Origin: an uncultured Nitrososphaerota archaeon | Lineage (GTDB): Archaea > Thermoproteota > Nitrososphaeria > Nitrososphaerales > Gagatemarchaeaceae | Direction: 5' to 3' | Assembly (NCBI GenBank): GCA_963718895.1 | Contig: CAVRAG010000008.1 | Coordinates: 1,184,001-1,248,000, forward strand | DNA: 64,000 nt | Shown: in pieces, positions 1-64,000 of the stretch | How positions within the stretch are numbered: the first letter of the stretch is position 1 | How the letters are laid out: each line of letters starts with the position of its first letter | Made by a program: the position numbers and the translations under genes | Notes under the pieces: generated by a model | Told to the model about the DNA's origin: nothing | The model's input: only the letters and a program-made list of their open reading frames with translations | Database searches by the model: none

Positions 1-566
1 GGAGAAACATAGCCGAGGCAGCGATTGCAAGTTTCACTCTTTCGTCGTAGCAAAGGGCTGAATCGGGCTATAACGCAATCAAGGAAGCCGCCTTTTATCT
101 CCCTGCGACTCTTCCAGCGTTGCCTGCCGATGGAAGGAATCACAGGAAGAGCCACAAGGTCGAATTCAACAAGAGAATGGAACGATTAATCTGTGGTTGC
201 GGCTGGAAAGGAAGGAAGGTCAATTCTAGAAAGCCCCGCCAAAAGGTCATGAGACTTTCAAATGACAATCGCAGGCTTGGGGATCCAATACGGCCACTCA
301 AGACCAAATGGCCAGAAGGAACCTTGAATGACGCGATTCAGGAACTACCCGTCTTTGTGCTCTTGGGCCGGGAGACTTCGCAAGCCGCATCCTTTATCCA
401 GTGATCGCCGCAGTTCGAGCACATCGTCCCAACCTTCACCCAGGTTCGCTTCCGGCGGACGTACAGATTGACGAGCCTGCCGAACGGGTCGTCGCCCGGC
501 TTGCGACCCCCGTCGCAAATGTGAGTCTTGGAGCCGACCTTCATCCCGCGCAGCCTCCGACCGAGA

Positions 567-672
567 GTGTATACACACTTGGAAGTCGCTCAGGACAGGG
601 TGTATACACAATGGCCCGCGCAGGACAGAGCGTATACACTGTGGGAAACAGGTGCGGACAGAGTGTATACAC
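567..672. repeat. Four copies of palindromic GTGTATACAC (567, 600, 630 [GCGTATACAC], 663), mostly preceded by GGACAG(A/G); candidate parS/iteron array
   Basis: Read directly; spacing 33/30/33 bp; immediately downstream of a ParB-like gene. Function is inferred. Confidence 0.7.
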
Positions 673-689
673 TTTCGGCTCGGGGCGCG

Positions 690-2015
690 TCACTCGACCC
701 GCACCCTAGCTGCCGGGACCCCGACGCTGACGGGGACGATCCACTTCCTGGCCCCCTCATCGTATCCGAAGTACGCCTGACCGCCCGCGCCATTGGAGAC
801 GCACTTGAGCCAGGCCCCTTCGACGTCGTCCCAGATGAGCGACCCTCGCCCGCTGTCGTGGGGCTCCTGCTTCTTCTCGACCAGGGAGAGGAACTCCCTC
901 TTGCTGGTGAGCACGGTGCCATCGCTCCGCTGGTCGAGCATGATCTCGAGCTCCTCCCCGCACTTCTCGTTGGTGCAGGTCCCAAGGAGCATGGCAGACC
1001 TGAGCGAGATGGCCTCCTTTCCGAGCTGGACCGCGCCGCCTTTCGCCTTCTCTGGCCTCCCGGGCTTGAACATGATGGCGTCCGGGTACCAGGGGAGCTC
1101 GATCACGTTCTCGGAGCCGCACTCTGGGCAGATGAGGAACTGCGCGAACCTTGCGACCGTCTGGTACCTCGAGGGGCTGTTCTCGCTCCGCGGGGCCGCG
1201 GGCTTGTCGGCCTCCTGCTCTTCCTTCGGGTTACCGCCCGTCACGCTCCTTTCCCGCGTTTCGGACTCCGCCTTGGGTGCGCGAGGAGAACCTTCCCGTG
1301 ATTTCGGCGGGTTGGGGACGAACTGCCAGCCCCAGGCCGGGAGCGCCGAGAGGAGTGAATCGAGGCCGAACTTCGTCCCCATCCTCTCTATCTCCTCGGC
1401 CTTCCAGTTGTGGTCCGCCGCCTGGATCGCAAGCGGGAGCCACTTCGCCTCCTCGAGGGCCATCAACCTCTCGATGTGCCTGTGGGTGAACCTGAACTCC
1501 GATATGCGCTCGATCTTGTAGAGGCTCTCGATGAGGCCCTTGTCCTGGATGAGGACGGCGAGCATCACCCTCTCCTTCGCCCGCTTCGCGGTGAGCCCGA
1601 TGTCGCCGGCGAGGGCCTCGAGCGAATGGTGGTTCCGGTAGTAGCTCGCGAGCAGGTTGAGCTCCTCGAGGACGCTGAGGTTGGCCCGCTTCACGTTCTC
1701 GGTGAGCAGCTCCCTCTGGAGCCTGCCCTCCTCCATGTGGTTGACGACAATCGCCTTGAAGTACCCCAGACCCGCCTTCCTGCAGGCGTAGAAGCGCCTG
1801 CAGCCGATGTAGACGAGGTACTTTGGGTCCGACCCGCCGGATCGACCGGTGGAAGGAGGCGCGATCACAGCCTTCCCCGGCTGCACCTGACCCATCGCCT
1901 TCAGGCTCTCCGCGAGCTCGTCGACGTTGCCGTAGTCGAACCTTATCCTGGCGGACGGGTGGACCGCGCACTCTTCGAGGGGGAGGAGGGAGTACGTCTC
2001 CTCAGCTTCGTTCAT
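690..2015 (-). CDS. ParB/RepB/Spo0J-family protein with C-terminal Zn-ribbon extension
   Basis: ParB-like motifs ELAESLKAMGQVQP, GCRRFYAC (GxRR), ENVKRANLSVLEE; C-terminal CPEC and CTNEKC. Confidence 0.8.
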   Translation of the reverse strand: MNEAEETYSLLPLEECAVHPSARIRFDYGNVDELAESLKAMGQVQPGKAVIAPPSTGRSGGSDPKYLVYIGCRRFYACRKAGLGYFKAIVVNHMEEGRLQRELLTENVKRANLSVLEELNLLASYYRNHHSLEALAGDIGLTAKRAKERVMLAVLIQDKGLIESLYKIERISEFRFTHRHIERLMALEEAKWLPLAIQAADHNWKAEEIERMGTKFGLDSLLSALPAWGWQFVPNPPKSREGSPRAPKAESETRERSVTGGNPKEEQEADKPAAPRSENSPSRYQTVARFAQFLICPECGSENVIELPWYPDAIMFKPGRPEKAKGGAVQLGKEAISLRSAMLLGTCTNEKCGEELEIMLDQRSDGTVLTSKREFLSLVEKKQEPHDSGRGSLIWDDVEGAWLKCVSNGAGGQAYFGYDEGARKWIVPVSVGVPAARVRVE

Positions 2016-3376
2016 CCCTGCCGTACTCCGCCCAGGAATTTAACGGCCAGAGAGAAGGCGTCGTTCCAATCGGTGCCCGAGATTGTGGAGAATTCGCTCG
2101 GTATCATCAGGCCCCTCGTGCACGTGTATGCCTCGTCGCCTTGTCTGAGCGGCAGCCTCTCCAGCGCGAAGGCGAGTCTGGTCCTCGTGCCCGCGTCCAG
2201 CGCCGAGAAGTGCCCCATGTCGGCGGCTATCAGGGCGGCGGAAGCCTTCTTCCTGGGGCTCACCGCGACCTGTGAGTTCTCGGGAGCCCTGATTATCTTC
2301 TGGGCGCCGCCCCAGATGCTGCTCGTGGCCGTCCCACCAGCCGCCTCCCTGAACAGCGCCCCCGTCACTTCGAGCTGGTCGAGCCTCTTGCCGATGGCTC
2401 TCAGCATGAGCTCGGAGTCGGAAGCAGTACCCTCCACGGTGGGGACGCCTATGTCGACCTCGATCTCCTTCCTCTTGGAGAAGCCGTAGAACAGCCTCCG
2501 TGGGTCCAAAGTCACTTGGATGCTCTGGACCATCTCGCCGGGCGCATCCGTCCAAGCAATCTTGATCGGGAAGATTCCGTCTTCGGCCTCTACCTCGGCT
2601 GCCACCGTCCTCCTGATGGTACCGAACCCCTCCCCGAAGCACTCGGAGAGGAGCGGGCTCCAGTAGAGTGCATAGAGCTTGCGGTGCCCGACCTCCTCCA
2701 GCAAGGCGGTCTTGCACTTCCTGCGCTCGCCATCGACCAGCAGAGCGGGAGCGGCCGTGCAATCTCCCGATACCTCCGCTACGAACCTTAGGGGCGGGAG
2801 CCTGACGTTGGCGAGTCCGAGTCTCAGGTTCGAGTCGAGGAGCTGACCCTCGGCGAGTGCCCTGAGGGCACGGTCTCCCGTCCCCGCGTGCCGTGAGGCC
2901 TCAAGGAAGGCAAAGATCACGCACTCGGCGTGGGTCAGCCTGGCGCCCTTCTTCGAGGCACCTCTCAGGACCTGGAGGGCCCGGGACTCGATTAGCTCTC
3001 GGTTCAGGGGCGCTTCGAGCTTCTGGCAGAGCAACTCGGCCAGCCTGTGTATCCTCTCCCTGTCCCTGTCGACCATCCCGCGGACCATGTAGAACTCCCT
3101 CCTGCTGGGCGTTCTGCCGAGGATGCGCTGGACGTCCGAGAGCTCGGGGGACTGGGCAGGCGCGGGGGATCCCGTCGGGCTGTATCCGGAAGGGAGTGAG
3201 CCGAAGCCGCACTGAGGACACGACGGCTCCTTGCTCGGGGTCCCGCACCTAGGGCAGATTCGACCGCAGCTCGGGCACCGACCCTCGCTCATCGCCGAGC
3301 CGCAGTACGGACACGGGGAGCTTTCCCGCTTTTCGACGCGGGTGGGTGAGAGGGGGATGGTGCCTGCTGGGGTCAA
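2012..3376 (-). CDS. Hypothetical protein with N-terminal double zinc ribbon
   Basis: 454-aa ORF with CPYC/CPSC/CPRC/CPQC; 4-bp overlap with the ParB-like gene. Confidence 0.6.
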   Translation of the reverse strand: MTPAGTIPLSPTRVEKRESSPCPYCGSAMSEGRCPSCGRICPRCGTPSKEPSCPQCGFGSLPSGYSPTGSPAPAQSPELSDVQRILGRTPSRREFYMVRGMVDRDRERIHRLAELLCQKLEAPLNRELIESRALQVLRGASKKGARLTHAECVIFAFLEASRHAGTGDRALRALAEGQLLDSNLRLGLANVRLPPLRFVAEVSGDCTAAPALLVDGERRKCKTALLEEVGHRKLYALYWSPLLSECFGEGFGTIRRTVAAEVEAEDGIFPIKIAWTDAPGEMVQSIQVTLDPRRLFYGFSKRKEIEVDIGVPTVEGTASDSELMLRAIGKRLDQLEVTGALFREAAGGTATSSIWGGAQKIIRAPENSQVAVSPRKKASAALIAADMGHFSALDAGTRTRLAFALERLPLRQGDEAYTCTRGLMIPSEFSTISGTDWNDAFSLAVKFLGGVRQG

Positions 3377-3439
3377 GTAACATCTCTACGTATCTTCCTC
3401 ATAGAAGATTTAAATCTTCCGTAGTTTTACCGTACTTCC

Positions 3440-3797
3440 ATGCCAGACAGGGGTTTCCGAACCGTCACCGTGACAGAGGGGATCTACGAGCGGGTAAAGC
3501 AGCGCGCCAAGAAGGAGCACAAGAGCGCCGCGAGCTTCGTAAGCGAGGCGCTGGAGATAATGCTCTTCGTCGAGGAGAGGTTCTCGACCTATGTCCCCTA
3601 CCTCCAGATAGTCTCTGTCGACCAGGACGAAGTGATCATAAAGGACAACAAGGTCGACAGGGTCGTCGCGAATCAAGGCAAGATCCTCCGACAACGGCAA
3701 GGTCAGGTTCTACTGCGACATTGACGATACCGACTACTGCCCACACACGGCGTTCGCCGCTGCCCTGCCACAGGTAAGGAACGCAATCAGAAGGTGA
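3440..3797 (+). CDS. Small DNA-binding (RHH-like) protein with C-terminal SWIM-like Zn finger; apparent frameshift near 3680-3700
   Basis: N-term FRTVTVTEGIYERVK; an alternate frame continues FYCDIDDTDYCPHTAFAAALPQVRNAIRR* to 3797. Confidence 0.55.
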
Positions 3798-3842
3798 ACG
3801 ACGCAGGGGATTCATCGCGCCCTGGCGAGGATAGCCGCTGCC

Positions 3843-5426
3843 TCATGCTGTGGCCGTGGTAGTCGTGCAGGCCACCACCGGACCGTATACAGGGACCGAT
3901 ACGTCGGCTCCGTTCACTGTGACGGTGCCGGAAAGGATGGTGAACGGCCCTGATGGAGCAATCCTGTACTGGTAGACCCCGTCAGGAATAGATGTGAAAA
4001 CGATGGTGTAGTAGTAAGGCTGCTCTGGTCCCGCGGTGTAGGAGCCGTTTGCGATGGGGAGCGGCGTGTTTGGCGGTCTGGCCTCGGTCACGCCATTGAG
4101 CGTCACCGACCAGGGTACGGTGTAGACGGCCGGGGAACAGGCGCCGATCTGCTGGAAGGTCACCGTATAGACAGGTGCTCCGGTGTATGCTGGAGTCCCG
4201 CCGTAGGTTATTGAGCCAAGGACTTGGTTATCGAGGCTGACGACGCTAGACGGCAGAGCGGGGTAGCCCAGAGGGGGCCCGGATTTCTGGCCAGAGTTCA
4301 CAACCCACCAGAGGAAGTTGATAGTGGCCACAGCCTGAGCTTGACTCGTGTTGGCATATGATGCACTGAGGCTCTGGTAGATCAAGGCATAGGTGAAGGC
4401 GGTGATTGGATAGATACCAGCGTCCGTAGAGTCGTTGAAGATGTTGTTGATTACAGAGAAGGACGACCATTGCGAGGCGGATGCGGGAAGGCCGTTCTTC
4501 ACACCCGCATCCATGGCAAGTTGGATGGTGTGGAGATTGGCCAGGCTGAAGTTTCCAGCGTGATTCTGGACAGCTCCGTAGTTGATCTCACCAGGGTTGG
4601 CGATCTCATAGGCAACCTCCAGAGGCCCTATGGAGTACTGGTTGTCTGCTACGCACTTGGCCAGGCCGTCGTCGTGTAGGCATCCGGTGCCAGTGGGCCA
4701 GTTGACGAGAGTGCCGTATCCAAGATTGACCCTCCAGGTGTAGTTCGAGTCTGAAAGGTATTGGGTGAATGCATACGTGCTCCCGCTAACGTCGGACCTG
4801 TGGTACACCTGAATCGCATGCGCTGGGAGCGTGACATGAGGGTTGAGGGAGGCTATTCGGGGGTCGTTCCACTGCGTAACCGTCCCGTAGAAAATCTCGG
4901 CGAGGACGTTACCCGTGAAGTTCAGGTGTGCTGTGACCCCTGGGAGGTTGTAGGCGGGTACGATTCCGCTGTCAGATATCGGGATAGTCAGAAGGTTCGA
5001 ACCGGTCGGAAGAAGTGCATACTGCGTAGATGCAATGGAAGTGTCACTCTCCCCGAATTGACATGGGCTCTCTGTGGTAGTAGAGGCTGTCCCCATTGTA
5101 CCTCCCTCCGTGGTGTAAGACACGTGGACGTTCGGCTGGACAGACGCATACGTGCTTATCCAGGATGTCATCAACGGCAACACCAGGGCTCCCCCACAGC
5201 CGTTGATCGACGCAGGGGCCTCGTTGGCCGCAGTAGTCGTCGTGTTGTTCGTGGCTGTCGTCTTGATGGTGGTAGTCAGGGTGGAGGTATCGGTTACGGT
5301 CGTTGTTGTGGTCTCTGTCTTCGTCCCCTCCCCAATTGCGAGAAACAGGCTTGCTGAGATCAGCACGCCGGCTATGATTATCGCTGCGGCAATGACGAGA
5401 TAGCTCCGAATCGGCTGAGAGCTCAA
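3843..5426 (-). CDS. Membrane-anchored PstS-like phosphate-binding protein with Thr-rich linker and C-terminal surface (thermopsin-like) domain
   Basis: N-terminal TM; PstS-type motifs VYHRSDVSGSTYAFTQYLS, WNDPRIASLNP, YPITAFTY. Confidence 0.75.
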   Translation of the reverse strand: MSSQPIRSYLVIAAAIIIAGVLISASLFLAIGEGTKTETTTTTVTDTSTLTTTIKTTATNNTTTTAANEAPASINGCGGALVLPLMTSWISTYASVQPNVHVSYTTEGGTMGTASTTTESPCQFGESDTSIASTQYALLPTGSNLLTIPISDSGIVPAYNLPGVTAHLNFTGNVLAEIFYGTVTQWNDPRIASLNPHVTLPAHAIQVYHRSDVSGSTYAFTQYLSDSNYTWRVNLGYGTLVNWPTGTGCLHDDGLAKCVADNQYSIGPLEVAYEIANPGEINYGAVQNHAGNFSLANLHTIQLAMDAGVKNGLPASASQWSSFSVINNIFNDSTDAGIYPITAFTYALIYQSLSASYANTSQAQAVATINFLWWVVNSGQKSGPPLGYPALPSSVVSLDNQVLGSITYGGTPAYTGAPVYTVTFQQIGACSPAVYTVPWSVTLNGVTEARPPNTPLPIANGSYTAGPEQPYYYTIVFTSIPDGVYQYRIAPSGPFTILSGTVTVNGADVSVPVYGPVVACTTTTATA

Positions 5427-5461
5427 ACCGAAGCGCCTTGCACCGTCGCGCCGGACTTGGT

Positions 5462-5556
5462 GATTAATAGTTTTGTCCGAACGGAACCTCTAGCCGTTTA
5501 ATCGAAGATGCAGAAAAGAGCTTTCGCCATGTATAGGGCTCATTGCGCCTCCGCCG
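5462..5556. repeat. Conserved ~95-bp intergenic element (GATTAATAGTTTTGTCCGAAC ... GG(C/T)TCATTGCGCCTCCGCCG)
   Basis: Similar copies at 32125-32225, 37877-37966 and 38447-38546. Confidence 0.75.
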
Positions 5557-5614
5557 AGGATATCGTCCACGTGGCTGCGTTAAATCGGACAAACGTCACT
5601 AGAGACGATTCGGC

Positions 5615-5800
5615 ATGCAAGCAGGCACGGTCGCTCGTCAGAATGTCAATCTCGCAGGCCTCAAGCAATACGCGCTTCAGAAGCTCCCTGATGGCCCTCT
5701 CCGAGACGACATCCTGGCTCAGCCAGACGAGATCACGGCGGAGGACTACGTCGCGAACTGCCGCGTGTGGCTGAGGATGCTCAGAAACATCAGGGCGTAG
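5615..5800 (+). CDS. Small hypothetical protein, paralog of 35412-35600 and 39514-39729
   Basis: Shared LK..A...LP....RD.IL..P pattern. Confidence 0.6.
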   Translation: MQAGTVARQNVNLAGLKQYALQKLPDGPLRDDILAQPDEITAEDYVANCRVWLRMLRNIRA

Positions 5801-5869
5801 CTTGGATTCTAGCCAGCCACAGTTCGGATTATATACACTTATATAAATCCTGAAAGTAATCTTGTCAGG

Positions 5870-6163
5870 TTGCTCAAGGAACCCCGCCGACCGAAGGCCG
5901 ATGCCGCGATTCACTCTCCCACGCTGGAGACGATCCTGATGGTAGAGTCCGCGATAAAGGAGAGCGACCTCCCCCCGTCGAAGGTGCAGCTGTGGCGTTC
6001 GCTCCCGCGAAAGATGATGTACCAGACATTCACCGGCGTCCTGCGGTACCTGGAAGCCTCGAACAAGATCCTCTTCGACGGAAAGGGCAGAATCGTGTGG
6101 GTCGCCATCGACAACCCGAAGCTCGAGGCGCTCCTGAAGGCCAGGGTGAAGCTGCGAGACTAG
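5870..6163 (+). CDS. Small winged-helix-like DNA-binding protein
   Basis: Near-identical paralog at 36430-36723; helix-turn-helix plus wing pattern (VLRYLEASNKILFDGKGRIVWV). Confidence 0.7.
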   Translation: MLKEPRRPKADAAIHSPTLETILMVESAIKESDLPPSKVQLWRSLPRKMMYQTFTGVLRYLEASNKILFDGKGRIVWVAIDNPKLEALLKARVKLRD

Positions 6164-6242
6164 AGGTCGTACCCCCGGCAGGCCGACATGGAACGCATGC
6201 AACGCAGGCAGACTTATAAGAATACCCTGGTATGGTCAGAGT

Positions 6243-6476
6243 ATGATAAAGACGACCGTTTCGATGACTCCAGAGCTCTACTCGGCACTGACCCGGGCCG
6301 CGCTCGATAGTGGTACCAATGTATCAAGAGAGATCGAGACTCACCTTAGAGAGAACGATTACATCCAGAAGTACATCAAAGAAGTGCGCGCGGAGCCCAA
6401 CGAGGGCGCTCATCTTGTCAACCCCAGGATGCTGCGCGCGAAGTCTAAGGTCGCCGAGGCAACAGTTTCCTCTTAG
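6243..6476 (+). CDS. Ribbon-helix-helix / CopG-like protein
   Basis: KTTVSMTPELYSAL...NVSREIE pattern; TATA-like CTTATAAG upstream. Confidence 0.6.
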   Translation: MIKTTVSMTPELYSALTRAALDSGTNVSREIETHLRENDYIQKYIKEVRAEPNEGAHLVNPRMLRAKSKVAEATVSS

Positions 6477-6930
6477 GTGTAAGCAGGCCCCATTCGGGGT
6501 CCCGGTAAGGCTTGCCCGTCTCCTCGTACCCCAGAACGTCGTCGTAATACTTCACGACGTGCTCGAGGGCCTCCATCCTGACCTCCCTGACGCCGACCTG
6601 AGGGGCCACGACGCGTTCGACGACCCTCACCAAGTCGCCTCCTGCGCCCGGGTAGTCTAGCAGCTTGTTGCGCGCCAGCATCTCCAGCATTATGTATCCG
6701 CTATGCACCGTCACTAACTGGACTCCCGCGATGAGCCCTTCGATTTCCCTGACTATGACCAGCGCGTCAGGTTCAAGGCTCCAATCGTAGTACTGGCGCA
6801 GGGTGTACCTGTCCATGCGCGGTTCACCGCAGCTGAACGTCTGCTGGACATCCTCCCGTCGTATCAGTCTGAACCCCTCAGGCAGGGTGACCCTGTCTTT
6901 CGGCGGACGTTTACTCGTCACCTGGTACAC
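6445..6930 (-). CDS. GNAT-like acetyltransferase (possible toxin)
   Basis: FSCGEPRMD (FxCG of TacT/AtaT-like GNATs), LEMLARN...GAGGDLV, KYY...LGYEE. Confidence 0.6.
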   Translation of the reverse strand: MYQVTSKRPPKDRVTLPEGFRLIRREDVQQTFSCGEPRMDRYTLRQYYDWSLEPDALVIVREIEGLIAGVQLVTVHSGYIMLEMLARNKLLDYPGAGGDLVRVVERVVAPQVGVREVRMEALEHVVKYYDDVLGYEETGKPYRDPEWGLLTPKRKLLPRRP

Positions 6931-6961
6931 CTCTCCTTGATGCTCACAACGATGCGCCTTT

Positions 6962-8254
6962 TCACGAGGGAAGCTTGAGGATCGCCTTGTCGTTCGAGAG
7001 CGAGGCCACGTACTCCCAGCCCTGCTGGATGTACCGCTCCACCTCCCCTATCTGGATGACCTTCTGCTTGGACCCGTTGTTCGCCATCGCCCCGAGCAGC
7101 TTCTCCCTCACCATCCTCTGGAACTCCTGGTCGGTCACGGACGAGAGGTCCATGGCGTCGATCTCGCCCTCGCCAAACCCGGCAACCAATAGGAGCTGCC
7201 TCCTCGTGGACTCCTTCAGGTCCTCCTGCGTCACCTCCGAGGAGCGCTTGAACGAGAGGCGGTTGTACTCCGCCCGCATCTCCTCGACCTTCGTCTTGTC
7301 GAAGTAGGTGTCCTGGGACGCGGGGAGGATGTGCCCCATGAGGAACTCCTGCACCTTCCCGTCCATCCGCCCGTGGTCCACGTACTCGGCCCTCAGCACG
7401 GACTGGAACGCCTTCCGCAGGCAGTGCGGGTGCACGGAGGCCCACTGCTCGATGCCCGCCTTCCGGGCCGCGTCCTTGACCATCCTCTCGAGCGTCCTCA
7501 GGTTGACGTGTGTGACCTCGCCCTCCACCCTCTCCCCGAGGAAGAGGGGGGTCCCGTCCTCGAACCTGCCGACCTTCCTCTCGGTCTCCGCGATGTAGGT
7601 CCTCAGTATCCTCGTGGCATAGGGGTGGATGAACGTGTAGTAGGAGACGGACCCCTTGCAGGCGTCCGCGACCACCTTCTTCATCTCCGGATACACTGGC
7701 ACGAGGAGGGTCTCCTGGCCCGCCGCGAGCTCCTTCTTCACGTCCCTGTACAGCAGGGCCCGCAGCGTCGAGTTCCTCAGCCCGCTCGTGTACAGGCAGG
7801 CGACGATCGCCCTGTTCTTCGGGCTCCCCGTGTTCTCGACCATCTGCCACGCCTCCTCGTTAGTGGGGATGTACTCGCTCGTCTTGCGGTAGCGCGCGGG
7901 CTGGTGGTACCTTTCGACCTCGACCTCCCTGCCCTTCCTGTACCCGTTCTCCCTCAGGAAGGTGGAGAGGAAGGCCTGCGTGACGTTGATGTACCGTATG
8001 CTGAGGTCCTTCGACTTCATCCCGTCGAGGAAGGCCTGGACGTCGGACTGCGCAACCTTCGGGGTGCTCTTCACGTAGGCGTCGGGGTCGGGGGCTCCCA
8101 CCGAACGGAGGAACGAGTCGACGATCTCCAGGAACGTCTTCTTCGTGTGCTCGCTGGAGGTGCGTCTGCTGTAGTGCTTCAGTGCCCTGTCTATCGAGGG
8201 GTATTCGCTGGACCATCCCTTGACCTTCAACCTTAATTCGTAGCCCTTGACCAT
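6962..8254 (-). CDS. Tyrosine recombinase/integrase of the left element
   Basis: SGLRNSTL (R), HPHCLRKAF (HxxR), LMGH, DTYFD (Y); ATG at 8254 next to the tRNA 5' end. Confidence 0.92.
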   Translation of the reverse strand: MVKGYELRLKVKGWSSEYPSIDRALKHYSRRTSSEHTKKTFLEIVDSFLRSVGAPDPDAYVKSTPKVAQSDVQAFLDGMKSKDLSIRYINVTQAFLSTFLRENGYRKGREVEVERYHQPARYRKTSEYIPTNEEAWQMVENTGSPKNRAIVACLYTSGLRNSTLRALLYRDVKKELAAGQETLLVPVYPEMKKVVADACKGSVSYYTFIHPYATRILRTYIAETERKVGRFEDGTPLFLGERVEGEVTHVNLRTLERMVKDAARKAGIEQWASVHPHCLRKAFQSVLRAEYVDHGRMDGKVQEFLMGHILPASQDTYFDKTKVEEMRAEYNRLSFKRSSEVTQEDLKESTRRQLLLVAGFGEGEIDAMDLSSVTDQEFQRMVREKLLGAMANNGSKQKVIQIGEVERYIQQGWEYVASLSNDKAILKLPS

Positions 8255-8302
8255 GGCCGGCCGGTGGATGGAAAGCCGGGCTAGATAAAGTATTGCGACA
8301 TA

Positions 8303-8446
8303 GGGGGCGTAGCCTAGCCAGGTATGGCGACAGGCTCCAGTGGTCAAACTACTATAGGTTTGATGACACGTTCGCGTGGATGATTACCCAATTGGAGCGG
8401 CGAAGAAACCTGTAGGCCGCCGGTTCAAGTCCGGCCGCCCCCACCA
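8303..8446 (+). tRNA. tRNA-Trp(CCA) with long 37/38 intron containing box C/D-like motifs
   Basis: Acceptor GGGGGCG/CGCCCCC-ACCA; anticodon arm ACAGG-CT-CCA...CCTGT; T arm GCCGG-TTCAAGT-CCGGC; intron has TGATGA, GGATGA and TTGGAGC complementary to the anticodon region, as known for archaeal tRNA-Trp introns. Confidence 0.92.
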
Positions 8447-8495
8447 CTTTTGATAGGTATAGGGGAGCTTATTACCACCATTTGCTTAGTCTTCC

Positions 8496-9684
8496 ATGAA
8501 CTGGGAAGCTAGGGACGAGTTCGTCGAGAAGATGTTCAGGAGGTCTGGCTCGGTCTACTCCAGGCGGTACTACGGCTTCGGCGTCGACAACTTCCGGAAG
8601 TTCTGCGAGGGGGCGGGCATCGGGGAAGTCGACGGGAAGAACGTCTACTCCGTGATGGACGCCTACGTCGGCTACCTGCACGGCACGAAGGGCCTCAAGG
8701 CGAAGACCATCCACGACTACATCACCGCCGTGAGGAAGTTCCTCGGCTACGTCGACGTGGAGGTGGACCCGCTCAAGTTCAGGAACAAGGTGGTGATGCC
8801 CAAGGTCACGCAGATAGCGGACGTGCCGCTCAGGCTCGAGGACGTCCAGACCCTGCTCACGAGGGGGAGGCCCAGCCCCAAGCTCAGGGCCCTGATCCTG
8901 GTGCTGCTCTCCTCCGGGATGAGGATCGGCGAGGCGCTCAGCGTGAGGTGGGTGGACCTCGACCTGAGCTCGACCCCGGGGACGATCGGGCTGAGGGCGG
9001 AGTACACCAAGACCAGGGCGGCCCGCACCGCGTACGTGAGCGAGGAGGCGAAGCAGGCGCTGCTCGAGCTGAAGGCGAGCTCCCCGCCCACCGAGAGGGT
9101 ACGTGGACTACTCGGGGGACATGTGGCAGAAGCAGAAGGAGGCGGGCAGGACGTTCAGGCGCCTGGTGGGCAGGGTGGGGCTGGGGGAGAGGCTGGAGGG
9201 CCACAGGACGCACAGGATACACTTCCACAGCTTCAGGAAGTTCTTCCTCACCAGGGCCGTGGACACCCTCGGGGACCACGCCGGGCACGCCCTCTGCGGG
9301 CACGGGTTCTACATGGACACCTACTACAGGAAGAGCGAGGAGGAGAGGAAGGCGGAGTACCTCAGGCTCATGCCGCGGCTGACGGTCTTCTCGAAGGAAG
9401 CCGTGAGCACGGACCAGATGCTCGCCACCTTCAACAGGCAGTTCCTGAAGATCTCGAGGTACACGGACAAGGAGATAGAGGCGCTCGGGGACCTCTCACA
9501 GCTCTCGAACGAGCAGCTGCAGGACCTGATCGCGAGGAAGCAGCTGGAGAAGCTCGGGCTGAGCAACGGGAGCCGCCAGAAGGTGATCAGGCTGGACGAG
9601 TTGGAGAGGTACATCGGCGATGGCTGGGAGTTCGTCACGAACCTGAACGGCGACAAGGCGATAGTCAGGCTGCCGCCGCATTAA
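8496..9684 (+). CDS. Tyrosine recombinase/integrase of the right element; frameshift near 9100 (sequencing error or pseudogene)
   Basis: SSGMRIGEAL and TKT in the first frame; HFHSFRKFF, LCGH and MDTYY in the second frame (9103-9684). Confidence 0.88.
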
Positions 9685-9846
9685 GGACGTAGTGCGCTGG
9701 ACGTAGCCTAGCTAGGTTATGCTATGCCCTTTTTATCGCCATAGCGTATGAAACAGGGACCTTTGACCAATGGAGCAGCCTACCCTGCGTAGGCTGTCCG
9801 TGATGTCTTCCTCTACGAAGTATCTTCAATTGGCCCATATCTGAGG

Positions 9847-10932
9847 TTAAGTCTCATCAATGAAACCAAACTTCTTCCGTTCCTCGGTGAACTGGCCCTG
9901 TATCGCGGTTCTTTTTGCCTCGATAGCTGGATAGATATCTTGCTCTATTGCGTACCTGATCCACAGTCTCACCAATTCGTCATATCGGTTCTTCGCCTTC
10001 TTTGACCTAGTTCCGATCCGATAGGCGCCTGGAGCCTCCTCTTTGACAAAGCCAATTGCGAGCCCCATTCTCAATATTGCGTCTGTCTGTTTCTTGATCG
10101 CGATCTCCCCCGCATATCCAATTTCATTCTTCACAAGCTCCTCAAGATCGTCGGTTGTGAATATCCCCTCCTCCTTCCCTACATCTACGATTGTTAGAAT
10201 AGTCATCTTTGCAACTGGATGACTCTCTAGAAAGAAGGTCTTGAATTCATAACTCGTCTTGACATCCACCAATGCCCGATTCAATGCCTCGTCGGAATGC
10301 ATCATCGTTCTGCCTACAGGACCGTCTTCTCGTCCAGGTGCGAATAATCCCAGCTTCACATCAGAGTCCCTGAAATCAATCCCGCTCTGCCAGACTACCA
10401 CTCCACCACTCCTTCTCAATAGACACTTGCAAAGCCGATTTGCGTCTGCGAAGGACACGCCAAGTACGAACTCATCATTGACTTCCGCTGAATTAAGGTA
10501 ATTTGTTTGGAGATATCTCTGACTAGATCGAACTTTGTATATTCGCTCCTGCATCTGCTCGACGACTCGTCCTTCATCGCCGATGGAGCCCTTCGCATCA
10601 CCTATGATTGCAATTCCTTTGTCGGGGTTGAAGATCAGGAAATCAAGATTTGTGACGCCTAGCTCTAGGAGCGGCGATCCCCGGACGAAGTGGTATCCAA
10701 TCTTGGAAAGCGATTCGCTCTCTGTAAACGGGAAAATGCACACGTTGAGGGCGTTTCGATGCCACTTGTCGATCTCCAACCCCTCCAACTTTCCACGAGT
10801 CAGGTCCTTTTCCTTCTGTTCGAACTCCTCCTCAACTTCGGCGATAGCCCGTTCAATGGCTATTGTGTAGTTGTCCTGCAGTTCCTTTACCCTAAGATAC
10901 CTTACGAACTCGTCATCTAGCAACTGGCTCAC
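9847..10932 (-). CDS. Hypothetical protein, possible PD-(D/E)xK nuclease-like
   Basis: 361 aa; LDFLIF...IIGDAKG resembles a D...(D/E)xK motif; lower GC than surroundings. Confidence 0.5.
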   Translation of the reverse strand: MSQLLDDEFVRYLRVKELQDNYTIAIERAIAEVEEEFEQKEKDLTRGKLEGLEIDKWHRNALNVCIFPFTESESLSKIGYHFVRGSPLLELGVTNLDFLIFNPDKGIAIIGDAKGSIGDEGRVVEQMQERIYKVRSSQRYLQTNYLNSAEVNDEFVLGVSFADANRLCKCLLRRSGGVVVWQSGIDFRDSDVKLGLFAPGREDGPVGRTMMHSDEALNRALVDVKTSYEFKTFFLESHPVAKMTILTIVDVGKEEGIFTTDDLEELVKNEIGYAGEIAIKKQTDAILRMGLAIGFVKEEAPGAYRIGTRSKKAKNRYDELVRLWIRYAIEQDIYPAIEAKRTAIQGQFTEERKKFGFIDET

Positions 10933-12049
10933 TTAGTGTTTGCTCGCTGAACATCGTCAGGTGAGCGTCTCCGTCAACGTCCTCGGCTATCGTCTCGTAG
11001 AATCTTACAAAGGACTCGAACGTAGTCCTGTATTTCGGAATGAGAGCCAACTCGCCATTGTGCACGCTTAGACCGAACACTGTCCCCTTGCGGTCGTCGA
11101 CAACAGTTGCAGAGAATGATACTGCATCGTCGGAAACATAGGTATCGATGAATGAAAAGTCTGAGAACTCATCGGCTTCTTCATCTGACTTGCCCAAGTC
11201 AACTTCGTTCTTCGCCTCACCGAAGAGCATCTTCACGGTCTTGACGTCAAACTTGGCATTGGGCACCGTGATCTTCCCGGCAACCAGCGTTGGTACGATG
11301 ATCTGGTGCTGCGTCAGGCCGATAGTCCTTGTCGAAGTCTTGAATCTTCCAGATGTAATTCTGATCGTGGACAGTTCTTCGCTGATCGAACCGATTATGT
11401 CCAGCAGGATACTGATTGTACTCTCGTTGACATCTCTTATCAAGACCATGCCGTTTCTGTTCAATTGGATCTTGTCGCTCCCTATCCGAAAATCCATTCT
11501 TGTGGAGATGGTCCCATACATCAGTTGAGTCTCCTTCAGAACTTCAGAGGCGTCTTCTCCTGAGTAGCTCATTCTACGGTTATATTCTTGACGACCTATC
11601 TTCGCGATGGCCTCTGAGAATCTTGATCGTCTACTAATGAAGCTGTACATGGTTGCGCTGTATTTCGTCAAGACGCGATTCTTCAAGTTCTCGAACAGAG
11701 GCGGCGATATCCATGCTTCAGAAATCCCTCTCTTCTCTGTGACGAAGCGACGTAAGGTCTTCTCGTAATCCTCCTTCGTTGAACCGGTGAAACAGAGAAT
11801 CAGTCCTGGCTTCCACTCGTAGACGTAGTAATCGGCAGATCTCTCTTCGTCGGCTATTGTAAAATGCCAGACGTCACCCATCTTTTGAAGGCTGTGCTGC
11901 AGAAACAGGGACTGCCAGTCGTCATTAACATAGAGAAGGTATGACTTGAGCCACTTTCCCTCGCTCTCGGTTTCGAAAATCTCACCGGCGTTCTCTGAGA
12001 GATAATCAAGGAAAGAACGGAGTGAGTACTGAGAAGCCGGAATTCTCAA
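10913..12049 (-). CDS. Hypothetical protein, operonic with 9847-10932
   Basis: 378-aa ORF overlapping the next gene; TATA-like CTTTATAT upstream on the minus strand. Confidence 0.65.
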   Translation of the reverse strand: MRIPASQYSLRSFLDYLSENAGEIFETESEGKWLKSYLLYVNDDWQSLFLQHSLQKMGDVWHFTIADEERSADYYVYEWKPGLILCFTGSTKEDYEKTLRRFVTEKRGISEAWISPPLFENLKNRVLTKYSATMYSFISRRSRFSEAIAKIGRQEYNRRMSYSGEDASEVLKETQLMYGTISTRMDFRIGSDKIQLNRNGMVLIRDVNESTISILLDIIGSISEELSTIRITSGRFKTSTRTIGLTQHQIIVPTLVAGKITVPNAKFDVKTVKMLFGEAKNEVDLGKSDEEADEFSDFSFIDTYVSDDAVSFSATVVDDRKGTVFGLSVHNGELALIPKYRTTFESFVRFYETIAEDVDGDAHLTMFSEQTLSEPVAR

Positions 12050-12288
12050 AGCTTTTCGAAGTAATGAGGTTAAACGTGATATAAAGATATACAGTCTTTG
12101 TTGGCAATGCCTCTACATAACTAGAGAGGCACACCACGTTAAGCAAGGGCGGTAGTATAACGAATCACAGATATCACTCCGGTTGCGAAGAGCCCGGAAT
12201 GCACCCCCCATCACCATTAGACCTTTGGAAGTGCTCCGAATCGCAAGACTGTTTATATGCGAGCCCCTTTAGCGGAACATGACTTAGG

Positions 12289-13101
12289 ATGGGGGAGGAA
12301 CCTGACAGGTTCGGGGTAATGATTCGGAACAAGGAGAAGGGTGTGTTTGTAGACGTCAGTCCGGATCGCATTGTCCTCGGACCCCGCAATTCAGACAAGA
12401 AGATTGGTGAAGATGATCATGTCACCGTTGTTATGAACGGAGACCGCATAGATCAGGCGCATCGCAAGGTCGATGGCAGGGAGGTATGGCACCTTACCGG
12501 CGAAGCTCTTCAAGCTCATCTTGACAGCTTGTTAGCCAATGCGACAGAGCCGGTGGATGGAAGCGAATTCGTCGCTCCAGACACTTACATCATTTCAATA
12601 AGACGAGCTAAACTACTGTTCTCGGTCGTTACTCTCCCCTTCTCCGTCTTTTTGACCTTCTTCTGGAGGTTGTTCGCTCATATTGAGAAGTACGAGGATG
12701 AGAACGGACTAGATGCCCGAATTATCTTTAATCAGAGTAGAATCCAGCATCTCATCCAAAGCGCACAACTCCCTCTCTCTTTGCTCTCTAGAATAGTTCA
12801 GAAGGTACCCCCGGCGGCGTTCTTGAAGCCGATGACCTTAATCGCAAAGCGAGTTCTGGTGAATCCCCAAAAAGTCCAGAACCTCAAAGACGACATGCTG
12901 TTCGTCATATCGGAGAAACGTGTCGGGTTCGTCTCTCGGAGCGACGACGGCGACCTTAAGTTCACTTCGGTGGTCCCCCTTCTTGAGGCATACGAACGCC
13001 TCAATGCCAGTGTTCCTGTGTCCCTCGATGATATAGGGAATTTCGGGGCAGGATCGGAGATTAGGGTTAAGGGCAGCCGAGCTCCAACCTCGCTTGCATG
13101 A
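12289..13101 (+). CDS. Hypothetical protein
   Basis: 270-aa ORF with protein-like composition. Confidence 0.55.
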   Translation: MGEEPDRFGVMIRNKEKGVFVDVSPDRIVLGPRNSDKKIGEDDHVTVVMNGDRIDQAHRKVDGREVWHLTGEALQAHLDSLLANATEPVDGSEFVAPDTYIISIRRAKLLFSVVTLPFSVFLTFFWRLFAHIEKYEDENGLDARIIFNQSRIQHLIQSAQLPLSLLSRIVQKVPPAAFLKPMTLIAKRVLVNPQKVQNLKDDMLFVISEKRVGFVSRSDDGDLKFTSVVPLLEAYERLNASVPVSLDDIGNFGAGSEIRVKGSRAPTSLA

Positions 13102-13161
13102 CGAAGTTCAGATGCACGCGCTCCCCACGTAACGAGATATACGAGTCGAACCCACACGCCA

Positions 13162-13908
13162 GTGATGTCACCATCGGGCGAGGGAGAACCTGACAATGGT
13201 CCAAAGTCGGTCTTTGTTGATGATGAAATTGAATCGCAAGTCTTGCAGGTAATCAGAGGTGCAACAAAGTACATCACCTTCGTCACCCCGTACGTCGACT
13301 TGTGGATGCATCTAACAGACGCAATGCGCGATGCAATCGATAAGAGAGTTGACATCACATTCTTCCTACGCGAAGGCGAGAACCGGCAAAGGCCTGAGGA
13401 CCTGAAATGGCTCCGGCAAAACGTCAAAGTGTACGAAGTCCCAAACCTGCATGCCAAGATTTACCTTAACGAGACGACAGTTCTCGTTAGTTCCATGAAC
13501 ATCACAGAGTATTCGACCAGAAACTCGAAGGAGTTCGCAATGATAGTGAGGCGCCAAGGCGACTCGACCGTATTCAGAGATTACGTTTCTCGCCTGATTG
13601 GAAAAGCAGCAGTGACACAAACTACACGCCCAATACGAGACTACGTTTCGAGCTTAGTTGAAAAAGCCACCATAATCCAACCTTCACGTTCATTTGGACA
13701 CCACACTTCAGAAGATGGATACTGCATCCGATCTCGTGACAGGATTCCCTTCAATACGGAAAAGCCTCTTTGCGTCGACTGCTTCAGCAAGTGGAATAGG
13801 TATCACGACGAAGATTACGCCGAGAAGTTCTGCCATTCGTGTGGAAAGAGCGCGAGAACAAGCTTCGCCAAGCCCCTGTGCATAGCTTGTTGGAAGAAGT
13901 CGAACTGA
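13162..13908 (+). CDS. Phospholipase D-family (HKD) nuclease-like protein with C-terminal Zn fingers
   Basis: LHAKIYLNE...VSSMNIT; C-terminal KPLCVDC, CHSC and KPLCIAC. Confidence 0.8.
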   Translation: MMSPSGEGEPDNGPKSVFVDDEIESQVLQVIRGATKYITFVTPYVDLWMHLTDAMRDAIDKRVDITFFLREGENRQRPEDLKWLRQNVKVYEVPNLHAKIYLNETTVLVSSMNITEYSTRNSKEFAMIVRRQGDSTVFRDYVSRLIGKAAVTQTTRPIRDYVSSLVEKATIIQPSRSFGHHTSEDGYCIRSRDRIPFNTEKPLCVDCFSKWNRYHDEDYAEKFCHSCGKSARTSFAKPLCIACWKKSN

Positions 13909-14422
13909 GCTTATGGACGTCGAGACAGACACATGTTCGAAGACACTAAACCTCTCAAGAACATCGGTTCACCGGAGGACCCTGATGGCACGTTCGACCA
14001 GGCCAGGACCAGTTGCATGGCCGCTGGCAACGCCGCCCGCCCCGTCGTGCTCGAAGAGGAATGTTCACCGCGATAGCGTTCTCGCATGAGAGTCGTCTCG
14101 TGAAGCTTTAGAGCGGCATTGAAGAGTTCAGATTCTCGCTGAGAACAAATCCTTGCACTGAGATACGAAACTGAAGGCGGACTTCTAGGTGACCTTCCTT
14201 GATTAGCTTCGCCTCGCTACCTCCTTTTCACTGAAATCTGTCTGGACTCAATAGCCGAAGCGAGATTTCCACGGAAGCCAGAAGATGGTCAGGGGAGACG
14301 CCCATGAGAGCAAGCGCCTAGCCTGAACACGAAATGCAGGAACAATCGAGCGTCCCGTCAAGAACAAAAAGGAGAACTGAAAGTATTAAGGCGAGAAACC
14401 TCGTCTGCCCCCAATATCACAC

Positions 14423-16138
14423 ATGAAGATTCTGGCATTCTCCGATTACCGTGTTCAGGACATAGACCTTCTAATCCAATTCATCAAGAAGAGGAATATT
14501 CAGCCTGACTTGATTCTTTACGCCGGCGACGACATCGAGAGGTTCTCTCCCCTACCCAACTCTTCGCTCGACAACTTATTGCTGGAGCACAAGTCACTGC
14601 TCTTATCGGGCTTCAAAGGGAAGAAGCGAGGACAGGAGGTGTTCGTCGATCATATTTCGAACTGCGTACGTGGTTTTTGCCTTGAAGGCCCTCTTGAAGG
14701 GAGGCTTGATGAAGTGTTGGAAGCCAGGGACATCCACGGTTGCTATTTCGAGTGCGAGCCAGAGAATTGCATAAGAAAGACCGTTACCGATGGAGACTTG
14801 ACCGTCGGAATCATCTATGACCCTGAAGACAAGAGAAACCTCTTCGAGAATCTTGCTTCTCTCTCAAAATACGGACTTTGCGCTGTAATTGGAAATGATG
14901 ACTCCCCTTCAGTACGAGATTGCATCAGAGGGTTGAATGTGTACGACGTTCAGAAGGAAGCCCTGTCGCTGGGTGGATCGGTCGTAGTCGGCATAGAAGG
15001 CGCGGTCGATGACCCTAAGCGGATGACAGGGATAGGGTACACCCTATACGACGAAAAGACGCTCTCCAAGTACTTGGAAGCGGTAGAGAAAGAGGCCAAC
15101 GGGAGAAGACTGATTCTGTTATCCCACTGCCCGCCCTACCAAGTCCTCGATTTTGCACGAAGGTTTGGCATTCAGCACATAGGTTCAATCGCGCTTCGGG
15201 AGTTTGTGCTGGATGAATCAGAGCGCGTCCCTCTGATCGTGTGCGGCCATGCTCACCTAATGGGGGGACGAAACACTATGTTGGAGCAGACGATGGTGGT
15301 CAATGCGGCCTCACACGACGACATTGGAGCACCCGGCCGAATCGCGATTATCCAACTGGAAGAAAGCGTCTCAGTTGAGTGGCATCAGATTTACGGGTTG
15401 AGAAGCGTGTTCGGAATCGGGCCAGCAACAGAAGCGAGGCTCAAAGACGCGGGGATGGTGGGAGTCGAAGACATTGCGGTGACTCAGCCTTCAGACCTCG
15501 CCGCGCGAGCGGGTATGTCTCTAAACAGAGCATCGGGACTGTGTGTTCGGGCGAAGTCCATTGCCGATGGCAGAGCCATCCCGCTAACGGGAATCGAGTT
15601 CGACGACGCTCGAGGTATCTACCTCGACATTGAAACTGACTTGACTCGGTCCCTCGTCTGGTTGGTAGGGATCTATTCGCGCGAAAGAGACGAACTGACC
15701 CAAATTGTTGCCCGCACACCCGCTGAGGAAAGGAGTTTGCTCGAGGAATTTGTGAACAAGATGAGCGGATTCGACGGGAGAGTCTTCACCTTCTCAGGGA
15801 CGAGTTTTGATCAGCGGGTTTTGCTGGAAAGATTAGATGTCCACAATCTGCGCTTGTGTTCGCACCCGGAGTTCGTAGACCTCTTCAGAATCATCCAGCC
15901 CTCTGTCGCGTTGCCACTAAAGTCATACGGACTCAAATCGATTGCAGCCTACTTGGGATACATCTACAGACATCCAGATTTAGATGGAATCACCGTTGCA
16001 ATGCATTATCTAATCGACTACCAGAAGAATCGAGATTCCGGGCTCCTTAAGAGACTACTCGAATACAACGAGGATGACATTCGTTCGCTACCTTGGATTA
16101 TGGAACGAATAGCAGAATTGTCGCATAATGCTAAGTAA
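14423..16138 (+). CDS. Metallophosphoesterase + HhH + YprB/RNase H-like exonuclease fusion
   Basis: FSD, AGDD, GNDD, SHCPP, CGHAH; GIGPATEARL; YLDIET, SFD, YGLKSIA, YNEDD. Confidence 0.8.
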   Translation: MKILAFSDYRVQDIDLLIQFIKKRNIQPDLILYAGDDIERFSPLPNSSLDNLLLEHKSLLLSGFKGKKRGQEVFVDHISNCVRGFCLEGPLEGRLDEVLEARDIHGCYFECEPENCIRKTVTDGDLTVGIIYDPEDKRNLFENLASLSKYGLCAVIGNDDSPSVRDCIRGLNVYDVQKEALSLGGSVVVGIEGAVDDPKRMTGIGYTLYDEKTLSKYLEAVEKEANGRRLILLSHCPPYQVLDFARRFGIQHIGSIALREFVLDESERVPLIVCGHAHLMGGRNTMLEQTMVVNAASHDDIGAPGRIAIIQLEESVSVEWHQIYGLRSVFGIGPATEARLKDAGMVGVEDIAVTQPSDLAARAGMSLNRASGLCVRAKSIADGRAIPLTGIEFDDARGIYLDIETDLTRSLVWLVGIYSRERDELTQIVARTPAEERSLLEEFVNKMSGFDGRVFTFSGTSFDQRVLLERLDVHNLRLCSHPEFVDLFRIIQPSVALPLKSYGLKSIAAYLGYIYRHPDLDGITVAMHYLIDYQKNRDSGLLKRLLEYNEDDIRSLPWIMERIAELSHNAK

Positions 16139-16310
16139 GGTCTAAGGTCCAAATACGAATTCTATTTCAATTGGACTCGCTTCGAGGATCGAAGCGAGCA
16201 CTAAGGCTGAGAGCGCTGGAAAATCGTTCAAGAAAAGAAGAGAGGCGGATATTGAATACTTCAAACTCGTCTCTCGCCCGCTGAAGGCCCGCAAGGGAAG
16301 ATGGGGGCCC

Positions 16311-17192
16311 TTAACTCGAGTTCTGCGCCTGAACCCAGAAGAAGAACGTTCCATATTGATTGATGTTGATAGTCACCAAGTAGTAGGTCCCGGCCGAGAC
16401 TCCCGTCGTCACGGTTGATAGGTTGGTGGCAAGAGTGATGGTTGTGGTCGGACCACTCGCGATTACGTTTGGGCAAGACGTGCTTGTGCAGCCCCACGTG
16501 GCGGACGCCAGACTTTTCGGTTCTTCAATGCCATATTGATTCGTCAAATTATTCAGGTTGGCGGTAACGCCGTAGGTTGGATAGTTGTCGGAGCTGACAG
16601 AGATGATCATAGTCGCGCTTAGATTCCCTGAAATCGTAAGACTCGAAGAGGTTACAGCCGTAAGTGCTATCATGGGTGGAACCGTCGAAGTGTAGAATTG
16701 TTCCGTGTGGCTGAACCTGCCTGAAGCAACCGCAGCAACTGGGACGTTGATCGAATTCCCGGCTGGGAGCGTGATCTGTACTTCAAAATAGTATGTTTGT
16801 CCTGTGATTGGTAACCCCCATCCAGGGACGAAGTTGGGCGAGAAGCCTGCCTGGGGAAGAGTGAGATTCACTTCGTATGCGCTTCCTGCAGGGAGAACGA
16901 ACGTCGACGACTCTGCACCCAGAGAGGCGCAATCAGTGTAGTCAGGAGCGCACTCTTCCAGAGGAAGTATCGACTGAGTGGAGGTCTTGCCGTTGTTTGC
17001 GATATCGGCAACCAGATGACCTCCAGGCTCGATGAAGGCCGAGTTCACATGGAAATCGGACGAGGAGGGTCCACCAGGGCCCCCTATGCCAGCGCCCAAC
17101 TGTCCGGTTTCGTAGAAGTAAGCTGCCACTCCCACTACCAGAACGAGGACTACCACCACTAGACCCGCAATGACTCTCAACTCCGAAGGCAC
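16311..17192 (-). CDS. Membrane-anchored secreted protein
   Basis: N-terminal TM followed by Ser/Thr-rich beta-type sequence. Confidence 0.7.
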   Translation of the reverse strand: MPSELRVIAGLVVVVLVLVVGVAAYFYETGQLGAGIGGPGGPSSSDFHVNSAFIEPGGHLVADIANNGKTSTQSILPLEECAPDYTDCASLGAESSTFVLPAGSAYEVNLTLPQAGFSPNFVPGWGLPITGQTYYFEVQITLPAGNSINVPVAAVASGRFSHTEQFYTSTVPPMIALTAVTSSSLTISGNLSATMIISVSSDNYPTYGVTANLNNLTNQYGIEEPKSLASATWGCTSTSCPNVIASGPTTTITLATNLSTVTTGVSAGTYYLVTININQYGTFFFWVQAQNSS

Positions 17193-17390
17193 CTCGGTCG
17201 CAAACTCTGCTGCCTCACCAAGTGCGACAGCGGGTACGCCTGATAAGCTTGAGGGCTCACGATGTGTTGCTGGTCGGTGTTACGGGTCTCAAAAGGATGA
17301 GTTGTGTAAAATGTAGTGCAAAAAAGAGAGACGGAGGCTATTGAATAATAGCCGCATTGTGCAGATTTTGTATGTCATTCGGGGATTTGG

Positions 17391-17576
17391 TCAAGGATTC
17401 GCATGGGAACCGGCTCGTCGTTTTTTGGTGCGCGGGTAGAGTTCTTTGAAGAGGTACTCCTCGGCGTCCCCGTCCACATGACCCTTCAGCTTGCCCTGCA
17501 TCAGTTCTCTGAACTTCGCGACCCTAGCTTCGAGCTCTGCCCTGGACGGCCTCTTCTCCTCCCGTTTGGGTTCCAT
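17391..17576 (-). CDS. Small hypothetical protein
   Basis: 61-aa ORF co-oriented downstream of the ArdC-like gene. Confidence 0.45.
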   Translation of the reverse strand: MEPKREEKRPSRAELEARVAKFRELMQGKLKGHVDGDAEEYLFKELYPRTKKRRAGSHANP

Positions 17577-17609
17577 GCTTCTATAGACTCTCCGATGGGG
17601 TTTTGTCCT

Positions 17610-18481
17610 GATAAGGGTTGTCGGGGTGGTCGGGGTATATCAGCTCCAGGACCTTCTTGGTGCGGTCCAGGACGCGCATGCACATCCTGCCGACCTGCTG
17701 AGGGTTGTTCGAGTTGGCGTAGCTGGAGATGTAGCGACCAGCTGAAGCCGTCTGCGGGCCTGCCGTAGAGTCTCGCCAGCGTCGCTGCCACCAGCTGCGC
17801 TATGGTCTCCGCTTCTGGCTCCTGCCCGTGGCCGCTCTTGGGCTCGAATGTCCTGTGGAGGGCGTGCCCCAGTTCGTGGAAGAAGGTGTCCCAGTCCTCT
17901 GTCGCGAGGACGATTGTCTTGTTGGTGTGGTCGGTGGCGCCGTAGATGCCCGGGGCTAGTCGCTCGTACTGGACCTTCATGCCGAACTTCTCTGCGACCT
18001 CCATGAGCGGGGGCGGGTCTCTGGGCTCGTAGATGGGGAGGTCCTTGCCGGAGGTGTCCTCGAAGCGGAAGACGGGGATGGCTTTGAATCCCACGAGGAC
18101 TTCTGCGAACCCTTCCTCCTCTGGCCCTCCGTGTCGTCTGGTGGCCTTCCTCTTGACCTTCTTCCTGACGGGCCCCAGGATGAAGAAGGCTTTGCTCCCC
18201 TTGGAGACGGAGCGGCCGACTTCGTTCCACTGCCTGAAGCCCCTGGCGTCCGTCGTTCCTGCCAGGAGCATCAGCAGTTGGTTTCCGAAGGACCACCTTG
18301 AGGAAGGCTTGACAGGGCTGTTGATGATGGCCTTCGCGCACATGTCGGGGAGCTGCTTCGACGAGAAGAGCTGGACTATCTTCTCCAGCTCCGAGTTCGC
18401 ACGCTCCCTCCAGGAGGCTTGGGACGTTGCTGGCTGACTCGTTGGTTCGGTGGCTTGCGGTGCCGTCTGGTTTGCTGACAC
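17610..18481 (-). CDS. ArdC-like ssDNA-binding/antirestriction protein with HExxH metallopeptidase domain; apparent frameshift near 17730, 3' end approximate
   Basis: WSFGNQLL, ARGFRQWNEVGRSVSKGSKAFFIL, PVFRFEDTSG, FHELGH, EAE. Confidence 0.8.
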
Positions 18482-18589
18482 GATAGAGTCCGCCTGCCTA
18501 CTCTTCCGTGCCGTCGGCTGGGAATCGCTTCATGAATTTGTCCTTGATCCTGTATGTATAGTTCCCGAGGACTATTTCGTCGCCACCCT

Positions 18590-19000
18590 TCATCTTCTCG
18601 ATGACGTCGCTATGCTCGCCAGCTCGGGGAGAAGGTTCTCGTCCCTGTCCATGTAGAAGGTCCACTCGCCCCCTCCGTTGGCGTACTTCTTCCAGGGGCG
18701 CTTCTCCAGTATTGCTGGATTAATGGCTGGTGGAGTTGCGTGGTTGCTGGTTGAGTTGTTCTGTGCAGGTGCGGCATGGCTCTCGCCATTGGACCTGTGC
18801 CTTCCTAGGACGTAGACGATGTTGCTGAACTGCCTCTCGGGGGTGTTCGTGTAGCTCTCGAGCACCTTGATCAAGGTGAAGCCCTCCTTGAGAAGGCCGT
18901 TCGCCTCCTCAGGAGTACCGGCTTCCTTGATCTCGGTTATCTGGGAGTACGGTGTCTCCATTCTTCTTCGCCTCCGCCTCGCTCGGGGCCTCTCAGACAT
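18590..19000 (-). CDS. Hypothetical protein, possibly frameshifted at the 3' end
   Basis: Co-oriented ORF; EANGLLKEGFTLIKV. Confidence 0.5.
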   Translation of the reverse strand: MSERPRARRRRRRMETPYSQITEIKEAGTPEEANGLLKEGFTLIKVLESYTNTPERQFSNIVYVLGRHRSNGESHAAPAQNNSTSNHATPPAINPAILEKRPWKKYANGGGEWTFYMDRDENLLPELASIATSSRR

Positions 19001-19023
19001 GCCCTCCTAGGGCCGGCCCGCAT

Positions 19024-22000
19024 TTAACGGGCGAACTGCCTAGCCTCCTCGTTCAGCCTCCGGCAGCAGTACTCCCTCACGGTGTATTCTCTGATGCCGA
19101 GAGTCTCGGCAGCCTCCCGCTGAGAGACGGTCTTGGGCGAGATTGCCAGGGACGCCAGATAGACCGATCCTGCTGCGACGGTCCTGGGGTTGAAGCCGTT
19201 GGGCTCCGCTGCTGAGGCTACGAGCTCCTTCGCGCGCTCGAAGAGGGTCGTGAAGTACTCCTTCGGGTCTGCTTCTGACTTCCTCAGCCGCTCGGCAATC
19301 CTCTCGCTGGATTGCAGCCTGCCGATGGCGGCCTTCACGAAGTCATCCTTGCTGGGATGGGGGAGGTGCATCCCGGACTCGAGGCCTAACTTCAGCAGGT
19401 CGGACTTGCGGACCCTGTAGCCCGCGTCGGTGTAGGCCTTCAGGACCTCCCTGTGGCTGACGTGCACGACACCTGCTGCCCTGCAGGCGTAGAGCTGAGG
19501 TAAGAGTGCGCTGCCACGCCCTTCAAATCGGGCAGGAAACACGCACCCTCCCTCCCAAACCCGGCGTGATACTTTCGCATCACCGGGCTTTCACTCCTAC
19601 GTCTTCCGTCCTCTTCTTGTGCATTAGATGGATTGATTTCAGCTACCTTTCTTGAGGCAGCTTACTGTGGCATTTCGCGCACAATGTCTGAAGATTTTCG
19701 ACTCGGTGCACGACCTGCGGGTCGAAGACCATTCCTCTGGGGACACGTTCTATGTGGTGCGCCTGTAGTTTCTCCCGACTGCTGCACTGGGTACACTTCC
19801 ATCCATCCCTCTCAAACGTCAGAAGGCGGTTGGAGAGATAGGTTTCATCATTGTACTCGGGCGCAACCGGGTGGGCGTTGGGCGCATCTATGATTGGGTC
19901 GTCGGTTTTCTCTGAAATGCTGGTTGCCGTGTGGCTCTGGTTGGTGTACGGATTCCTGATTGACCTGTATTTCCAGATGAGTTTATGGTTCATGGAGGTG
20001 TGCATGCTCGTATTGGAGGTCATCCTGAAGAGTTCAACCTTGATGTCGCCCCTCTGAATGACCACCCTTCCGTTCGTGCACACGGTTGACAGGTACTTCC
20101 CGACACTGATGTGGTACTTCCTTCGGTACCACTGCCGAAACAAGCGTTCGGCGAGGAAGTCTCCTGTCCTGAATTGTTGGTAGGCATTTACTGCTTTGTA
20201 GTAGTTGGCCCATCCCTTCAAGACCCTGTTCATCGCCGCAACCTTCGTCGGGGGGTCATCGCTTATCGCAGCTGTCCCTAACATCGCTTGCAGCTTGTTC
20301 TTGAGACGGGAAAGATTTCGCTGTGTTGGTCGTATTCTGACACAACTGTAGTATCCCATGTTCACCCGCCGGATGTGGAAACCGAGGAAGTCGAATCCAT
20401 TCTCCAGCGGAATGAGTCTTGTCTTCTCTGTTGACAGGTTCAGATTGAGTCTCTCCTTAAAGAAGCTCCGTATGCTGTTCATGACTGCGGTGGCTCCCGC
20501 TTGGGTGCCTTTCACACTCAAGATGAAGTCATCCGCATACCTGAACAGTACACAACTGGCCTGTTCCGTTTTCTGTTGTTGTACTCTCTGCGTCCTTGTG
20601 AGCTTGCCCCAGTATTCATCCCAGAACTGGTCAAACTCGTTGAGGTAGATGTTGGCTAGCAATGGCGAAAGGACACCACCTTGCGGGGTTCCTTTCCGGA
20701 CTTGTACCTGAATGCCATCTTCGATGACGGGTGCCTTAAGGAACTGACGAATCAGCCACAGGATGCTAGTGTCTGCTATCCTTTTCTTGACAGCTCGCAT
20801 TAGTATCTCATGGTCGATGTTGTCAAAGCACCCTTCGATGTCTCCTTCTATGACCCATTCGTATCTTCGGACGTTGTCCCCGTACCGATACATCGGCAAT
20901 ACACACTCCAACGTGCTTCTCTCAGGTCGGAAGCCATTCGAGTTTGGCAGGAAGTCGGCCTCGAAGATTGGTTCAAGAACCATCTTCAAGACCATCTGCA
21001 CGACCCGATCTCTTATCGTTGGGATGCCTATTGGGCGCCTCCCTCCGTTAGCCTTCGGAATGTACTTCCTAAGCACCGGAGAGGGGTGATATGTTCGCTG
21101 TTTCAGCTCTGTACGCAGTTCTTCGACAAATCTGGCCCTAGCAGACGGCTCGTGCAGGTCTGCCCCGCACACTCCGTCCACACCTGAGGTCTTCGCGCCA
21201 GCGTTGTCTAGAACCGCTTCGAGAGCCGAGTTGAGCCACTCTCTTTTCCAGAGTAGCGAATGGAGGTTGTAGAATTGCTTGCTTGGTCGTAGTGTTGCGA
21301 TTCTTGCGAGTCCACTCTGGATGCAGAGAATGGCTCTGCCTTCCCTCTTGCGGGGGACTACCGATGATTGCTCATCGGTTTTGTTGTTTGAGCCCATTCT
21401 CTCACCTCCTTTTGTGTTTCGTGGACTGAATCCATCCTTTGCACAGTTCGGACTTCGGATTTCGGACTAGAGTCCTTCCCCACAGGTCGGTAATTGGCCG
21501 ACATTCAGGGTACTATGACTCCTCGGAGCCAACCCAGTCAAATCAGACGCAGCCGTCCTATCCACTCGCCCTTTATCGACGAGAGGCAGACCGGGTTGGG
21601 TCTCACGTTCTGTAAGGAGCACGTCTGTAGACGGATTTAGGCACCCACCAGTATTCGGGAAGATTCCGCCACGCCGGGCGGTTCTCGCCTTCCTAAAGGA
21701 AGGGGATTTGCCATTCCTCTCACTGCACAGGAATGGTAACCCTCCATGTCGTGCGCCCTTCTATCCTAGTGTCTTCGCACGACCGGCCTACTATCTGTTG
21801 TGGGTTCCTTATCGTTGCCATGTCCGTCCTTAGGTCGCCGTCTCGGGAACCTAGGCTGTTCCCTTATCGGCTGTCTATGTCTGGGGCTAGCCCCATGCTG
21901 GGCTCTGCTCAGAGCCCAACATGCCAGACGACTTTCACCTTCGGGAGTCCAAACCTTACGGCTGTGGACGCCCAGCCCTACCTACTGTAGTGTGGGATGA

Positions 22001-25000
22001 TAATTCCGGAACGCTTTCAATTCGTAGTGGTAGCGATGGTTGTGGTGTGTGGCTTCCACTTGTTTGATGCAAAGGCTATTGTGACTGCAGACACAAGGAC
22101 TGCAATTCCTATGTAATTCAGTGTGTAGTTGGCTGGAGCTGTATCCTTGGTTCGAGGCAGGATTGTACTGTGTGGCTGTTACTGATGGATTGATGGCACC
22201 AAAGATGAGAAGTATGGCTCCTATGATGCCTAGTATGAGTGCCAGTCCCAAGATAGTCTGTTTGGTCATCTTGTCGTACCTGCACCTATGGGACTGTTCA
22301 TGTCTTAAGTACTTTTGTCCGAACGGAAATGTTCATAGTGGTCGGTGGTTGACCCTACAGTCCTTCGGGCATTGCTCCTTACAGCGGGCCTCGGTTACTT
22401 TTCAGTAACAGGGGCTTTCGTGACGCGCCAGCGAGTAGGCCGATATCGAGGGGATCGTGGCCTCGTAGGACTCCCTTTGGGGGAGGAGCCTCCTCGCCGT
22501 GATGTCGGCAGCCTGCGCGATGCTCTTGGGGAGGGACAGCCTCTCGGCTATCCTGTTCGTCAGCATCGAGCACGTCGGCATCGGTCCGCCTCGCCCGACG
22601 ATGTTCGGCATCAGCTTCGCCCACCCGAAGGCGGGGCCCTTCAGAGAGGAGGCGCTCTCCGTGTCCGCGACTATGTACGAGCCAAGGGGCTCGCTCTTGC
22701 TCACGGATGGCGCCGTCGACCCGTCCTCGCGCGTGTAGTCCGCCCTGCTCACGACGATCCCGCAGAAGGAGCACGTGAGCTCCGTTCGTTCCTCTCCCGC
22801 GTAGACCTGAGGTAAGAGTGCGCCGCCATGCTCAAAATATCGAGCAGGAAGCACGCACCCTCCCTCCCAAACCCGGCGTGATACTTTCGCATCACCGGGC
22901 TTTCACCCCTACGTCCTCCGTCCTCTTCTTGTGCATTGGATGGATGATTCCGATTCTCCCAGACTTGTCGCTTCTTCGGTATGGGTCGCGAATATTGTTC
23001 TTACTCCGCAAGGTTCTTATGTTACGGATGAGGTTGTTCCGAGTTGAAATGAAGTGGATTCAGCTGGCTCCGGTAGTTGGCTTCGTTTTGACGCTTGCTT
23101 CCTTGTTGTATGTGTGGAATCCCTATACTTGGGGTGTTACAGAGTTAAGCTACGGTTATCCTTTGCCGTGGCTTACCAGCTTTGCCTCTGTAGCGGGTAC
23201 ACATTGGGCAATGAATGTTGTGGGTCTTGCCGTCGACTTCTTGGTCTGGCTTGCTATATCTGCTGCAGGAATTTTCTTGTTGTCCTTGCGCAGTGCAAGA
23301 GAATTGTTGTTCCAGAGGTCAGCTTGGTCTAGGCTGTTTTAGATGGCATTTTGCGCATAGGGTCTGTAAGTTCGCAATCCTGTGCACAACTTCCGGGTCG
23401 AATATTCCTTTGGGCACTGGTTCGACATGATGCGCCTGAAGTTGCTCCCGACTGCCGCACCGAGTACACCTCCATCCATCCCTCTCAAACGCTAGTAGGC
23501 GGTTGGAGGAATAGATTTCACCGTCGTACGCAGGTGCAAGCGGTTGGATGTTGGGCGCATCTATGATTGGGTCGTCGTTTTCCTCTGGAATGCCGGTTGC
23601 CTTATGATCCTGGCTGATGTATGGATTCCTGATTGACCTGTATCGCCAGAGGAGCTCATGATTCCTTATGGTGTGCGTGCTCGTGCTGGATGCCATCCGG
23701 AAAAGTTCGGCTTTTACACCCCGCCTCTGGACGACCACTTTGCCATTACTGAGGACTTGCGCTAGGAACTTCCGGACGCTTACCTTGTACTTGCGACAGT
23801 ACCACTTGCAGAACAGGCGTTCGGCCAGAAAGTCCCCGGTTCTGAATTGCTGGTACGAATTGACTGACGTGTAGTAGTTGGCCCATCCCCTCAAGACTCT
23901 GTTCAGGGCTGCAATTTTCATGTGCGGCTCGTCGCGCGACGCGGTGGGCCCGAGCATGGATTGCAATTTGTTCCTGAGGCGGTATAGGTTCCTCTGTGTA
24001 GGTCGTATTCTGACGCACTCGCCGTAGTCTAGGTGCACCCGCTGGATGTGGAATCCAAGAAAATTGAATCCCTCTTCCAGACGGACGACCCTGGTCTTGT
24101 CTGTGGATAGGTCCAGCCTGAGCTTGCTCTTGAAGAAGCTCCTGATGCTGTCCATGACGGCGTTGACCCCCTCTTCAGTGCCTCTCGCACTTAGGATGAA
24201 GTCATCAGCGTACCTGAACAGCACACAGTTGGCCTGTCCGTGTCTCTGGCGTTTCTTTCTTTGATCTGCTGTGAGTCTGCCCCAGTTTTCATACCAGAAC
24301 TGGTCAAACTTGTTGAGGTAGATGTTGGCGAGCAGTGGTGAAAGAACACCTCCTTGTGGTGTTCCCTTGCGGGTTTTTGTCCGGATGCCTTCGTCGATGA
24401 CGGGTGCCTTGAGGAACCGACGAATCAGCCACAGGATACTGTTGTCGGCTATCCTCTTCTGGACAGCTTCCATCAGGATTCCGTGGTCGATGTTGTCGAA
24501 GCACCCTTCGATGTCTCCCTCGATGACCCATTGGTAGAGGTTGTGGCTGTTCCCGTAGCGGTACATTGGCAATACGCACTCCAGCGTGCTTCGCTCAGGT
24601 CTGAAGCCGTTGGAATTGGGCAGGAAGTCGGCCTCGAAGATTGGTTCGAGAACCATCTTCAAGACCATCTGCACCACCCTATCCCTTATCGTTGGAATGC
24701 CTATTGGCCGCTCCTTCCCGTTGGCTTTTGGAATATACTTCCTGAGCACTGGGGAGGGATGGTAGGTTCGTTGCTTCAGCTCCGTCCGCAGTTCCTCGAC
24801 GAATCTGGCCCTAGCAGACGGTTCGTGCAGGTCAGCCCCGCACACTCCGTCCACGCCTGAGGTCTTCGCGCCAGCGTTGTCTAAGACTGCTTCAAGAGCT
24901 GTTTGTAGCCACTCTCTTCTCCAGAGTAGTGAGTGTAGGTTGTGGAATTGCTTGTCTTTCCTTCTTGTTGCTGATATGGCGAGTCCACTCTGGATATGGA

Positions 25001-25865
25001 GAATGACTCTGCCTTCGTCCTTGCGGACTACTGGACTCAGCGATTGCTCACCGAGCTTATTGTTTAAGTCCATTCTCTCACCTCCTTTTTTGTGTTTCGT
25101 GGACTGAATCCATCCTTTGCACAGTTCGGACTTCGGATTTCGGGCTAGAGTCCTTCCCCGCAGGTCGGTAATTAGCCGACGTTCAGGGTACTATGACTCC
25201 TCGGAGCCAACCCGGTCAAATCGGACGCAGCTGTCCTATCCACTCGCCCTTTATCGACGAGAGGCAGACCGAATTGGGTCTCACGTTCTGCAGGGAGCAC
25301 ATCTACAGACAGGTTTAGGCACCCACCAGTGACCGAGAGAGCCCCGGCACGTCGGCTGGTTCTCGCCTTCCTGCGGAAGGGGATTTGCCACACTATGGTC
25401 TCGTAAAGTGTGGTGGTTCTCTATACCATGCGCGCCTCGTCCTATCCTAGCGTCTTCGCATGGCGCAGGGACATTCTGTTGTGGGTTCCTTATCGTTGCC
25501 TTGCCTGTCCTCAGGTCGCCGCCTCGAATGCCTAGGCTGCACTCTTTGCGGCTGTCTATGTCTGGGGCTAGCCCCATGCCGGACTCTGCTCAGAGTCCAA
25601 CACGCCAGACGACTTTCACCTTCGGGAGTCCTGACCTCACGGTCGAGGACGCCCAGCCCTACCAGCTGCTTTCGCAGCCCTTCGGGCATTGCTCCTTACA
25701 GCGGGGAAGTGGCTTATTCAGCTACTTCCTTTCGTGACGCGCGAGGCCTTCCCTGCACTCCGGGCACCTGCCCAGGATGCTGTACTCCTCGTACGCGGCC
25801 AGCTCTCGTCCGTCCACTCTTCTGAATTCCTTGAACCCCTTGCATGTTTTTCGGTCTCCTGCCAT
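19024..25865 (-). CDS. TFB/TFIIB-like transcription factor split into three exons: 25865-25743, 22806-22429, 19494-19024 (~323 aa spliced; start codon tentative)
   Basis: Joined exons give the Zn ribbon CPEC-REGL|VYAGEERTELT-CSFC, cyclin repeat 1 (IAERLSLPKSI...ISAYSL|LYACR) and repeat 2 (NPRTVAAGSVYLA...VSQREAAETLGIREYTVR); all exon lengths are multiples of 3. Confidence 0.85.
19643..21397 (-). CDS. ltrA: Group II intron-encoded RT/maturase with C-terminal HNH endonuclease
   Basis: GVDG, RPIGIPTIRDRVVQ, GFRP, GDIEGCFDNI, GTPQGGVLSPLLANIYL, RYADD, GWANYY, CxxC..HH..N..CxxCH; SD GGAGGTG. Confidence 0.95.
   Translation of the reverse strand: MGSNNKTDEQSSVVPRKREGRAILCIQSGLARIATLRPSKQFYNLHSLLWKREWLNSALEAVLDNAGAKTSGVDGVCGADLHEPSARARFVEELRTELKQRTYHPSPVLRKYIPKANGGRRPIGIPTIRDRVVQMVLKMVLEPIFEADFLPNSNGFRPERSTLECVLPMYRYGDNVRRYEWVIEGDIEGCFDNIDHEILMRAVKKRIADTSILWLIRQFLKAPVIEDGIQVQVRKGTPQGGVLSPLLANIYLNEFDQFWDEYWGKLTRTQRVQQQKTEQASCVLFRYADDFILSVKGTQAGATAVMNSIRSFFKERLNLNLSTEKTRLIPLENGFDFLGFHIRRVNMGYYSCVRIRPTQRNLSRLKNKLQAMLGTAAISDDPPTKVAAMNRVLKGWANYYKAVNAYQQFRTGDFLAERLFRQWYRRKYHISVGKYLSTVCTNGRVVIQRGDIKVELFRMTSNTSMHTSMNHKLIWKYRSIRNPYTNQSHTATSISEKTDDPIIDAPNAHPVAPEYNDETYLSNRLLTFERDGWKCTQCSSREKLQAHHIERVPRGMVFDPQVVHRVENLQTLCAKCHSKLPQER
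21982..22269 (-). CDS. Small membrane protein carried inside domain I of intron A (probably frameshifted near 22120)
   Basis: N-terminal TM ILGLALILGIIGAILLIFGAI; second TM (YIGIAVLVSAVTIAF) in an alternate frame; absent from intron B. Confidence 0.55.
   Translation of the reverse strand: MTKQTILGLALILGIIGAILLIFGAINPSVTATQYNPASNQGYSSSQLHTELHRNCSPCVCSHNSLCIKQVEATHHNHRYHYELKAFRNYHPTLQ
23049..23342 (+). CDS. Small two-TM membrane protein carried antisense inside domain IV of intron B
   Basis: 97-aa ORF: TM - YGYPLPWL - TM; region absent from intron A. Confidence 0.65.
   Translation: MKWIQLAPVVGFVLTLASLLYVWNPYTWGVTELSYGYPLPWLTSFASVAGTHWAMNVVGLAVDFLVWLAISAAGIFLLSLRSARELLFQRSAWSRLF
23319..25073 (-). 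CDS. ltrA: Group II intron-encoded RT/maturase with HNH endonuclease (sister of 19643-21397)
   Basis: Same RT motifs, YADD, domain X and HNH; same 584-aa length. Confidence 0.95.
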   Translation of the reverse strand: MDLNNKLGEQSLSPVVRKDEGRVILHIQSGLAISATRRKDKQFHNLHSLLWRREWLQTALEAVLDNAGAKTSGVDGVCGADLHEPSARARFVEELRTELKQRTYHPSPVLRKYIPKANGKERPIGIPTIRDRVVQMVLKMVLEPIFEADFLPNSNGFRPERSTLECVLPMYRYGNSHNLYQWVIEGDIEGCFDNIDHGILMEAVQKRIADNSILWLIRRFLKAPVIDEGIRTKTRKGTPQGGVLSPLLANIYLNKFDQFWYENWGRLTADQRKKRQRHGQANCVLFRYADDFILSARGTEEGVNAVMDSIRSFFKSKLRLDLSTDKTRVVRLEEGFNFLGFHIQRVHLDYGECVRIRPTQRNLYRLRNKLQSMLGPTASRDEPHMKIAALNRVLRGWANYYTSVNSYQQFRTGDFLAERLFCKWYCRKYKVSVRKFLAQVLSNGKVVVQRRGVKAELFRMASSTSTHTIRNHELLWRYRSIRNPYISQDHKATGIPEENDDPIIDAPNIQPLAPAYDGEIYSSNRLLAFERDGWRCTRCGSREQLQAHHVEPVPKGIFDPEVVHRIANLQTLCAKCHLKQPRPS

Positions 25866-26461
25866 GCTTCGTCCTGGCACGCTCCGGTGGTTCAACCGGC
25901 GTAGGCGCTGCCAGCTTCTCGTTCTCGAATCCTTCAGGAAGGGATGGCGGACAGCAGAGGCTTCACTTGGTCCCCGTCCGGGATCGCATGGGCGGATAAT
26001 AATGGGCCCAATGTGATCTGTCTAGCCGGTCCTCAAGTCGCAGCTTCGTTTCTGCCCAGTGGTTGGGTAGAAACTATTGGATATGGCTGCGGCCCGGACC
26101 GGTCAAGGAACGGGGGTGAAGCTTCCGCTTCCGTCACTCTCCTGAAGGCCGATGGAGGAGAAGTTCTTTCGCGTCCTTCTGGGTGGACTTATGGCATCGA
26201 GTGTGCCCAGAGGACGGCCGTTGGGCCCGGATACTTCCGTCCGGGTGGAGAACGGTCAACCAAAGACTGCGCTCATCTTCATGTCGAAAAGTCGGATGAG
26301 CCGTCACCGGGTATCCCGTTCTCTCCCGCAGACGATTGGCCGACGAAGGCGTTCAGTAGCCTACGCTGGTGCCAAGGTCACAGGTTCATACCGAAATCAG
26401 AGAGAGAAAGACGAAATACGGCAGCAAAGGCTCGTTCAGTATTTAACACGGGCACGGGGAT

Positions 26462-26556
26462 GTTGCCAACCGACAGTCCGAATCACCAGTTTGGCAACGT
26501 AATTGGCAACATCGGAGACCAATTTGGCAACATCGTTGGCAACATGACTTGGCAAC
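26462..26556. repeat. Iteron-like cluster: five direct TTGGCAAC (26491, 26503, 26524, 26536, 26549) plus one inverted copy (26462)
   Basis: Read directly; lies in the divergent intergenic region. Confidence 0.75.
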
Positions 26557-26574
26557 ATCATTCTCACGTTAAGA

Positions 26575-28206
26575 ATGACCTCGCCGATAGATGGCATGAA
26601 CCCCGGGGCGCCCATCTTCCTCTACATTCCGTTTCCTTACTGGGGTGTCTTCGTCTTGGTGCTGTACAGGCACGACCTGTCGAGGCTGTCTCATCCCTTC
26701 AGGGACGACGGGAGCCCGATCAAGTGGTGGTCGGTCTTGAACCACATGGGTCTGCTCGCCACTGCTAAGGCAGCGAGGCCGCGGAGCATCAGGGGAGTCC
26801 TACCCTACGTCGCCCTGTTCGCCGTCTCGGCGGTGGTGAGCCTGAGCTGGACCTTTCGGCTTTTCCCTCCATTCTATTACTACCTGATCATCGTCCAGGG
26901 CATCTCCGCCATCGTCCTCGACCGCGGCGACCTTGCGGTACCTCGGCCCGCCTCCCAGGAGGCCTACGTCGACGTTCTCAGATACCCGCGGCTCGGGTCG
27001 AGGATAAGGCACCTCGGGAAGGTCCCACAGGACAGGCGAGAGAATCGAGCCCTCCAGAGAGCCTCAGGAGATTCAGAAATGACCTCAAATCAGGCTCAGA
27101 AGAAGGAGAGCGCCAAGAAACGGGTCCGGTTCTTCAATGTCTCCCTCAGGAACGGCATCGTGGTCTCCACCCCGGCATACCCGGAGAAGCAGGCCTTCCT
27201 CGGCCATGTCATCAGGGCGCTTGAGAGTTCCAACCCCGACTTCGCCTGGATCCAGTTCCTCTTCGTCAGGTCAGACTACAGCTCAGCGCTGGTCAGGCTG
27301 AAGAACTCCATGCACAGGGCCAAGGTATCCATCGAGCAGCCGACAATCGACATGGTCAGCGGTGAGGAGCGGGACAGGAGGGAGCTGCACCGGGACTACT
27401 ACAGGCAGTCGGACGCCAGGATGAAGAAGATCGATGACATCGCGACCAAGCCGACAGTTACTCTTGCGATTCAGGGGATGTGGGTCTGCGATAAGGGAGC
27501 AAGTTCGCCCAACTCTCTTCCCTTCGACCACTGTTCGGACGAGCACGACAGCCTGGCGGTCTTCCAGTACCGCGACCCGAGGATGCTCCTTGAGCTGGTC
27601 GACAGGAGGATGGTCGTGGACATCTCGGAGTACTTCGACCGCTACACAAAGTCGAGGATGGAGCCGCCCTCCTTCCTCGTTACTCCGGAGGAGCTGGTGT
27701 CGTACATCCATCTGCCTGCCGGTGAGGTGGCCAAGTCTCTCAGCTCCCTGCAGGATGAGGAATCCAAGCGGGAGTTCTCTCAGGGAAAGGTCGAGGAGGA
27801 TGAGGAGACCAAAGAGAGTCAGAGCAGCGATATCTCCTCAAAACTGGTCAGGCTCGTGAAGGTGCCCACCACTGACGAGGTCTTGGAGGATTCAGCGATT
27901 CAGCCTCTCTCCCACCTCGCAGCCCCGACGGTGAGGACGCTCGAACTCGTATACTCCGGTGGGAAGACCGAGGTGTTGCTCTCCGCCGAGACGGTCGAGG
28001 ACATGAGGAAGTACACAGGGCTACTCAGCCTTGTCTATGGTGGCCTGAAGTTCGAGAGGGCCGAGCCCCAGCCCGCATTCATGATAGAGCTGCCCGTAGT
28101 CATAGGCCTCCTCTCGGCAGACCTAGAAAAGGAGCGGCCCGCAGCCAACACCGAAACTCCGGTCATAGGAATAGACCCCGATCCATTGTCCGGGCCCAGC
28201 TCCTAG
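26575..28206 (+). CDS. Membrane-associated hypothetical protein, possibly transfer-related
   Basis: 543 aa with N-terminal TM segments followed by a soluble domain; function only guessed from context. Confidence 0.55.
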   Translation: MTSPIDGMNPGAPIFLYIPFPYWGVFVLVLYRHDLSRLSHPFRDDGSPIKWWSVLNHMGLLATAKAARPRSIRGVLPYVALFAVSAVVSLSWTFRLFPPFYYYLIIVQGISAIVLDRGDLAVPRPASQEAYVDVLRYPRLGSRIRHLGKVPQDRRENRALQRASGDSEMTSNQAQKKESAKKRVRFFNVSLRNGIVVSTPAYPEKQAFLGHVIRALESSNPDFAWIQFLFVRSDYSSALVRLKNSMHRAKVSIEQPTIDMVSGEERDRRELHRDYYRQSDARMKKIDDIATKPTVTLAIQGMWVCDKGASSPNSLPFDHCSDEHDSLAVFQYRDPRMLLELVDRRMVVDISEYFDRYTKSRMEPPSFLVTPEELVSYIHLPAGEVAKSLSSLQDEESKREFSQGKVEEDEETKESQSSDISSKLVRLVKVPTTDEVLEDSAIQPLSHLAAPTVRTLELVYSGGKTEVLLSAETVEDMRKYTGLLSLVYGGLKFERAEPQPAFMIELPVVIGLLSADLEKERPAANTETPVIGIDPDPLSGPSS

Positions 28207-28371
28207 GAGATAACAGTCCAGCGACTGCGTAAAGTGGATCTGGAAGTTGGCGCAGGGGATGCTCGAGCCGCACATGGGATCGACGTACGAACTGCTGACA
28301 CTCACCACAGGAACTGCGAAGACGAATGCTAGTGCCAGGACGACGACAAGGAGAATCACCTTTCGACTCAA
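28123..28371 (-). CDS. Small Cys-containing secreted/membrane peptide
   Basis: TM followed by PVV..C..C..SL pattern shared with 32196, 34595 and 36917 genes; shared motif upstream at 28424-28444. Confidence 0.55.
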   Translation of the reverse strand: MSRKVILLVVVLALAFVFAVPVVSVSSSYVDPMCGSSIPCANFQIHFTQSLDCYLLGAGPGQWIGVYSYDRSFGVGCGPLLF

Positions 28372-28451
28372 CCTCGGCGTGGTAATCTCATCCCTGCGTC
28401 GAACGCTTGTTGGGTTGATTCTTGATTAATACCTTTGTCCGAACGGCGCCA

Positions 28452-28832
28452 TCAAGACTCTTCGCAGCTCCAGACTCTCTCCGGGCGAGACGAAGCGACG
28501 GACAACGCCAGCGCCTGGCAGACGGCCTTGACCGACATGGCAGATTTCACCATCTCGTTGGTGACCTCGATCCAGCGAACTCCTGCCCTGTAATAGAAAT
28601 CAACCTTGGAGCGGTCGTGAATCGAACTCTTCGCACCTGAGATTTCTATAACTATCCGCTTCTCGCGGCTCACCATGAGGTCGGGCAGGTACGCCCTCGG
28701 GATGGCATCGCCCCCGCAGCATTCGCAAGCGACCGAAGGCAGACTGTCGTGAGGACCTATGATCGGAGCATCGCCACGCTCGACGGAGGACTCGGCCCCG
28801 CACTTCGAGCACCTGACCGAGGACCAGTCCAC
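28452..28832 (-). CDS. Zn-ribbon + DUF559/Vsr-like endonuclease fragment
   Basis: CSKC, CECC; YLPDLMV...VIEISG...IHD. Confidence 0.55.
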   Translation of the reverse strand: MDWSSVRCSKCGAESSVERGDAPIIGPHDSLPSVACECCGGDAIPRAYLPDLMVSREKRIVIEISGAKSSIHDRSKVDFYYRAGVRWIEVTNEMVKSAMSVKAVCQALALSVASSRPERVWSCEES

Positions 28833-28920
28833 AATCCTGCAGTCGCGCTCCGCGGCGATGCCGTACCAGTTGAGGGAGGCGAGGAACGAGGACTCGGAGT
28901 CAGTATGGCTGACCCGGAAC

Positions 28921-29154
28921 TCACTGTAATTTCTGCTGAATCTCTTCGGGTTCGCCGGGCTGGTCGGCGTTCGACCCCTCCTCCCTTTCTACTACATTCG
29001 CCCTCTCCTCCACCTGCACGATCCCGAGGTACCGGGTCACGACTCTGCCGTTCACCCTGCTCACCCCCTGAGCGAACGCGTAGGGGCCGGTCCTAGCTGC
29101 CTTCGGATATAATCTGCCTTTGATATGCTTCCTGTAGAAGACTGTCGCGCACAT
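28921..29154 (-). CDS. Small basic protein typical of archaeal mobile elements
   Basis: RKHIKG...GPY...RVNGRVVTRYLG motif. Confidence 0.5.
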   Translation of the reverse strand: MCATVFYRKHIKGRLYPKAARTGPYAFAQGVSRVNGRVVTRYLGIVQVEERANVVEREEGSNADQPGEPEEIQQKLQ

Positions 29155-29209
29155 AGCCTATCGTGCGCGAGGGAAGATAAGCACCCATGATGTTGTAGAA
29201 ACACGAAAT

Positions 29210-29491
29210 CTATGCGCTTCTCACGCCCCAAAGTGAGCCGATCTGGGACGAAGATGCTGCCCAAGCGGCGATTATCACGACCACAAGCAGCGCAATCACT
29301 GCGAGGATTCCCATGGTCATTCCCCACTGTCGGCTTTTCCTGAATACCGTTATCGACAACCCTGCCATGGAGATGGGCGCGACGTAGAGCAGACCCCAGG
29401 GCAGGGCGAGCGGAATCGGCGAGAACGGGACGAGCAGGCCGGTGGCGACGAAGACCAGGCCAGCGCTGAGGTTTAGCGGGTTCATGGTCAC
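29210..29491 (-). CDS. Small multi-TM membrane protein
   Basis: Three hydrophobic segments. Confidence 0.55.
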   Translation of the reverse strand: MTMNPLNLSAGLVFVATGLLVPFSPIPLALPWGLLYVAPISMAGLSITVFRKSRQWGMTMGILAVIALLVVVIIAAWAASSSQIGSLWGVRSA

Positions 29492-29512
29492 TTCGCGGTG
29501 TCGCTCCCGAAT

Positions 29513-30094
29513 TCAGCAAAGGTTTGGTGGTCCGCCGCAGGACGAAGCCAGCAGGAAGACGGCGTAGGGTACCGGACTGTGAGGATAGTTGTAGTCGCCG
29601 ACGTATTCGACGAGGATGCCTGCTCGTGGAGAAGTGTGGTTGATGGTTAGGATGTACGTAGGCAGGGGTTCGAAGTACCCGGCTCGCCCTATGGTCTCGT
29701 TGCTCCCACCGGGGAACTTTATGTTCAGTTGAACCACGTCTGCCCATACCACGGTGGACGAGCTGTTCGAGCCTGGGCAGCCTTGATCGATAGGAGGGCA
29801 TATCGTCTGGAACGTCAATCCATCAAATGTGACCGACCCGTTCAGGAAGTAGCTGTATCCGGGACTTCCGATCACGATGTCGCCTGAGATGTCGTCGGCC
29901 CAGTACCACCTCCCGTTCACGTCAAGCGAGAAGACGACGCTGGAGGGAGAGGTCGTGCTTTCGGGACTCGTGATTGTGCTCGTCGTGGTTGTCGTTGTCG
30001 TCTGAGTCGAGGTTGTAGTGGTGGTCTTCGGCATTCCCGTGAACGCGACGAAGACGCTTGCCGAGATCAGCACACCGGCTATGACTATCGCCGC
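29513..30094 (-). pseudogene. Surface protein of the 'AAIVIAGVLISAS' anchor family, 5'-truncated
   Basis: The conserved anchor is cut off at ~30094, where a SWIM-gene tail remnant begins. Confidence 0.55.
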
Positions 30095-30156
30095 CGCGCT
30101 GCCACAGGTCAGGAACGCAATCAGACGCTAGAGCTTCGCGGTTCTCGCCGTTCAAT

Positions 30157-31337
30157 CGCGGACGTTCCCTCCTCTGGAGGGCCCGTGACCCGCTGGGTAT
30201 TCATCGAACCGCAGATTCTCCGAGACTTCGCATCTATTTATCCTAATGTCTGTAGGCCCCTTCCAGAGGGGCGCTTGGTTACCGCCAAGAAGAAGGACTA
30301 TCTCGGGACCTTCAGTGGTCTGGCGCGAGCCACGTTCCTAGGCGAGACCTATCACCTTGACAACAATAGTTACGTCCTGCAGCCAGCCCTTCTGGGGAAG
30401 TATGACCTGCTGCGCTCTATCACCAACCCAGCTTCCGAGTTTGACCGATTAGTCCGGGATCTACCGTCGGAGTTCAAGTCAGTCGCCCGAACCGAGCTAT
30501 ACCGGAAGAACGCCGGATGGATCGAACGAGGCGAGAGAGACAGGAGATTCAAGGAAATCGAACTCGACGGCAAACCATTCATCATCCCCATCTTGAGCAA
30601 GGGTAGCGTAGGGATAGACACGAGCAGCGATTCTGGTCTCACCTACATCTGCATAGCGTGCTTTGATGACGCCGAGTGTGGATACACATTCTTGGAAAGG
30701 CACCTCAAGCTGCCGAAGGCTATCGAGCCGACCGAATTCAAGTGGTCGAAACTCGACTCCGACAATCGAAATGCGGTGGTCAGCGCCCTCCCAGGCCTCG
30801 TCAAGATGTCCACAAACGCAATCTTGGTGATTAAGACCAATGCCTTGGTAAGTCCCGAAGAGAAGACGACGGACGCTTTCATTAAGCTGATTGACGGATG
30901 CTTTTCAGGCTACGAGCGACTCCAGGGCGAGTTCAGGGTGCGGCTGAGGCAAAGGTTCTTCTCGCTTACGAACGACGTGGCGGTACACTGCGACGCGGAT
31001 TTCAGCCCGACGACAACGGAGAAGATTGTCCGACACCTGGTGAGGGTTGTCTCTGGCGGGAGCGCCTACACTCCTCTCCTTGCCAGCTTGAAGTCGGAGG
31101 AGTCCCATCCGATCCAGGTCGCGGATGTGATTTGTGGAGCCGCAAAAGCCCTGATTCGGGAGGGGCGGCTTTCCGAAGCGGGATTGGAGCAATTACCCTT
31201 CAATAACAGACTGAAAGGCAAGGGCAAGGAGGCCAAGGCTTACTACTGGACCAGATGAGGAAAGAGGACTCAGGTGCCGAGAGTCGTTGACCCTTGGCGC
31301 GGACGTTCCCTCCTCTGGAGGGCCCGTGACCCGCTGG
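30157..31337 (+). repeat. Perfect 40-bp direct repeat (30157-30196 and 31298-31337) flanking one gene
   Basis: CGCGGACGTTCCCTCCTCTGGAGGGCCCGTGACCCGCTGG is identical in both copies. Confidence 0.9.
30185..31258 (+). CDS. DUF3800-like (RNase H-fold) protein; true start may be downstream
   Basis: GIDTS, EFKWSKL and IQVADVICGA (QxAD) motifs. Confidence 0.65.
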   Translation: MTRWVFIEPQILRDFASIYPNVCRPLPEGRLVTAKKKDYLGTFSGLARATFLGETYHLDNNSYVLQPALLGKYDLLRSITNPASEFDRLVRDLPSEFKSVARTELYRKNAGWIERGERDRRFKEIELDGKPFIIPILSKGSVGIDTSSDSGLTYICIACFDDAECGYTFLERHLKLPKAIEPTEFKWSKLDSDNRNAVVSALPGLVKMSTNAILVIKTNALVSPEEKTTDAFIKLIDGCFSGYERLQGEFRVRLRQRFFSLTNDVAVHCDADFSPTTTEKIVRHLVRVVSGGSAYTPLLASLKSEESHPIQVADVICGAAKALIREGRLSEAGLEQLPFNNRLKGKGKEAKAYYWTR

Positions 31338-31659
31338 ACTCTCGACCTTGGGTACCTAAGCCTGCCACAACGAATTCGCCCCGCTATATAAGCAGGTATC
31401 TGGTAACGACTTCCAGACGCTGGCCCTATCGCAGCATCGTGACTCCGAAAGACGAGTGGTCTCACCGAGCAAGGTCAAGTCTACTGCGAGATGGACGACA
31501 ACACGGACTACTGCCCGCAGATGGCGTTCGCGGCGGCTCTACCCCCAGGTAAGGAAGGCCATCAGAAGATGAAGGTAGAGGCTCCATTGCGGGTTCTCCA
31601 GGGAGTGATACTGTCCTGGATGGTCGCTGTCGCGTCGGGGCGAGATCTAGACAGCAGAG

Positions 31660-32121
31660 CTAGCACGAGATGCTCTCGGTTTGCGTTTGATTCGAAGCGG
31701 TTAGCGTCCTGTTGGTTACGGTGGTGAAGGACACAGCGGACGAGTTTGTTATGGTAGCTGGATAGGTGTACGTAATGGTGGTCGATTGCCCAAAAGGCGG
31801 GCTCGTGTACGTGATGCTGGTCGTTCCAGAAACCGTGACGCACTTCGGCACATAGATTATCACGAGTACGGTCTGCTCGGTTACGGTGAGCAGCGTGTAG
31901 ATGTGACCCGACGAATAGATCACGGTTACGGTGGTTGGCACCGTTTCAGTCGAGGTGGTAAGGAGCGTCTGAAAGCGCGTGACAGATGAGGTTCTCGTGG
32001 GAGCGAAACCGTACCCGATCGAGACTCCTAGCCCCAGAGCGACGAGCACGAGGGCGACCGAGACCAGAAGAATCCTTCTGACGTGCAACTTCGGTCTTAC
32101 CTGAATGACAATTGGCTGCAT
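31660..32121 (-). CDS. Thr-rich membrane-anchored surface protein
   Basis: N-terminal TM, Thr-rich body; shared motif at 32125-32145. Confidence 0.65.
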   Translation of the reverse strand: MQPIVIQVRPKLHVRRILLVSVALVLVALGLGVSIGYGFAPTRTSSVTRFQTLLTTSTETVPTTVTVIYSSGHIYTLLTVTEQTVLVIIYVPKCVTVSGTTSITYTSPPFGQSTTITYTYPATITNSSAVSFTTVTNRTLTASNQTQTESISC

Positions 32122-32195
32122 TCTGATTAATAGTTATGTCCGAACGGCAGAGCCACTAGCCGTTTGTTGATTTGAGATGCATAAAAGAGCCATCG

Positions 32196-32552
32196 CTATG
32201 TACAGGGTTCATTGCGCCTCCGCCGGTGCATTTCATCCACACCTTGAATATCGTAGATCAGGACTTTCGCTAGATACAGGTAAGGCTTTGATGATTGCCC
32301 TGAGGATGGGAGCCACCAGAGATGACCGCCGGCGGGGACGTAGACTACTCCATAGTGCGACAACATGTACGAAGCGGAGCCGTAAATCACCAGAGTCGGA
32401 GCTGGTTCGATTTCAGTGCAGATGCACATACCATGCTGTGAATACAAGTCATAGGTCGTGACTATCGTCGGGATGATTGGAACGAGGAACAAGAAGGCCA
32501 GCACACCAACAGCACCGATGCAGGCTACTGCCACCTTAGTGATGCGCTTCAT
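32196..32552 (-). CDS. Small membrane-anchored protein
   Basis: TM + LVPIIP...GSASY family pattern. Confidence 0.55.
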   Translation of the reverse strand: MKRITKVAVACIGAVGVLAFLFLVPIIPTIVTTYDLYSQHGMCICTEIEPAPTLVIYGSASYMLSHYGVVYVPAGGHLWWLPSSGQSSKPYLYLAKVLIYDIQGVDEMHRRRRNEPCT

Positions 32553-32986
32553 GCCATCGCCGAGCCAGCTCTGTAGCCAAGGAGCGTCGAGTTATCGAAG
32601 TACATGTGCTGAACCGTGTCGTTGCCCGCAAAGACGTCGACCTCGATCTGGCCGCTCATATTGGGCGAGTAGAAGATTATCGTCTCGATCGAGGCTATGT
32701 TAGGCCCCCAGCTGTAGCCGAAGCTCGAGTACGGCTGGACGTGGTACTGTATTCCGTGCGAGAGGGACTGGAACTGGGAGGTGTTCTCTATCATTGGAAT
32801 GAGTGACGAGCCGAGGGATGATATCTGTGCGTCACCGGGGTAACCGGGAGGCAGAGTCGGAGCCGCCTGCCCGACCTGGGTACTGGCAGCGGTTCCTGAG
32901 ATGTTGAGTCCAACCGCAATCAACAACAAGGTAATCATCGCCGCTGCGGAGATCGAGAGCGTCGCCTTGGCTTGGTGGGATGCCAC
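32549..32986 (-). CDS. Secreted hypothetical protein
   Basis: Signal-like N-terminus; 4-bp overlap with the next gene. Confidence 0.6.
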   Translation of the reverse strand: MASHQAKATLSISAAAMITLLLIAVGLNISGTAASTQVGQAAPTLPPGYPGDAQISSLGSSLIPMIENTSQFQSLSHGIQYHVQPYSSFGYSWGPNIASIETIIFYSPNMSGQIEVDVFAGNDTVQHMYFDNSTLLGYRAGSAMA

Positions 32987-33076
32987 GTCGAACGGGGCAG
33001 CCTTCGTGTCTCGGGTTAAGGTTACTTCCGAAGACTCGGAATAAAGTATTTATCAACAGAGCCATCCTTTTGACCG

Positions 33077-33709
33077 ATGTCGCGAGCTACCTTCGTCCTG
33101 GCGGTGGTCGTCGCGGTCGCGATAGTCAATACCGTGTTTCTGGGAGTCCATCTGGCGAGCCCGTCGGAATCTGGTCCCGCCCTGCAGACCTCAATCACGA
33201 ACCTTGGGACAGGAATCAACGGCTACACCGCTTCGGGTTCCCTCTCCCTCCCGCCAAACAACCAGCCGGCGTTCCAGTTCCTCCTCGCCAACTCTCCGGT
33301 GTTGTCCACGGCCAGTTGGGCGCTGGTAGGAGGCGTCTGGATCTGGCGGGGTAGGATGAAGTCGCGCTGGGAGAGCCTCGGCTTCGACTCTGGCATCTTC
33401 GACCTCTTCATCAAGATGAAGGGAGCCAAGACGAGGTTGAACCTCCTGGATGCGCTCTCGAGGCCGAAGGACAGGCTGCAGCTCGCGCAAGAGCTCGGCC
33501 TTGACTGGAAGGCCGTCGACTACCACATCGTCCTGCTCAACAGGTACGGTCTCGTCCACGAAGACCACGCCTTCGGGAACGTGAGGATGTACACTCTCAC
33601 GAGGCAGGGAGAGGTCCTGCTTCAACTGCTCAAGGAATTCAACAAGGAGATCGTGAGAGGCGCCGAACCGAGCGCTGCTGTCGTCCCCTCTACCCTGCCT
33701 ATCCCATAA
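33077..33709 (+). CDS. Membrane-tethered ArsR/winged-helix transcriptional regulator
   Basis: Two TMs, then KGAKTRLNLL...QLAQELGLDWKAVDYHIVLL...YTLTRQG. Confidence 0.8.
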   Translation: MSRATFVLAVVVAVAIVNTVFLGVHLASPSESGPALQTSITNLGTGINGYTASGSLSLPPNNQPAFQFLLANSPVLSTASWALVGGVWIWRGRMKSRWESLGFDSGIFDLFIKMKGAKTRLNLLDALSRPKDRLQLAQELGLDWKAVDYHIVLLNRYGLVHEDHAFGNVRMYTLTRQGEVLLQLLKEFNKEIVRGAEPSAAVVPSTLPIP

Positions 33710-33938
33710 TCAGGGTGCGAAGCCGTTGCCGAAGCTCGTCGAAGAATTGAGCGACAGATGACACGTAATGACTTCAGGAAGCTGTCTGGCTGAACCGTCG
33801 GCCTGATTGGGGCGACGCTGCTCTGTGCGGTATTGCGTCGATGGTGGCCTTGCTCCCAGCGATTACGCTGTTCTGGGTCCTCAGCTGCAGTCCCATCGGC
33901 GGAGGTACGCAGTACTTCTGAGGTCCGAACAGAGGTTA

Positions 33939-34580
33939 TCAGAATTGGACGTACATTATACCCATCCCGCCAACGCTCATAGACACCGGTTGGAACGGTT
34001 GTCCGAACACGCATCCTTGAGGCTGGATGATTGTAAAGTCAGAGGCGTTCACCTGCGACGCCGCGTAGCCTACGGCCAAGGGGAACCCTCCATTGCAAAA
34101 CCCGGTCACGCCGGGGTCGTAGAATCCGGTCGCGTTGCCCAGGGCGGTGACCGTGTACACGACGGTGACGAAGTCTGTGGAGCTCGTCGCCTGTATGGAG
34201 CTTGGAGCACTGGTCACAGTGAAGGAATAGGAGGGGACAGGCAAGCATCCCTTGACGGCGCAGGTCTCGGTTGCCATAAGGAGCGTGAAGTTCTGGGTGA
34301 AGGGCTGGTTGTCGAAGGCGCTCGCCTTGCCTTGCCAACTCGACTGGTACGTCACGCAGACCGTTCCGGTCGACCCGGGCTGCATGAGCCAAACCGGGCT
34401 CGTGTTGGTCGAGGGACTGCCTGCGCTATACACCGGCTCATTGCAGGGCGTGGTGATGGTTACGGTGACTGTGGTCTTCGCTCCTCCGACTGCGACGAAC
34501 AGGCTCGCGGAAATCAGCACGCCGGCTATGATTATCGCCGAAGCGATCACTATGTAGCTCCGGTTGGCGTGGCCGCTTAT
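33939..34580 (-). CDS. Surface protein of the 'RSY..IA.AIIIAGVLISAS' anchor family (start approximate)
   Basis: Anchor shared with the 3843, 29513 and 38557 genes. Confidence 0.65.
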   Translation of the reverse strand: MSGHANRSYIVIASAIIIAGVLISASLFVAVGGAKTTVTVTITTPCNEPVYSAGSPSTNTSPVWLMQPGSTGTVCVTYQSSWQGKASAFDNQPFTQNFTLLMATETCAVKGCLPVPSYSFTVTSAPSSIQATSSTDFVTVVYTVTALGNATGFYDPGVTGFCNGGFPLAVGYAASQVNASDFTIIQPQGCVFGQPFQPVSMSVGGMGIMYVQF

Positions 34581-34594
34581 GGGAGCCGGACCGC

Positions 34595-34870
34595 TCAAAC
34601 GAAACTCACCAGCGGCCCGTTCGGCTCGGAGAGGACGAAGACTCCGTGCTGGATCAGCGCGAAGGAGATCGAGCCGTAGAGGGGATACAGAAATCCGACT
34701 GGGCAGGAGCACTGAGGGCAGGTCACCGCGCAGGGGGTGGACTGGCCCATCGGGACTATCGGGACGAGGAGCACGAAGAGAAAGGCTGCGACGGCGACTA
34801 CGGTGACTGCAATCGGACCGACCGCTCTCCGATGTTGCACGGCAACTCGGCGGGTGAGAGTGGGATTCAT
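34595..34870 (-). CDS. Small Cys-rich membrane peptide
   Basis: TM + LVPIVP..C..C..C..GSISF; shared motif at 34871-34891. Confidence 0.55.
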   Translation of the reverse strand: MNPTLTRRVAVQHRRAVGPIAVTVVAVAAFLFVLLVPIVPMGQSTPCAVTCPQCSCPVGFLYPLYGSISFALIQHGVFVLSEPNGPLVSFV

Positions 34871-34925
34871 GATTAATAGTTATGTCCGAACAAAATCCCA
34901 AAAAGCGTGCCTACCCCGGCAAGCT

Positions 34926-35312
34926 TCAGTTGAACGGCTGGCAGGGGCTGGGCGTCAATGAAGAGCCTACGGACAGGAAACTGTTCATTGAGGTCACTAT
35001 CGCGATGTCCTGAGTCTCTTCGGCCTGAAGGGTGGCGATCATGCCGGCGTAGCCGGAAGGCTTGGTCGAGTTGAGGGCCGCGATTATCGAGTTGTCCATC
35101 TGTATCTGCTGCTGCATCGCCTGGGTCGTGTTGGAGTCGACTCGATAGGCGGACCCGGCCACGCTCGTGAGGGTGGTGCACACGCTCCTGCCGTCGCTCT
35201 TGAGCGAGGAGATCTGGGCGGTCGCGGTGCTGTAGTAGTATACAAGACTCCCGGCGAGTATCACAATCGTCAGGGCGGCCAAGCCTGCGTAAGTTCTGCC
35301 CCTAGAGTTCAT
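34926..35312 (-). CDS. Membrane-anchored helical protein
   Basis: N-terminal TM; shared motif at 35340-35360. Confidence 0.6.
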   Translation of the reverse strand: MNSRGRTYAGLAALTIVILAGSLVYYYSTATAQISSLKSDGRSVCTTLTSVAGSAYRVDSNTTQAMQQQIQMDNSIIAALNSTKPSGYAGMIATLQAEETQDIAIVTSMNSFLSVGSSLTPSPCQPFN

Positions 35313-35411
35313 GATTATCCGGGTTTTGCGGCGCTTGATGATTAATAGTTTTGTCCGAAGGCCATCCTACTCTGCGTTAAGTCCCACACCGGCCATGAGA
35401 CGCGACCGAGG

Positions 35412-35600
35412 ATGGAGTCTCCAAGGCAGGAACAAGCGCTCGTCAGCATGGTCGAGCTGAAGAAGCTGGCCGGGACCAAGCTGCCTCCCTCGAGCGCGCC
35501 GAGGGACCTCATCCTCTCCGAACCGGGCCACCTTCCGAGCGATGAAGCCGCGGTCAAGGCCGCGCTCTACGCCATACTTCTCTATCATGAGCTGAAATGA
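35412..35600 (+). CDS. Small hypothetical protein (paralog of 39514-39729)
   Basis: High similarity including ~70 bp of upstream sequence. Confidence 0.65.
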   Translation: MESPRQEQALVSMVELKKLAGTKLPPSSAPRDLILSEPGHLPSDEAAVKAALYAILLYHELK

Positions 35601-35872
35601 CGCAGAGTGTTCACTGACACGGCAGATTGGTCGGGCTCAGACTCGATCTCTCGCACTCTTCTTTGCCGGACGATGACGAAGAGGATGAACAGCACTATGA
35701 TGATTATCGTAGTTAGGAGACTGGCGCCCGATCCCAGACCCGGGAAGAAGTCCCCCAGAGCATAAAGGACGATGCCCCCTATCATTACCGAGGCGATTAG
35801 AAGAGTGGCGAGAGCAACCCAGGTGGTCGTCCCTCTTCGGGTTGTATCCAAATCGATCTTCTTGATTCTCAA
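35585..35872 (-). CDS. Two-TM membrane protein
   Basis: Two hydrophobic helices. Confidence 0.55.
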   Translation of the reverse strand: MRIKKIDLDTTRRGTTTWVALATLLIASVMIGGIVLYALGDFFPGLGSGASLLTTIIIIVLFILFVIVRQRRVREIESEPDQSAVSVNTLRHFSS

Positions 35873-36088
35873 GCCATTCGTTCTAGATGAGCACAGCGCA
35901 ACGCCTCACAAATCTGGCCGCGGCCGGAATGCTGTCAACAACCGATCTTCGCGACGTCTCTGTCACAGGCCAGGAGCGCAATCTGCCGATAACGTGGAGA
36001 GGTGTTGACTGCTGTCCTCGATAGCGTGGCTATAAAGGAGGACGGCGACTAACTGCACATCAATGACCGTAATCGGCGGAGATGAGCA

Positions 36089-36433
36089 ATGAGCGGCGAA
36101 CCTGCGGGGAAGAAGTTCGGCCTTGTCGTCTCCGTCGAGTTCAGGGCGCTCTACCGAATGATGAAAGACGAGCAGATGAAAAGATCGATAGATTCGCTCG
36201 CTGACGCGCTCGAACAGAGGCCTCTGGACGCGGGCGCGTTCGTGCCGAAGGACAGATGGCCCGACGAGTACAGAACTATGGGATTGAGCAACGTCTACAA
36301 GGCCAACCTCGCCAAAGGAGCTAGGATCACCTACACGGTGACCCTGAGTCAAGCCGGAAGCGGTCTAGTAAGGGTGATCGAGTTCTTTCCCACGCACAAG
36401 GATTACGCGAAGAAGTTCGGCTACGGCGTCTAG
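36089..36433 (+). CDS. RelE/ParE-like toxin
   Basis: 114 aa; NVYKANLAKGARITYTV...IEFFPTHKDY. Confidence 0.55.
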   Translation: MSGEPAGKKFGLVVSVEFRALYRMMKDEQMKRSIDSLADALEQRPLDAGAFVPKDRWPDEYRTMGLSNVYKANLAKGARITYTVTLSQAGSGLVRVIEFFPTHKDYAKKFGYGV

Positions 36434-36723
36434 GCGCGCAGCTTCACGCTCGCCTTGAGGAGCGCTTCCAGCTTGGGGTTCTCGACCGCCACCCAGACGA
36501 CCCTGCCCTTCCCGTCGAACATGATCTTGTTTGACGCCTCCAGGTACTCCAGGACGCCGACGAACGTCTGGTACATCGTCTTCCGCGGGAGGGAGCGCCA
36601 CAGCTGCATCCTTGAAGGCGGGAGATTGCTGTTCTTGATCGCAGACTCCACCATCATGACGGTGTCTAGGGTAGGAGAATGAATCGCAGAACTGTCCTTT
36701 AGTCGATGGGGCTCCTTGAGCAA
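36430..36723 (-). CDS. Small winged-helix-like protein (paralog of 5870-6163)
   Basis: Direct alignment of translations; conserved upstream TATATACACTTATATA. Confidence 0.7.
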   Translation of the reverse strand: MLKEPHRLKDSSAIHSPTLDTVMMVESAIKNSNLPPSRMQLWRSLPRKTMYQTFVGVLEYLEASNKIMFDGKGRVVWVAVENPKLEALLKASVKLRA

Positions 36724-36916
36724 TGTGAGCGCTGGCTGAGCAACGAATTATATAAGTGTATATAGTTTTAATCAAGTTCTACTGCGAGATGGACGACAAC
36801 ACGGACTACTGCCCGCACACGGCCTTCGCGGCGGCTCTGCCACAGGTATGGGGTGCCATCAAGCGCTGAGCAGTACAGGAGGTTCATTACGCCTCGAGCT
36901 CGGCTGGAGGGATGGG

Positions 36917-37216
36917 CTACGGTTGCATGTCGGGGCAGGAGGAACTCAACTCTCCAGCCAGAATGTCTCGGGGCTGAGTAAGATAGTAGCCTCCGTTCGC
37001 CAGCGCAAGAGCTCCGCTTCCAAGATAGCAGAAGCTGATTGAGGCCGACCCTTTGTATACCACACTGCTTCCACAAGAGGGCTGGCTCGTCGCACCGCAA
37101 TTCACCTGATTGCCTGGAGGCGATGCCGAAACGGGAATGACGGGCAAGAAGTAGATGGTAACGAGCAGGGCCACGATGATAACTCCAACGATTGAAATCT
37201 TAAGGAGGCGCCGCAT
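36917..37216 (-). CDS. Small Cys-containing membrane peptide
   Basis: TM + LPVIP..C..C..ASISF. Confidence 0.6.
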   Translation of the reverse strand: MRRLLKISIVGVIIVALLVTIYFLPVIPVSASPPGNQVNCGATSQPSCGSSVVYKGSASISFCYLGSGALALANGGYYLTQPRDILAGELSSSCPDMQP

Positions 37217-37396
37217 GTGTCAGACGGGCGTCTACTTCTATTTACTCTTTGTTTCATCTTACGCTTCGGGTGGGGGAAGAAGAAGTCAAGCCATACCAGG
37301 TTTCGTTGCGCCTCCGCCGCAAAATGCCCCCTTTCGCGATAAACGGCTGCCAAGGTCATAGTCTGCTCTGACACCCGTGGACCCATGACACCCGCA

Positions 37397-37850
37397 TTAG
37401 GGTGGCGCAGTAGGGTGCAATTCCGCGTGTAGCTTCCTGCTATCCAGGGTCCAGGAGCCGCCGATCATCCGCAGGAGGTAGCCGAAGGCGAACACGACGG
37501 CAACGGGCAGCAGGTTCAGCACGGCCCAGTTCGGCGGCTGATGCGTGGTCGACAGGTTGGCCACTCCGATCAGGAAGACGTAGCCGTACGCGAAGAGCTC
37601 CACGGCAACGAGCATCACGGTCCCCTGCCATGAAAGCGTCTTCGAGAACCAGATAGGCAGAAGGAGGAGGTTCAGGAGAAGGAAGAGTGAGAGGCCGTCC
37701 AGCACGTAGCCCCAGAGAGAGAGTCCCGGATAGCACGCGCACGTTCGATGGATGTCACCAAATGAAGCTGAATCGACTCTTCCACGATGAAGTAGACTGA
37801 GGTTGGAACCAGAATCAGTGAGAGGAGCCAGAGTCTGGAGCGCATCACGC
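37397..37850 (-). CDS. Multi-TM membrane protein (start uncertain)
   Basis: Three hydrophobic segments within ORF 37397-37900. Confidence 0.45.
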
Positions 37851-37956
37851 GGTCTTGTTTTGGAAACCGTGTTTCTGGTTAATAGACTTGTCCAAGGCAC
37901 AGCCTTTAGCCGCTTGTTAGTCTAAGATACCTCAAAAGGCACGCCACGTATAGGGT

Positions 37957-38421
37957 TCATTGCCTCAGTTGAATCTGGATGCTTCCCGGTCTGCGGAAGG
38001 ACTTGATCAACACGAATATTGAGAGGTTGATCGAAATGACCAGCGCTACGAGAGTTCCCCACCCTTCGGCAGCGCTGGGTATGGAGGGACAGACGCCCGG
38101 TGCGATGGGCTCCGTACTCATACAGGGAGGGGTGGTAACCCACGAGAGCCAGGCTAGGATTGCCACCAGCCCGATTATGACCCCGATGACGGAGATGAAC
38201 TTGATCCAGCGCAGCGCGGGCGTCAACTTGAACCAGTAGGAGTTAATCAGGGCAGCTGACGAGACGGTGATTACCAGGACGAGTGCTGCCAGACAGATAA
38301 GAACCAGCGCGATTCCCCACTCTTCGTCTGTGAGGACAGAGTAGGGCACCAGCCAAATCCACGCCAGGACGCCCACGAATCCGAGACCAATCCCAATCAC
38401 AGACGTGGCTCTCGGATTCAT
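37957..38421 (-). CDS. Four-TM membrane protein
   Basis: Hydropathy pattern; shared motif at 38447-38467. Confidence 0.65.
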   Translation of the reverse strand: MNPRATSVIGIGLGFVGVLAWIWLVPYSVLTDEEWGIALVLICLAALVLVITVSSAALINSYWFKLTPALRWIKFISVIGVIIGLVAILAWLSWVTTPPCMSTEPIAPGVCPSIPSAAEGWGTLVALVISINLSIFVLIKSFRRPGSIQIQLRQ

Positions 38422-38556
38422 CGATGGGGGTCCCTTCGGTTCTCAATGTATACGCCTTTGTCCGAACATAGTGCCTAGGCGCGGTCTGTTTCAGGGAGAT
38501 GCCGAAAGAAAGGCATGCCATGTATGGGTTCATTGCGCTTCCGCCGGGGCATATGG

Positions 38557-39405
38557 TCAAGGACAAAGGAAGGATGGACCATGAATCGCGACCGTCACGT
38601 CCGCTCCGCTCACCGTGACGTTGCCAGAAGTGGGGTAGAGCACCTGGTTGGGGCTGACGGTGTAGTTGTAACTCCCACTAGGCAGCGAAAAGACGATCAA
38701 AGAATAGTTCACGTACGCCGGTGACCATCTCGCTTCTGTGTTGGGTATGGGAATGCTCGCGTTGGCCGGCGCCGCCTCCGTCCATCCGCCGAGGGTGACC
38801 GACCAAGGAGCTTGATAGACGGTGGGAATGATGCCGCACGAACCCGTCTCCTGGAACGTCACCTGGTACAGCCGTGCCGCCGTCAGGAAGACGGAGGGCG
38901 CTGTACGGACCGTCAGGAGGAGCGAACCATCCTGCACGATCCAGTCGATGTGCAGGAACCCGCCGAACATCGTCGCGTTCGCGGGGGCGGGTAGGGCCGC
39001 GCTGAACCCTCCCGGCCATGAGAAGCTGGCGTTCTGCGGCGGGATGATCACGCAGCTTAAGCTCGGCGGGCAGTTCTGGTCTATCTCGAAGGAGACCGAG
39101 GTGCCTGAGAGCTGTGAACAGGAGACCTCGTTGGCGGTGACGCATGAGGGAGACCACGTGTCGTTGATGAGGTAGTCCCCGACCGCGAAATCCCCCGGGA
39201 TGTCCGTAGGACGCGCGACCTGCAGAGTGACGTTGCTGCCGAAGAGGTAGGTCGCCTTCGCCGTCGTCGTCACCGTGGTGGTCGTCGTGCTGGTTGTGGT
39301 CTTCGCTCCGCCGATTGCGACGAACAGGCTCGCTGAAACAAGCACCCCCGCTATGACTATCGCCGCAGCAATCATGAGATAGCTCCGAACCGGCTGAGAG
39401 CTCAA
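38557..39405 (-). CDS. Surface protein: conserved anchor + variable middle + thermopsin-like C-terminal domain
   Basis: N- and C-terminal parts align with 3843-5426; the middle is unrelated. Confidence 0.7.
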   Translation of the reverse strand: MSSQPVRSYLMIAAAIVIAGVLVSASLFVAIGGAKTTTSTTTTTVTTTAKATYLFGSNVTLQVARPTDIPGDFAVGDYLINDTWSPSCVTANEVSCSQLSGTSVSFEIDQNCPPSLSCVIIPPQNASFSWPGGFSAALPAPANATMFGGFLHIDWIVQDGSLLLTVRTAPSVFLTAARLYQVTFQETGSCGIIPTVYQAPWSVTLGGWTEAAPANASIPIPNTEARWSPAYVNYSLIVFSLPSGSYNYTVSPNQVLYPTSGNVTVSGADVTVAIHGPSFLCP

Positions 39406-39513
39406 ACCGAAGCGCCTTGAATCGTCGCGCCGGGCTTTGCGATTAATAGTTTTGTCCGAACGCCATCCCAACCCTGCGTTAAATCCCCCGCGGGCCATAA
39501 TACGCGACTGAGG

Positions 39514-39729
39514 ATGCAGTCTCCCAAACAGGAACAAGAGCTCGTGAGCATGATCGACCTGAAGGACCTCGCTCGGACCATGCTCCCAGCCTCGAGCGTC
39601 CTTAGGGACCTGATACTGTCGGATCCAGACTACCTGCCGCGCGACTCGGCCGCAGTAAAGGCGCAGACCTACGCCCGCCTGCTCTACCTGGAGCTCAAGA
39701 GTTCACGGACCGACCACCGCACCGTGTGA
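39514..39729 (+). CDS. Small hypothetical protein
   Basis: Paralog of 35412-35600. Confidence 0.65.
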   Translation: MQSPKQEQELVSMIDLKDLARTMLPASSVLRDLILSDPDYLPRDSAAVKAQTYARLLYLELKSSRTDHRTV

Positions 39730-39923
39730 TCCGCGCTTTCCCCGCTGGTCGGACAGCAGTGGATACAAGCTAAGTTCGTCGCCCGACCCGCCCGCGGGCA
39801 TCTGCGAATCCGCGACAGAGGAATCCTTATCACTCGGCGCGTTGAAATCCGACGCGGAGGTCAAGCAAGTGAGATACTCACCGAAATCTCCTCCTCTATC
39901 CCCACCTAAAATGGTAGGTAAAT

Positions 39924-39942
39924 GTCCGGCCGCCCCCACCAC
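39924..39942 (+). repeat. attR-like copy of the tRNA-Trp 3' end
   Basis: 19/19 identity to 8429-8447. Confidence 0.9.
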
Positions 39943-40027
39943 CTTTGACTTGCAGAGCGGCCGCTGAAGCCCCTCACGATTATAGACTTAATGCTGGCGA
40001 GATTGGCGCCATTCGCGGGCCCACATC

Positions 40028-40228
40028 TTGGCAGAGTCAGAGACCGAATCCCTCGAGTCTCCGGAAGTGACGGGGACCGAAGAGGAGCTGTACGAGTGGT
40101 TCTGGGACAGAGTCCAGAACAAATGGGTCAAGATAACGGCTTCGAACAGCCAGGGAAGGCGCTGTGGTCGTTGCGGGTGTAGCTGTCCCTGCACGTGCCC
40201 TGACTGTCTGTATCAGTGCTGCTCATAG
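40028..40228 (+). CDS. Small Cys-rich (metallothionein-like) peptide
   Basis: C-term CGRCGCSCPCTCPDCLYQCC. Confidence 0.4.
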   Translation: MAESETESLESPEVTGTEEELYEWFWDRVQNKWVKITASNSQGRRCGRCGCSCPCTCPDCLYQCCS

Positions 40229-40352
40229 AGGTTCGTTAGGCTCTCTTCGCCACGGGCCAACTTTCATGCGACCGTCGCGGCGGAACTCAACTCGGGGATG
40301 TCTCCCCGCTTTGCCATGATGGATTAATATCGGTCCAGACAGGTTTCCAGCT

Positions 40353-40829
40353 GTGCTGGACTTCGTTCCGATGTCGCAGGAAGGATACGAATCGTGGAGG
40401 GAGACTTCAATCACAGGGTACGCCGAAGAGAACATCGTATCCGGAAGGTGGACCTCACAAGAAGCCCAGTCGAGATCGGAGCAGGAGTTCGCCAAGCTCC
40501 TCCCCTACGGCCTATCGACGCCTGACAACTATGTCTACTCGCTCGTCGAGGCTCAGACTTCCGAGCCAGTTGGGATGATCTGGTTCGCCTTGGTCCGGGA
40601 GAAGGGAGAGAAGGGGCACGCCTTCCTCTACGACTTCCGCGTCTTCGAGGCATACCGCCGAAGAGGCTACGCCACACAGGCCCTGCTCCGCCTCGACGAG
40701 CGCGTCAGAGCGATGGGGATAAGCGCGATATCGTTGCACGTGTTCGCGCACAACACGGCCGCGAGGGACCTGTACGCGAAGCTCGGGTACAAGGAGACCA
40801 ACATCATCATGTCCAAGGAACTGAAGTGA
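40353..40829 (+). CDS. GNAT N-acetyltransferase
   Basis: YRRRGYA; LHVFAHNTAARDLYAKLGY. Confidence 0.9.
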   Translation: MLDFVPMSQEGYESWRETSITGYAEENIVSGRWTSQEAQSRSEQEFAKLLPYGLSTPDNYVYSLVEAQTSEPVGMIWFALVREKGEKGHAFLYDFRVFEAYRRRGYATQALLRLDERVRAMGISAISLHVFAHNTAARDLYAKLGYKETNIIMSKELK

Positions 40830-40875
40830 CCGTGAGCGCTCCGAGGCCAGAGTTCACGTAGCTCTACTCGCGCAT

Positions 40876-41481
40876 CTACTTTTCCAGTGGGCTGGCATCG
40901 CTCACGAAGACGGGGAGAAATCCGAGGCAGACGAGGTCGTCTGCCGTGTACCATGGCCCCTCCCTCCATATCGCGGCCCTGCATGCCACCGACGCCCCGG
41001 CCTTGTTGGCCAGCTCCTCGAGAGCGCTCAGGGTCGCGCCGGTCGAGACGACATCATCTAGCAGGCAGACCCGCTTTCCGGAGAGCCACCGCATCTCCTC
41101 CGTGGTCAGAAGGAGCTCCTGCTCCGCCCTTGTGGTGATCGACTTGAGCTTCTGGGCCGCGTAGTCCCCCATGTACGACTTGATGCTCTTGCGTGCGACC
41201 ACGAAACGATCGCGGCCCAGCCTCTTGGACAGTTCGTATGCCAGCGCTATCGACTTTGCCTCGGCCGTCAAGACGGCGTCGATCTTGAGCGGCCGAATCT
41301 TCTTCGCGAGTTGTCCGGCCGCTACGGATAGGAAGCGGACGTCACCCAGGATCAGTGCGGCGTCCGACGCTATCCAGGTGTGTGGGTCTATCTGGACCAC
41401 CGGCAGCCTCCAGACGAGGTCGGAGAGCCTGACGACGAGCTCGGTCTGTCCTGTGTACTTCATCACGGGCGCCACTGGCAA
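40876..41481 (-). CDS. Purine (adenine-type) phosphoribosyltransferase
   Basis: PRPP-binding LLDDVVSTGAT; AEAKSI; VARK. Confidence 0.85.
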   Translation of the reverse strand: MPVAPVMKYTGQTELVVRLSDLVWRLPVVQIDPHTWIASDAALILGDVRFLSVAAGQLAKKIRPLKIDAVLTAEAKSIALAYELSKRLGRDRFVVARKSIKSYMGDYAAQKLKSITTRAEQELLLTTEEMRWLSGKRVCLLDDVVSTGATLSALEELANKAGASVACRAAIWREGPWYTADDLVCLGFLPVFVSDASPLEK

Positions 41482-41529
41482 GACGCAGGGCCAGCTAACC
41501 CGCGATATATGTCCTCGACTCGAGACTGG

Positions 41530-43123
41530 CTACTCTGGTGGGATTTCCTTGTAAGCCAGCGTGACGTCGATTCCCTTGCCCGCGTAGTAGCGCTTGCACC
41601 CGAAGTAGAGGGCGAGGCCGGCTATGAACGAAGCGACGACGTAGCCATAGGCGTAGTAGTATCCGGCGATGCCGTTGATGACAGTCGACGTCCCCCAGAC
41701 CGCCGGGGAGGCGAGGAACTGGTAGGTGATGTATGAGAAGACAACGGCCATGAGAGCGCCACACAGGATGAGCAGGCTCTTGACCCGGCCCTGCTCGTTC
41801 CTGGCCCCGTGCAGTATGGCCGTTATGCCGATGAAGACGAAGTAGATCATCGCCGCGATCACGCCCGCGAACAGCGCCTGCAGCGTCCCATAGAATGCCG
41901 AGACGACCCCCACCAGCGACACGGTCAGGATCAGCACGATCGCCTGGGCGACGATTGGGGAGCCGGTCTGTGCGTTGACGTGGGCGACTTTGGCGGGCAG
42001 GAATCGGTCGAACCCCTGGGCGAGTAGGTATCTCGAGATCACAATCACGCCGTACGCGAGGATGCCGACGTTCCAGAGGATCCACGAGGCGCCTATGAAG
42101 GCCTTGAGCGCCATGCTGCCTGCTGACGCCCATCGCGAGCGTCCAGAAGTTGAACGAGTAGTTGAAGACGAGCGCTCCGTTGGATAGCGCGGCGTTGGTA
42201 AAGGCGAAGCCTCCGACGTAGTACATGGTGGCGAAGGCACCGGTCAGGAGCACGAGCACCAGCATCGAGGCCAGGGGCACGTTCCACTTCGCTGTCCCGG
42301 TGCCCTTGAGCTCCGAGCCGACCGCCGGCCCTGCGTTAATCCATGGATAGACGAATATCGCGAAGAACGGGAGGATCGAGATGGTAGCGCCGAGGTCAAA
42401 GGTCGACCCAGTGTACGAGCTGACCAGGGAGTTGTACGTGATCGGGTTGTTGCTGAAGTCCACCGCGCCTATGTTGTTTATGTAGCTCGCGACGCCGCTC
42501 TGGCCCGCAGACAGCAGGGTGGCAATCGCGGTGAGGATTCCGACCACGCCGAGCAGGATGGTCACCGTGACGATCTTGTATCCTATCTTCGGCCTTACCA
42601 TGTTGGCCAGGATGAGTATCGCGAAGATCGCCGCCCCGACTGCAAACTGCTCGGACGGCGCCGATCCCGGAATGGTTCCCGGGAGCGAGAGGCCGTGGAA
42701 ACTCGCGTTGCCCAACGCGACTCCCACCGAACCAATGGCGAAGACCATCGAGAGCACGATGAGGGCGAAGTAGACCTGGGTCTCGAGCACGTAGCCCATG
42801 AAAGACAGCGATCCGCCGAGAGCGCCGCCCAGTTGGCGTGTGATCCAGACATAGTCGCCTCCGGTCCTCTTTATTCGGCTCCCCATGAGAGAGTAGACAA
42901 CTATCTGCGGGACCGAGAGGATGAACGCTATGATGGAGGCGTAGACGAGGTTCACGCCTGCAACGGAGGTAAGCGAGGCCATGGTGAACCCGATCGTGGC
43001 GAGCGCAGCGCCCGCCGACATGTTCCCCATGTTCAGGGTCAGGGCGTCGAGCAGGGAAACGTTCTTCACGAGCCCCGTGCTCTCTCTAACAAAGACCGCA
43101 GGCTTCACCTTGTCGGCCATCAA
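41530..43123 (-). CDS. APC-family amino acid permease; frameshift near 42120
   Basis: FVRESTGLVK, RTGGDYVWITR; C-terminal half in the second frame (SRYLLAQGFDRFLP). Confidence 0.85.
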
Positions 43124-43292
43124 GAATGTCGCAAAAAGAATAGTGTATTTAATTGTGATTTCGCACGTAGTCGTTAAAACGGTCGCAATTTGCTAACGCG
43201 GAGTTTTGGACCGGTGGCAACAGTCCATTGACCCGACGAGTCTCATCGCGAAACAGTCGGGATAATAAACAGGGCCGCGACCGCGCAACGTC

Positions 43293-43919
43293 TTGGCCCG
43301 GCTGGATCGTTCATTCTACTCGAGATACACGCCAGACGTCGCCAGAGAACTCCTCGGGTCCGTCCTCGTCAGAGTGATTGACGGCATGGTCCTACGGTCG
43401 AGAGTCGTCGAGGTCGAAGCATACCGAGGCGCCGACGACCCCGCGAGCCATGCGTACAGGGGTCTGACCAAGAGGACCGCGGTCATGTTCGGGGAGCCCG
43501 GGCACGCCTACGTCTACTTCACCTACGGGTTCCACTACTGCCTCAACCTTACCACGGAGACAGAGGGCGAGCCCGGAGCGGTGCTGATCCGGGCGGTCGA
43601 GCCGCTGGAAGGTGTCGAGGAGATGAAGAGGAGGCGAGGCGTCGAGGAGATCACGAACCTCACCAACGGACCCGGCAAGCTCACAAAGGCAATGGGCATA
43701 GACCTCCGCCTGAACGGTGAGGACCTAGTCGAATCGGAGGAGCTCTTCCTGCTCTCCGGTCGCCGGAACGGTAAGGTCGCGGTCTCGACCCGCATAGGAG
43801 TCAGCTCGGGCCGTGAGAGGCTGTGGAGATACTACGTGGAAGACAATCCTTTCGTCTCGGGCGGGAGAATGCATAACTACCACACGCGCGAATCGGCGAG
43901 GAGAGGGGTCGTCGGCTGA
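43293..43919 (+). CDS. DNA-3-methyladenine glycosylase (MPG/AAG family)
   Basis: VEVEAY, DPASH, YVYFTYG, GAVLIRAVEP, NGPGKL, RIG. Confidence 0.92.
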   Translation: MARLDRSFYSRYTPDVARELLGSVLVRVIDGMVLRSRVVEVEAYRGADDPASHAYRGLTKRTAVMFGEPGHAYVYFTYGFHYCLNLTTETEGEPGAVLIRAVEPLEGVEEMKRRRGVEEITNLTNGPGKLTKAMGIDLRLNGEDLVESEELFLLSGRRNGKVAVSTRIGVSSGRERLWRYYVEDNPFVSGGRMHNYHTRESARRGVVG

Positions 43920-44052
43920 GATCGTTCGGGACAACCTGACGTTCCAACGAGACCAGTCTGGTCAAGGCTTCAAGCCTTGGGTGATCCGTCAGACCTTCTC
44001 TCTGACGGACAAAGATCGCTTGAGAGCGCCGGTTCAAATCCGGCCGACCCCA
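43905..44052 (+). tRNA. tRNA-Pro(TGG) with two introns (D-arm and 37/38)
   Basis: Removing two hairpin inserts gives GGGGTCGTCGGCT|AGTCTGGTCAAGGCTTCAAGCCTTGGG|CGCTTGAGAGCGCCGGTTCAAATCCGGCCGACCCCA. Confidence 0.85.
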
Positions 44053-44113
44053 TCATTGTCGCGAAAAGTGGTAGTCTTATTAGTTCATTGCGGCCCGAGG
44101 TGAATGACGAGCA

Positions 44114-44467
44114 TTGAAGATCGGCTCTGTCGTGATAGACTGCGTTGATTTTGAAAGGATGTTGGCGTTCTGGCAGGAGGCGCTCCGCTACGTCCCCAGG
44201 TCGCCGGCCAAGGACGGGTGGGTGATTCTCCGAGACCCCGAAGGAAGAAACGTCAGCGTGTCCCTGAATCAGGATCCTGAGAGAGCCCAGGGCAGGAACT
44301 GGCTGCACTTCGACCTCTATGCCGAGGACCAAGAGGGCGAGGTGGAGAGGCTGCTCAGACTGGGAGCGAGGCGCCATCCCCAGTCCTATAGGGGGGATGA
44401 AGACTTCCTCGTTCTCGAGGATCCCGACGGGAACCTGTTCTGCGTGGTCGACACCAGCGGACGATGA
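44114..44467 (+). CDS. VOC/glyoxalase family protein
   Basis: VVIDC..FW, NWLHFDL, VLEDPDGNLFCV. Confidence 0.9.
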   Translation: MKIGSVVIDCVDFERMLAFWQEALRYVPRSPAKDGWVILRDPEGRNVSVSLNQDPERAQGRNWLHFDLYAEDQEGEVERLLRLGARRHPQSYRGDEDFLVLEDPDGNLFCVVDTSGR

Positions 44468-44499
44468 AGCCGGAAGAATCCCGTGCGACCTCCGACCCG

Positions 44500-45996
44500 T
44501 CACTTCGCCTCTGGTGTGGGTGCCATCGTGCTGGTGTCCTCCTCCTCGTCCTCAGGGTAGGCTACCTCCCCGTGTATCGCGAAGTCTCCGACCTTGAGCA
44601 CCGATTCGGTCTCCCGAAGCGGGATCATCTTCCCTACCACCTTGAAGATGGTGAACGTGACACAGAAGCTGTAGACAATTGTCACCCCGGCCGCGAAGAC
44701 CTGGATCTCCAACTGGTAGAAGTTCCCGAAGATTGCCCCGGTGAGGCCAGGGTAGACATACTGGCTCACGTTGGGATCGGCGAGGACTCCGGTCAGGAGT
44801 CCTCCCGTCAGGCCCGCGACTCCGTGACCCGGGAAGACGCCCAGCGGATCGTCGACCTTTAGACGAGGCATCAGCTTGTACATCGCCAGCCAGGGGATGA
44901 TGCCCGAGCAGATCCCAATTATGATGGCACCCCAGCCGCTCACGTAGCCCGCCGCTGGAGTGATAGCCACCAGGCCGGTGATCGCTCCCGTCATGGCTCC
45001 GGTGAGGCTCGGCCTGCCGAACCCCTTCATGTCCATGCACATCCAGACGATGGCGCTCACAGCGGTGGCAAGGTCGGTGTTCAGGACGGCTATGGAGGCG
45101 TCGATCGAGCTGCCGTAGGGGTCGCCCCCGTTGAAGCCGTTCCACCCGAGCCAGACCAGGCCGCAGCCTATGAGGACGAACATGAGGTTGTTCGGCCTCA
45201 CACCCCTCTTGCCTAGCGCCCTCGGGCCGATGGCGAGAGCCGCGGCCAGACCTGCTATCCCCGCATCGAGGTGGATGACGAACCCTCCGGAGAAGTCGAC
45301 GGCGCCCATCTGGTTCAGCCAGCCACCCGCGAACATCCAGTAGGCAAGCGGGCTGTAGACCAGGAGGGACCAGACCGGTACGATTACGAGCCACGCCTTG
45401 AAGCTCATCCTCTCGATGATGGCTCCGATGAAGAGGATTGGCGTGATAGCCGCGAAGACGAACTGGAACCAGACGACCGTAGACGTCGGGAGATTGAGAG
45501 CCAGCTGCATCGGACCGACCAGCGCCTGCGAACCCTCGGTGAGCCCCGGAGCGACCGACGAGAGAGTGCCCAAGATCCCGTACTTGCCGATCGTGATCGA
45601 GGCCGCCCCGAAACCGAGGTTGTATCCGGCAAGAATCCAGACTACAAGCACGGCCGCGAAGGCGTAGAAGGTCATCATGGCTGTGTTGAGCGCGAACTTC
45701 TTCCTCGACAGGCCTCCGTAGTACAGTGCCAGCCCGGGGACGCTCATGAGGCCCACCAGCGTCGCCGCCGTGAGCATCCAGGCGTTGCTCCCTGTGTCAA
45801 GCCAGTTTGGCACCGCGGGGGCCGGGAAGCTGTTGAGGTTCGACGGAGGCGTAGTGGGCTGGGCCCCCGCCGCGTGCACCCCGAGTACGGTCAGCGCCAT
45901 CGCGAAGACTGCGAGGAGGGCGACGGCGCGCCAATCTCCAAGAGTTCCAAGAATCTTGCGGGTCGTGCTCTCTCGTAGAGAGGGCGAACTGTTCAA
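44500..45996 (-). CDS. amt: Ammonium transporter
   Basis: [46 protein letters not shown]. Confidence 0.95.
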
Positions 45997-46175
45997 TTCG
46001 GTCGGCCTAAACTGGCAGTATATTTAACCATTGCATCGCCATCTTTACAATTGATAACAAAACAGTATTGTTGTTGCACGTATGTGCAGTCGTGTTAAAT
46101 ATCATTGTACATCGTCAAACATACTAGAGAAGGAAGAAGAATGCAGATGGCAGCGCGGTCGTCTTCCTTCCAAGA

Positions 46176-46784
46176 GTGGGTGTGCAATCGCGCGTTGTGC
46201 GTGTTCGACGTACACGGGGCTATATACCAAGGTTGGCTCTTACTCTGTTGGATTCCACGAGGGTCTGTAAGAAATGCGGCAGGGAGCTGTCGGTTTCGTG
46301 CTTCTACCAGTCGCCTAGGTCAGGAACAAGATACAGTTGCAAAGAATGTTTTCTAAGGATGGGCGCAAACTATAGGAAATCACATAGAGAAAGTAAGAAG
46401 CGATGCTACAGAGATTACTCGATCAAGAATCCCGGAGGGCGATGGGCCATCGCCTGCCTCGCTGGGCACAGAAGGAGAGGGTTCACGACGGAGATTATAA
46501 CAAGGGAACTCTACCAGATGGCTTCGGCGACGGAGATGTGTTACATATGTGACATGCAATTGAACTGGGAGCTAGGAAACAAAGGTAAGATAAAGAGCAA
46601 CAGCCCCACATTGGATAGACTTGACAATGAGAAGGTGATAAGGAAGGACAACGTCGTGATTCTCTGTTACCGATGCAACGCAACCAAATGCGACAGAAGT
46701 ATGGGCGAGTTCCTATTGTATTGCTATTCAGTGGTCGCTAAACTTCACTCACACTTCGAATATCCACAGCTTGTGCATTTATAG
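46176..46784 (+). CDS. Free-standing HNH-type endonuclease with N-terminal Zn finger (start uncertain)
   Basis: CKKC..CKEC; CYIC; SPTLDRLDN...DNVVILCYRCNATK; lower GC. Confidence 0.75.
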   Translation: MGVQSRVVRVRRTRGYIPRLALTLLDSTRVCKKCGRELSVSCFYQSPRSGTRYSCKECFLRMGANYRKSHRESKKRCYRDYSIKNPGGRWAIACLAGHRRRGFTTEIITRELYQMASATEMCYICDMQLNWELGNKGKIKSNSPTLDRLDNEKVIRKDNVVILCYRCNATKCDRSMGEFLLYCYSVVAKLHSHFEYPQLVHL

Positions 46785-49021
46785 CACCCTCCTTCGAAGA
46801 TTATCGCGTTCTCGCCGCAGTCCGGGCACGTACCCCCTTGCACGAGTGGGGAGCTTGCCTCTTTGGTCACGCGCCCCGCCACCAGAACCTCCAGCGCCTT
46901 GGCGGTCGCGTCGGGGATTGACAGCAGCTGTACGCCCTCATCCCAGGAGACGTACTTGCCTCTGATGCCCTTCATCATCCTTATGACATTCTGTATGTCT
47001 CCTCCGTGCTGCAGGTAGAGGCTGATGAGACGTCCTATCGCCTCGGCGTCAGCCTTCTCGTCCCCGCCGAGCTTGCCAAGGGTTACGAAGACCTCCTTGA
47101 GCGCGCCCGCCTCGTCGGTGTTCGCGGTCACGTACAGGCTGCCCTGGGGGAGCTTGAGCTTCAGCGTCCTGCCGATCAGCACCTTCGGCCTCTCGAACTC
47201 GGACATGGTCTTCTGTTCCGTCTTCTTGTCGACGTTCTTGGTCTCGAGGATCCCCTCCCTGCTCCCCTCGCGATAGATCGTTATGCCCTTGCAGCCGAGC
47301 TTCCACGCGAGGAAGTAGATCTTCTCGACCTCTTCAGTGGAGATGTCCTGGGGCAGGTTGACAGTGCTGGAAATCGCAGTGTCGATGTGCTTCTGGATCG
47401 CGGCCTGCATCCTGACCCTCATCTCCGGTCTTATCTGGTGGGACGTGACGAAGTAGGACGGCAGCTGCCTCTCGTCGGTGATCCGGTGCACCTGCATGTA
47501 GTCCTTGACGAGCGGATGGAAGACCTTGAACTCACCCTCGCTCAGCGATTTGCTCCTCCGGGTGTAGGAGAGGGCGAAGACCGGCTCGACGCCGCTCGAG
47601 CACGCCGCGAGTATCGAGCCTGAGCCGACTGGCGGCACGGTCGTCACCGCCGAGTTCCTGATGCCCTGGGTCTTGATCTTCTCCTTCACCTTCTGGTCGA
47701 GCCTCTGGATGAACGGCTGTGCGAGGTGTTTCTCAGCGTCGAAGGCCGGGGCCGGCCCCTTCTCCGCGGCCAGGTCGGTCGAGTAGTCGTAGATTACGTT
47801 CTTGATGCGCTCGAAGAGCTTGTCGACGAACTCCACCGTCGCCTCGTCGTCATATTTCAGGCCGAGCTTGATCAGCATGTCGCCCAGACCTGTTATCCCA
47901 ACCCCAATCCTCCTGCTCCAGAGAGACGCCTGCCGCTGCTGCGGGAGGGGGTGTCTGTCGGCGTTGTAGTCCAGCACATTGTCCAGGAACCTCGTCGCGT
48001 AGTGAGAGGCCTGCACCAGCCCGTCCCAGTCGATGCTGGCTCGTTCGGTGAACGCGTCCTTCACGAAGTAGGACAGGTTCACAGACCCAAGGCAGCAGCA
48101 GCCATAGTTCTCGAGCGTCTGCTCGCTACAGGGGTTCACCCCCTGCACTTCCATGTTGTTGTACTCGGTCGTGGAGTCCCTCTTTATCGTGTCCCAGAAG
48201 AGCAGACCCGGCTCGTCACTCTGCCACGCCGCCTTCACCAGCTGGCTCCAGATCGTCCTCGCCTTCACGGTCTTGTGGAAGTCGACTCGTTCGTTCTTGA
48301 AGCGAAGCTCGAAGTCGGTGTCTCCCTCCACGGCCTTCATGAATTCGTCCGTCATCTTGACTGAGACGTTCGCGTAGTTGACCTTCTTGAGGTCCTTCTT
48401 GACGTTGATGAAGTCGAGTACGTCAGGGTGATCGACCCTTATGGAGATCATCAGGGCACCCCTCCTCCCGGCCTGCCCAATCGTGCCTGTGGTCGTGGAG
48501 AGCAGCTCCATGAAGGAGACTGATCCGGTGCTGTATATCGCGGAGTTGTTCACCGGTGAGCCGCGCGGCCTGAGGATGGATATGTCGGTGCCGACCCCCC
48601 CTCCGAAGCTGTACGTCCGCGCAGCTTCCTTGCACCAGTCGAAGATCGCCTCTATCGAATCCTCCTTAATCTTGAAGAAGTAACAGTTCAGAAGAGTAGC
48701 CCTCCTCGGCTGCCCTGCGCCGAAGAGAATCCTTCCTCCGGGTACAAACTTGAAGTCCTCCAGGAGCCAGTAGAACTTCTCGGTCCACTCCTTCCTCTTC
48801 TCCGGCTCTTCGACCGAGGCCAGCTCGCGCGCCACCCTTAGCCAGAGCTGGTCAGGGGTCTTCTCCACCTGTTTTCCGCCCGCGTCTCTGAGCGCATACT
48901 TCTCGTAGAACACCCTCGACCTTAGCTCGTCTCCGCCGAAGACGTCCAGGGTCTCCTGAGGTAGAGTGATTTCCTCCTTCTGTCCCTTCTCCGAGTCTTC
49001 CGGTTTTTCTATTGCAGTCAT
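46745..49021 (-). CDS. nrdJ: Adenosylcobalamin-dependent (class II) ribonucleotide reductase
   Basis: PGGRIL, LLNCY, GRRGALM, NPCSEQ, CCLGS, SSGVEP, KGITIYR; C-terminal Zn ribbon. Confidence 0.93.
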   Translation of the reverse strand: MTAIEKPEDSEKGQKEEITLPQETLDVFGGDELRSRVFYEKYALRDAGGKQVEKTPDQLWLRVARELASVEEPEKRKEWTEKFYWLLEDFKFVPGGRILFGAGQPRRATLLNCYFFKIKEDSIEAIFDWCKEAARTYSFGGGVGTDISILRPRGSPVNNSAIYSTGSVSFMELLSTTTGTIGQAGRRGALMISIRVDHPDVLDFINVKKDLKKVNYANVSVKMTDEFMKAVEGDTDFELRFKNERVDFHKTVKARTIWSQLVKAAWQSDEPGLLFWDTIKRDSTTEYNNMEVQGVNPCSEQTLENYGCCCLGSVNLSYFVKDAFTERASIDWDGLVQASHYATRFLDNVLDYNADRHPLPQQRQASLWSRRIGVGITGLGDMLIKLGLKYDDEATVEFVDKLFERIKNVIYDYSTDLAAEKGPAPAFDAEKHLAQPFIQRLDQKVKEKIKTQGIRNSAVTTVPPVGSGSILAACSSGVEPVFALSYTRRSKSLSEGEFKVFHPLVKDYMQVHRITDERQLPSYFVTSHQIRPEMRVRMQAAIQKHIDTAISSTVNLPQDISTEEVEKIYFLAWKLGCKGITIYREGSREGILETKNVDKKTEQKTMSEFERPKVLIGRTLKLKLPQGSLYVTANTDEAGALKEVFVTLGKLGGDEKADAEAIGRLISLYLQHGGDIQNVIRMMKGIRGKYVSWDEGVQLLSIPDATAKALEVLVAGRVTKEASSPLVQGGTCPDCGENAIIFEGGCYKCTSCGYSKCE

Positions 49022-49157
49022 TATGTACCACTTATTGCGAATTGCGCACTTTCACCCATTGCAGGTATATATCTCTACGACGCGAGATTGAAGTTGACCT
49101 GCGACGTTCTCTGCATGCTGAATCGGGAGTCAGTGAGACGCTCTTGGGTGAATTAAT

Positions 49158-49174
49158 ATTGACTTGTAGTCAAT
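49158..49174. promoter_or_regulatory. Inverted repeat ATTGACT-N3-AGTCAAT between the NrdD-like gene and nrdJ (operator or terminator)
   Basis: Perfect 7-bp arms read directly. Confidence 0.4.
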
Positions 49175-49189
49175 CGAATTTGTCATAAT

Positions 49190-51274
49190 TCATTCGGCCG
49201 TCGAGTAAAGAGTCGTCGCGGTTGACTTGCACTTCTTGCACCTTCCCGAGTCTGGCGGGAGCTTCGCTCCACAGTTCCTGCAGAACGAGACGGGTCTGTG
49301 CACCCTGAAGAACGGGATGCTCGAGGAGGCGGCCAGCATCATCTGGTAGGTTCCCCTGAGATCTGCCGCCGAGGCGTCGAGAATCACCGAGAAGCCCCCA
49401 GCGAGACCTCCGGAGAGCTTCGTGACATACTCGATCTTCTCCTGGTTCTGCAGGTCCTCGGGCGAGAGCCTCGGCGAGAGGGAGTAGCCCTGGCGGCCTC
49501 CCGCCTGTAGGCTGGCCTTGCCGTACTTCTCGGCATCAAGCGCCGCAAGCCTCTGGGCGCCCTCTTCCTCGATTATCGCGACACCGAGCCTCGCGTTCTT
49601 CGCTGATTTCTCCGAGGAGACTTGCGAAGCGGTCTGGATGATCTTCTCGGCAATCGACGACCTGGCCCCCAGGGAAGGGTCCTTCGTCAGGTTCGAGAGG
49701 GCTTCCTCTAGGCCGACGAGGTTCATCACCAGAGGCATGGCGTCTGTGCTCACCCCCTCTGAGCCGAAGCTGAGCGTCGGTAGGAGGCCCTTCTTCATGA
49801 CGCGCTCCAGGACCATCCTCCTTGTGGTGAGCGCGTCGGCCGCCACCCCTATGAGCATTGCCAGCTTCGCCCTGAAGTAGGTCTCATCCTGGTTCGAGTC
49901 GTAGGAGAGCCGCGGCAGGTTGAGGCTGAGGTTGTGGAGGACGCTGACGTGGTCCCCCTGGAGCTCGGCGGGGAGGATGTCGGGGTTGATTCCCAGCGAG
50001 CTTCTCTTCTGGCCGGACGGGAAGAGCGCAATCCTTCCTCCTGCGAAGATCGTGGAAGCCGCGTCCTTCAGGAACCTGTTGTCGTCCTCCTTGAGCTTCG
50101 CCAGCAGTATCCTGACCTCAGGCCTGGGTACCTGGTCAACCAATCCCCTGTATGCTTCGAGGGTGGCGTCGAGCACCTTCTCTATGAGTTCCCTTCCGGT
50201 CTCGTCCTTGACGTACGGGTCGAGCTCTAGCGCGATCATCGGCCTCTGGGAGGAGGGGAGCTGCGAGGAGGCCTGGTCGAGGAACCTGAGGATAGCGTCG
50301 ACGATCTCGTGCTTCGTCTTGGAGCGGGTGAACGGGGCGAGGTACTGGAGGAAGTTCCTGTACACTATCTCGACGGAAGCCTCCCTCCTGATCAGGGAAG
50401 TGATGTTGGATATTATCGTCATGGCGGACTCCAGCCCTTCGGGGCTCGGTATGATTGGGGCGTAGGGGAGCCTGCCCTTCGGGTTGAACCCCGACGCCCT
50501 CACAGAGAGGAGGTCGACGAATATCGTATCCGGCGTCAGCCCCCAGCTTCCCGCGTCGGCGATGTGGATGTCACCAGCCAGATGAGCGTCTGCGACATCG
50601 CGCGGAATCTGCTCCAGGAGGAGGTACTCGGAGAAGACAGACTTACCGGTCTGGTGAAGCAGCGACTCCACGTCGCTCCCGTCGTCTCCGGCCCTCGCCA
50701 GCAGCTGGGTGACGTCGTAGACCGGCAGCCCGAGGCGCGTAAGCTTGTGCCGATACTCCTCGAGGTTGTGCTCGACCAGGAGCGAGTTGACCATCTCGCG
50801 GATGAGCGGTGCGGTCAGATACTGGGTCTGGAACTTGTAGAGCCGCGACTCTGTCTCGCTTGTTATCTTCTGCGCGAGCTCGACGGGCATCCCCGCCTCC
50901 TTGACCAGGGATTGCAGGATCTTGTCGGCGTTGAACTCCTCCATCGCTTGCCGGGACGACCTTACGTAGAGCTTTCCGCTCTCGACCAGGGACTGTTCCT
51001 CGATCTGGCGCGTCAGGTTCAAGACCAGCCGCCCCAGGTTGGTCACGGTGTACTTCCTCTCCTGCCTGTTGAGCTGTATCAGGAGCTGCCTCACGAGCTT
51101 CCTCAGGTGATAAGCGAACTTCCCGGACTCCTTCTTCGACTTGAAACCTGCGAGCGTCTTGAGGGCGCTGTAGGTCAGGGGGCCCTTGACGTTCAGAATC
51201 TTCAGAATCTCCAGTCGCTGAGGTGATGCGATTACACTGTAGATCGTCTTGACTCTTCGCGGTGCTGCTTGCAA
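49190..51274 (-). CDS. Winged-helix + ATP-cone + degenerate NrdD-like protein
   Basis: N-term HTH (SGKFAYHLRKL), ATP cone (EEFNADKILQSLVKEA...LTAPLIREMV), AHLAGDIHI, SLNLPRL; no C-terminal RxxGY. Confidence 0.8.
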   Translation of the reverse strand: MQAAPRRVKTIYSVIASPQRLEILKILNVKGPLTYSALKTLAGFKSKKESGKFAYHLRKLVRQLLIQLNRQERKYTVTNLGRLVLNLTRQIEEQSLVESGKLYVRSSRQAMEEFNADKILQSLVKEAGMPVELAQKITSETESRLYKFQTQYLTAPLIREMVNSLLVEHNLEEYRHKLTRLGLPVYDVTQLLARAGDDGSDVESLLHQTGKSVFSEYLLLEQIPRDVADAHLAGDIHIADAGSWGLTPDTIFVDLLSVRASGFNPKGRLPYAPIIPSPEGLESAMTIISNITSLIRREASVEIVYRNFLQYLAPFTRSKTKHEIVDAILRFLDQASSQLPSSQRPMIALELDPYVKDETGRELIEKVLDATLEAYRGLVDQVPRPEVRILLAKLKEDDNRFLKDAASTIFAGGRIALFPSGQKRSSLGINPDILPAELQGDHVSVLHNLSLNLPRLSYDSNQDETYFRAKLAMLIGVAADALTTRRMVLERVMKKGLLPTLSFGSEGVSTDAMPLVMNLVGLEEALSNLTKDPSLGARSSIAEKIIQTASQVSSEKSAKNARLGVAIIEEEGAQRLAALDAEKYGKASLQAGGRQGYSLSPRLSPEDLQNQEKIEYVTKLSGGLAGGFSVILDASAADLRGTYQMMLAASSSIPFFRVHRPVSFCRNCGAKLPPDSGRCKKCKSTATTLYSTAE

Positions 51275-51375
51275 CTCAGCTGTGGCTCTGGGTCAAATGT
51301 ATTTAATCATGCCTCGGGTTCTGGTCAAACAAATTCGACACCTGCGTGGAGCAAGACCCCCCGCGACGCCGGGTC

Positions 51376-52314
51376 TCAGACTCTAGGGAAGAGCTCAGGC
51401 AGGGCTGAGCGCGCCGCTACGCCCAGGCGGGCTGCATCATCTTCCGATATGCCCTCATAGGGCCACCTCAGGCGGGTGAACAACCCCGGCAGCCAGCCTC
51501 CGGCCACCGCCATGCCTTTGTCCGCTGCCATGTTGGGGAATTTCTTCACCGTGATGTACGGTAGAACCTCCTGGGAGAAGAAGCGTTCTATCCTGTGCCC
51601 GAGCTCCAACCCCTCTTCCGGGTTTTGGCGGCAGAGTTCGTACCATCTCTGAGCTCCTCGGGGGCTCAGGCAGGCGACGTTGGAGTAGGCTCCGTGGGCT
51701 CCGCGCTTCAGGCCGGTCGCCAACGTGTGACCTGGAATGAAGACGGAGATGCGGTCGAGCACGGGCCGCATCTCTTCGAACCAGACAGCATCGCCGCCCG
51801 CCACCTTTATTCCGACCACGCCGGGATGGCGTTCCACGATCTCGATCCATTCCGCTGGGACGAGGTTTCGCTTGGCGTGAGGCGGGTTATAGAGGATCAG
51901 CGGAATAGGATCCGCCGCCGCCTCCATGACCTCGAGGAAGCGGTGTATGTCACCCATCGTCGGGGGAAACCAGTCCGGGAGGATGACCTGAAATCCCGAG
52001 GGCTCCCAGTCTCGAGCCCGGCGCAGGCGAGCGAGGGAGAGCTGCGGGCTCATGTGAGAGACCCCAATCTGGAAAGGAAGCCGCAGACGCTCGCATCCCT
52101 CTGCCAGGATCTGGTTCACAGAGTCGAATTCAGATTCCGTCTGGGTGTAGAATTCCCCCGCAGTGCCGTTGGAATAGACGCCGTTGACCCCTGCGGCACC
52201 GAAGTGGCCGATCTCGGTCTCCAGAAGACCATAGTCGATGGATTGATCGGCCCGGATTGGTAGAAGAAGGGTCGCCCAGTTTCCGCGTATCTCCGAAGAG
52301 CGAAGCGGGTTCAA
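51376..52314 (-). CDS. Dihydrodipicolinate synthase (DapA-like) family aldolase
   Basis: GTAGEF, ILYNPP, VVGIK. Confidence 0.88.
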   Translation of the reverse strand: MNPLRSSEIRGNWATLLLPIRADQSIDYGLLETEIGHFGAAGVNGVYSNGTAGEFYTQTESEFDSVNQILAEGCERLRLPFQIGVSHMSPQLSLARLRRARDWEPSGFQVILPDWFPPTMGDIHRFLEVMEAAADPIPLILYNPPHAKRNLVPAEWIEIVERHPGVVGIKVAGGDAVWFEEMRPVLDRISVFIPGHTLATGLKRGAHGAYSNVACLSPRGAQRWYELCRQNPEEGLELGHRIERFFSQEVLPYITVKKFPNMAADKGMAVAGGWLPGLFTRLRWPYEGISEDDAARLGVAARSALPELFPRV

Positions 52315-52418
52315 GGTTTCGGGCGCCCCGACCCTTCCGGAGATGCGGTCGACCTAGGGAGGATGCCTGCCCCGGTCCCGTTCCATCCCGTCGGGTCCCT
52401 CACGGTCGAAACCCTGTC

Positions 52419-54467
52419 TCAGCCGGTGACCGGGACCGGATCAGGAATCTTCTTGCTCATCAGCTCGAGCTCGCTGGTAGTGTGCGTCCTGCTTCCCTTG
52501 AAGGGCGTGAACAATCGGCCCCCTCCGTGAAGGTACTTCGAAAAGTGCTCGACATAGATCAACCTCGCACCCTGTATCCCGGGCTCGAGTATGCCCAGCA
52601 CGAGGTTGAAGATGTGCCCTGCGACCAGAAGCACGATTCCCCCTATGGCGAAGCCGATGCCGCCTAGCATGAGGCCGGGTTCGGCCGAGGTTCCGACGGC
52701 CTCCTTGTCTATCACATATGCGAGCACGAAGGAGGCCAGGAGTATCCCCAGCAACCTCGTGTACGAGATCATGTGGCTGACGATGGTCGGCAGCTCCACG
52801 AGTGATTGGGGACCCTCGCCGTAGGCGATCAACGCCAATCCCACCACAGCCATCCCGATGTAGACCCCTCCGAGAGGATTGGAGGTGGGGACGATGGTGC
52901 CGTGATGCAGCATCGTCAGTCCGATCAGTGCGATTCCCCAGGCCTCGAACAGCCACCCCAGCTTCGCCACGATGTGCTTCCTCTCTTGCATCCAGTAGCC
53001 GTTGACCATGCCCAGCACCAGCCCGAACGAGACCATGAACAGGCCGATGTATCCCGAGTAGAGTAAAAGCGTCTTCAACCCCCTAGTCGACAGCGGATCG
53101 AGGAACGTCCCGTTCGAGGGGAGGTTCGTGTGTAGGTTGGAGTTGAGGTACGAGAAGAGATACTGATTCAGCTGGAACCCGAAGTATGCGTTGACGAGGA
53201 AGCCCATCACGATCCCGACCATGCAGCCGAGGATCATCGCCATGGATAGTTTCCTGAACTGGGGCGGCTTGAGAATCTTCGACGCGAAGGACCTCAGCGC
53301 CACAGGGATCACCGTCCTTCTGTCCGGATGGTTGACCCTCCTTATGATCCAGACGGAGATCAACAGGATGGCCACCGCATATCCGACGTCCCCCAGCATC
53401 ATCCCGAAGAACACGGGGAATGCGAACGCGAATATTATGCTCGGATCGACCTCGTTCGACAGCGGGACCTGGTAGAACCGGATGAACGATTCGAAGAACT
53501 TCAGCCTCTTCGGGGTCTCCATCAGAGTCGGAGGCTTCGTGTCCTGTTCGATGGTGAAGAACGAGCTCGAGCTGGCGTGGCTTGTGAGTATCTCCTTGAA
53601 CTCCGGGAGGCGCCGGCTTGGCACCCATCCCTCCAGGACGAAGGTGTTGTCGGTGAAACCGAAGTTGTTCAGGACCTCGAGCTTCTTTGCCTCGATGGAG
53701 AGCTGCTCCTCCACGACGGACATGATGCCGTAGTGCTTCTCCGAGAGAGCGCGCAGCTGCGCGTTCGTCTTGACGAGCTCGGCCTCCTTGAGCCTCTTCT
53801 CCTCTCCGAGCGCAACGAGCAGGTCTGCCGGCTTGCCGGTCATCGGAGGGATCGGTTGCAGCCGGAGGTCGGCCTTCTGCACGATTGCGCCGAACTTCTC
53901 CAGGTCCGCCTTAGGAACCACCACCACGAGACGGACGGGGTCGGTCCCTGATGAGTAGGGCATGACGCCCTGCATCGGGGCCAGGTCGGTCAGGAGCTGC
54001 TGGTACGGCTTTGTGGGGAGTACCCCGAAGAACGAGGTCGCGCTCTCCAGGTCCAAGATGCTGAGGTCTCCGTTGATGAACGAGAGGTTCGTGACCAGTT
54101 CCATCCTGTTCCTCAGCTCGTCGAGGCGCAGCGAGAGCTGGTCCTGGGACTGCTTGAGCCGGGAGACTTCGTCGTCAATCCCGATCGATTTCGAGGTCTG
54201 CATGACCTCGGTGAACGACCCGAACCCCCTCTTCTCCGCGACCGTGGTCGGTGGCAGAGCGGCCTTGAGCGACCTTATCCTAAGAAGCTCCTGGGAGACG
54301 CCCCTCGCGTCGTCGGTCTCGAGCTCGGCCCTGAGATAGGCCTGTGACGACTTGGAGAGGGGCTCGATCTGGATGGCACCGAGGTCGTAGAGGATCGAGA
54401 CGACCTTCTGCCTTTCCTCGCGAAGGCCCACCACCGCTATCTTTTCCATCCGGGCGGGCTTCAGCAA
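52419..54467 (-). CDS. atpI: A/V-type ATP synthase subunit I
   Basis: FFGMMLGDVGY, ISYTRL, RLIYVEHFSK. Confidence 0.95.
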   Translation of the reverse strand: MLKPARMEKIAVVGLREERQKVVSILYDLGAIQIEPLSKSSQAYLRAELETDDARGVSQELLRIRSLKAALPPTTVAEKRGFGSFTEVMQTSKSIGIDDEVSRLKQSQDQLSLRLDELRNRMELVTNLSFINGDLSILDLESATSFFGVLPTKPYQQLLTDLAPMQGVMPYSSGTDPVRLVVVVPKADLEKFGAIVQKADLRLQPIPPMTGKPADLLVALGEEKRLKEAELVKTNAQLRALSEKHYGIMSVVEEQLSIEAKKLEVLNNFGFTDNTFVLEGWVPSRRLPEFKEILTSHASSSSFFTIEQDTKPPTLMETPKRLKFFESFIRFYQVPLSNEVDPSIIFAFAFPVFFGMMLGDVGYAVAILLISVWIIRRVNHPDRRTVIPVALRSFASKILKPPQFRKLSMAMILGCMVGIVMGFLVNAYFGFQLNQYLFSYLNSNLHTNLPSNGTFLDPLSTRGLKTLLLYSGYIGLFMVSFGLVLGMVNGYWMQERKHIVAKLGWLFEAWGIALIGLTMLHHGTIVPTSNPLGGVYIGMAVVGLALIAYGEGPQSLVELPTIVSHMISYTRLLGILLASFVLAYVIDKEAVGTSAEPGLMLGGIGFAIGGIVLLVAGHIFNLVLGILEPGIQGARLIYVEHFSKYLHGGGRLFTPFKGSRTHTTSELELMSKKIPDPVPVTG

Positions 54468-54470
54468 CGG

Positions 54471-54809
54471 CTAGTCCTCCTTGAACTCGGATAGCAGGAC
54501 GTCGTCTACGATCTTCCGGAACTCCTTCTTGTCGAGTCTCATCGCGGCGATCTTTTCCACGTCCTTCGCTGCCGTGGACAGGAGCTTCTCTGCCTCGGAC
54601 TGCGCGGCGGATCGCGCAGTCTCTACCGACCTCGCTTCGAAGGCCTCGGCTTCGCCCTTGGCTTCCTCGATGGAACGCGCAGACTCCTCCTCCAGCTTGG
54701 TCAGCTCCTCCTCGAGCGCCTTCCTCCGCGCCGCCAGCTCTGTAGCAGCTGAGACTTCGGTCTCCTTCAGCTTCCTCAGCGTCTCCGCGTAGTCGTTGGA
54801 CGTGGACAT
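54471..54809 (-). CDS. atpH: A/V-type ATP synthase subunit H (G)
   Basis: Charged coiled coil located between D and I. Confidence 0.7.
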   Translation of the reverse strand: MSTSNDYAETLRKLKETEVSAATELAARRKALEEELTKLEEESARSIEEAKGEAEAFEARSVETARSAAQSEAEKLLSTAAKDVEKIAAMRLDKKEFRKIVDDVLLSEFKED

Positions 54810-54813
54810 TATC

Positions 54814-55011
54814 TCAAATCATCCCCGCAATCAAGAGAAAGAGCGCCAGTACCGCCGCTACCTTGGCGATGTTGAAGCCAGTCATCACCAGCCGAAGCTT
54901 CCTCTGTTCCCTGTTGACGGAGCCCTGCCGAGTAACTGCCTCTGGGGTCTCCGAGAGATGGCCACGGGCTGGCGTTCCTAGCCTCGGCCCCTGTGGATTC
55001 TCCTCAGACAT
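54814..55011 (-). CDS. Small single-TM protein within the ATPase operon
   Basis: 65 aa with C-terminal TM; overlaps the atpD stop. Confidence 0.5.
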   Translation of the reverse strand: MSEENPQGPRLGTPARGHLSETPEAVTRQGSVNREQRKLRLVMTGFNIAKVAAVLALFLLIAGMI

Positions 55012-55639
55012 GCTCCACTTCCTTCCTCTTGGCCATCTTCCTCTTCACGTTCTTCAGCTTCGTGAAATTCTCCCTCTCCATCTCGTCGAACCTGAGTTTA
55101 ATGTACCTCGCGGTGGCCTCCAAGCGAGGAATCAAGACGTTCTCAATTGCGTTCGAGCGCCTCTTCGTCTTCTCTATCTCAACGAGGAGTTTCCTCAGTG
55201 CGGTCTCCTTCTCGGCTACGTCGAGGACCATCTGGTGGACCTCCTGGAAGGCCTTGATCGACTGGTTGATCGCAACGGGGACCTCGATGAGGTACTCCTG
55301 GCCGGCGCCGCCCGATGCTTCCGTCGAGAGCTCGGGTATCTTTACTCCCATCACGTTCTTGCTCTTCACCGTCAGCTGGTGAATCCGTGGTATGCGCATC
55401 GACTCGTATTCCAGCCTCAACGGGCCGACGAACATCTCAGCGTTGTGGATGCCGTCATAGCCCCTGGCGAGCTTCGCCTGCAGACCGCTCCTCAAGCTGG
55501 CCACCGTCTTACTCATGTTGAAGAACTCGAGGATGAGCGCCGTCCTCTTGAGCTTGAGGAGCTTCAGTCCCTTGCGGGACATCGCGATCCTGCGAACTGT
55601 CCGCAGGTATTCCATTCTTGTAGGCCGGATGTTGCTCAC
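55004..55639 (-). CDS. atpD: A/V-type ATP synthase subunit D
   Basis: PTRME, LLKLKR, TKRRSNAIE, EMERENF. Confidence 0.95.
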   Translation of the reverse strand: MSNIRPTRMEYLRTVRRIAMSRKGLKLLKLKRTALILEFFNMSKTVASLRSGLQAKLARGYDGIHNAEMFVGPLRLEYESMRIPRIHQLTVKSKNVMGVKIPELSTEASGGAGQEYLIEVPVAINQSIKAFQEVHQMVLDVAEKETALRKLLVEIEKTKRRSNAIENVLIPRLEATARYIKLRFDEMERENFTKLKNVKRKMAKRKEVEHV

Positions 55640-55661
55640 GACTGGCAGTGTCTATCGCCGC

Positions 55662-57047
55662 CTACTTCGGAGCCTGTCTTCTCCGGTACTTCTCGATCAG
55701 TTCAGGCTTTATCCTCTTGATCTCGGAATCGGAGAGCGGGGATATCACCTCCCAGCCGAGGTCGAGGGTCTGCTCGATTGACCTGTCCTCGTTCAATCCC
55801 TGCCTCACGAACATCTTCTCGAACCTCTCGGCGACCTTCAGGAACTTCCTGTCGGTCTCGCTGAGCGCCTCCTCGCCGACGATGGCGGAGAGCGCGCGGA
55901 CGTCCTTCCCCTGCGCGTACGAGGCGTAGAGCTGGTCGGCCATCCCGCGATGGTCCTCGCGGGTCCTCTTCGGGCCGATCCCCTGGTTCATCAACCTGGA
56001 GAGGCTCTCGAGGACGTCGATGGGCGGGTAGATGCCGGACCTGTCGAGGTCCCTGCTGACATAGATCTGGCCCTCTGTGATGTAGCCGGTGAGGTCCGGA
56101 ATCGGATGGGTCTTGTCGTCTGCCGGCATGGTCAGAATCGGAATCTGGGTGATCGACCCCTTCCTCCCCTTGATCTTGCCCGCGCGTTCGTAGATGGTGG
56201 CGAGGTCGGTGTACATGTATCCGGGGTATCCTCTCCTCCCTGGGACTTCGCTGCGCGCGGCCGAGATCTCTCTCAGCGCTTCGCAGTAGTTGGTCATGTC
56301 GGTAAGTATGACAAGAACGTGTGACTCACTCTCGTAGGCCAGGTACTCGGCGGTCGTCAGGGCGAGTCTGGGAGTGAGGATCCTCTCCATGGCCGGGTCG
56401 GACGACAGGTTGAGGAAGAGGACCGTCCTCTGCAGCGCGCCCGTCTCCTCGAACTGCCGGATGAAGAAGTTGGCCTCCTCGCTGGTGATGCCCATCGCCG
56501 CGAAGACGACGGAGAAGTTCTCGGATGAGCTCAAGACCTTGGCCTGCCTCGCTATCTGCGCAGCGAGGACGTTGTGGGGGAGACCTGCCGCCGAGAAGAG
56601 CGGGAGCTTCTGTCCCCTGACCAGGGTGTTCATGCCGTCTATGCTCGAGATCCCTGTCTGGATGAACTCTGATGGTTCCTCCCTGCTGTAGGGGTTGATT
56701 CCTGACCCGACGATCTCCACCTTGTGCTTCGCGATGATGCCGGGGCCGCCGTCGCGCGGGTTCCCGAGCCCGTCGAAGGTCCTCCCGAGCATCTCGTCGG
56801 AGACCGAGATGCGGGCCGTCTCGCCGAGGAACCGGACGGACGTCCCCATGGTGCTCAGCCCCAGGGTTGCCCCGAAGACCTGGATCACGGCCAGACCTGC
56901 GCTCGAATCGAGCACCTGGCCGCGGACCCTCTCGCCCAGCGAGTTGGTCACCTCGACCATCTCGCCGTAGGACGCGTTCTGCACCTTGTCCACGAAGAGG
57001 AGAGGCCCTGCGACCTGCGAGACCGTCTTGTAGGAAATGGGTTCCAT
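55662..57047 (-). CDS. atpB: A/V-type ATP synthase subunit B
   Basis: [22 protein letters not shown]; start set at MEPISYK. Confidence 0.97.
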
Positions 57048-58813
57048 CAGGCTCTTATCTCCCTTGCGAGTGCGCTGAACTCCTGGTCCAGGGTCCCGTC
57101 TATGTCCTGGACGAAGGTCTCGAACTCGTCCTCCGGCGTCCACTTCATCTTGGCTATCTTGGACTTCACTGGAAAATTCGCTATCTGAGACGCCTGCGCC
57201 CCGGTCTTGATGGCCTCGGCCTCCCTCTTCCCGAAGAAGAGAATCGTCTTCATCATCAGGTACTGTTTCCTGATAGACGAGAAGGTGTCTACGGGGTCAT
57301 AGGCGCTCTGCTGGAGGTAGTCCTCCCTGATCATCTTCGCAATGTCCATCACACCCTTCTCGGACTCGGGGAGAGCGTCGTAGCCCACGAGCTGGACGAT
57401 ATCCTGGAGTTCGGCCTCTTTCTGAAGGATCTCGAGTGCCTCAATCCTCATCTCAGGCCAGTCTTTCGCAACGGTCTTCTGGTACCAGTTCCGGAGATCG
57501 CCGGTGTACAGCGAGTAGCTCGTCAGCCAGTTTATCGAGGGGAAGTGCCTGCGCGCGGCGAGGTTTGCGTCCAGCGCCCAGAACACCCTCGTCACCCGAA
57601 GCGTGTTCTGAGAGACCGGCTCTGAGAAGTCGCCGCCTGGCGGGGAGACCGCACCGACCACGGTCACCGACCCGATGCGCTCCTTGGGTGAGAGGGTGAC
57701 CACCTTGCCCGCCCTCTCGTAGAACTCTGCGAGCCTGCTGCCCAGATATGCGGGGTACCCTTCCTCGCCGGGCATCTCCTCGAGCCTGCCCGAGATTTCC
57801 CTGAGCGCCTCTGCCCACCTGGATGTACTGTCGGCCATGAGGGCGACGTCGTAGCCCATGTCTCTGTAGTATTCAGCAATCGTGATACCGGTGTAGATGC
57901 TTGCCTCCCTGGCGGCGACGGGCATGTTAGACGTGTTCGCGACGAGGACGGTCCGTTCCATGAGAGGCCTCTTCGACCGGGGGTCCTCGAGTTCAGGGAA
58001 CGTCGAGAGGACTTCGGCCATCTCGTTGCCTCTCTCTCCGCATCCCACGTAGACGATCACGGTGGCATCGCTCCACTTGGCAAGCTGCTGCTGCGCGACG
58101 GTCTTCCCGGAGCCGAATGGACCTGGAATCGCCGCGGTTCCGCCCTTTGCGACAGGGAAGAACGTGTCGAAGACGCGCTGACCCGTGAGGAGCGGCGCGT
58201 CAGGCGGGAGCTTCCGGGAAATGGGCCTCGGTATCCTGACCTTCCACTTGTTCGCAAGGAAGACGTCCACCTCTCCGTCAGAGGTCTTTACCCGACCGAT
58301 GGATTCTCTGATGGTGAACTTCCCTTCCTTGATCTCCTTGAGCTCTCCGGTGACGCCCGGAGGTATCATGATCTTGTGAAGGACCGGGGGAGTCTCCTGG
58401 ACCGTGCCGATTATCTCGCCGGGCGAGACCCGGTCGCCCTTCTTCTTGGTGGGTACAAAGTCCCACTTCTTCTTCTCGTCGAGAGGCGGGATGACAAGCC
58501 CCCTGCTGATGAAGTCACCGCTCTGCTCTCTGAGGATGTTGAGGGGCCTCTGGATTCCGTCGTAGATTGAAGTGAGAAGACCGGGGCCCAGCTCGACCGA
58601 GAGGGCTTGACCCGTGTTTATCACCTTGTCTCCCGGCTTTACACCCGTCGTATCCTCGTAGATCTGAATGGTGGCGGTCCCTCCCTCGAGCTTGATGACT
58701 TCTCCGATCAGACCCAGCTCGCCCACTCTGACGACGTCGAACATCTTCGCCCCTTCCGGACCGTCTGATGTTACGACCGGTCCGCTGACTCTGATTATTT
58801 TGGCTTCCTTCAT
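57047..58813 (-). CDS. atpA: A/V-type ATP synthase subunit A
   Basis: [33 protein letters not shown]. Confidence 0.97.
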
Positions 58814-59154
58814 CAGGCGCTCACCTTGAGGTCCACACCGAGTATGCGTCTCGCGAGACTCGCAATCGACTCTTCTGAAACGTCAGCGGTCAGCGACGGC
58901 ATGAAGACCACCAACGGGACTATAGACGACCTGAGCTTCTCCCTCGTCGTCATCGAGAGATCCCTTCGTGCTTCGTCTCCTACCACTATCAGGCTGTAGT
59001 CGCCCGAGTTGAATAGGTCGAGCACCGTCTTCTGGGTCTCGCCCTTGCGGGCGATGAACGCGTCCTGGACGCCGAGAAGCTGATAGCCAAGAACGAGCTC
59101 CCTCTCCCCCACGACCGCGATCTTGCCGCTCTGCGCAGGTGTTCTGGAGCTCAA
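58813..59154 (-). CDS. atpF: A/V-type ATP synthase subunit F
   Basis: KIAVVG...LGYQLLG...ILGVDL. Confidence 0.9.
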
Positions 59155-59160
59155 TTGTGC

Positions 59161-60225
59161 TCAAACCGCTAAAATTACAGACTTAATGTATTCTTCGGTC
59201 ATGCCATACTGCTTTGCGTAGGTTATTCTGCGGATGTTCTGCCGTTCTATCTCCGCCTGGAAGATGAAGGCGAACACCGATGTGAGCGAGAGCGCCATGG
59301 CATCCAGGCTGGGCAGCGACCTCGCGACGATGAGCTTGTCGATCGCGACCTCGAACTCGTTGAGGTTCTGGTCCAGGCGGTACTTGGCGAAGGCCGGCGA
59401 GAGGTCGAACCACGGCTCGAACCTCTTCACGACGTCTCCGACATCTGCCGAGGAGTACGCCTCGAGGAGACTGGCCTGGCTGACCAGACCGCCGTCGATT
59501 AGGTGCCTGGAGACGGTCTCGCGGTCCAGGTTCAACTCCTTCGACTTTAGTATGCTCAGCAGGTTCTTCTTCGCGATCTCAGACCGGATGTACTCGCGGA
59601 GGACGCCTTCGTCACCCTGGATGAATCTCAACTGCCAGAGCAGCTTGGAGTAGTAGTAATTCTGCAGGGCACCCGAGAAGACCCCGAGGTCCCCCGACTT
59701 TCTGAATTCTCCGAGCTGCTGGAGTAGGACCGCCCCGTATCCGTATCGCACGAGCGAGTTTATCACGCCCTCGATGTCCGGCTGTTCCAGCATCCCGCGG
59801 AGCTCGCTCAGAGGGATGACGTTGGTGGAGACGCCCTCGGGCAGGTTGCGGCGCGGGACCAGGAAAGCCTCCGTCTCCTCCCTGCTCCTGCCCAGGCTCT
59901 TGGCGGCAAGTATGAGTTCGATGTTCTCGATGTCCCATTTCGCGAGGTAGGCCACGAGGATGGTCTTGCCGGAGCTTGGGGTGACCGACAGCGCTATCTT
60001 GTTCAGGTCCGCGATGTGGCTGTTCACGGCGAACTCGATGAGCTCCGGGGGCTTGTGTACCGCCGCGGACTCCTCGATGTCGGCCTTGTACCAGGTGGCT
60101 TCCAGCCTCTGGGCGACCTCGGCCACGTCCTTGGACCACGCGAGCTCGTAGAGCTGGTCGTTCGTGAGGAAGTCTATGGACATCGCCTTCAGTCTTCCGA
60201 AGGCCCCGGAGTAGGATTGCTTCAT
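59161..60225 (-). CDS. atpC: A/V-type ATP synthase subunit C
   Basis: GRLKAM, KWDIENI, EIERQNIR; operon position. Confidence 0.9.
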   Translation of the reverse strand: MKQSYSGAFGRLKAMSIDFLTNDQLYELAWSKDVAEVAQRLEATWYKADIEESAAVHKPPELIEFAVNSHIADLNKIALSVTPSSGKTILVAYLAKWDIENIELILAAKSLGRSREETEAFLVPRRNLPEGVSTNVIPLSELRGMLEQPDIEGVINSLVRYGYGAVLLQQLGEFRKSGDLGVFSGALQNYYYSKLLWQLRFIQGDEGVLREYIRSEIAKKNLLSILKSKELNLDRETVSRHLIDGGLVSQASLLEAYSSADVGDVVKRFEPWFDLSPAFAKYRLDQNLNEFEVAIDKLIVARSLPSLDAMALSLTSVFAFIFQAEIERQNIRRITYAKQYGMTEEYIKSVILAV

Positions 60226-60235
60226 CCGCGCCTGA

Positions 60236-60793
60236 CTACTCCTTGCCCATTATTGATGCGCGTACTTTCTCATCGTGGTTGCGGAGCATCTCCTCGAAGG
60301 TGAGGTCGAGCTCGAAGTTCCCGTCCTCGCTCTCTGCCTTGAAACCTCCAATCGCTGGAAGGTCCGCAGAGAGAACTCTGGCGCCGACCTTCTTGAACGT
60401 CTGGGCGTCTGCCGCCCTGCACCTCACCCCAATGTTCCCGCCGAGCCTCTTCGAGGCATATTGGACCAGCCTCGGGAGGAGCTGAGGATACTCCTTCGAA
60501 TCGGCAAACTCGGCCAGGACCTGCCTGAGCGCGGAGATGTTCGACTCGAGCATCTTCTCCGTCGCGTCGAAGCCCATCTTCTTGACCTGGAGCTTCGCGG
60601 CCCCGGCTATGCGCGCCTGTTCCTTTTGCGAGAGCAACGCAGCCTCTGTCTTGGAGGCCTCGATTATGCGGTTCCGCTCATCCGACGTGCGCTTGCGGAC
60701 TTCAGCCGTCTTGGCACCGTACTCATCCTCGAGCTGCTTGAGAGCCGCCTTCCGTTTCTCCTCAACCTCCTTCAGTAAGGTCTCGGTGCCCAC
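60236..60793 (-). CDS. atpE: A/V-type ATP synthase subunit E
   Basis: Coiled coil + IGGFKAESEDG..DLTFE. Confidence 0.88.
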   Translation of the reverse strand: MGTETLLKEVEEKRKAALKQLEDEYGAKTAEVRKRTSDERNRIIEASKTEAALLSQKEQARIAGAAKLQVKKMGFDATEKMLESNISALRQVLAEFADSKEYPQLLPRLVQYASKRLGGNIGVRCRAADAQTFKKVGARVLSADLPAIGGFKAESEDGNFELDLTFEEMLRNHDEKVRASIMGKE

Positions 60794-60811
60794 AAGGAAC
60801 CAGTCCGTCCC

Positions 60812-61036
60812 TTACAGGATGTTGAGTAGCAGTATGACGCCCAAGACGAACCCGATGATCCAGAGTGTCTCGGGGATGACGAAGAAGAATAGTACCGTGC
60901 CGAACTTCTCCGGCTTCTCACCGATGATGCCCATTCCCGCGGCTCCCATCCCGTGCTGAGCAATGCCAGTGGCGATCAGGCCCGAGGACATTACCATGGC
61001 CGCTGCTAGAGCTAGAGTTGTATCGACGACTACCAT
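60812..61036 (-). CDS. atpK: A/V-type ATP synthase proteolipid subunit K (single hairpin)
   Basis: Two TMs; IPETLW ion-binding Glu. Confidence 0.92.
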   Translation of the reverse strand: MVVVDTTLALAAAMVMSSGLIATGIAQHGMGAAGMGIIGEKPEKFGTVLFFFVIPETLWIIGFVLGVILLLNIL

Positions 61037-61168
61037 CTCTAAAGTCGTGCGGAGCGCCGATAAACCGTATTTATGTATATCTGTGGGAACAATCGCGAAT
61101 TCTCTCTCGCAGACAGTTTGGCCCGAGCCTGAGACGTCGCGTCGCCTGTCTTGGGCTCCATCTCTGGC

Positions 61169-62476
61169 TCAGTGCTCGGCCTCGGGCCCGCGACCCTCGC
61201 TGGAGAGCCTCATCGTGATGAAGGCCGCGACGCCCACCAGCAGGCCGGCGAGGATGAACGTGACGTGGAAGCCCAAGAAGTGGGAGACGAGCCCCGAGAC
61301 GACCGAGCCGACCGTGGTAGAGACTCCTACTATGGCGCTGTAGACCCCCAGGGACGACCCGTGGTTGTTCCCCCTTATCGAGTTGAAGACCATCGTGTTC
61401 GACGCGGTGTAGTATATCCCGTAGGCGACCCCGCTCGAGACAGGAAAGAGGATGAGCGCGGGGACGAAGAACCAGGTCCCGGCCACGAAGATGGAGACGA
61501 ACCCGAGGGCTGCGTAGCAGGCGCCCCTCAGGACGAGGCTCTGGACGGCGACTCTTGTCAGCGACCTGTTCGCTATGTAGCGCCCGGCGTACCTGAACGA
61601 GAAGACCGTGGCGACGAGCGCGGCGACGTTGAGCGTGTACACCTCGCTCTCGGTGAGCGAGTGCGAGTAGAACGAGGGGACCAGGGACGTGTTGAAAATC
61701 CCCCCGGCAAAGTAGAACACGACGATCGAGATGTAGAGCAGGGGGACGTAGCTGGTAAGCTCGTTTTGGAGACCCTTGAAGAGCCGCTGGAAGTCGGAGG
61801 GCCGGGGGACGTTGAGGAAGATGAGCGGGGATGCGGAGAGCCTCTGGAAGAATCCCGGCCGCTGCATGACGACGATCTCCTTCTCGAAGAGGAACGTCGG
61901 CTCCTGCATCAGTAGCGCGGCCGACGCCGCCGAGATGAGCGAGAGCAGGCCCAGAGGGATCATTAGCCAGACCGTCAGGTCCGGAAGGAACTGGGCCCAC
62001 GCGGCGCTGACGACGTAGCCGAGGATAGAGCCGACCGTCGACATGAGGGACAGCCTCGCGAACCCCGAGGCCCAGCGGCTCTTCGTCTCGGTCTCCATGA
62101 TGAGCAGGTTCAGTGGTGTGGCAGAGGCGGCGGAGATGAAGGAGACCAGGGAATAGACGAAGATCACCCCTGTGGTCGAGTTGGCGAAGAAGAAGGAGAA
62201 GAGGTAGATCGAAGTTATGGCATAGCTGGTCACGATGATGAGCCTCCGCCGGTGAAGCCTGTCGGTTACGATTCCCCAGATGATGGCGGCGGGGATGCTG
62301 ACGGCGCTGAAGAGCGAGAGAGCGACCGTGACATAGACGGTCCCCTCCTGGACCCCGTTGACGTGGAGCAGATAGAGCTGGACGTAGGTCCCGATGGGGC
62401 CAAGCGCTATGTTCACAGGAAGCGTCGAGTATACCCAGTCGATTCTCTTTCGTGGTGCCTTCTGTTTGGTGGACAA
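61169..62476 (-). CDS. MFS transporter
   Basis: ~12 TMs; WGIVTDRLHRRR motif A. Confidence 0.88.
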   Translation of the reverse strand: MSTKQKAPRKRIDWVYSTLPVNIALGPIGTYVQLYLLHVNGVQEGTVYVTVALSLFSAVSIPAAIIWGIVTDRLHRRRLIIVTSYAITSIYLFSFFFANSTTGVIFVYSLVSFISAASATPLNLLIMETETKSRWASGFARLSLMSTVGSILGYVVSAAWAQFLPDLTVWLMIPLGLLSLISAASAALLMQEPTFLFEKEIVVMQRPGFFQRLSASPLIFLNVPRPSDFQRLFKGLQNELTSYVPLLYISIVVFYFAGGIFNTSLVPSFYSHSLTESEVYTLNVAALVATVFSFRYAGRYIANRSLTRVAVQSLVLRGACYAALGFVSIFVAGTWFFVPALILFPVSSGVAYGIYYTASNTMVFNSIRGNNHGSSLGVYSAIVGVSTTVGSVVSGLVSHFLGFHVTFILAGLLVGVAAFITMRLSSEGRGPEAEH

Positions 62477-62565
62477 TCGATTGTGGCGACCCTTCCTCGG
62501 ACTTGTTACGGACCCGGCGGCATGGTCATAAAGACATATACCGCGAGGCTCTGACGGAAGAGAGC

Positions 62566-62955
62566 TTGGTCTCGACGAGCGGCTTCATGCTTGGCGTAAT
62601 CGGGGGGTTGCTAGACTTCGCCTCAGCGACCAGCGTAGTCATCAACCAAGGAGGCAGCGGCATGATGAACGGCTATCTCCTCTCCCCCGACGGGTGGGCC
62701 GTGGTCCTCGTCGGCCTCGGCATCCTGGTGGTAGCCGTGGCGGTCCTCTCGGCGACCTCGACCGGGGTGATGCACCTGAAGGGCTTCTCCCTGCTCATGG
62801 TGCTCCTCGGGTTCCTCATGGCGGTCATCGGCACACTCATGTCAGCGGGCTCGGTCGAGGGGTCGTCGACGATCTACAGCTACGGGATGGTGATCGTGGG
62901 AGCGCTGATGGCTATAAACGGCGCCTTGATGCTCAGGACTCCGATGCCGATCTAG
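62566..62955 (+). CDS. Four-TM membrane protein (start approximate)
   Basis: Hydrophobic part of ORF 62452-62955. Confidence 0.6.
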   Translation: MVSTSGFMLGVIGGLLDFASATSVVINQGGSGMMNGYLLSPDGWAVVLVGLGILVVAVAVLSATSTGVMHLKGFSLLMVLLGFLMAVIGTLMSAGSVEGSSTIYSYGMVIVGALMAINGALMLRTPMPI

Positions 62956-63014
62956 GTACGCGGCATTCGTGATCGCGCTGGGGAACGGGTGTCGCTGCCG
63001 GAACTGGAAGGCCC

Positions 63015-63308
63015 CTAGCTCCAGTGACCTTCAGGCGTGACGTCCTCTTCCATGACTCTCTTGAAGATGTACATCGATGCGAAGACGAGCACGACGACTA
63101 TGGCTATGTAAATCGGGACGAAAAACAAAGTCGACTGGGTCGGAACTGGGCCTTGGTTGCTTGGGAGGAGCGCCGTCGCGGCGAACGCGATGAGGACCAG
63201 AATCGAGCCTATCGGAACTGCGATGCGGATCATACGCGGCAGGACGGATGGGGCGGCCCCTTTGTTATGCGCGGGTTCTTCGTTGTTCTCGGGCACGTCT
63301 GTGACCAT
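63015..63308 (-). CDS. Two-TM membrane protein
   Basis: Hydropathy pattern. Confidence 0.55.
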   Translation of the reverse strand: MVTDVPENNEEPAHNKGAAPSVLPRMIRIAVPIGSILVLIAFAATALLPSNQGPVPTQSTLFFVPIYIAIVVVLVFASMYIFKRVMEEDVTPEGHWS

Positions 63309-63404
63309 TACGCCCGAGGTATTTCATGTTTTTCCTTCCTCCCGGGGCTCGGGGCCGGCCGGATAGCTTCGACACGGCAAGGGGCCCAGCGGGCGTGATG
63401 GGTC

Positions 63405-63737
63405 TCAGGTGGTCAGCCGAAGGATCGCTTTGGCGACCTCGCCGTCAGACTCCTCGAGCGCTATCACGGCCTTCTCCTTGGTGACGTTCGCCTGCTGCTG
63501 AACTAGCAGTATGTCCTCGTCCGAGAACTTCTTCCTCTCCCTCTCAACCTCCTCCACCTCGCCCATAACCTGGAATATGCGGCTCCCCTGGGCGTTGACT
63601 TCGGAGACCTGGGCGCCCGTGATGTGGATGTCCTTCGAGGAGGTCTTGATCACCACCTCCTCGACGTCAGCGATCTCCTTCATGTTGATGCCCATCCGGT
63701 CCATCATGCGGCGGGTCTTCCTGTCATCCAGTTTCAT
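63405..63737 (-). CDS. nac: Archaeal nascent polypeptide-associated complex protein
   Basis: RRMMDRMGI...VEEVVIKT; UBA-like EDILLVQQQA..ALEESDGEVAKAIL. Confidence 0.92.
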   Translation of the reverse strand: MKLDDRKTRRMMDRMGINMKEIADVEEVVIKTSSKDIHITGAQVSEVNAQGSRIFQVMGEVEEVERERKKFSDEDILLVQQQANVTKEKAVIALEESDGEVAKAILRLTT

Positions 63738-64000
63738 TCGTGAGCACTCCTCACCTTGACCGCCACCCCTGCCTTAAACTCTCTCATGAATGCGCCTGGG
63801 ACCTTCGCCCTTCCCACGGCTATCGGCGACCCGCGCTCGTCCAATACCACGACCTCCCCTCCGGGAAGGACGTGCTTGCCGGTCCTCACGACGAACTTGC
63901 AGAAGACGGACTTGCCCATGCGCACGAACCTGGCCGCCTCATCGCTCACCGTCACCGAGTTCTGCATGAACGCTCGGGAGGAGGCCAGGAGGCGGGCTGC
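63734..64000 (-). CDS. PUA-domain protein, partial (5' end outside the window)
   Basis: FVRMGKSVFCKFV...PGGEVVV...AVG...GVAVKVR. Confidence 0.85.
   Translation of the reverse strand, partial: AARLLASSRAFMQNSVTVSDEAARFVRMGKSVFCKFVVRTGKHVLPGGEVVVLDERGSPIAVGRAKVPGAFMREFKAGVAVKVRSAHE

What the first reader, a model, noticed from the sequence alone, without database searches (positions are those of the whole stretch)
19495..25742. Archaeal group II introns that appear to end in AG (GC...AG boundaries, like spliceosomal introns)
Seen: both introns start GCGCG. DVI folds as GAGG-GAGGGTGCG...CGCACTCTT-A-CCTC-AG, placing the bulged A 7 nt from a terminal G. Three further checks agree. (i) J2/3 reads CGA (21525, 25203) instead of the usual RGA, so gamma=C would pair with a terminal G. 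(ii) The delta base 5' of EBS1 is G in A and C in B, matching first 3'-exon bases C and G. (iii) Only this junction restores both the 15-residue Zn-ribbon spacer and the SLLYACR motif. Established: group II introns normally run GUGYG...AY, are rare in archaea, and are the presumed ancestors of GU-AG spliceosomal introns. Inference: this may be a distinct intron lineage with a YAG 3' splice site. I cannot confirm that it is undescribed.
Basis: partly seen in the sequence, partly recalled or inferred. Interest (0 to 1): 0.9.

Follow-up and report, generated by a model that had tools for sequence, protein, structure and literature searches.

The report
Archaeal group II introns ending AG
Two mobile self-splicing introns sit in one transcription-factor-like gene of a soil archaeon and end in AG instead of the usual A-pyrimidine, because a pairing partner inside the intron changed with the last base; this is a small, derived variant and not a link to eukaryotic introns.

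Summary
Two full-length group II introns lie on the minus strand (B 25742..22807, A 22428..19495), each with an intact RT-maturase-HNH protein. They split a TFB-like gene inside an integrated element.

Intron-less paralogs and homologs show at the DNA level that the inserted unit is exactly GCGCG...CCUCAG. The same ends hold at two further verified sites, both in an ArdC-like gene.

Ten distinct copies end in AG and eleven read CGA at J2/3. Relatives read GGA with a terminal C, or AGA with a terminal U. So the known gamma-gamma' Watson-Crick pair is kept but inverted to C-G.

The protein tree puts the AG introns in one clade (100/100), sister to introns that end in AC or AU. The terminal G is therefore derived.

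One metatranscriptome contig joins the exons exactly at the intron B site. It may come from an intron-less homolog, so splicing in vivo is not shown.

The resemblance to spliceosomal GC-AG introns looks superficial. Verdict: a real new variant of a known kind, of moderate interest. My literature searches found no description of it, but they were limited.

The parts
25743..25865 (-). Exon 1 of the TFB-like host gene (MAGDRK...CPECREGL)
   Evidence: The ORF frame. It is contiguous with exon 2 in intron-less homologs.
22807..25742 (-). Intron B, 2936 nt, GCGCG...CCUCAG
   Evidence: One RNA contig skips exactly this 2936-nt stretch, with 1 nt of slack.
22429..22806 (-). Exon 2 (126 codons, VYAGEE...SISAYSL)
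19495..22428 (-). Intron A, 2934 nt, GCGCG...CCUCAG
19024..19494 (-). Exon 3 (LYACR... to the stop codon). It has a weak TFIIB match.
   Evidence: NCBIfam PRK00423 at E 4.7e-4, far below the cut-off. Homolog alignment.
23319..25073 (-). IEP of intron B, 584 aa: RT, maturase and HNH endonuclease
   Evidence: Pfam RVT_1 2.8e-39, GIIM 1.1e-9, HNH 2e-7. TIGR04416 scores 351.6 bits against a cut-off of 300.
19643..21397 (-). IEP of intron A, 584 aa, 75% identical to the IEP of B
25201..25203 (-). J2/3 of intron B, CGA. The C at 25203 is gamma.
21523..21525 (-). J2/3 of intron A, CGA. The C at 21525 is gamma.
25397..25403 (-). Intron B delta (C at 25403) plus EBS1 GAGACC. EBS1 pairs with IBS1 GGCCUC with one A.C mismatch.
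25465..25471 (-). Intron B EBS2 UCCCUGC, a perfect 7-bp complement of exon GCAGGGA
21719..21726 (-). Intron A delta (G at 21726) plus EBS1 CAGUGAG. EBS1 pairs with CUCGCUG with one G.U pair.
21784..21791 (-). Intron A EBS2 GUAGGCCG, a perfect 8-bp complement of exon CGGCCUAC
22869..22902 (-). Domain V of intron B (AGC triad, GAAA loop, 2-nt bulge)
22807..22866 (-). Domain VI of intron B. The branch A is at 22813 and the terminal AG is at 22808-22807.
19557..19590 (-). Domain V of intron A
19495..19554 (-). Domain VI of intron A. The branch A is at 19501 and the terminal AG is at 19496-19495.
21990..22350 (-). An insertion of about 375 nt in a domain I hairpin of intron A. It is absent from B, L104 and L105, and holds a 95-aa ORF (21982-22269).
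22950..23318 (-). An insertion of about 364 nt between the IEP stop and domain V of intron B. This gap is 438 nt in B against 74-75 nt in 5 of the 7 copies measured.

Best explanation
These are two copies of a mobile group II intron in full retroelement form (ribozyme plus RT-maturase-HNH protein). They belong to a small lineage confined, in what I searched, to Gagatemarchaeaceae-like Nitrososphaerota and to peat and soil metagenomes. The copies colonise genes of integrated elements, namely TFB-like and ArdC-like genes.

Inferred mechanism:
- The 5' splice site is set by EBS1/EBS2 pairing with the last 13-14 exon bases.
- The bulged A of domain VI attacks that site.
- The 3' splice site is set by the ordinary gamma-gamma' Watson-Crick pair, here inverted to C (J2/3) with G (last intron base).
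- The site is also set by a base next to EBS1 that pairs with the first 3'-exon base.
- Exon ligation restores the Zn-ribbon and the cyclin-fold motif of the host protein.
- The lariat RNP then reverse-splices into new DNA sites.

Shown here: the exact inserted unit, the pairings, intact ORFs, and copies at many sites. Inferred: catalysis, splicing in vivo and current mobility.
For: **Empty sites.** Four insertion sites are checked against uninterrupted homologs. TFB site B and TFB site A are checked at the DNA level. The ArdC-like MRVL|DRTKK site (L199) is also checked at the DNA level. The ArdC-like HRSFE|P(K/R)(S/T)GHGQ site (L105, L198) is colinear at the protein level only.

**Conserved ends.** Ten of 10 distinct copies with a 3' end finish in AG, nine as CAG and one as UAG. 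Eleven of 11 distinct copies with J2/3 read CGA.

**Covariation between lineages.** I screened 41 introns with a J2/3 pattern:
- 24 read GGA with a terminal C.
- 8 read CGA with a terminal G; all are AG-clade copies.
- 1 read TGA with a terminal C; its stem score was weak (0.71) and it is probably a false site.
- 8 gave no pattern.

The Leptolyngbya plasmid intron reads AGA with a terminal U.

**Exon pairing.** EBS2-IBS2 is a perfect 7-8 bp in B, A, L199 and L194. EBS1-IBS1 is 6-7 bp in A, L105, L190 and B.

**Signs of recent activity.** Two identical 3314-nt copies lie at two sites of one complete genome. Both window IEPs are intact.

**Core structure.** Domains V and VI fold as expected.

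**RNA.** One RNA contig joins 22805/6 to 25742/3.
Against: **No direct proof of splicing.** The joined RNA contig is only about 95% like the window, with 13 differences in 259 letters. Its variants fit none of 7 known homologs. It may therefore be the transcript of an intron-less homolog. Only one DNA run was laid, and it had no cover at that place.

**One origin only.** All AG copies are related, so the gamma-gamma' switch is a single evolutionary event and not repeated covariation.

**Unverified ends in relatives.** The terminal bases of relatives come from model ends that are not checked by exon junctions. Some are off by 1 nt.

**Imperfect pairings.** EBS1 of B has an A.C mismatch. EBS2 of L105 does not fit its exon. 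EBS1 of the identical pair L199/L188 fits neither of their exons.

**Decay and unknown class.** One copy (L192) has a decayed IEP. The RNA class is not assigned.
Confidence: 0.85

Rival explanations
1. The real 3' splice site is a canonical AY nearby: ...UCUAC 6 nt downstream, or ...CGAU inside domain VI. On this view the AG only looks terminal.
For: Both window 3' exons begin NUCUAC. This resembles the ...ACUCUAC ends of L191 and the bacterial relatives.
Against: Intron-less homologs keep these six bases as codons (V-Y and L-Y), and the flanks abut exactly at CAG|.

Eight other copies have unrelated bases after the AG: CCAAGG, GACAGG, GGCUGA, AGCCCA, CACCAA, CGCCGG, CUUGCA and CUCAUG.

A site 6 nt downstream would put the branch A 13 nt from the end. 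It would also delete two conserved residues.
Confidence: 0.02
2. The copies are dead relics. The terminal G is a disabling mutation, and the host gene copies are pseudogenes split by unspliceable inserts.
For: Splicing is not shown. One copy (L192) has an IEP with stop codons. EBS1 of L199/L188 fits neither target. The gene family has intron-less paralogs that could supply the function.
Against: The G is matched by a compensating C at gamma in 11 of 11 copies. The ends are conserved across 10 copies whose IEPs are only 70-95% identical. The IEP ORFs are intact in 9 of the copies used for the tree. Identical copies lie at two sites in one genome. The EBS loops differ between copies and match their own exons. 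This is the signature of retargeted, active mobility.
Confidence: 0.08
3. The AG end reflects a spliceosome-like mode of 3' splice-site recognition, or an ancestral state that links group II and nuclear introns.
For: The boundaries read GC...AG, as in a minor class of U2-type introns (this comparison is recalled and comes from no call). The host is an archaeon.
Against: The AG clade is nested beside AY-ending introns. The change is fully explained by the group II specific gamma-gamma' pair. [quoted passage not shown] The host is not a close relative of eukaryotes, since its lineage is Nitrososphaerota.
Confidence: 0.03

Closest known systems
Bacterial En-containing group II introns of the chloroplast-like (IIB) kind, for example the T.el4h-type intron whose maturase-RT is solved (PDB 6ME0), and the Leptolyngbya boryana plasmid intron (AP018204.1, L207)
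   Same: They share the RT-X-D-En protein. 6ME0 is the best solved match at 195 bits, and L207 is the best plasmid match at 39.9% identity over 95% of the query.

They share the 5' motif G(U/C)GCG-YYACGAA, the DIII motif NGA-stem-AUAGUA, and the geometry of DV and DVI.

The clade (AG + L191 + L207) has 100/99 support.
   Different: The terminal base is G, not U or C. Gamma is C, not A or G. Position 2 is C. A hairpin is inserted after the GAAAG near the 5' end.

The rest of domain I did not align with the two other groups of IEP relatives. I did not test alignment of domain I with L207 or L191.

T. elongatus introns use EBS3 (PMC2882425, passages). Here the base next to EBS1 tracks the 3' exon.
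Ll.LtrB of Lactococcus lactis (IIA, ML class)
   Same: The protein has an En domain; LtrA scores 187.5 bits. A base adjacent to EBS1 pairs with the first 3'-exon base. This is the delta-delta' mode that the review assigns to IIA introns (PMC4424553, passages).
   Different: The IEP is no closer to LtrA than to the CL-type protein. I made no RNA alignment with Ll.LtrB, because its sequence was not fetched. The ends are AG, not AY.
Class B introns with a 3' extension (B.c.I4 type)
   Same: They are a natural departure from the canonical 3' splice site at the end of domain VI (PMC4424553, passages; PMC1865049 and PMC2691827, abstracts only).
   Different: Those introns splice about 50-70 nt downstream through an extra domain. 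Here the splice site stays in the canonical place, 6 nt after the branch A, and only the identity of the last base changes.
U2-type GC-AG spliceosomal introns
   Same: Only the letters at the two ends.
   Different: The spliceosome has no gamma-gamma' pair (PMC4424553, passages). The AG here is derived within an AY-ending family. This intron carries its own ribozyme and its own RT.

Membership tests
Group II intron (retroelement form) | Domain V with an AGC triad, a 2-nt bulge and a GNRA loop | tested here: met
   RF00029 scores 57.3 and 57.0 bits against a gathering score of 40. Fold.
Group II intron (retroelement form) | Domain VI with a bulged branch A 7-8 nt from the 3' end | tested here: met
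   A single bulged A at 22813 and 19501, the 7th base from the end.
Group II intron (retroelement form) | An intron-encoded RT with a maturase (X) domain in domain IV | tested here: met
   RVT_1, GIIM and HNH. TIGR04416 scores 350.7 and 351.6 bits against a cut-off of 300.
Group II intron (retroelement form) | 5' boundary GUGYG | tested here: not met
   GCGCG in every AG-lineage copy that has a 5' end. Relative L191 also reads GCGCG.
Group II intron (retroelement form) | 3' boundary AY | tested here: not met
   AG in 10 of 10 distinct copies. The ends are fixed by empty sites at four insertion sites: three at the DNA level and one at the protein level only.
Group II intron (retroelement form) | A gamma-gamma' Watson-Crick pair between J2/3 and the last intron base | tested here: met
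   C-G here, G-C in 24 relatives and A-U in L207. This is a single switch event.
Group II intron (retroelement form) | EBS1/EBS2 pairing with the 5' exon | tested here: met
   Perfect 7-8 bp EBS2 in 4 copies and 6-7 bp EBS1 in 4 copies. L105 (EBS2) and L199/L188 (EBS1) are exceptions.
Group II intron (retroelement form) | Precise splicing in vivo or in vitro, with a lariat | tested here: inconclusive
   One metatranscriptome contig joins the exons at the predicted place, but it may come from an intron-less homolog.
IIA RNA class | Delta, next to EBS1, pairs with the first 3'-exon base | tested here: inconclusive
   The base is complementary in 5 of 5 copies, with three pair types. A second column, inside a hairpin stem, shows the same pattern. 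Only 6 columns have this grouping.
IIB / chloroplast-like class | The IEP groups with CL-type proteins, and EBS3 lies in a coordination loop | tested here: inconclusive
   The nearest solved and plasmid IEPs are cyanobacterial. No labelled class references were in the tree. EBS3 was not identified.
Rfam group-II-D1D4-1 to -7 | A match of domains I-IV to one of the seven models | tested here: not met
   No match in the window at gathering score. No match in L190, L199 or L191 at E up to 0.01, while other introns in the same call did match. The two other relative groups also lacked matches, so this test is weak.

The most novel reading that the evidence does not exclude
This would be the first catalogued natural group II intron lineage whose 3' splice site is YAG. 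The site is specified by a pyrimidine at gamma, so the gamma-gamma' pair is inverted.

The lineage would belong to an undescribed RNA subclass. It has a CL-related En+ protein, IIA-style 3'-exon pairing and a GCGCG 5' end, and it matches no Rfam D1-D4 model. It specialises on genes of integrated elements in Gagatemarchaeaceae-like Nitrososphaerota.

It would also show in nature that a single compensated change turns AY into the AG of nuclear introns.
Probability: 0.45. Interest if true: 0.6.

Novelty: new variant of a known kind. Interest (0 to 1): 0.5.

Why it matters
**The AY rule.** The 5'GUGYG...AY3' rule is used to define group II intron boundaries, both by eye and in pipelines (PMC4028801 and PMC4424553, passages). 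A lineage that breaks both ends while keeping every underlying pairing is a natural test of the gamma-gamma' rule. It is also the kind of intron that such boundary profiles could miss.

**Host range.** The lineage adds an endonuclease-bearing intron family to Nitrososphaerota. Surveys of complete archaeal genomes found group II introns mainly in Halobacterota and Thermoplasmatota (PMC8919778, passages).

**Unusual setting.** Here two introns interrupt one protein-coding gene in an archaeon.

**Intron origins.** For debates on the origin of nuclear introns, it shows only that a terminal G is easily reached. It does not show that this lineage is ancestral.

Tried and rejected
**Aligning domains I-IV with the nearest IEP relatives.** I tried the bacterial group at 35-41% identity and the soil metagenome group at about 35%. 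Neither aligned outside DIII. I therefore compared J2/3 through a pattern (NGA + 5-7 nt + RUAGUA). That pattern missed 8 of 41 introns and gave one doubtful site.

**Covariance model of DV-DVI.** I built model R1 and ran it over 100 further loci. It gave 108 matches, of which 102 covered the whole model and 83 were distinct.
- The model-end dinucleotides were AC 49, CC 13, CG 5, TA 4, GT 3, CA 3, AT 2, AA 2, CT 1 and GC 1. None was AG.
- Inspection showed that several ends are 1 nt short. I therefore use these counts only to say that no AG end was seen.
- None of the 9 matches that ended in A was followed by G.

**RNA evidence.** The three RNA runs hold only 5-7% of the sampled words.
- The single joined contig is discussed above and is inconclusive.
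- A second joint, 21468 to 25125 with 17 letters between, links homologous parts of the two introns. I take it to be a relative or an assembly join.
- Uncovered parts of the stretch are not evidence.

**Searches that found nothing useful.**
- Viral contigs: the IEP found only two HNH-level matches. A 23-nt invariant motif found none.
- An uninterrupted copy of the transposase that hosts L191 was not found in 3 genomes. L191's ends therefore rest on reading frame and on a perfect 7-bp EBS1 candidate.
- A search for EBS1 in L207 gave no clear site.
- G010's IEP fragment near its TFB-like gene belongs to an L191-like intron. That gene is uninterrupted at site A.

**Literature.** The searches found no description of AG-ending group II introns. 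One paper reports degenerate organellar introns without AY ends (PMC9240083, passages). Supplementary files, including the class-consensus boundary figure of PMC4028801, could not be read. The bacterial group II intron database was not available.

Full report
**What is there**

On the minus strand of the window a TFB-like gene is split into three exons: 25865..25743, 22806..22429 and 19494..19024. Two group II introns of almost equal length split it: B (25742..22807, 2936 nt) and A (22428..19495, 2934 nt).

Rfam's group II domain V-VI model matches the 3' end of each at 57 bits, against a gathering score of 40. These two are the only matches in the 3.1-Mb assembly.

Each intron encodes an intact 584-aa protein with RT, maturase and HNH domains. 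Pfam gives RVT_1, GIIM and HNH. NCBIfam TIGR04416 scores 351 bits against a cut-off of 300. The two proteins are 75% identical.

The last 98 nt fold into a canonical domain V and into a domain VI with one bulged A. Four base pairs and an unpaired AG follow that A. The z-scores are -6.4 and -7.5.

**The setting**

A tRNA gene with an intron (8303-8443) is followed by a tyrosine-recombinase gene (8496-9692, Phage_integrase). An ArdC-like gene (17501-18481) lies downstream. The introns therefore sit in what looks like an integrated element.

The closest named records are MAGs titled Candidatus Gagatemarchaeum stordalenia (L003) and an uncultured Nitrosopumilales archaeon (L004). Both belong to Nitrososphaerota.

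**Are the ends really GCGCG...CAG?**

Yes, as far as DNA can show. Searching exon 2 against 61 related genomes found matches in 25. One is a 98%-identical uninterrupted paralog about 17 kb outside the window in the same genome. Others are uninterrupted homologs in other genomes.

Their proteins read CPECREGL-VYAGEERTELTC and SISAYSL-LYACR without a break. At the DNA level the exon flanks of intron B abut exactly in L098 and L084 (GGCCTC|GTCTAC). Those of intron A abut exactly in L087 (CTCCCTG|CTCCAC).

Each site alone allows a 1-nt slide. At B, the intron's first base and the exon's first base are both G. At A, the exon's last base and the intron's last base are both G. The slides go opposite ways, so the only solution common to both is GCGCG...CAG.

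Two more sites confirm it:
- L105 and L198 lie in an ArdC-like gene at HRSFE|P(K/R)(S/T)GHGQ. This is colinear at the protein level with the window's own uninterrupted copy and with L107.
- L199 lies at MRVL|DRTKK. This is colinear at the DNA level with the uninterrupted stretch of L105.

The UCUAC that follows both window introns is coding sequence kept in the empty sites. Eight other copies have unrelated bases after the AG.

**How large is the lineage?**

- Genome collection: only 2 of the 80 best loci exceeded 41% identity to the IEP.
- Metagenome collection: only 4 of the 80 best loci exceeded 40%.
- Class level: 3 of 401 genomes had any match at E up to 1e-20.
- Family level: 13 of 97 genomes had an IEP match at E up to 1e-10. 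Nine of these carry AG-lineage copies or fragments at 70% identity or more.

Counting identical or duplicate records once, 10 copies have a 3' end and all 10 end in AG (nine CAG, one UAG). Eleven copies have J2/3 and all 11 read CGA. One complete genome has two identical 3314-nt copies at different sites.

**Why AG?**

The review of the field states that gamma-gamma' is a Watson-Crick pair between a J2/3 base and the last intron base. It also states that the vast majority of introns run GUGYG...AY (PMC4424553, passages).

In these introns DII closes with ...GGCUC and DIII opens with GGAGUC-AUAGUA. The three bases between them are CGA.

I screened 41 introns with a J2/3 pattern anchored on the DIII motif:
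- 24 relatives read GGA and end in C.
- 8 AG-clade copies read CGA and end in G.
- 1 gave a doubtful TGA/C site.
- 8 gave no pattern.

The Leptolyngbya plasmid intron is the best plasmid match of the IEP. It reads AGA and ends in U. Its junction restores the GTPQGG-x-ISPLLAN motif of the RT gene it interrupts.

So three pair types occur in this wider family: A-U, G-C and C-G. The AG end is the ordinary rule with the pair turned round. This is one evolutionary event and not repeated covariation. The terminal bases of most relatives rest on model ends that are not checked against exons.

A covariance model run over 100 more loci gave 83 distinct full matches with no AG end. Its ends can be 1 nt off.

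**Exon recognition**

The EBS loops differ between copies and fit their own exons.
- EBS2 is a perfect 7-8 bp complement in B, A, L199 and L194.
- EBS1 gives 6-7 pairs in A, L105, L190 and B. B has one A.C mismatch.
- EBS2 of L105 does not fit. EBS1 of L199/L188 does not fit.

The base 5' of EBS1 is complementary to the first 3'-exon base in all five copies tested, as G-C, G-C, C-G, U-A and C-G. This is the mode that the review gives for IIA introns.

Only 6 of 639 ungapped columns show the same grouping of letters. A second of these, inside a 5-bp hairpin stem (25344-25359 in B), shows the same complementarity. I cannot exclude another arrangement, and I leave the RNA class open.

**Relationships**

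The nearest solved proteins are a cyanobacterial CL-type maturase (6ME0, 195 bits) and LtrA (187.5 bits).

I collected 36 IEPs and used the 29 with an ORF of at least 400 aa that contains the YADD motif. Seven were dropped: L108, L109, L181, L195, L196, L120 and L101.

In that tree the nine AG-lineage proteins form one clade (100/100) on a long stem of 0.92. Their sister is L191 plus the Leptolyngbya intron, and the joint clade has 100/99 support. The root is at the midpoint only, and three rows are long-branched.

L191 comes from a genome of the same family. It starts GCGCG, reads GGA at J2/3 and ends UAC. A perfect 7-bp EBS1 candidate supports its 5' end. So the C at position 2 and the terminal G are separate changes. 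The terminal G is most simply derived on the stem of the AG clade.

None of Rfam's seven D1-D4 models matches these introns. The two other relative groups lack matches too, so this says little.

**Is it spliced?**

Three peat metatranscriptome runs hold small parts of the stretch. In one of them a 268-nt contig (depth 28) joins 22805 to 25742, skipping 2936 nt with 1 nt of slack. That is exactly intron B.

The contig differs from the window at 13 of 259 laid letters, and its variants fit none of 7 homologs compared. Intron-less homologs are common in this genus, so it may be their transcript.

The same run also holds a contig across the 5' junction of intron B, which is either unspliced RNA or DNA. 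Splicing in vivo is therefore consistent with the data but not shown.

**Comparison and verdict**

The elements meet the structural definition of group II introns except for the two short boundary consensus sequences. Those departures are explained by pairings that are kept.

They work like ordinary En-containing mobile introns. They are not members of any class I could assign.

The likeness to nuclear GC-AG introns is in the letters only. The review notes that no gamma-gamma' equivalent has been reported in the spliceosome. The AG here is also a late change in a small clade.

Text searches found no earlier description. A 2024 preprint reports IEPs in TACK archaea without RNA boundaries (10.1101/2024.12.10.627823, abstract and section 7). 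A 2022 survey found archaeal introns of types C, D, CL1A and CL1B, mainly in Halobacterota and Thermoplasmatota (PMC8919778, passages).

I rate this a new variant of a known kind, of moderate interest.

Noticed in passing
window 8303-8443 and 8496-9692: A tRNA gene with a 71-nt intron (Rfam tRNA, 53.4 bits) is followed directly by a tyrosine-recombinase gene (Phage_integrase, E 1.5e-7). This is probably one border of the integrated element that carries the ArdC-like and TFB-like genes.
   Followed up: partly
window 17501-18481 (minus strand): After ...FSW the ArdC-like ORF reads in a different frame from its homologs. L105 continues NYIAAYAASNNPRQVGRMCMRVLDRTKKVLDLIYP, while the window continues SLHLQLRQLEQPSAGRQDVH, which matches frame 2 of L105. 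This suggests a frameshift or a sequencing error.
   Followed up: partly
window 21990-22350 and 22950-23318; L199, L192, L190, L105: Copies of the roughly 2570-nt basic intron (L104) carry unrelated inserts of about 280-740 nt in peripheral loops (a domain I hairpin, the DII region, and DIV after the IEP). The insert in intron A holds a 95-aa ORF with a hydrophobic start. The insert in intron B overlaps a 174-aa ORF on the opposite strand (22818-23342). No similarity between the inserts was found.
   Followed up: partly
L104 / L003 (whole locus): This copy has the TFB site-B 5' exon, but its 3' flank is the C-terminal part of an ArdC-like gene (AGYAQSNDPPKVGRLCMRVLDRTKK). Its delta base (C) does not pair with the following C. 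It looks like recombination between two intron copies that deleted the DNA between them.
   Followed up: partly
L188 and L199 (one complete genome, two sites): These are two identical 3314-nt copies. EBS2 fits the L199 exon perfectly (7 bp), but the EBS1 loop fits neither exon.
   Followed up: no
window 25344-25359 (B) and 21666-21681 (A): This is a 5-bp hairpin whose fourth base pair changes by compensation between copies (G-C, C-G, A-U, U-A). In five copies its 3' base is complementary to the first 3'-exon base, as the delta base is. Whether this is chance, or a sign of an EBS3-like contact, is unexplained.
   Followed up: partly
L121, L123, L125, L127, L128, L113, L130; L057, L023, L018, L049: Some soil-metagenome and bacterial relatives have model-predicted 3' ends of CC or (with a 1-nt shift) GC instead of AY. 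None is verified by exon junctions.
   Followed up: no
L110, L113, L122, L161, L162, L172, L179, L182: Several metagenome contigs hold two or three domain V-VI matches. These are nested or tandem group II introns. L207 is an intron inside the RT gene of another intron.
   Followed up: no
L193 / L088 (G010:C3): An L191-like intron fragment lies about 1.7 kb from an uninterrupted TFB-like gene. A second intron lineage therefore lives in the same kind of element.
   Followed up: partly

Follow-up and report, generated by a model that had tools for sequence, protein, structure and literature searches.

How can a gene yield a full-length transcription factor when its coding sequence is interrupted twice? 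The question is raised by a locus of an uncultured Nitrososphaerota archaeon within a 64,000-nucleotide stretch of one contig (hereafter the window), and the reading that we favor, with a probability of roughly 0.75, is that of a genuine gene of three exons, encoding a divergent TFB/TFIIB paralog and interrupted by two group II introns, A and B (Table 1). A first-pass annotation had proposed that three fragments join in phase 0 into a protein of about 323 aa with no stop in any exon, and both points held at exact coordinates: exons 1, 2 and 3 joined by script in phase 0 gave 324 codons (323 aa), opening with ATG 25865-25863 and closing with TAA 19026-19024, and the 969 coding nt contained 0 frameshifts and 0 stops other than the terminal one. 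The joined product aligned without gaps to an intron-less paralog over 316 residues covering both junctions, and a chance open frame is therefore rejected. The exon/intron boundaries are fixed to a single base, in that shifting either one never suits both introns. Since both interruptions lie in frame, the full protein of this copy requires the removal of both introns from the RNA, in line with the earlier proposal of two splicing events.

Table 1. Features of the split gene, its introns and the surrounding element (positions in the window).
Feature	Positions	Strand	Details
tRNA gene	8303..8443	+	141 nt; Rfam RF00005 53.4 bits; integration target
Tyrosine integrase	8496..9692	+	Pfam Phage_integrase 1.5e-07, 31.8 bits, cut-off 27.1
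ArdC-like gene	17501..18481	-	Pfam PF08401 E 2.1e-4, 21.9 bits, cut-off 22.6; HExxH motif
Small gene	18590..19000	-	136 aa; directly downstream of split gene
Exon 3	19024..19494	-	471 nt; 156 codons + TAA
Intron B	19495..22428	-	2934 nt; termini identical to intron A
Intron B domains 5 and 6	19495..19592	-	Rfam RF00029 57.3 bits, gathering score 40
Intron B encoded protein	19643..21397	-	584 aa; RT + maturase + HNH (Pfam)
Intron B EBS1 (CAGTGAG)	21719..21725	-	7 pairs with final 7 bases of exon 2
Intron B EBS2 (AGTAGGCCG)	21784..21792	-	complement of exon 2 positions -14 to -6
Intron B insertion	21995..22357	-	~363 nt; at domain I hairpin tip
Exon 2	22429..22806	-	378 nt; 126 codons
Intron A	22807..25742	-	2936 nt; boundaries from gapless alignment to intron-less paralog
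Intron A domains 5 and 6	22807..22904	-	Rfam RF00029 57.0 bits, gathering score 40
Intron A insertion	22956..23318	-	~363 nt; between RT stop and D5; intron B without it
Intron A encoded protein	23319..25073	-	584 aa; reverse transcriptase (YADD) + maturase + HNH
Intron A EBS1 (GAGACC)	25397..25402	-	in hairpin loop
Intron A EBS2 (TCCCTGC)	25465..25471	-	complement of exon 1 positions -14 to -8
Exon 1	25743..25865	-	123 nt; 41 codons counted from ATG 25865
Distal tRNA 3'-end copy	39917..39948	+	32 nt, 88%; far border of element

From exon 1 come the N-terminal tail and, of a Zn ribbon, the first CxxC knuckle, from exon 2 the second knuckle, the linker and the beginning of cyclin repeat 1, and from exon 3 the remainder of that repeat, cyclin repeat 2 and the HTH region at the C terminus; intron A lies within the Zn ribbon, separating its two Cys pairs, and intron B interrupts cyclin repeat 1 (...SISAYSL / LYACR...). 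Homologs usually start with MQGVQG, and the counterpart in the window, ATG 25845, is shifted to another frame by a single additional base near 25801-25805, which makes the true start uncertain; translation could begin at ATG 25865, or at a GTG yielding MDGRELAAYEEY like homolog P0039. All contigs of DNA run X1 over 25801/25805 were one base shorter there (3.7 + 2.5 of 6.2 depth).

Profiles and a predicted structure identify the family of the protein as a divergent form of TFB/TFIIB, in support of the earlier TFB/TFIIB-like assignment. The HMM check that had been suggested gave 26.3 bits for Pfam TFIIB in two stretches (cut-off 23.6), a family profile search reached human TFIIB (2.1e-18) and Pyrococcus TFB (4.4e-11 and 5.7e-11), and Foldseek with an AF2 model (pLDDT 74.7) placed TFIIB/TFB/Brf at all ranks 1-41 among the matches listed, with the canonical archaeal TFB of Pyrococcus (PDB 1AIS/1D3U) at ranks 17 and 21. 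The architecture was also as first annotated and is shared with canonical TFB (Zn ribbon, linker, two cyclin folds and C-terminal HTH): the 4 Cys of the Zn ribbon were invariant in 36/36 aligned family members, and the two cyclin repeats and the C-terminal helix-turn-helix region could be aligned to TFIIB, while the linker (residues 64-107) showed low model confidence and was (near-)invariant only at L82, G83 and S84. Unlike canonical archaeal TFB, the split-gene protein fell far under the cut-off of NCBIfam PRK00423 (36.4 vs 384 bits). Besides this divergent family, the host genome contains 10 canonical TFB loci over the Pfam cut-off.

The split gene sits in a mobile element integrated at a tRNA gene of a Nitrososphaerales-type soil/peat archaeon, which bears out its earlier placement in such an element. 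The target tRNA gene, intron-containing given its length, carries one arm of the att repeat at its 3' end (8422-8453; repeat family D15), the two 3'-end repeats delimit a span of ~31.5 kb, the integrase adjoins the tRNA gene, and host-type genes resume from about 40.3 kb, beyond the distal repeat. The split gene is the first of a module (TFB-like, small, ArdC-like) whose synteny was found in 6/8 related loci examined (L094-L096, L104-L107), and at L093 the TFB-like gene alone matched. TFIIB homologues on mobile elements of Thaumarchaeota are already in print: the accessible text of Krupovic et al. 2019 (PMC6563490) describes them in all thaumarchaeal ICEs identified, which likewise carry TFB paralogs and integrate at tRNA genes. 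In those ICEs, according to the same text, the TFIIB gene usually stands before a ParB-like gene, whereas in the window it precedes the small and ArdC-like genes, and a Pfam scan of 28 further ORFs of the window found no conjugation ATPase. The passages of PMC6563490 that were searched make no mention of introns in ICE TFIIB genes and use "intron" for tRNA genes only.

Both interruptions are genuine group II introns, inserted between codons in sense orientation. Intron A has the 5' end GCGCGTCACGAAAG and the 3' end CTCTTACCTCAG, and the termini common to A and B (GCGCG...CAG) are non-canonical, group II introns usually having GUGYG...AY. The encoded proteins share 75% identity (436/583, BLASTP), exceed the TIGR04416 cut-off of 300 bits (351.6 for A and 350.7 for B) and keep intact YADD and HNH motifs; for the intron A protein, Pfam returned RVT_1 (2.8e-39), GIIM (1.1e-09) and HNH (2e-07). 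Against reference proteins, the window RT gave 3.2e-54 with LtrA, 1.7e-56 with T.el4h and 1.7e-50 with GsI-IIC, LtrA being no closer. The insertion in intron A holds a membrane-like ORF on the opposite strand (within 22818-23342 +), and the spacing of the two intron copies is 3673-3681 upstream of it versus 3312 for D5/D6. The insertion in intron B stands in place of a GNRA-type loop present in 4 other copies and contains a small ORF (22269-21982) with two TM segments, a relative of which lies at C8:626184-626447. Methanosarcina introns, which are known to target the ORFs of other introns as well as non-coding sites for homing, likewise have RT ORFs and archaeal hosts; in the window, by contrast, two introns divide a single protein gene of cellular type into three exons. 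Group II introns of the TACK group and of all archaeal supergroups have been published before, as stated in the accessible parts of two reports (PMC8632793; 10.1101/2024.12.10.627823).

Neither intron matched the Rfam D1-D4 families at E <= 1, and folding of intron A gave a D5 helix of 14 bp, interrupted by a 2-nt bulge, and a D6 in which a single A bulges out 6 nt from the 3' end. A 2-nt-bulge D5, a bulged-A D6 and EBS1 in a terminal loop were found in 3/3 folded copies. EBS1 of intron A forms 5 pairs with the last 6 bases of exon 1, with one internal A.C mismatch. Pairing runs at the own site reached 7 (EBS1) and 11 (EBS2) in intron B, 7 (EBS1) in L013, a third copy in an unrelated gene, and 9 (EBS2, G-U counted) in intron A, versus at most 3 (EBS1) and 5 (EBS2) across sites; the exon-binding loops thus covary with their 5' exons. 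In 3/3 copies (A, B and L013) the base just 5' of EBS1 is complementary to position +1 of the 3' exon (+1 of exon 2 for A; for B, a G facing the +1 C of exon 3), the IIA-like arrangement.

Junction-spanning reads had been proposed as a check on splicing, and RNA run X20 answered in part: one of its contigs, at depth 28.4, skips exactly 2936 nt, so that exon 2 directly follows exon 1 at the predicted junction. This contig differs from the window at 13/259 positions, and since intron-less alleles exist, it may not have been spliced from an intron-bearing copy; RNA libraries can also carry DNA. No read or contig of the runs, X20 included, could be traced to spliced RNA from the window's own allele. 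A further X20 contig (25531-25767) runs across the unspliced exon 1/intron A junction, and an X1 DNA contig (22257-22526) across that of exon 2 and intron B. We consider it probable that intron A splices in vivo, put the odds for intron B slightly above even, and regard splicing of both as an even bet.

The intron-less paralog (L007, ORF 981-2141 minus) lies 38 kb off in the same genome, within another element at the same tRNA, and might supply any function if the window held a dead copy, with the introns, or B at least, splicing poorly and the gene silenced and decaying. Such decay, which we consider unlikely, would fit the frameshifted MQGVQG start, the domain I hairpin tip of intron B lost to its insertion, the mismatched EBS1 of intron A and the frequency of frameshifted family alleles in metagenome gene calls (P0121, P0123, P0127, P0131 and P0144 among 14 fetched). 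It would also fit the paralog's empty site 1, which is perfect (identical over 16 bases before the junction and 11 after) yet uninvaded and so counts against presently efficient homing by intron A. However, the dN/dS comparison with an intron-less homolog that had been suggested earlier gave 0.21 overall against this paralog (exon 1 0.47, exon 2 0.14, exon 3 0.16; exon 2 97.4% identical at the nucleotide level), the coding nt are free of lesions, in-frame ATG and GTG starts remain usable, both intron ORFs are undamaged and retain their catalytic motifs, and D5/D6 scored alike in 5/5 copies having the 3' part (A, B, L012, L013 and L015).

Somewhat less probable still is the regulatory gate of the first-pass annotation, in which temperature, host state or induction of the element might tune the splicing efficiency of one or both introns and so set the level of the element's TFB and its gene expression. 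Ll.LtrB, carried by conjugative elements of Lactococcus lactis, offers a precedent: in the accessible parts of three reports (PMC1874635, PMC7293003, PMC6003770), this intron in the relaxase gene ltrB restrains host-gene expression, and its splicing efficiency controls conjugation. Like the window introns, it is mobile, belongs to group II, encodes an RT-maturase-endonuclease protein and occupies, in sense orientation, a mobile-element gene whose product depends on splicing; it also shares the pairing of the base beside EBS1 with the first 3'-exon base. The window differs in its archaeal host, in having two introns in one gene, in the target (a transcription factor versus a relaxase), in the termini GCGCG...AG, and in that introns of this type carry ~363-nt insertions or cargo ORFs in DI or DIV. 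The leading position of the split gene in its module would suit a gate, but the sequence holds nothing that separates a gate from plain parasitism, and all 7 full-length relatives examined in titled or reference genomes lack introns (L093-L096, L104-L106; L107, cut at its contig start, is outside this count). Moreover, in other metagenomes related introns interrupt the same TFB-like gene at varying sites (in P0121, an intron 5' end is read 12 nt downstream of site 2) or the adjoining ArdC-like gene (L013 and L015), a pattern that points to opportunistic insertion. A misplacement of the introns by mis-joined repeats is highly improbable, even though the metagenome-assembled genome is 80.5% complete and 5.41% contaminated and L012, from another metagenome, shows that this intron may sit in contigs whose flanks do not match (TFB exon 1 lies 5' of the intron, but 3' of it stands unrelated sequence), because independent contigs span the junctions, L012 itself repeats the site-1 junction identically, and EBS1 and EBS2 of each intron fit its own flanking exon, a match that a chimera would not yield.

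The intron RT lineage was seen in Nitrososphaerales MAGs and peat/soil metagenomes, with a match at E <= 1e-30 in only 2/400 other genomes of a class-level sample, and the termini were identical at three unrelated insertion sites. Under the favored three-exon reading, two related but distinct mobile introns would have reverse-spliced into the TFB-like gene in sense orientation, and the module transcript would include about 5.9 kb of intron sequence. Aided by its own RT/maturase, each intron RNA would fold, pair with its flanking exons through EBS1, EBS2 and the base beside EBS1, and leave the transcript through branching at the D6 adenosine. Translation of the 323-aa protein would then require an mRNA that has lost both introns, and on unspliced RNA ribosomes would halt 6 codons past exon 1 and 8 codons past exon 2. 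The protein itself may serve as a basal factor for the element's promoters, and with an intron-less paralog in the same genome, the TFB-like function of the cell need not rely on splicing. Most simply, the introns are selfish passengers of the element family; elsewhere, related introns also hit the ArdC-like gene and other sites in the TFB-like gene.

The TFB-like gene on the minus strand of the window lies in three coding pieces parted by two inserts of ~2.9 kb, each of which contains a 584-aa ORF. A search of the same genome located an uninterrupted paralog (L007; ORF 981-2141, minus strand) ~38 kb upstream, and DNA and protein alignments between the two fixed the junctions to a single base. 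These base-exact junctions bore out the phase-0 insertion of both introns proposed in the first-pass annotation, which had put the joined product at ~323 aa; the joined exons comprise 324 codons with a terminal stop only, and their product aligned gaplessly with the paralog over 316 residues. Both introns have the 5' end GCGCGTCACGAAAG and the 3' end CTCTTACCTCAG. A third copy, at a metagenome locus (L013), splits an unrelated gene, shows the same termini and leaves that gene's frame restored, which makes the boundaries independent of any one comparison. A 5' boundary at GUCAC (giving ...A-Q-V-Y...) was ruled out, as the intron-less paralog reads ...GL/VY... and ...SL/LF... at the two sites (slashes marking the junctions) with no extra residues. 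A class-C-like model, with the variable hairpin after GCGCGUCACGAAAG taken as exon (a terminator-like target), was also rejected, because this hairpin tracks the intron lineage and not the site: intron B and L013 share one version at different sites, while intron A and a second metagenome locus (L012) share another.

Features of the split gene and of the surrounding element (window coordinates)
Feature	Position	Strand	Basis
Exon 1	25865-25743	-	DNA and protein alignment to L007
Intron A (2936 nt)	25742-22807	-	DNA and protein alignment to L007
Exon 2	22806-22429	-	DNA and protein alignment to L007
Intron B (2934 nt)	22428-19495	-	DNA and protein alignment to L007
Exon 3	19494-19024	-	DNA and protein alignment to L007
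tRNA gene, 141 nt, intron-containing	8303-8443		Rfam
tRNA 3'-end direct repeat, 32 nt, 88%	8422-8453 and 39917-39948		Repeat search
Tyrosine integrase	8496-9692		Pfam
Second integrase (minus strand), abutting the tRNA gene	6962-8347		

Homologs of the TFB-like protein start with MQGVQG..., and in the window the equivalent ATG, at 25845, lies out of frame by one base. The in-frame start candidates are the ATG at 25865, chosen in the first-pass annotation, or a GTG that matches the start of one database homolog (P0039). A separate 1-nt difference in the L007 paralog gives rise to a further ATG, and in a DNA run (X1) all contig depth over this part of the window gene lacked one base; evidently, either the N-terminal tail tolerates indels or the window contains a one-base error. 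Within exon-2-equivalent sequence, several homologs from metagenome gene calls (P0121, P0123, P0127, P0131 and P0144) all switch into one alternative frame, and these switches could be frameshifted alleles, sequencing errors or programmed.

Single exons gave weak Pfam matches only. The L007 paralog matched Pfam TFIIB (PF00382) over two stretches at 26.3 bits (cut-off, 23.6) and Zn_Ribbon_TF at 9.6e-4, and the Zn-ribbon family PF08271 scored 19.1 bits, below its cut-off of 29. The Zn-ribbon residues C34, C37, C53 and C56 were invariant in 36/36 sequences of the family alignment, and an AlphaFold model (mean pLDDT 74.7, with >90 in the cyclin core and <50 in the linker at 64-107) contained three beta strands at 40-62 in this region. 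A profile built from the 36-sequence family matched human TFIIB (2.1e-18) and Pyrococcus TFB (4.4e-11), as well as yeast TFIIB and Brf1, and the matches listed for a Foldseek search with the model, ranks 1 to 41, were all TFIIB, TFB or Brf, with core TM values of up to 0.68. Two cyclin-fold repeats and a C-terminal HTH were present according to Pfam, the family profile and Foldseek, whereas PRK00423, the NCBIfam model of cellular TFB orthology, reached 36.4 bits, far below its cut-off of 384. The profile matches and the Foldseek ranks thus confirm the proposed TFIIB-family membership and identify the protein as a divergent TFB paralog, not the cell's housekeeping TFB. Intron A parts the two Zn-ribbon Cys pairs, and intron B lies in the first cyclin repeat.

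Relative to the L007 paralog, dN/dS was 0.21 overall (exon 1, 0.47; exon 2, 0.14; exon 3, 0.16), which shows purifying selection along the history of this pair, not specifically since the insertions. Exon 2 and its counterpart on contig C8 of the same genome (C8:1166547-1166923) share 97.4% nucleotide identity (dS 0.08), compared with 85.8% for exon 1, 89.1% for exon 3 (dS 0.35) and ~79% for the flanks; these identities suggest that exon 2 is a patch of recent gene conversion, with the two intron sites as its limits. The two RT proteins likewise share a near-identical stretch of ~110 aa.

Both introns retain the hallmarks of group II elements at their 3' ends and in their ORFs. Rfam RF00029 (D5/D6; gathering score, 40) matched at 19494-19592 in intron B (57.3 bits) and 22807-22904 in intron A (57.0 bits); RVT_1, GIIM and HNH domains were found in both ORFs (Pfam), and TIGR04416, the NCBIfam equivalog for the group II RT/maturase, scored 350.7 and 351.6 bits (cut-off, 300). 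Folds of A, B and L013 gave a D5 with a 14-bp helix and a 2-nt bulge, and a D6 in which one A bulges out, 6 nt from the 3' end. The consensus termini of group II introns are 5' GUGYG and 3' AY, in place of which the present copies have GCGCG...CAG, with the 5' end in 4/4 (A, B, L012 and L013) and CAG at the 3' end in 4/5 (TAG in L012). This combination is a conserved lineage variant, and decay is not apparent. Comparison with solved RT structures gave no class assignment, the IIA, IIB and IIC proteins being equally distant.

An alignment of five copies showed a domain I that is conserved except at two hypervariable spots. The first (EBS1) is a hairpin loop complementary to the last 6-7 bases of the intron's own 5' exon, with 7 pairs in B, 7 in L013 and 5/6 with an A.C mismatch in A, and the loop base just 5' of it pairs with the first 3'-exon base in 3/3 (A, B and L013). 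The second (EBS2) pairs with 5'-exon positions -14 to -6, in runs of 9 (A) and 11 (B); no convincing EBS2 was found for L013. Pairing runs across sites were at most 3 for EBS1 and at most 5 for EBS2. Such predicted own-site pairing is what RNA-guided insertion and splicing would require.

Several features count against full intron activity. Besides the non-canonical termini and the EBS1 mismatch of A, a search of 17000-28000 gave no match to any Rfam group-II-D1D4 family at E ≤ 1, a GNRA-type hairpin tip kept in the other four copies is replaced in intron B by a 363-nt insertion, and the L007 paralog has an identical site 1 (the insertion site of intron A) that is empty. We consider unlikely the rival explanation in which this TFB-like copy is dead, being silenced because the introns, or at least intron B, have lost efficient splicing. 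Extra DNA of ~363 nt or more was also seen as a feature of the introns in its own right, at 21995-22357 in B, at 22956-23318 in A and at L015:1773-2489 in a further metagenome copy. The insertion in B, at the tip of a domain I hairpin, has a small two-TM ORF to which a sequence at C8:626184-626447 is related; that in A has a membrane-like ORF on the opposite strand after the RT gene, and in L015 a secreted/membrane-like ORF of 238 aa separates D5 from the RT gene. Natural cargo is unusual for group II introns.

Parts of the window were contained in 20 runs, which belong to 17 studies and carry the labels soil, peat or permafrost metagenome, and we compared three RNA runs (X18-X20) and the best DNA run (X1) in detail; habitat was read neither from the three RNA rows nor from the four 'same sample' rows (share 0.00). 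In the RNA run X20, a 268-nt contig (depth 28.4) joined 22805/6 to 25742/3, skipping 2936 nt, exactly intron A, and a second contig (25531-25767, depth 19.2) ran unspliced from exon 1 into intron A. Relative to the window, the joined contig differed at 13/259 positions and, among the differences listed, had one variant in common with the L007 paralog, which together indicate a third allele as its source. It is consistent with splicing, and equally with an intron-less allele or DNA in the RNA library. The exact exon 1-exon 2 junction in this RNA-library contig is not assignable to the window allele, and intron-less DNA alleles exist. A contig of the DNA run X1 (22257-22526) independently crossed the exon 2/intron B junction. 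Among the three RNA runs, no contig of at least 90% likeness covered exon 3 or the 3' junction of intron B, which is neutral either way. The match of a contig in the RNA run X19 (22430-22630) stopped at the exon 2 border with 41 further letters unplaced, and nothing was drawn from it. Two other joints, 20395>24321 and 21468>25125, link the two intron copies and were read as repeat or relative artefacts.

The intron-containing tRNA gene with a far repeat of its 3' end, the adjoining tyrosine integrase and the host-type genes (GNAT, MPG, Amt and RNR) from 40.3 kb onward together place the split gene inside an integrated element of ~31.5 kb. The 5' part of the tRNA gene has a 25-nt exact repeat at C8:1131970-1131994, from which, with the second integrase adjoining the tRNA gene, we infer a putative second element of ~60 kb on the other side, containing the intron-less paralog. 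The two elements appear to flank one tRNA gene, and each carries an integrase and a TFB-like/ArdC-like module of its own. Window positions 17648-28444 correspond to C8:1164680-1169659 at about 79% identity. The order TFB-like, 136-aa gene, ArdC-like was found in 6/8 related loci examined, several of which are titled Nitrososphaerales or Candidatus Gagatemarchaeum MAGs, and a divergent 543-aa gene lies upstream of the module wherever a related locus extends that far. The ArdC-like gene of the window shows an apparent frame change near its 3' end relative to two of the related module loci (L106 and L107). A Pfam scan of 28 of the window ORFs that lie outside the split gene detected no VirB4/VirD4-type ATPases or other conjugation genes, and a search of viral contigs gave 129 pattern matches with 0 relatives. 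TFIIB homologues are described in all thaumarchaeal ICEs identified by Krupovic et al. 2019 (PMC6563490). In the present genome, 10 canonical TFB loci score above the Pfam cut-off and two more are weaker, and C7:276514-277386 encodes a third distant relative of the element-encoded TFB (31% identity); this TFB complement is unusually large.

A 19-nt motif, TTAATAGTT(T/A)TGTCCGAAC, was present in 51 genome copies at ≤ 3 mismatches versus 0 in each of three shuffles of C8. Its window copies are at 5464, 22306, 28426, 32127, 34873, 35342 and 39443, and there are 44 other genome sites; the copies cluster in islands at C4 246-386 kb, C10 22-38 kb, C8 1158-1224 kb and C8 1488-1536 kb. The copies are nearly always between ORFs, with one within the intron B insertion, and the motif could be an element-specific promoter or operator. 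A role as promoter of the small ORF in intron B was dropped, the orientation and spacing being inconsistent among copies.

The only two group II RT genes of the genome are those in the split gene. In a class-level sample, an RT match at E ≤ 1e-30 was found in 2/400 other genomes (35-47% identity), and the protein database contained many RT clusters, at least 90 of them with ≥50% identity to the intron RT, few with an organism name; those named are mostly Nitrososphaerales or Nitrososphaerota MAGs, with one Cyanobacteria MAG. Four close metagenome loci (L012-L015) were compared. L012 occupies the same site 1 as intron A, the ArdC-like gene is interrupted at one site in L013 and at another in L015, and L014 is truncated on both sides. 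In P0121, the protein tail is out of frame and reads the start of the intron at a point 12 nt downstream of site 2 (the insertion site of intron B), a position inferred from the protein only. All distinct sites (5/5: sites 1 and 2 of the window, P0121, L013 and L015) fall between codons in phase 0, for which the chance is (1/3)^5, ~0.004, given equal phases and independent sites. Between the two sites in the window, the first 8 bases of the 3' exon agree at 7 positions. At L012:2984-4269, TFB-like exon 1 is followed by an intron with an RT 94% identical to that of intron A and by a 3' flank unrelated to exon 2, which may reflect either recombination among copies of the intron or a chimeric metagenome assembly. 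A lone 60-nt fragment at C4:246132-246191, 88% identical to the start of domain I, lies ~550 nt from the 19-nt motif copy at C4:246744.

These observations are most simply explained by a group II intron family, specific to the host lineage, that parasitises the conserved genes of a mobile element. The TFB-like copy in the window would then be expressed only after two splicing events; that splicing serves as an expression gate, as the first-pass annotation suggested, is possible but unsupported. A more far-reaching reading combines a Nitrososphaerales-specific mobile intron lineage living specifically in the TFB-like/ArdC-like module, with GCGCG...AG termini, between-codon sites and cargo, an expressed, doubly spliced three-exon gene, and an element TFB driving the 19-nt motif (51 copies, island-restricted). 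We assign this joint reading a probability of about 0.15; if true, intron splicing would be a checkpoint for whole-element expression.

Among known systems, Ll.LtrB of the lactococcal relaxase gene, an intron in a mobile-element gene that needs splicing, is the nearest precedent, and the occurrence of group II introns in TACK archaea has itself already been published (PMC8632793; 10.1101/2024.12.10.627823). A limited literature search, outside which lie the supplements of PMC6563490 and PMC8632793 that may list cases, found no paper on group II introns in Nitrososphaerales genes or on a two-intron archaeal protein gene. No new principle is involved, since the Ll.LtrB situation is known and TFBs encoded by thaumarchaeal elements have been published. 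Spliceosomal introns presumably descend from group II introns, and one argument for the rarity of group II introns in prokaryotic genes is that coupled transcription-translation leaves no time for splicing. A TACK-group archaeon whose protein gene is divided into three in-phase exons, with both intervening group II introns intact, offers a natural test case. The introns also document a lineage whose termini and cargo are unusual, and archaeal mobile-element biology gains a layer, with retroelements nested within an element's own transcription-factor gene.

Follow-up and report, generated by a model that had tools for sequence, protein, structure and literature searches.

The window, a stretch of 64,000 nucleotides from an uncultured Nitrososphaerota archaeon, contains two group II introns, A and B (Table 1), that probably belong to an intron lineage possessing two cargo slots, in which different host-type genes for small membrane proteins are housed and copied along with the intron. 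One slot would be the loop that caps an early hairpin of domain I, and the other the loop of domain IV directly behind the stop codon of the gene encoded by the intron itself (the IEP gene). As both slots protrude from the ribozyme core, foreign DNA would be tolerated in them, and in each slot the host-type gene, for a small membrane or membrane-anchored protein, would differ among copies. Being part of the intron RNA, such cargo would be reverse-transcribed and inserted together with the moving intron, and later decay of the intron may leave the cargo gene at a new place. Movement of cargo along with the intron is evident in a relative, G412, and we infer it for A and B, as each of these is present as a single copy in this genome. 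Thus the suggestion of an earlier note on this DNA, of retro-mobile introns acting as cargo vectors, finds its support in the relatives, such as the identical cargo-bearing G412 copies at unrelated sites, and not in the window alone.

Table 1. Features of the window discussed in the text; positions are counted from its first nucleotide.
Feature	Position	Strand	Description	Basis
Host gene, weakly TFB-like	19024-25895	minus	exons 25895-25743, 22806-22429, 19494-19024	
Group II intron A	19495-22428	minus	2934 nt; between host-gene exons 2 and 3	Rfam; alignment with B and relatives
Group II intron B	22807-25742	minus	2936 nt; between host-gene exons 1 and 2	Rfam; X2 contig joint
IEP of intron A	19643-21397	minus	584 aa; RVT_1 1e-38, GIIM 3e-9, HNH 2e-4	Pfam
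IEP of intron B	23319-25073	minus	584 aa; RVT_1 3e-39, GIIM 1e-9, HNH 2e-7	Pfam
Cargo insert of A	21991-22354	minus	364 nt; replaces GAAA loop of domain I hairpin	
Cargo gene of A, frameshifted	22017-22269	minus	N-terminal part in frame from 22269	
Promoter-like motif of A cargo gene	22302-22324	minus	GTTCGGACAAAAGTACTTAAGAC	genome motif search
Empty domain I slot of B, GAAA-loop hairpin	25664-25679	minus	GGCTGC-GAAA-GCAGCT at 25679-25664	
Cargo insert of B	22946-23318	minus	373-nt spacer; net approximately 360-365 nt	
Cargo gene of B	23019-23342	plus	antisense to intron; two membrane helices, motif YGYPLPWLTSF	

The two introns are approximately 79% identical, and both interrupt one and the same weakly TFB-like gene, whose exons (153, 378, and 471 nt) are all in phase 0 and on conceptual splicing produce a 333-aa ORF free of stops. 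This spliced length and the CPEC and CxxC motifs are compatible with an archaeal TFB; the Pfam matches to Zn_Ribbon_TF (E 0.022) and TFIIB (E 0.018), from scans of the protein in separate pieces, are far under the curated cut-offs, and the NCBIfam match, to NF001658 (E 5e-4), reaches 19 bits versus a cut-off of 384. Domains V/VI are recognized by the full RF00029 model (gathering score 40) at 19494-19592 in A and at 22807-22904 in B, on the minus strand, with 57.3 and 57.0 bits, respectively, and the same match is present in the relatives L004, L005, and L084-L090. Both IEP ORFs are free of stops and encode RT, maturase X, and HNH endonuclease domains, the closest solved structure for the IEP of B being a maturase reverse transcriptase, 6me0_C; the ORF is positioned in domain IV, flanked by the strands of one stem, GGATGGAT and ATCCATC. 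Group II introns typically follow the boundary consensus 5' GUGYG and 3' AY. This is not matched here, the ends being GCGCG (5') and CAG (3'), with the termini GCGCGTCACGAAAG (5') and CTTACCTCAG (3') in A, and GCGCGTCACGA is common to every intron family member compared. The borders are set by the identical block of the G412 copies and by a contig from the DNA run X2, in which 22805 is joined to 25742; as exactly 2936 nt are skipped, an allele must exist that lacks B precisely from border to border. At the site of A, 19469 and 22430 are connected in an X2 contig through 26 other letters.

As to target pairing, in A, EBS2 (GTAGGCCG, at 21791) matches the exon sequence CGGCCTAC in 8 of 8 pairs and EBS1 (CAGTGA, at 21725) matches TCGCTG in 6 of 6. 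In B, EBS2 (TCCCTGC, at 25471) matches the exon sequence GCAGGGA in 7 of 7, the EBS2/IBS2 differences between the introns being compensatory and at homologous positions. For EBS1 of B, the sequence GAGACC, at the position homologous to EBS1 of A, pairs in 5 of 6 positions as read by eye, and a script ranked GAGGTC at 25638 (6 of 6) and two other sites at the top, none at the homologous position. A and B look like diverged representatives of a single group II intron lineage and, as they combine domains V/VI with an intact RT-X-HNH protein and with EBS sequences matching their own insertion sites, like complete retro-elements. Their nearly equal lengths, remarked on earlier, were reproduced; a size constraint, then offered as one possible reason, is not supported by the lengths of other copies, of 2570 and 3314-3315 nt.

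The GAAA-capped hairpin that the earlier note had placed in domain I of B, at 25666-25677, is contained in the empty slot listed in Table 1. The CTGTAG/CTACAG stem proposed to close the insert in A was likewise recovered, its arms, ACTGTAG (22361-22355) and CTACAGT (21990-21984), enclosing the 364 nt exactly. This loop is missing in B, L004, L084, L085, and L087, in which the alignment reveals from 4 to approximately 42 nt instead, and contigs from other samples part from A precisely at the two ends of the insert, 22355 and 21990. The G412 introns share with A both the stem and the 3' insert end, ATCCCACA, preceding CTACAG; minimum-energy folding of the isolated 5' part did not recover the closing stem in either A or G412. 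The ends common to different domain I inserts suggest one old insertion, with the gene later swapped by DNA recombination, and the promoter motif common to the inserts is a possible exchange point.

The membrane-protein ORF claimed for the insert of A (21982-22269, minus strand, 95 aa as it stands) proved to represent a real family of two-helix proteins but not to be intact. Its C-terminal part lies in another frame (open stretch 22178-22017, stop 22019-22017), and tblastn and a genome search both produced two matches, in two frames, to a paralogue at C8:626146-626379. The ORF is that of a 78-80-aa two-helix membrane protein, disrupted by a frameshift; intact homologues are P0006 (80 aa) and P0007 (78 aa), and at best the gene would now yield a truncated product. 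Searches detected the family in 4 of 11 other genomes from the genus and in 0 of 29 genomes from other genera, a distribution by which these 78-80-aa membrane proteins are genus-restricted.

In the domain IV slot, the approximately 370 extra nt claimed for B are indeed present: B has a spacer of 373 nt separating the IEP stop (23319-23321) from the 3' domain IV strand, ATCCATCC (from 22945), where A has 9 nt and L004 has 13 nt, and it is precisely at 22945 that an X2 contig diverges from B. In L084-L090, the IEP match stops 49-73 nt ahead of domain V and the post-IEP insert is absent. As L004 (genome G424), whose IEP gene is 94% identical to that of B, has both slots empty (a 4-nt loop and a 13-nt spacer), and as L084-L090 lack a post-IEP insert, the inserts of A and B are, by this comparison, derived. 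The antisense membrane-protein ORF proposed for B stands as an intact gene, with its start corrected, probably, from GTG 22818 to ATG 23019. The encoded protein is of 107 aa from this ATG, or of 97 aa from ATG 23049, and the final 7 codons and the stop overlap the 3' end of the IEP gene. It matched no Pfam family, and 3 homologues, all metagenomic, were found among 5.8 billion proteins (P0001, 70%, E 3e-32; P0002, 59%; P0003, 58%). Both cargo genes thus have homologues, and the inserts are not the singletons that would have spoken against a role as cargo. A MITE or an insertion sequence was rejected for both: in A, the insert ends show no inverted repeat other than the hairpin stem of the intron itself, and the one match in the genome (66%, at C8:626 kb) is the paralogue; in B, no inverted repeat is present at the insert ends, and for neither insert does the genome contain a second, nearly identical DNA copy.

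The promoter-like motif noted earlier in A is not confined to the intron. The form TTCGGACAAA has 37 sites in the genome, and a membrane-helix-like segment is present at the start of 32 of the 35 ORFs downstream of the motif, versus 58 of 688 at random positions. The same motif is found in front of the cargo in A, G412, L005, the C4-type relics, and G439, and the sense-strand cargoes appear to carry a promoter motif typical of genes for small membrane or membrane-anchored proteins in this genome.

The relatives provide the evidence for movement. The G412 genome (same genus, single contig) contains two introns of 3315 nt that are 100% identical (0 mismatches), with unrelated flanks on both sides, each with a gene module of 743 nt in the domain I hairpin that is also the occupied one in A. 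The identity of these copies may be inflated by assembly polishing, though the two sites are distinct, and EBS1 pairing was not evident by eye at either of them. A third cargo gene is present in L005 (genome G440), in the post-IEP position, as in B. Comparison of insert position, size, and content among homologous introns, advised in the earlier note, revealed different genes in the same two slots: a total of 6 IEP-bearing copies were found, in 4 of 23 genomes of the genus, and 5 of the 6 carry an extra gene in one of the slots. The set available for comparison is small, with no further copies in 400 genomes sampled from the class Nitrososphaeria. There are also 4 truncated relics that retain the domain I cargo gene while most of the intron body is gone; as the pattern by which they were found includes the cargo-type stem arm, they are unusable for frequencies. 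One cargo type, along with domain I remnants, is found at G000 C4, at G412 838 kb, and at G424 C55 (89-93% DNA identity), the flanks of the G000 and G412 copies being unrelated (blastn, tblastx). The three relic ORFs are intact (161-164 aa), with dN/dS of 0.48-0.73 on few changes, pointing to weak constraint. In one X2 contig, the 5' 75 nt of an A-like intron are joined to the first 30 nt of the relic-type cargo, with 1 mismatch.

Three other explanations need to be weighed. The inserts could be incidental junk, host DNA that landed by illegitimate recombination in loops of immobile resident introns, with no vector role. The single-copy state of A and B would fit this, as would the frameshift in the A cargo gene, the cargo-free close relative L004, and the lack of contigs over the insert cores in two RNA runs, though as these data are contigs, not reads, missing contigs are no evidence of silence. 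We consider this improbable in view of the two identical cargo-bearing G412 copies at unrelated sites, the recurrence in three genomes of one type of cargo accompanied by intron remnants (its flanks being unrelated between the two genomes open to comparison), the presence of cargo in 5 of 6 IEP-bearing copies, always in the same two slots, and the intact IEPs and domain V/VI regions of A and B. A slightly smaller chance should be given to promoter-gene modules being mobile cassettes, entering the hairpin or the site after the IEP stop in a site-specific manner by means of a recombinase, with the intron as a landing pad. The domain I slot does hold different genes between similar ends (the leaders begin with TCAAC, TCAAAC, or TCAAGAAC), A and G412 share their 3' end beside the same stem, and the contigs of other samples leave A exactly at the insert borders. 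However, besides the intron's own stem there are no terminal inverted repeats or target duplications, a recombinase gene is absent in and beside the introns, free-standing family members, such as those at C8:626 kb and C10:28985, do not possess the insert ends, and neither does the B cargo.

Least probable of the three, and very unlikely, is that the inserts serve the intron itself, with the host promoter in domain I (A, G412) transcribing the RT gene independently of the interrupted gene and the small ORF being secondary. The motif in A and G412 is upstream of the IEP and on the same strand, and one of the G412 copies (copy 1) lies antisense beside a neighbouring gene. A run of five or more T is the usual archaeal terminator signal, and none was seen by eye in the cargo trailers inspected. 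Neither the cargo of B, being antisense, nor that of L005, located downstream of the IEP, can drive it, and the cargo ORFs are still intact in relics devoid of the IEP. We thus favor the lineage with two cargo slots. A broader proposal, which we put forward tentatively and with less than even confidence, is that in this genus introns act as natural gene-delivery vehicles that load or swap promoter-bearing genes for membrane or secreted proteins in the two slots, copy these genes to new loci by reverse transcription, and then decay, with the gene staying as a new resident.

Group II introns are usually described as carrying their own reverse transcriptase alone, and one example of archaeal mobile group II introns with an RT-X-D-En protein is presented by those of Methanosarcina. 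A and B resemble mobile RT-X-D-En introns in their domains V/VI, in the RT-maturase-HNH IEP within domain IV, and in EBS/IBS target pairing, and their lineage does so in having multiple copies at different sites; they differ in the 5' GCGCG in place of GUGYG, in the Nitrososphaeria host, and in the extra non-IEP gene in domain I or after the IEP. Genes other than RT are housed in the group II introns with LAGLIDADG ORFs, but LAGLIDADG proteins are mobility enzymes of the intron, whereas the genes in A and B encode ordinary host-type membrane proteins, additional to an intact RT. Another example of an intron housing a non-RT gene is the fungal mitochondrial group I introns with rps3. We found no literature describing group II introns with natural cargo, and no class with an extra non-IEP gene appears in the available portions of the catalogue of variant forms (Zimmerly and Semper, 2015; PMC4424553). 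Twintrons also possess extra sequence within an intron domain, which may be tolerated or removed for folding (PMC4424553, in the portions available). The inserts here, unlike twintrons, lack a second domain V, RT, or intron ends and contain protein genes with a host promoter; a twintron was rejected, with no further Rfam match in 21991-22354 or 22946-23318 and no RT domain in the insert ORFs. The closest analogy is with targetrons (Ll.LtrB), laboratory constructs with cargo genes in domain IVb, in which cargo lowers insertion efficiency (PMC8524655, in part). There too a foreign gene in the domain IV loop is copied into DNA with the intron, B and L005 representing the natural equivalent of this position; unlike in targetrons, the cargo here is natural, of up to 743 nt, and a second site is the domain I hairpin (A, G412), not found as a cargo site in the portions of the targetron literature available (PMC8524655).

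If correct, this reading would mean that group II introns can move host genes, one cargo-bearing form having recently been copied intact to a second site, and that a natural lineage repeatedly carries host genes of 360-740 nt in two slots. It would present a mechanism for spreading a family of membrane or secreted-protein genes in soil Nitrososphaeria, and a way in which archaeal genes could be duplicated and dispersed via RNA. For gene-targeting vectors, it would provide a natural precedent for loading the domain I hairpin, a second cargo site besides domain IV. It also adds introns in a protein-coding (weakly TFB-like) gene, in an archaeal group with none in the 400 sampled genomes. The host genus of this intron lineage comprises soil and peat Nitrososphaeria, the nearest named record being Candidatus Gagatemarchaeum.

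The two group II introns, A and B, interrupt a single gene whose three exons (see table), conceptually spliced, give a 333-aa ORF with no stops, both introns being in phase 0. The product has CPEC and CxxC motifs, and the gene is labeled TFB-like tentatively, because its TFIIB matches are weak, all far under the family cut-offs. The first intron divides the zinc-ribbon motif (CPECREGL / VYAGEE...CSFCG). A and B align at ~79% identity across 2.3 kb and have common ends, starting with GCGCGTCACGAAAG and ending with CTTACCTCAG, from which the lengths proposed in the earlier note were reproduced. The closest solved structure to the intron-encoded protein (IEP) of B is 6me0_C, a maturase reverse transcriptase. 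At homologous positions of domain I, GTAGGCCG of A pairs 8/8 with the exon of A, and TCCCTGC of B pairs 7/7 with the exon of B, a difference that reads as compensatory. In the DNA run X2, one contig passes directly from 22805 to 25742, leaving out 2936 nt, and a second connects 19469 with 22430 through 26 unlike letters; each intron is therefore absent from some allele, and for B the borders are exact. The source of these intron-less alleles is a permafrost metagenome. A contig of the RNA run X19 ends at 22430, followed by 41 unlike letters, which may represent spliced mRNA or the allele of a relative that lacks the intron.

Features of the window and related intron loci (plain coordinates are window positions)
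Feature	Position	Strand	Remarks
Host gene exons	25895-25743, 22806-22429, 19494-19024	-	each length a multiple of three
Intron A	19495-22428	-	2934 nt; ends GCGCGTCACGAAAG / CTTACCTCAG
Intron B	22807-25742	-	2936 nt; ends GCGCGTCACGAAAG / CTTACCTCAG
IEP ORFs	19643-21397, 23319-25073		584 aa each; upstream of domain V/VI units; RT, maturase, HNH domains
Domain V/VI units	19494-19592, 22807-22904	-	Rfam group II intron matches, 57 bits each
Motif sites in window	5481, 28443, 35359, 38466, 39460	-	32 other sites in genome
tRNA match	8303-8443	+	141 nt versus 71-nt model
Third-intron relic	C4:246132-246908	-	own genome, outside window
G412 intron loci	L183, G412:C1:2039797-2044542; L179, 1880867-1885612		two copies

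As to the placement of the inserts, the early domain I hairpin of B is GGCTGC-GAAA-GCAGCT (25679-25664), and in A the arms of the same hairpin, ACTGTAG and CTACAGT, enclose 364 nt (21991-22354). The loop of this hairpin measures 4 nt in the relatives L004 and L085, ~11 nt in L084 and ~42 nt in L087, and its arms covary across the intron family. The IEP stop of B is separated by 373 nt from the ATCCATCC strand, which pairs with GGATGGAT upstream of the IEP ORF; the same spacer is 9 nt in A and 13 nt in L004, and in the more distant metagenomic relatives L084-L090 the IEP match stops 49-73 nt ahead of domain V. Measured by these short loops and spacers of the relatives, each insert is an addition to the family form of the intron, the one in A in a terminal loop of domain I and the one in B in the loop of domain IV. 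Minimum-energy folding of the isolated 5' part recovered the long-range closing stem in neither A nor its relative in G412, a genome of the same genus, and therefore the looping out rests on conserved complementary arms, not on energy prediction. The MAFFT alignment of the hairpin columns was poor, and a formal covariation count was dropped for that reason. Some of the distant relatives have expansions of their own in domain I, a lineage-specific 54-nt hairpin in L084 (2076-2130) and L087 (2057-2110) and ~120 nt in the first domain I hairpin of L085 (1735-1860), in which no ORF was noticed by eye. Twintrons, MITEs and known RNA families were considered as identities of the inserts and rejected. 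Another X2 contig departs from B at 22945; the sequence at its end resembles a copy that lacks the insert and has diverged at the IEP end, rather than new cargo.

Insert A begins, from 22324 downward, with GTTCGGACAAAAGTAC..., and the 3.1-Mb genome contains 37 occurrences of TTCGGACAAA, the number also given for the full motif of ~22 nt, GTTCGGACAAA[AG][CG]T[AG]T[TA]AATCA. An ORF of at least 50 aa starts 20-140 nt downstream of 35 of the 37 sites, and 32 of these 35 ORFs have a membrane-helix-like start; in a control with 1000 random positions, 58 of the 688 ORFs did. The promoter-like motif pointed out in the earlier note thus recurs, nearly always 20-120 nt ahead of an ORF with a membrane-helix start, and it is a putative promoter, or operator, for many genes of membrane and secreted proteins. 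The membrane-protein ORF claimed for this insert stands as to its homologues, but not as a single frame. It is homologous to C8:626146-626379 of the same genome (two pieces, 51% and 47% identity), it also matches genes in the same-genus genomes G427 (E 4e-20), G424 and G412 and a copy on contig C10 of its own genome, and a full HMMER scan of the protein library matched its family to P0006 (80 aa) and P0007 (78 aa); a word-index protein search with the 78-aa paralogue gave no match. By comparison with every one of these homologues, the copy in A is distributed between two frames: 45 N-terminal residues are encoded from 22269, and the C-terminal part, PANYTLNYIGIA...TTN, follows in another frame with the stop at 22019-22017. 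Barring an assembly error at this point, the A cargo is thus a copy with a recent frameshift; the run contigs list no variant in the frameshift region, by which an assembly error is neither shown nor excluded.

The antisense ORF of insert B encodes 107 aa from the ATG at 23019, its first ten residues fitting the P0003 pattern. Among 5.8 billion proteins it has three homologues (58-70% identity, YGYPLPWLTSF conserved). The likeness to one of them, P0001, stops where the insert does, at 23318; the final seven codons and the stop overlap the IEP gene on its opposite strand. A search of 400 genomes of the class gave weak matches only (E 2e-5 to 7e-4), with none in the 11 genomes from the same family, and in the protein atlas the protein falls with clusters of hypothetical proteins only. 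Pfam has no family for either the A or the B cargo protein. The earlier note named singleton inserts without homologues as a refutation of its reading; homologues were found for the genes of both.

A scan of species genomes for the IEP gave two close relatives only, L004 (94%), a 3.5-kb contig named Candidatus Gagatemarchaeum stordalenia, and L005 (75%), all other matches being bacterial and at most 48%; metagenome contigs gave four more at 56-61%. The B IEP has no relative among the 400 genomes of the class outside its own genome and none among viral contigs, the useful relatives coming from the genus-level search only, not from the class sample. More distant RT genes, at 36-48% to the B IEP, are found in two further genomes of the genus, at G437:C3:995570-996319 and on G423:C336 and C194. 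In L004 both slots are empty. One example of a filled domain IV is L005, with ~740 nt past the IEP stop that include the promoter motif and, in sense, a 207-aa ORF whose product has a helix at the N-terminus, a stretch rich in Thr/Ser and a domain containing Cys; six paralogues are present in the genome of the window, the best (75%) also preceded by the motif. The contig end cuts the L005 intron at 165 nt, its domain I slot falling outside the contig.

The search of the 22 other genomes of the genus added G412. This single-contig genome has two intron copies, identical across 3315 nt with zero mismatches, the flanks being unrelated on both sides, and both copies have a 743-nt insert in the domain I hairpin of A. 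The stem and the final eight insert bases are those of A, and the cargo has the promoter motif plus a 188-aa ORF in sense. The unit copied is exactly the intron plus its cargo. EBS1 pairing with the 5' flank is not evident at either G412 site. Copy 1 is antisense to a neighboring gene and lies just past its 3' end; the C-terminus of that gene's product resembles a TFB cyclin repeat. Overall, by a pattern for the domain IV start, 4 of 23 genomes of the genus have IEP-bearing copies, six in number, five of them with cargo.

Further cargo is found in intron relics. What remains in the C4 relic is ~28 nt of domain I ending at the hairpin arm, a promoter-bearing cargo with an intact 163-aa ORF, and 57 nt of post-hairpin domain I, the remaining intron body missing; the stop codon of the upstream gene falls in the intron remnant. 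An X2 contig follows the 5' 75 nt of an A-like intron to 22355, and its unlike letters beyond are the first 30 letters of the C4 cargo, with one mismatch. By the pattern for the 3' arm, the same cargo type is also present at 838 kb of G412, with an intron 5' end, and on C55 of G424. The three relics share 89-93% DNA identity and keep ORFs of 161-164 aa, with dN/dS of 0.48-0.73 on 27 to 44 changes per pair, and blastn and tblastx found no common flank between the relics of the window's own genome and G412. A relic of a further type, in G439, has an intron 5' end and a ~390-nt insert in which the motif is accompanied by an ORF of ~95 aa whose product has an N-terminal helix. The relics are uninformative on cargo frequency, because the search pattern contains the cargo-type arm.

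The homologous introns, tabulated for position, size and content of inserts as the earlier note proposed, show two slots and seven different contents, five in domain I (A, G412, the C4 type, G439 and, in part, a variant in the RNA run X18) and two in domain IV (B and L005). We read this as an intron lineage with two gene-accepting slots. The view of the introns as carriers gains from one cargo-bearing form copied intact and from one cargo type at different loci in different genomes, with intron stubs only, which supports cargo carriage in the lineage, movement of A or B themselves remaining putative. As to origin, capture of processed mRNA is rejected, the cargo including the motif upstream of the gene. 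The data fit one old domain I insertion followed by gene exchange, perhaps at the shared promoter motif, since the leader starts of different domain I inserts are alike (TCAAC, TCAAAC, TCAAGAAC), A and G412 share their last bases, and the four IEPs of A, B, G412 and L005 differ from one another to about the same extent (76-81% in DNA). The size constraint, suggested from the near-equal lengths of A and B, is rejected: with 2570 nt (L004), 2934 nt (A), 2936 nt (B), 3314 nt (G412) and, if its missing 5' end is like that of B, ~3308 nt (L005), there is no single preferred size. In both slots, the cargo increments, known from five elements, cluster around 365 and 740 nt, possibly by chance.

All four runs compared (X1, X2, X18, X19) are contigs. 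Those of X1, which may be the source sample, cover both inserts without differences, and the insert cores are without cover in X2, X18 and X19, which proves neither absence nor silence. An X18 RNA contig leaves A exactly at 21990, continuing with 28 other letters.

In full-text searches of the literature, including that on Thaumarchaeota and Gagatemarchaeaceae, group II intron cargo was found only for engineered targetrons. A passage of one such report places their cargo in domain IVb, with lowered insertion efficiency (PMC8524655), whereas the lineage described here would have natural cargo in the loops of domains I and IV. RTs are described as scarce in TACK archaea in a passage of PMC8632793, and the word "intron" is absent from the main text of the Gagatemarchaeaceae genome paper (PMC10640624).

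Two other features of the window are of note. The tRNA match is longer than its model, so this tRNA gene probably contains an intron. The stretch at 10000-17000, with a G+C of 0.48-0.54 versus about 0.58-0.60 around it, may be an island of foreign DNA.
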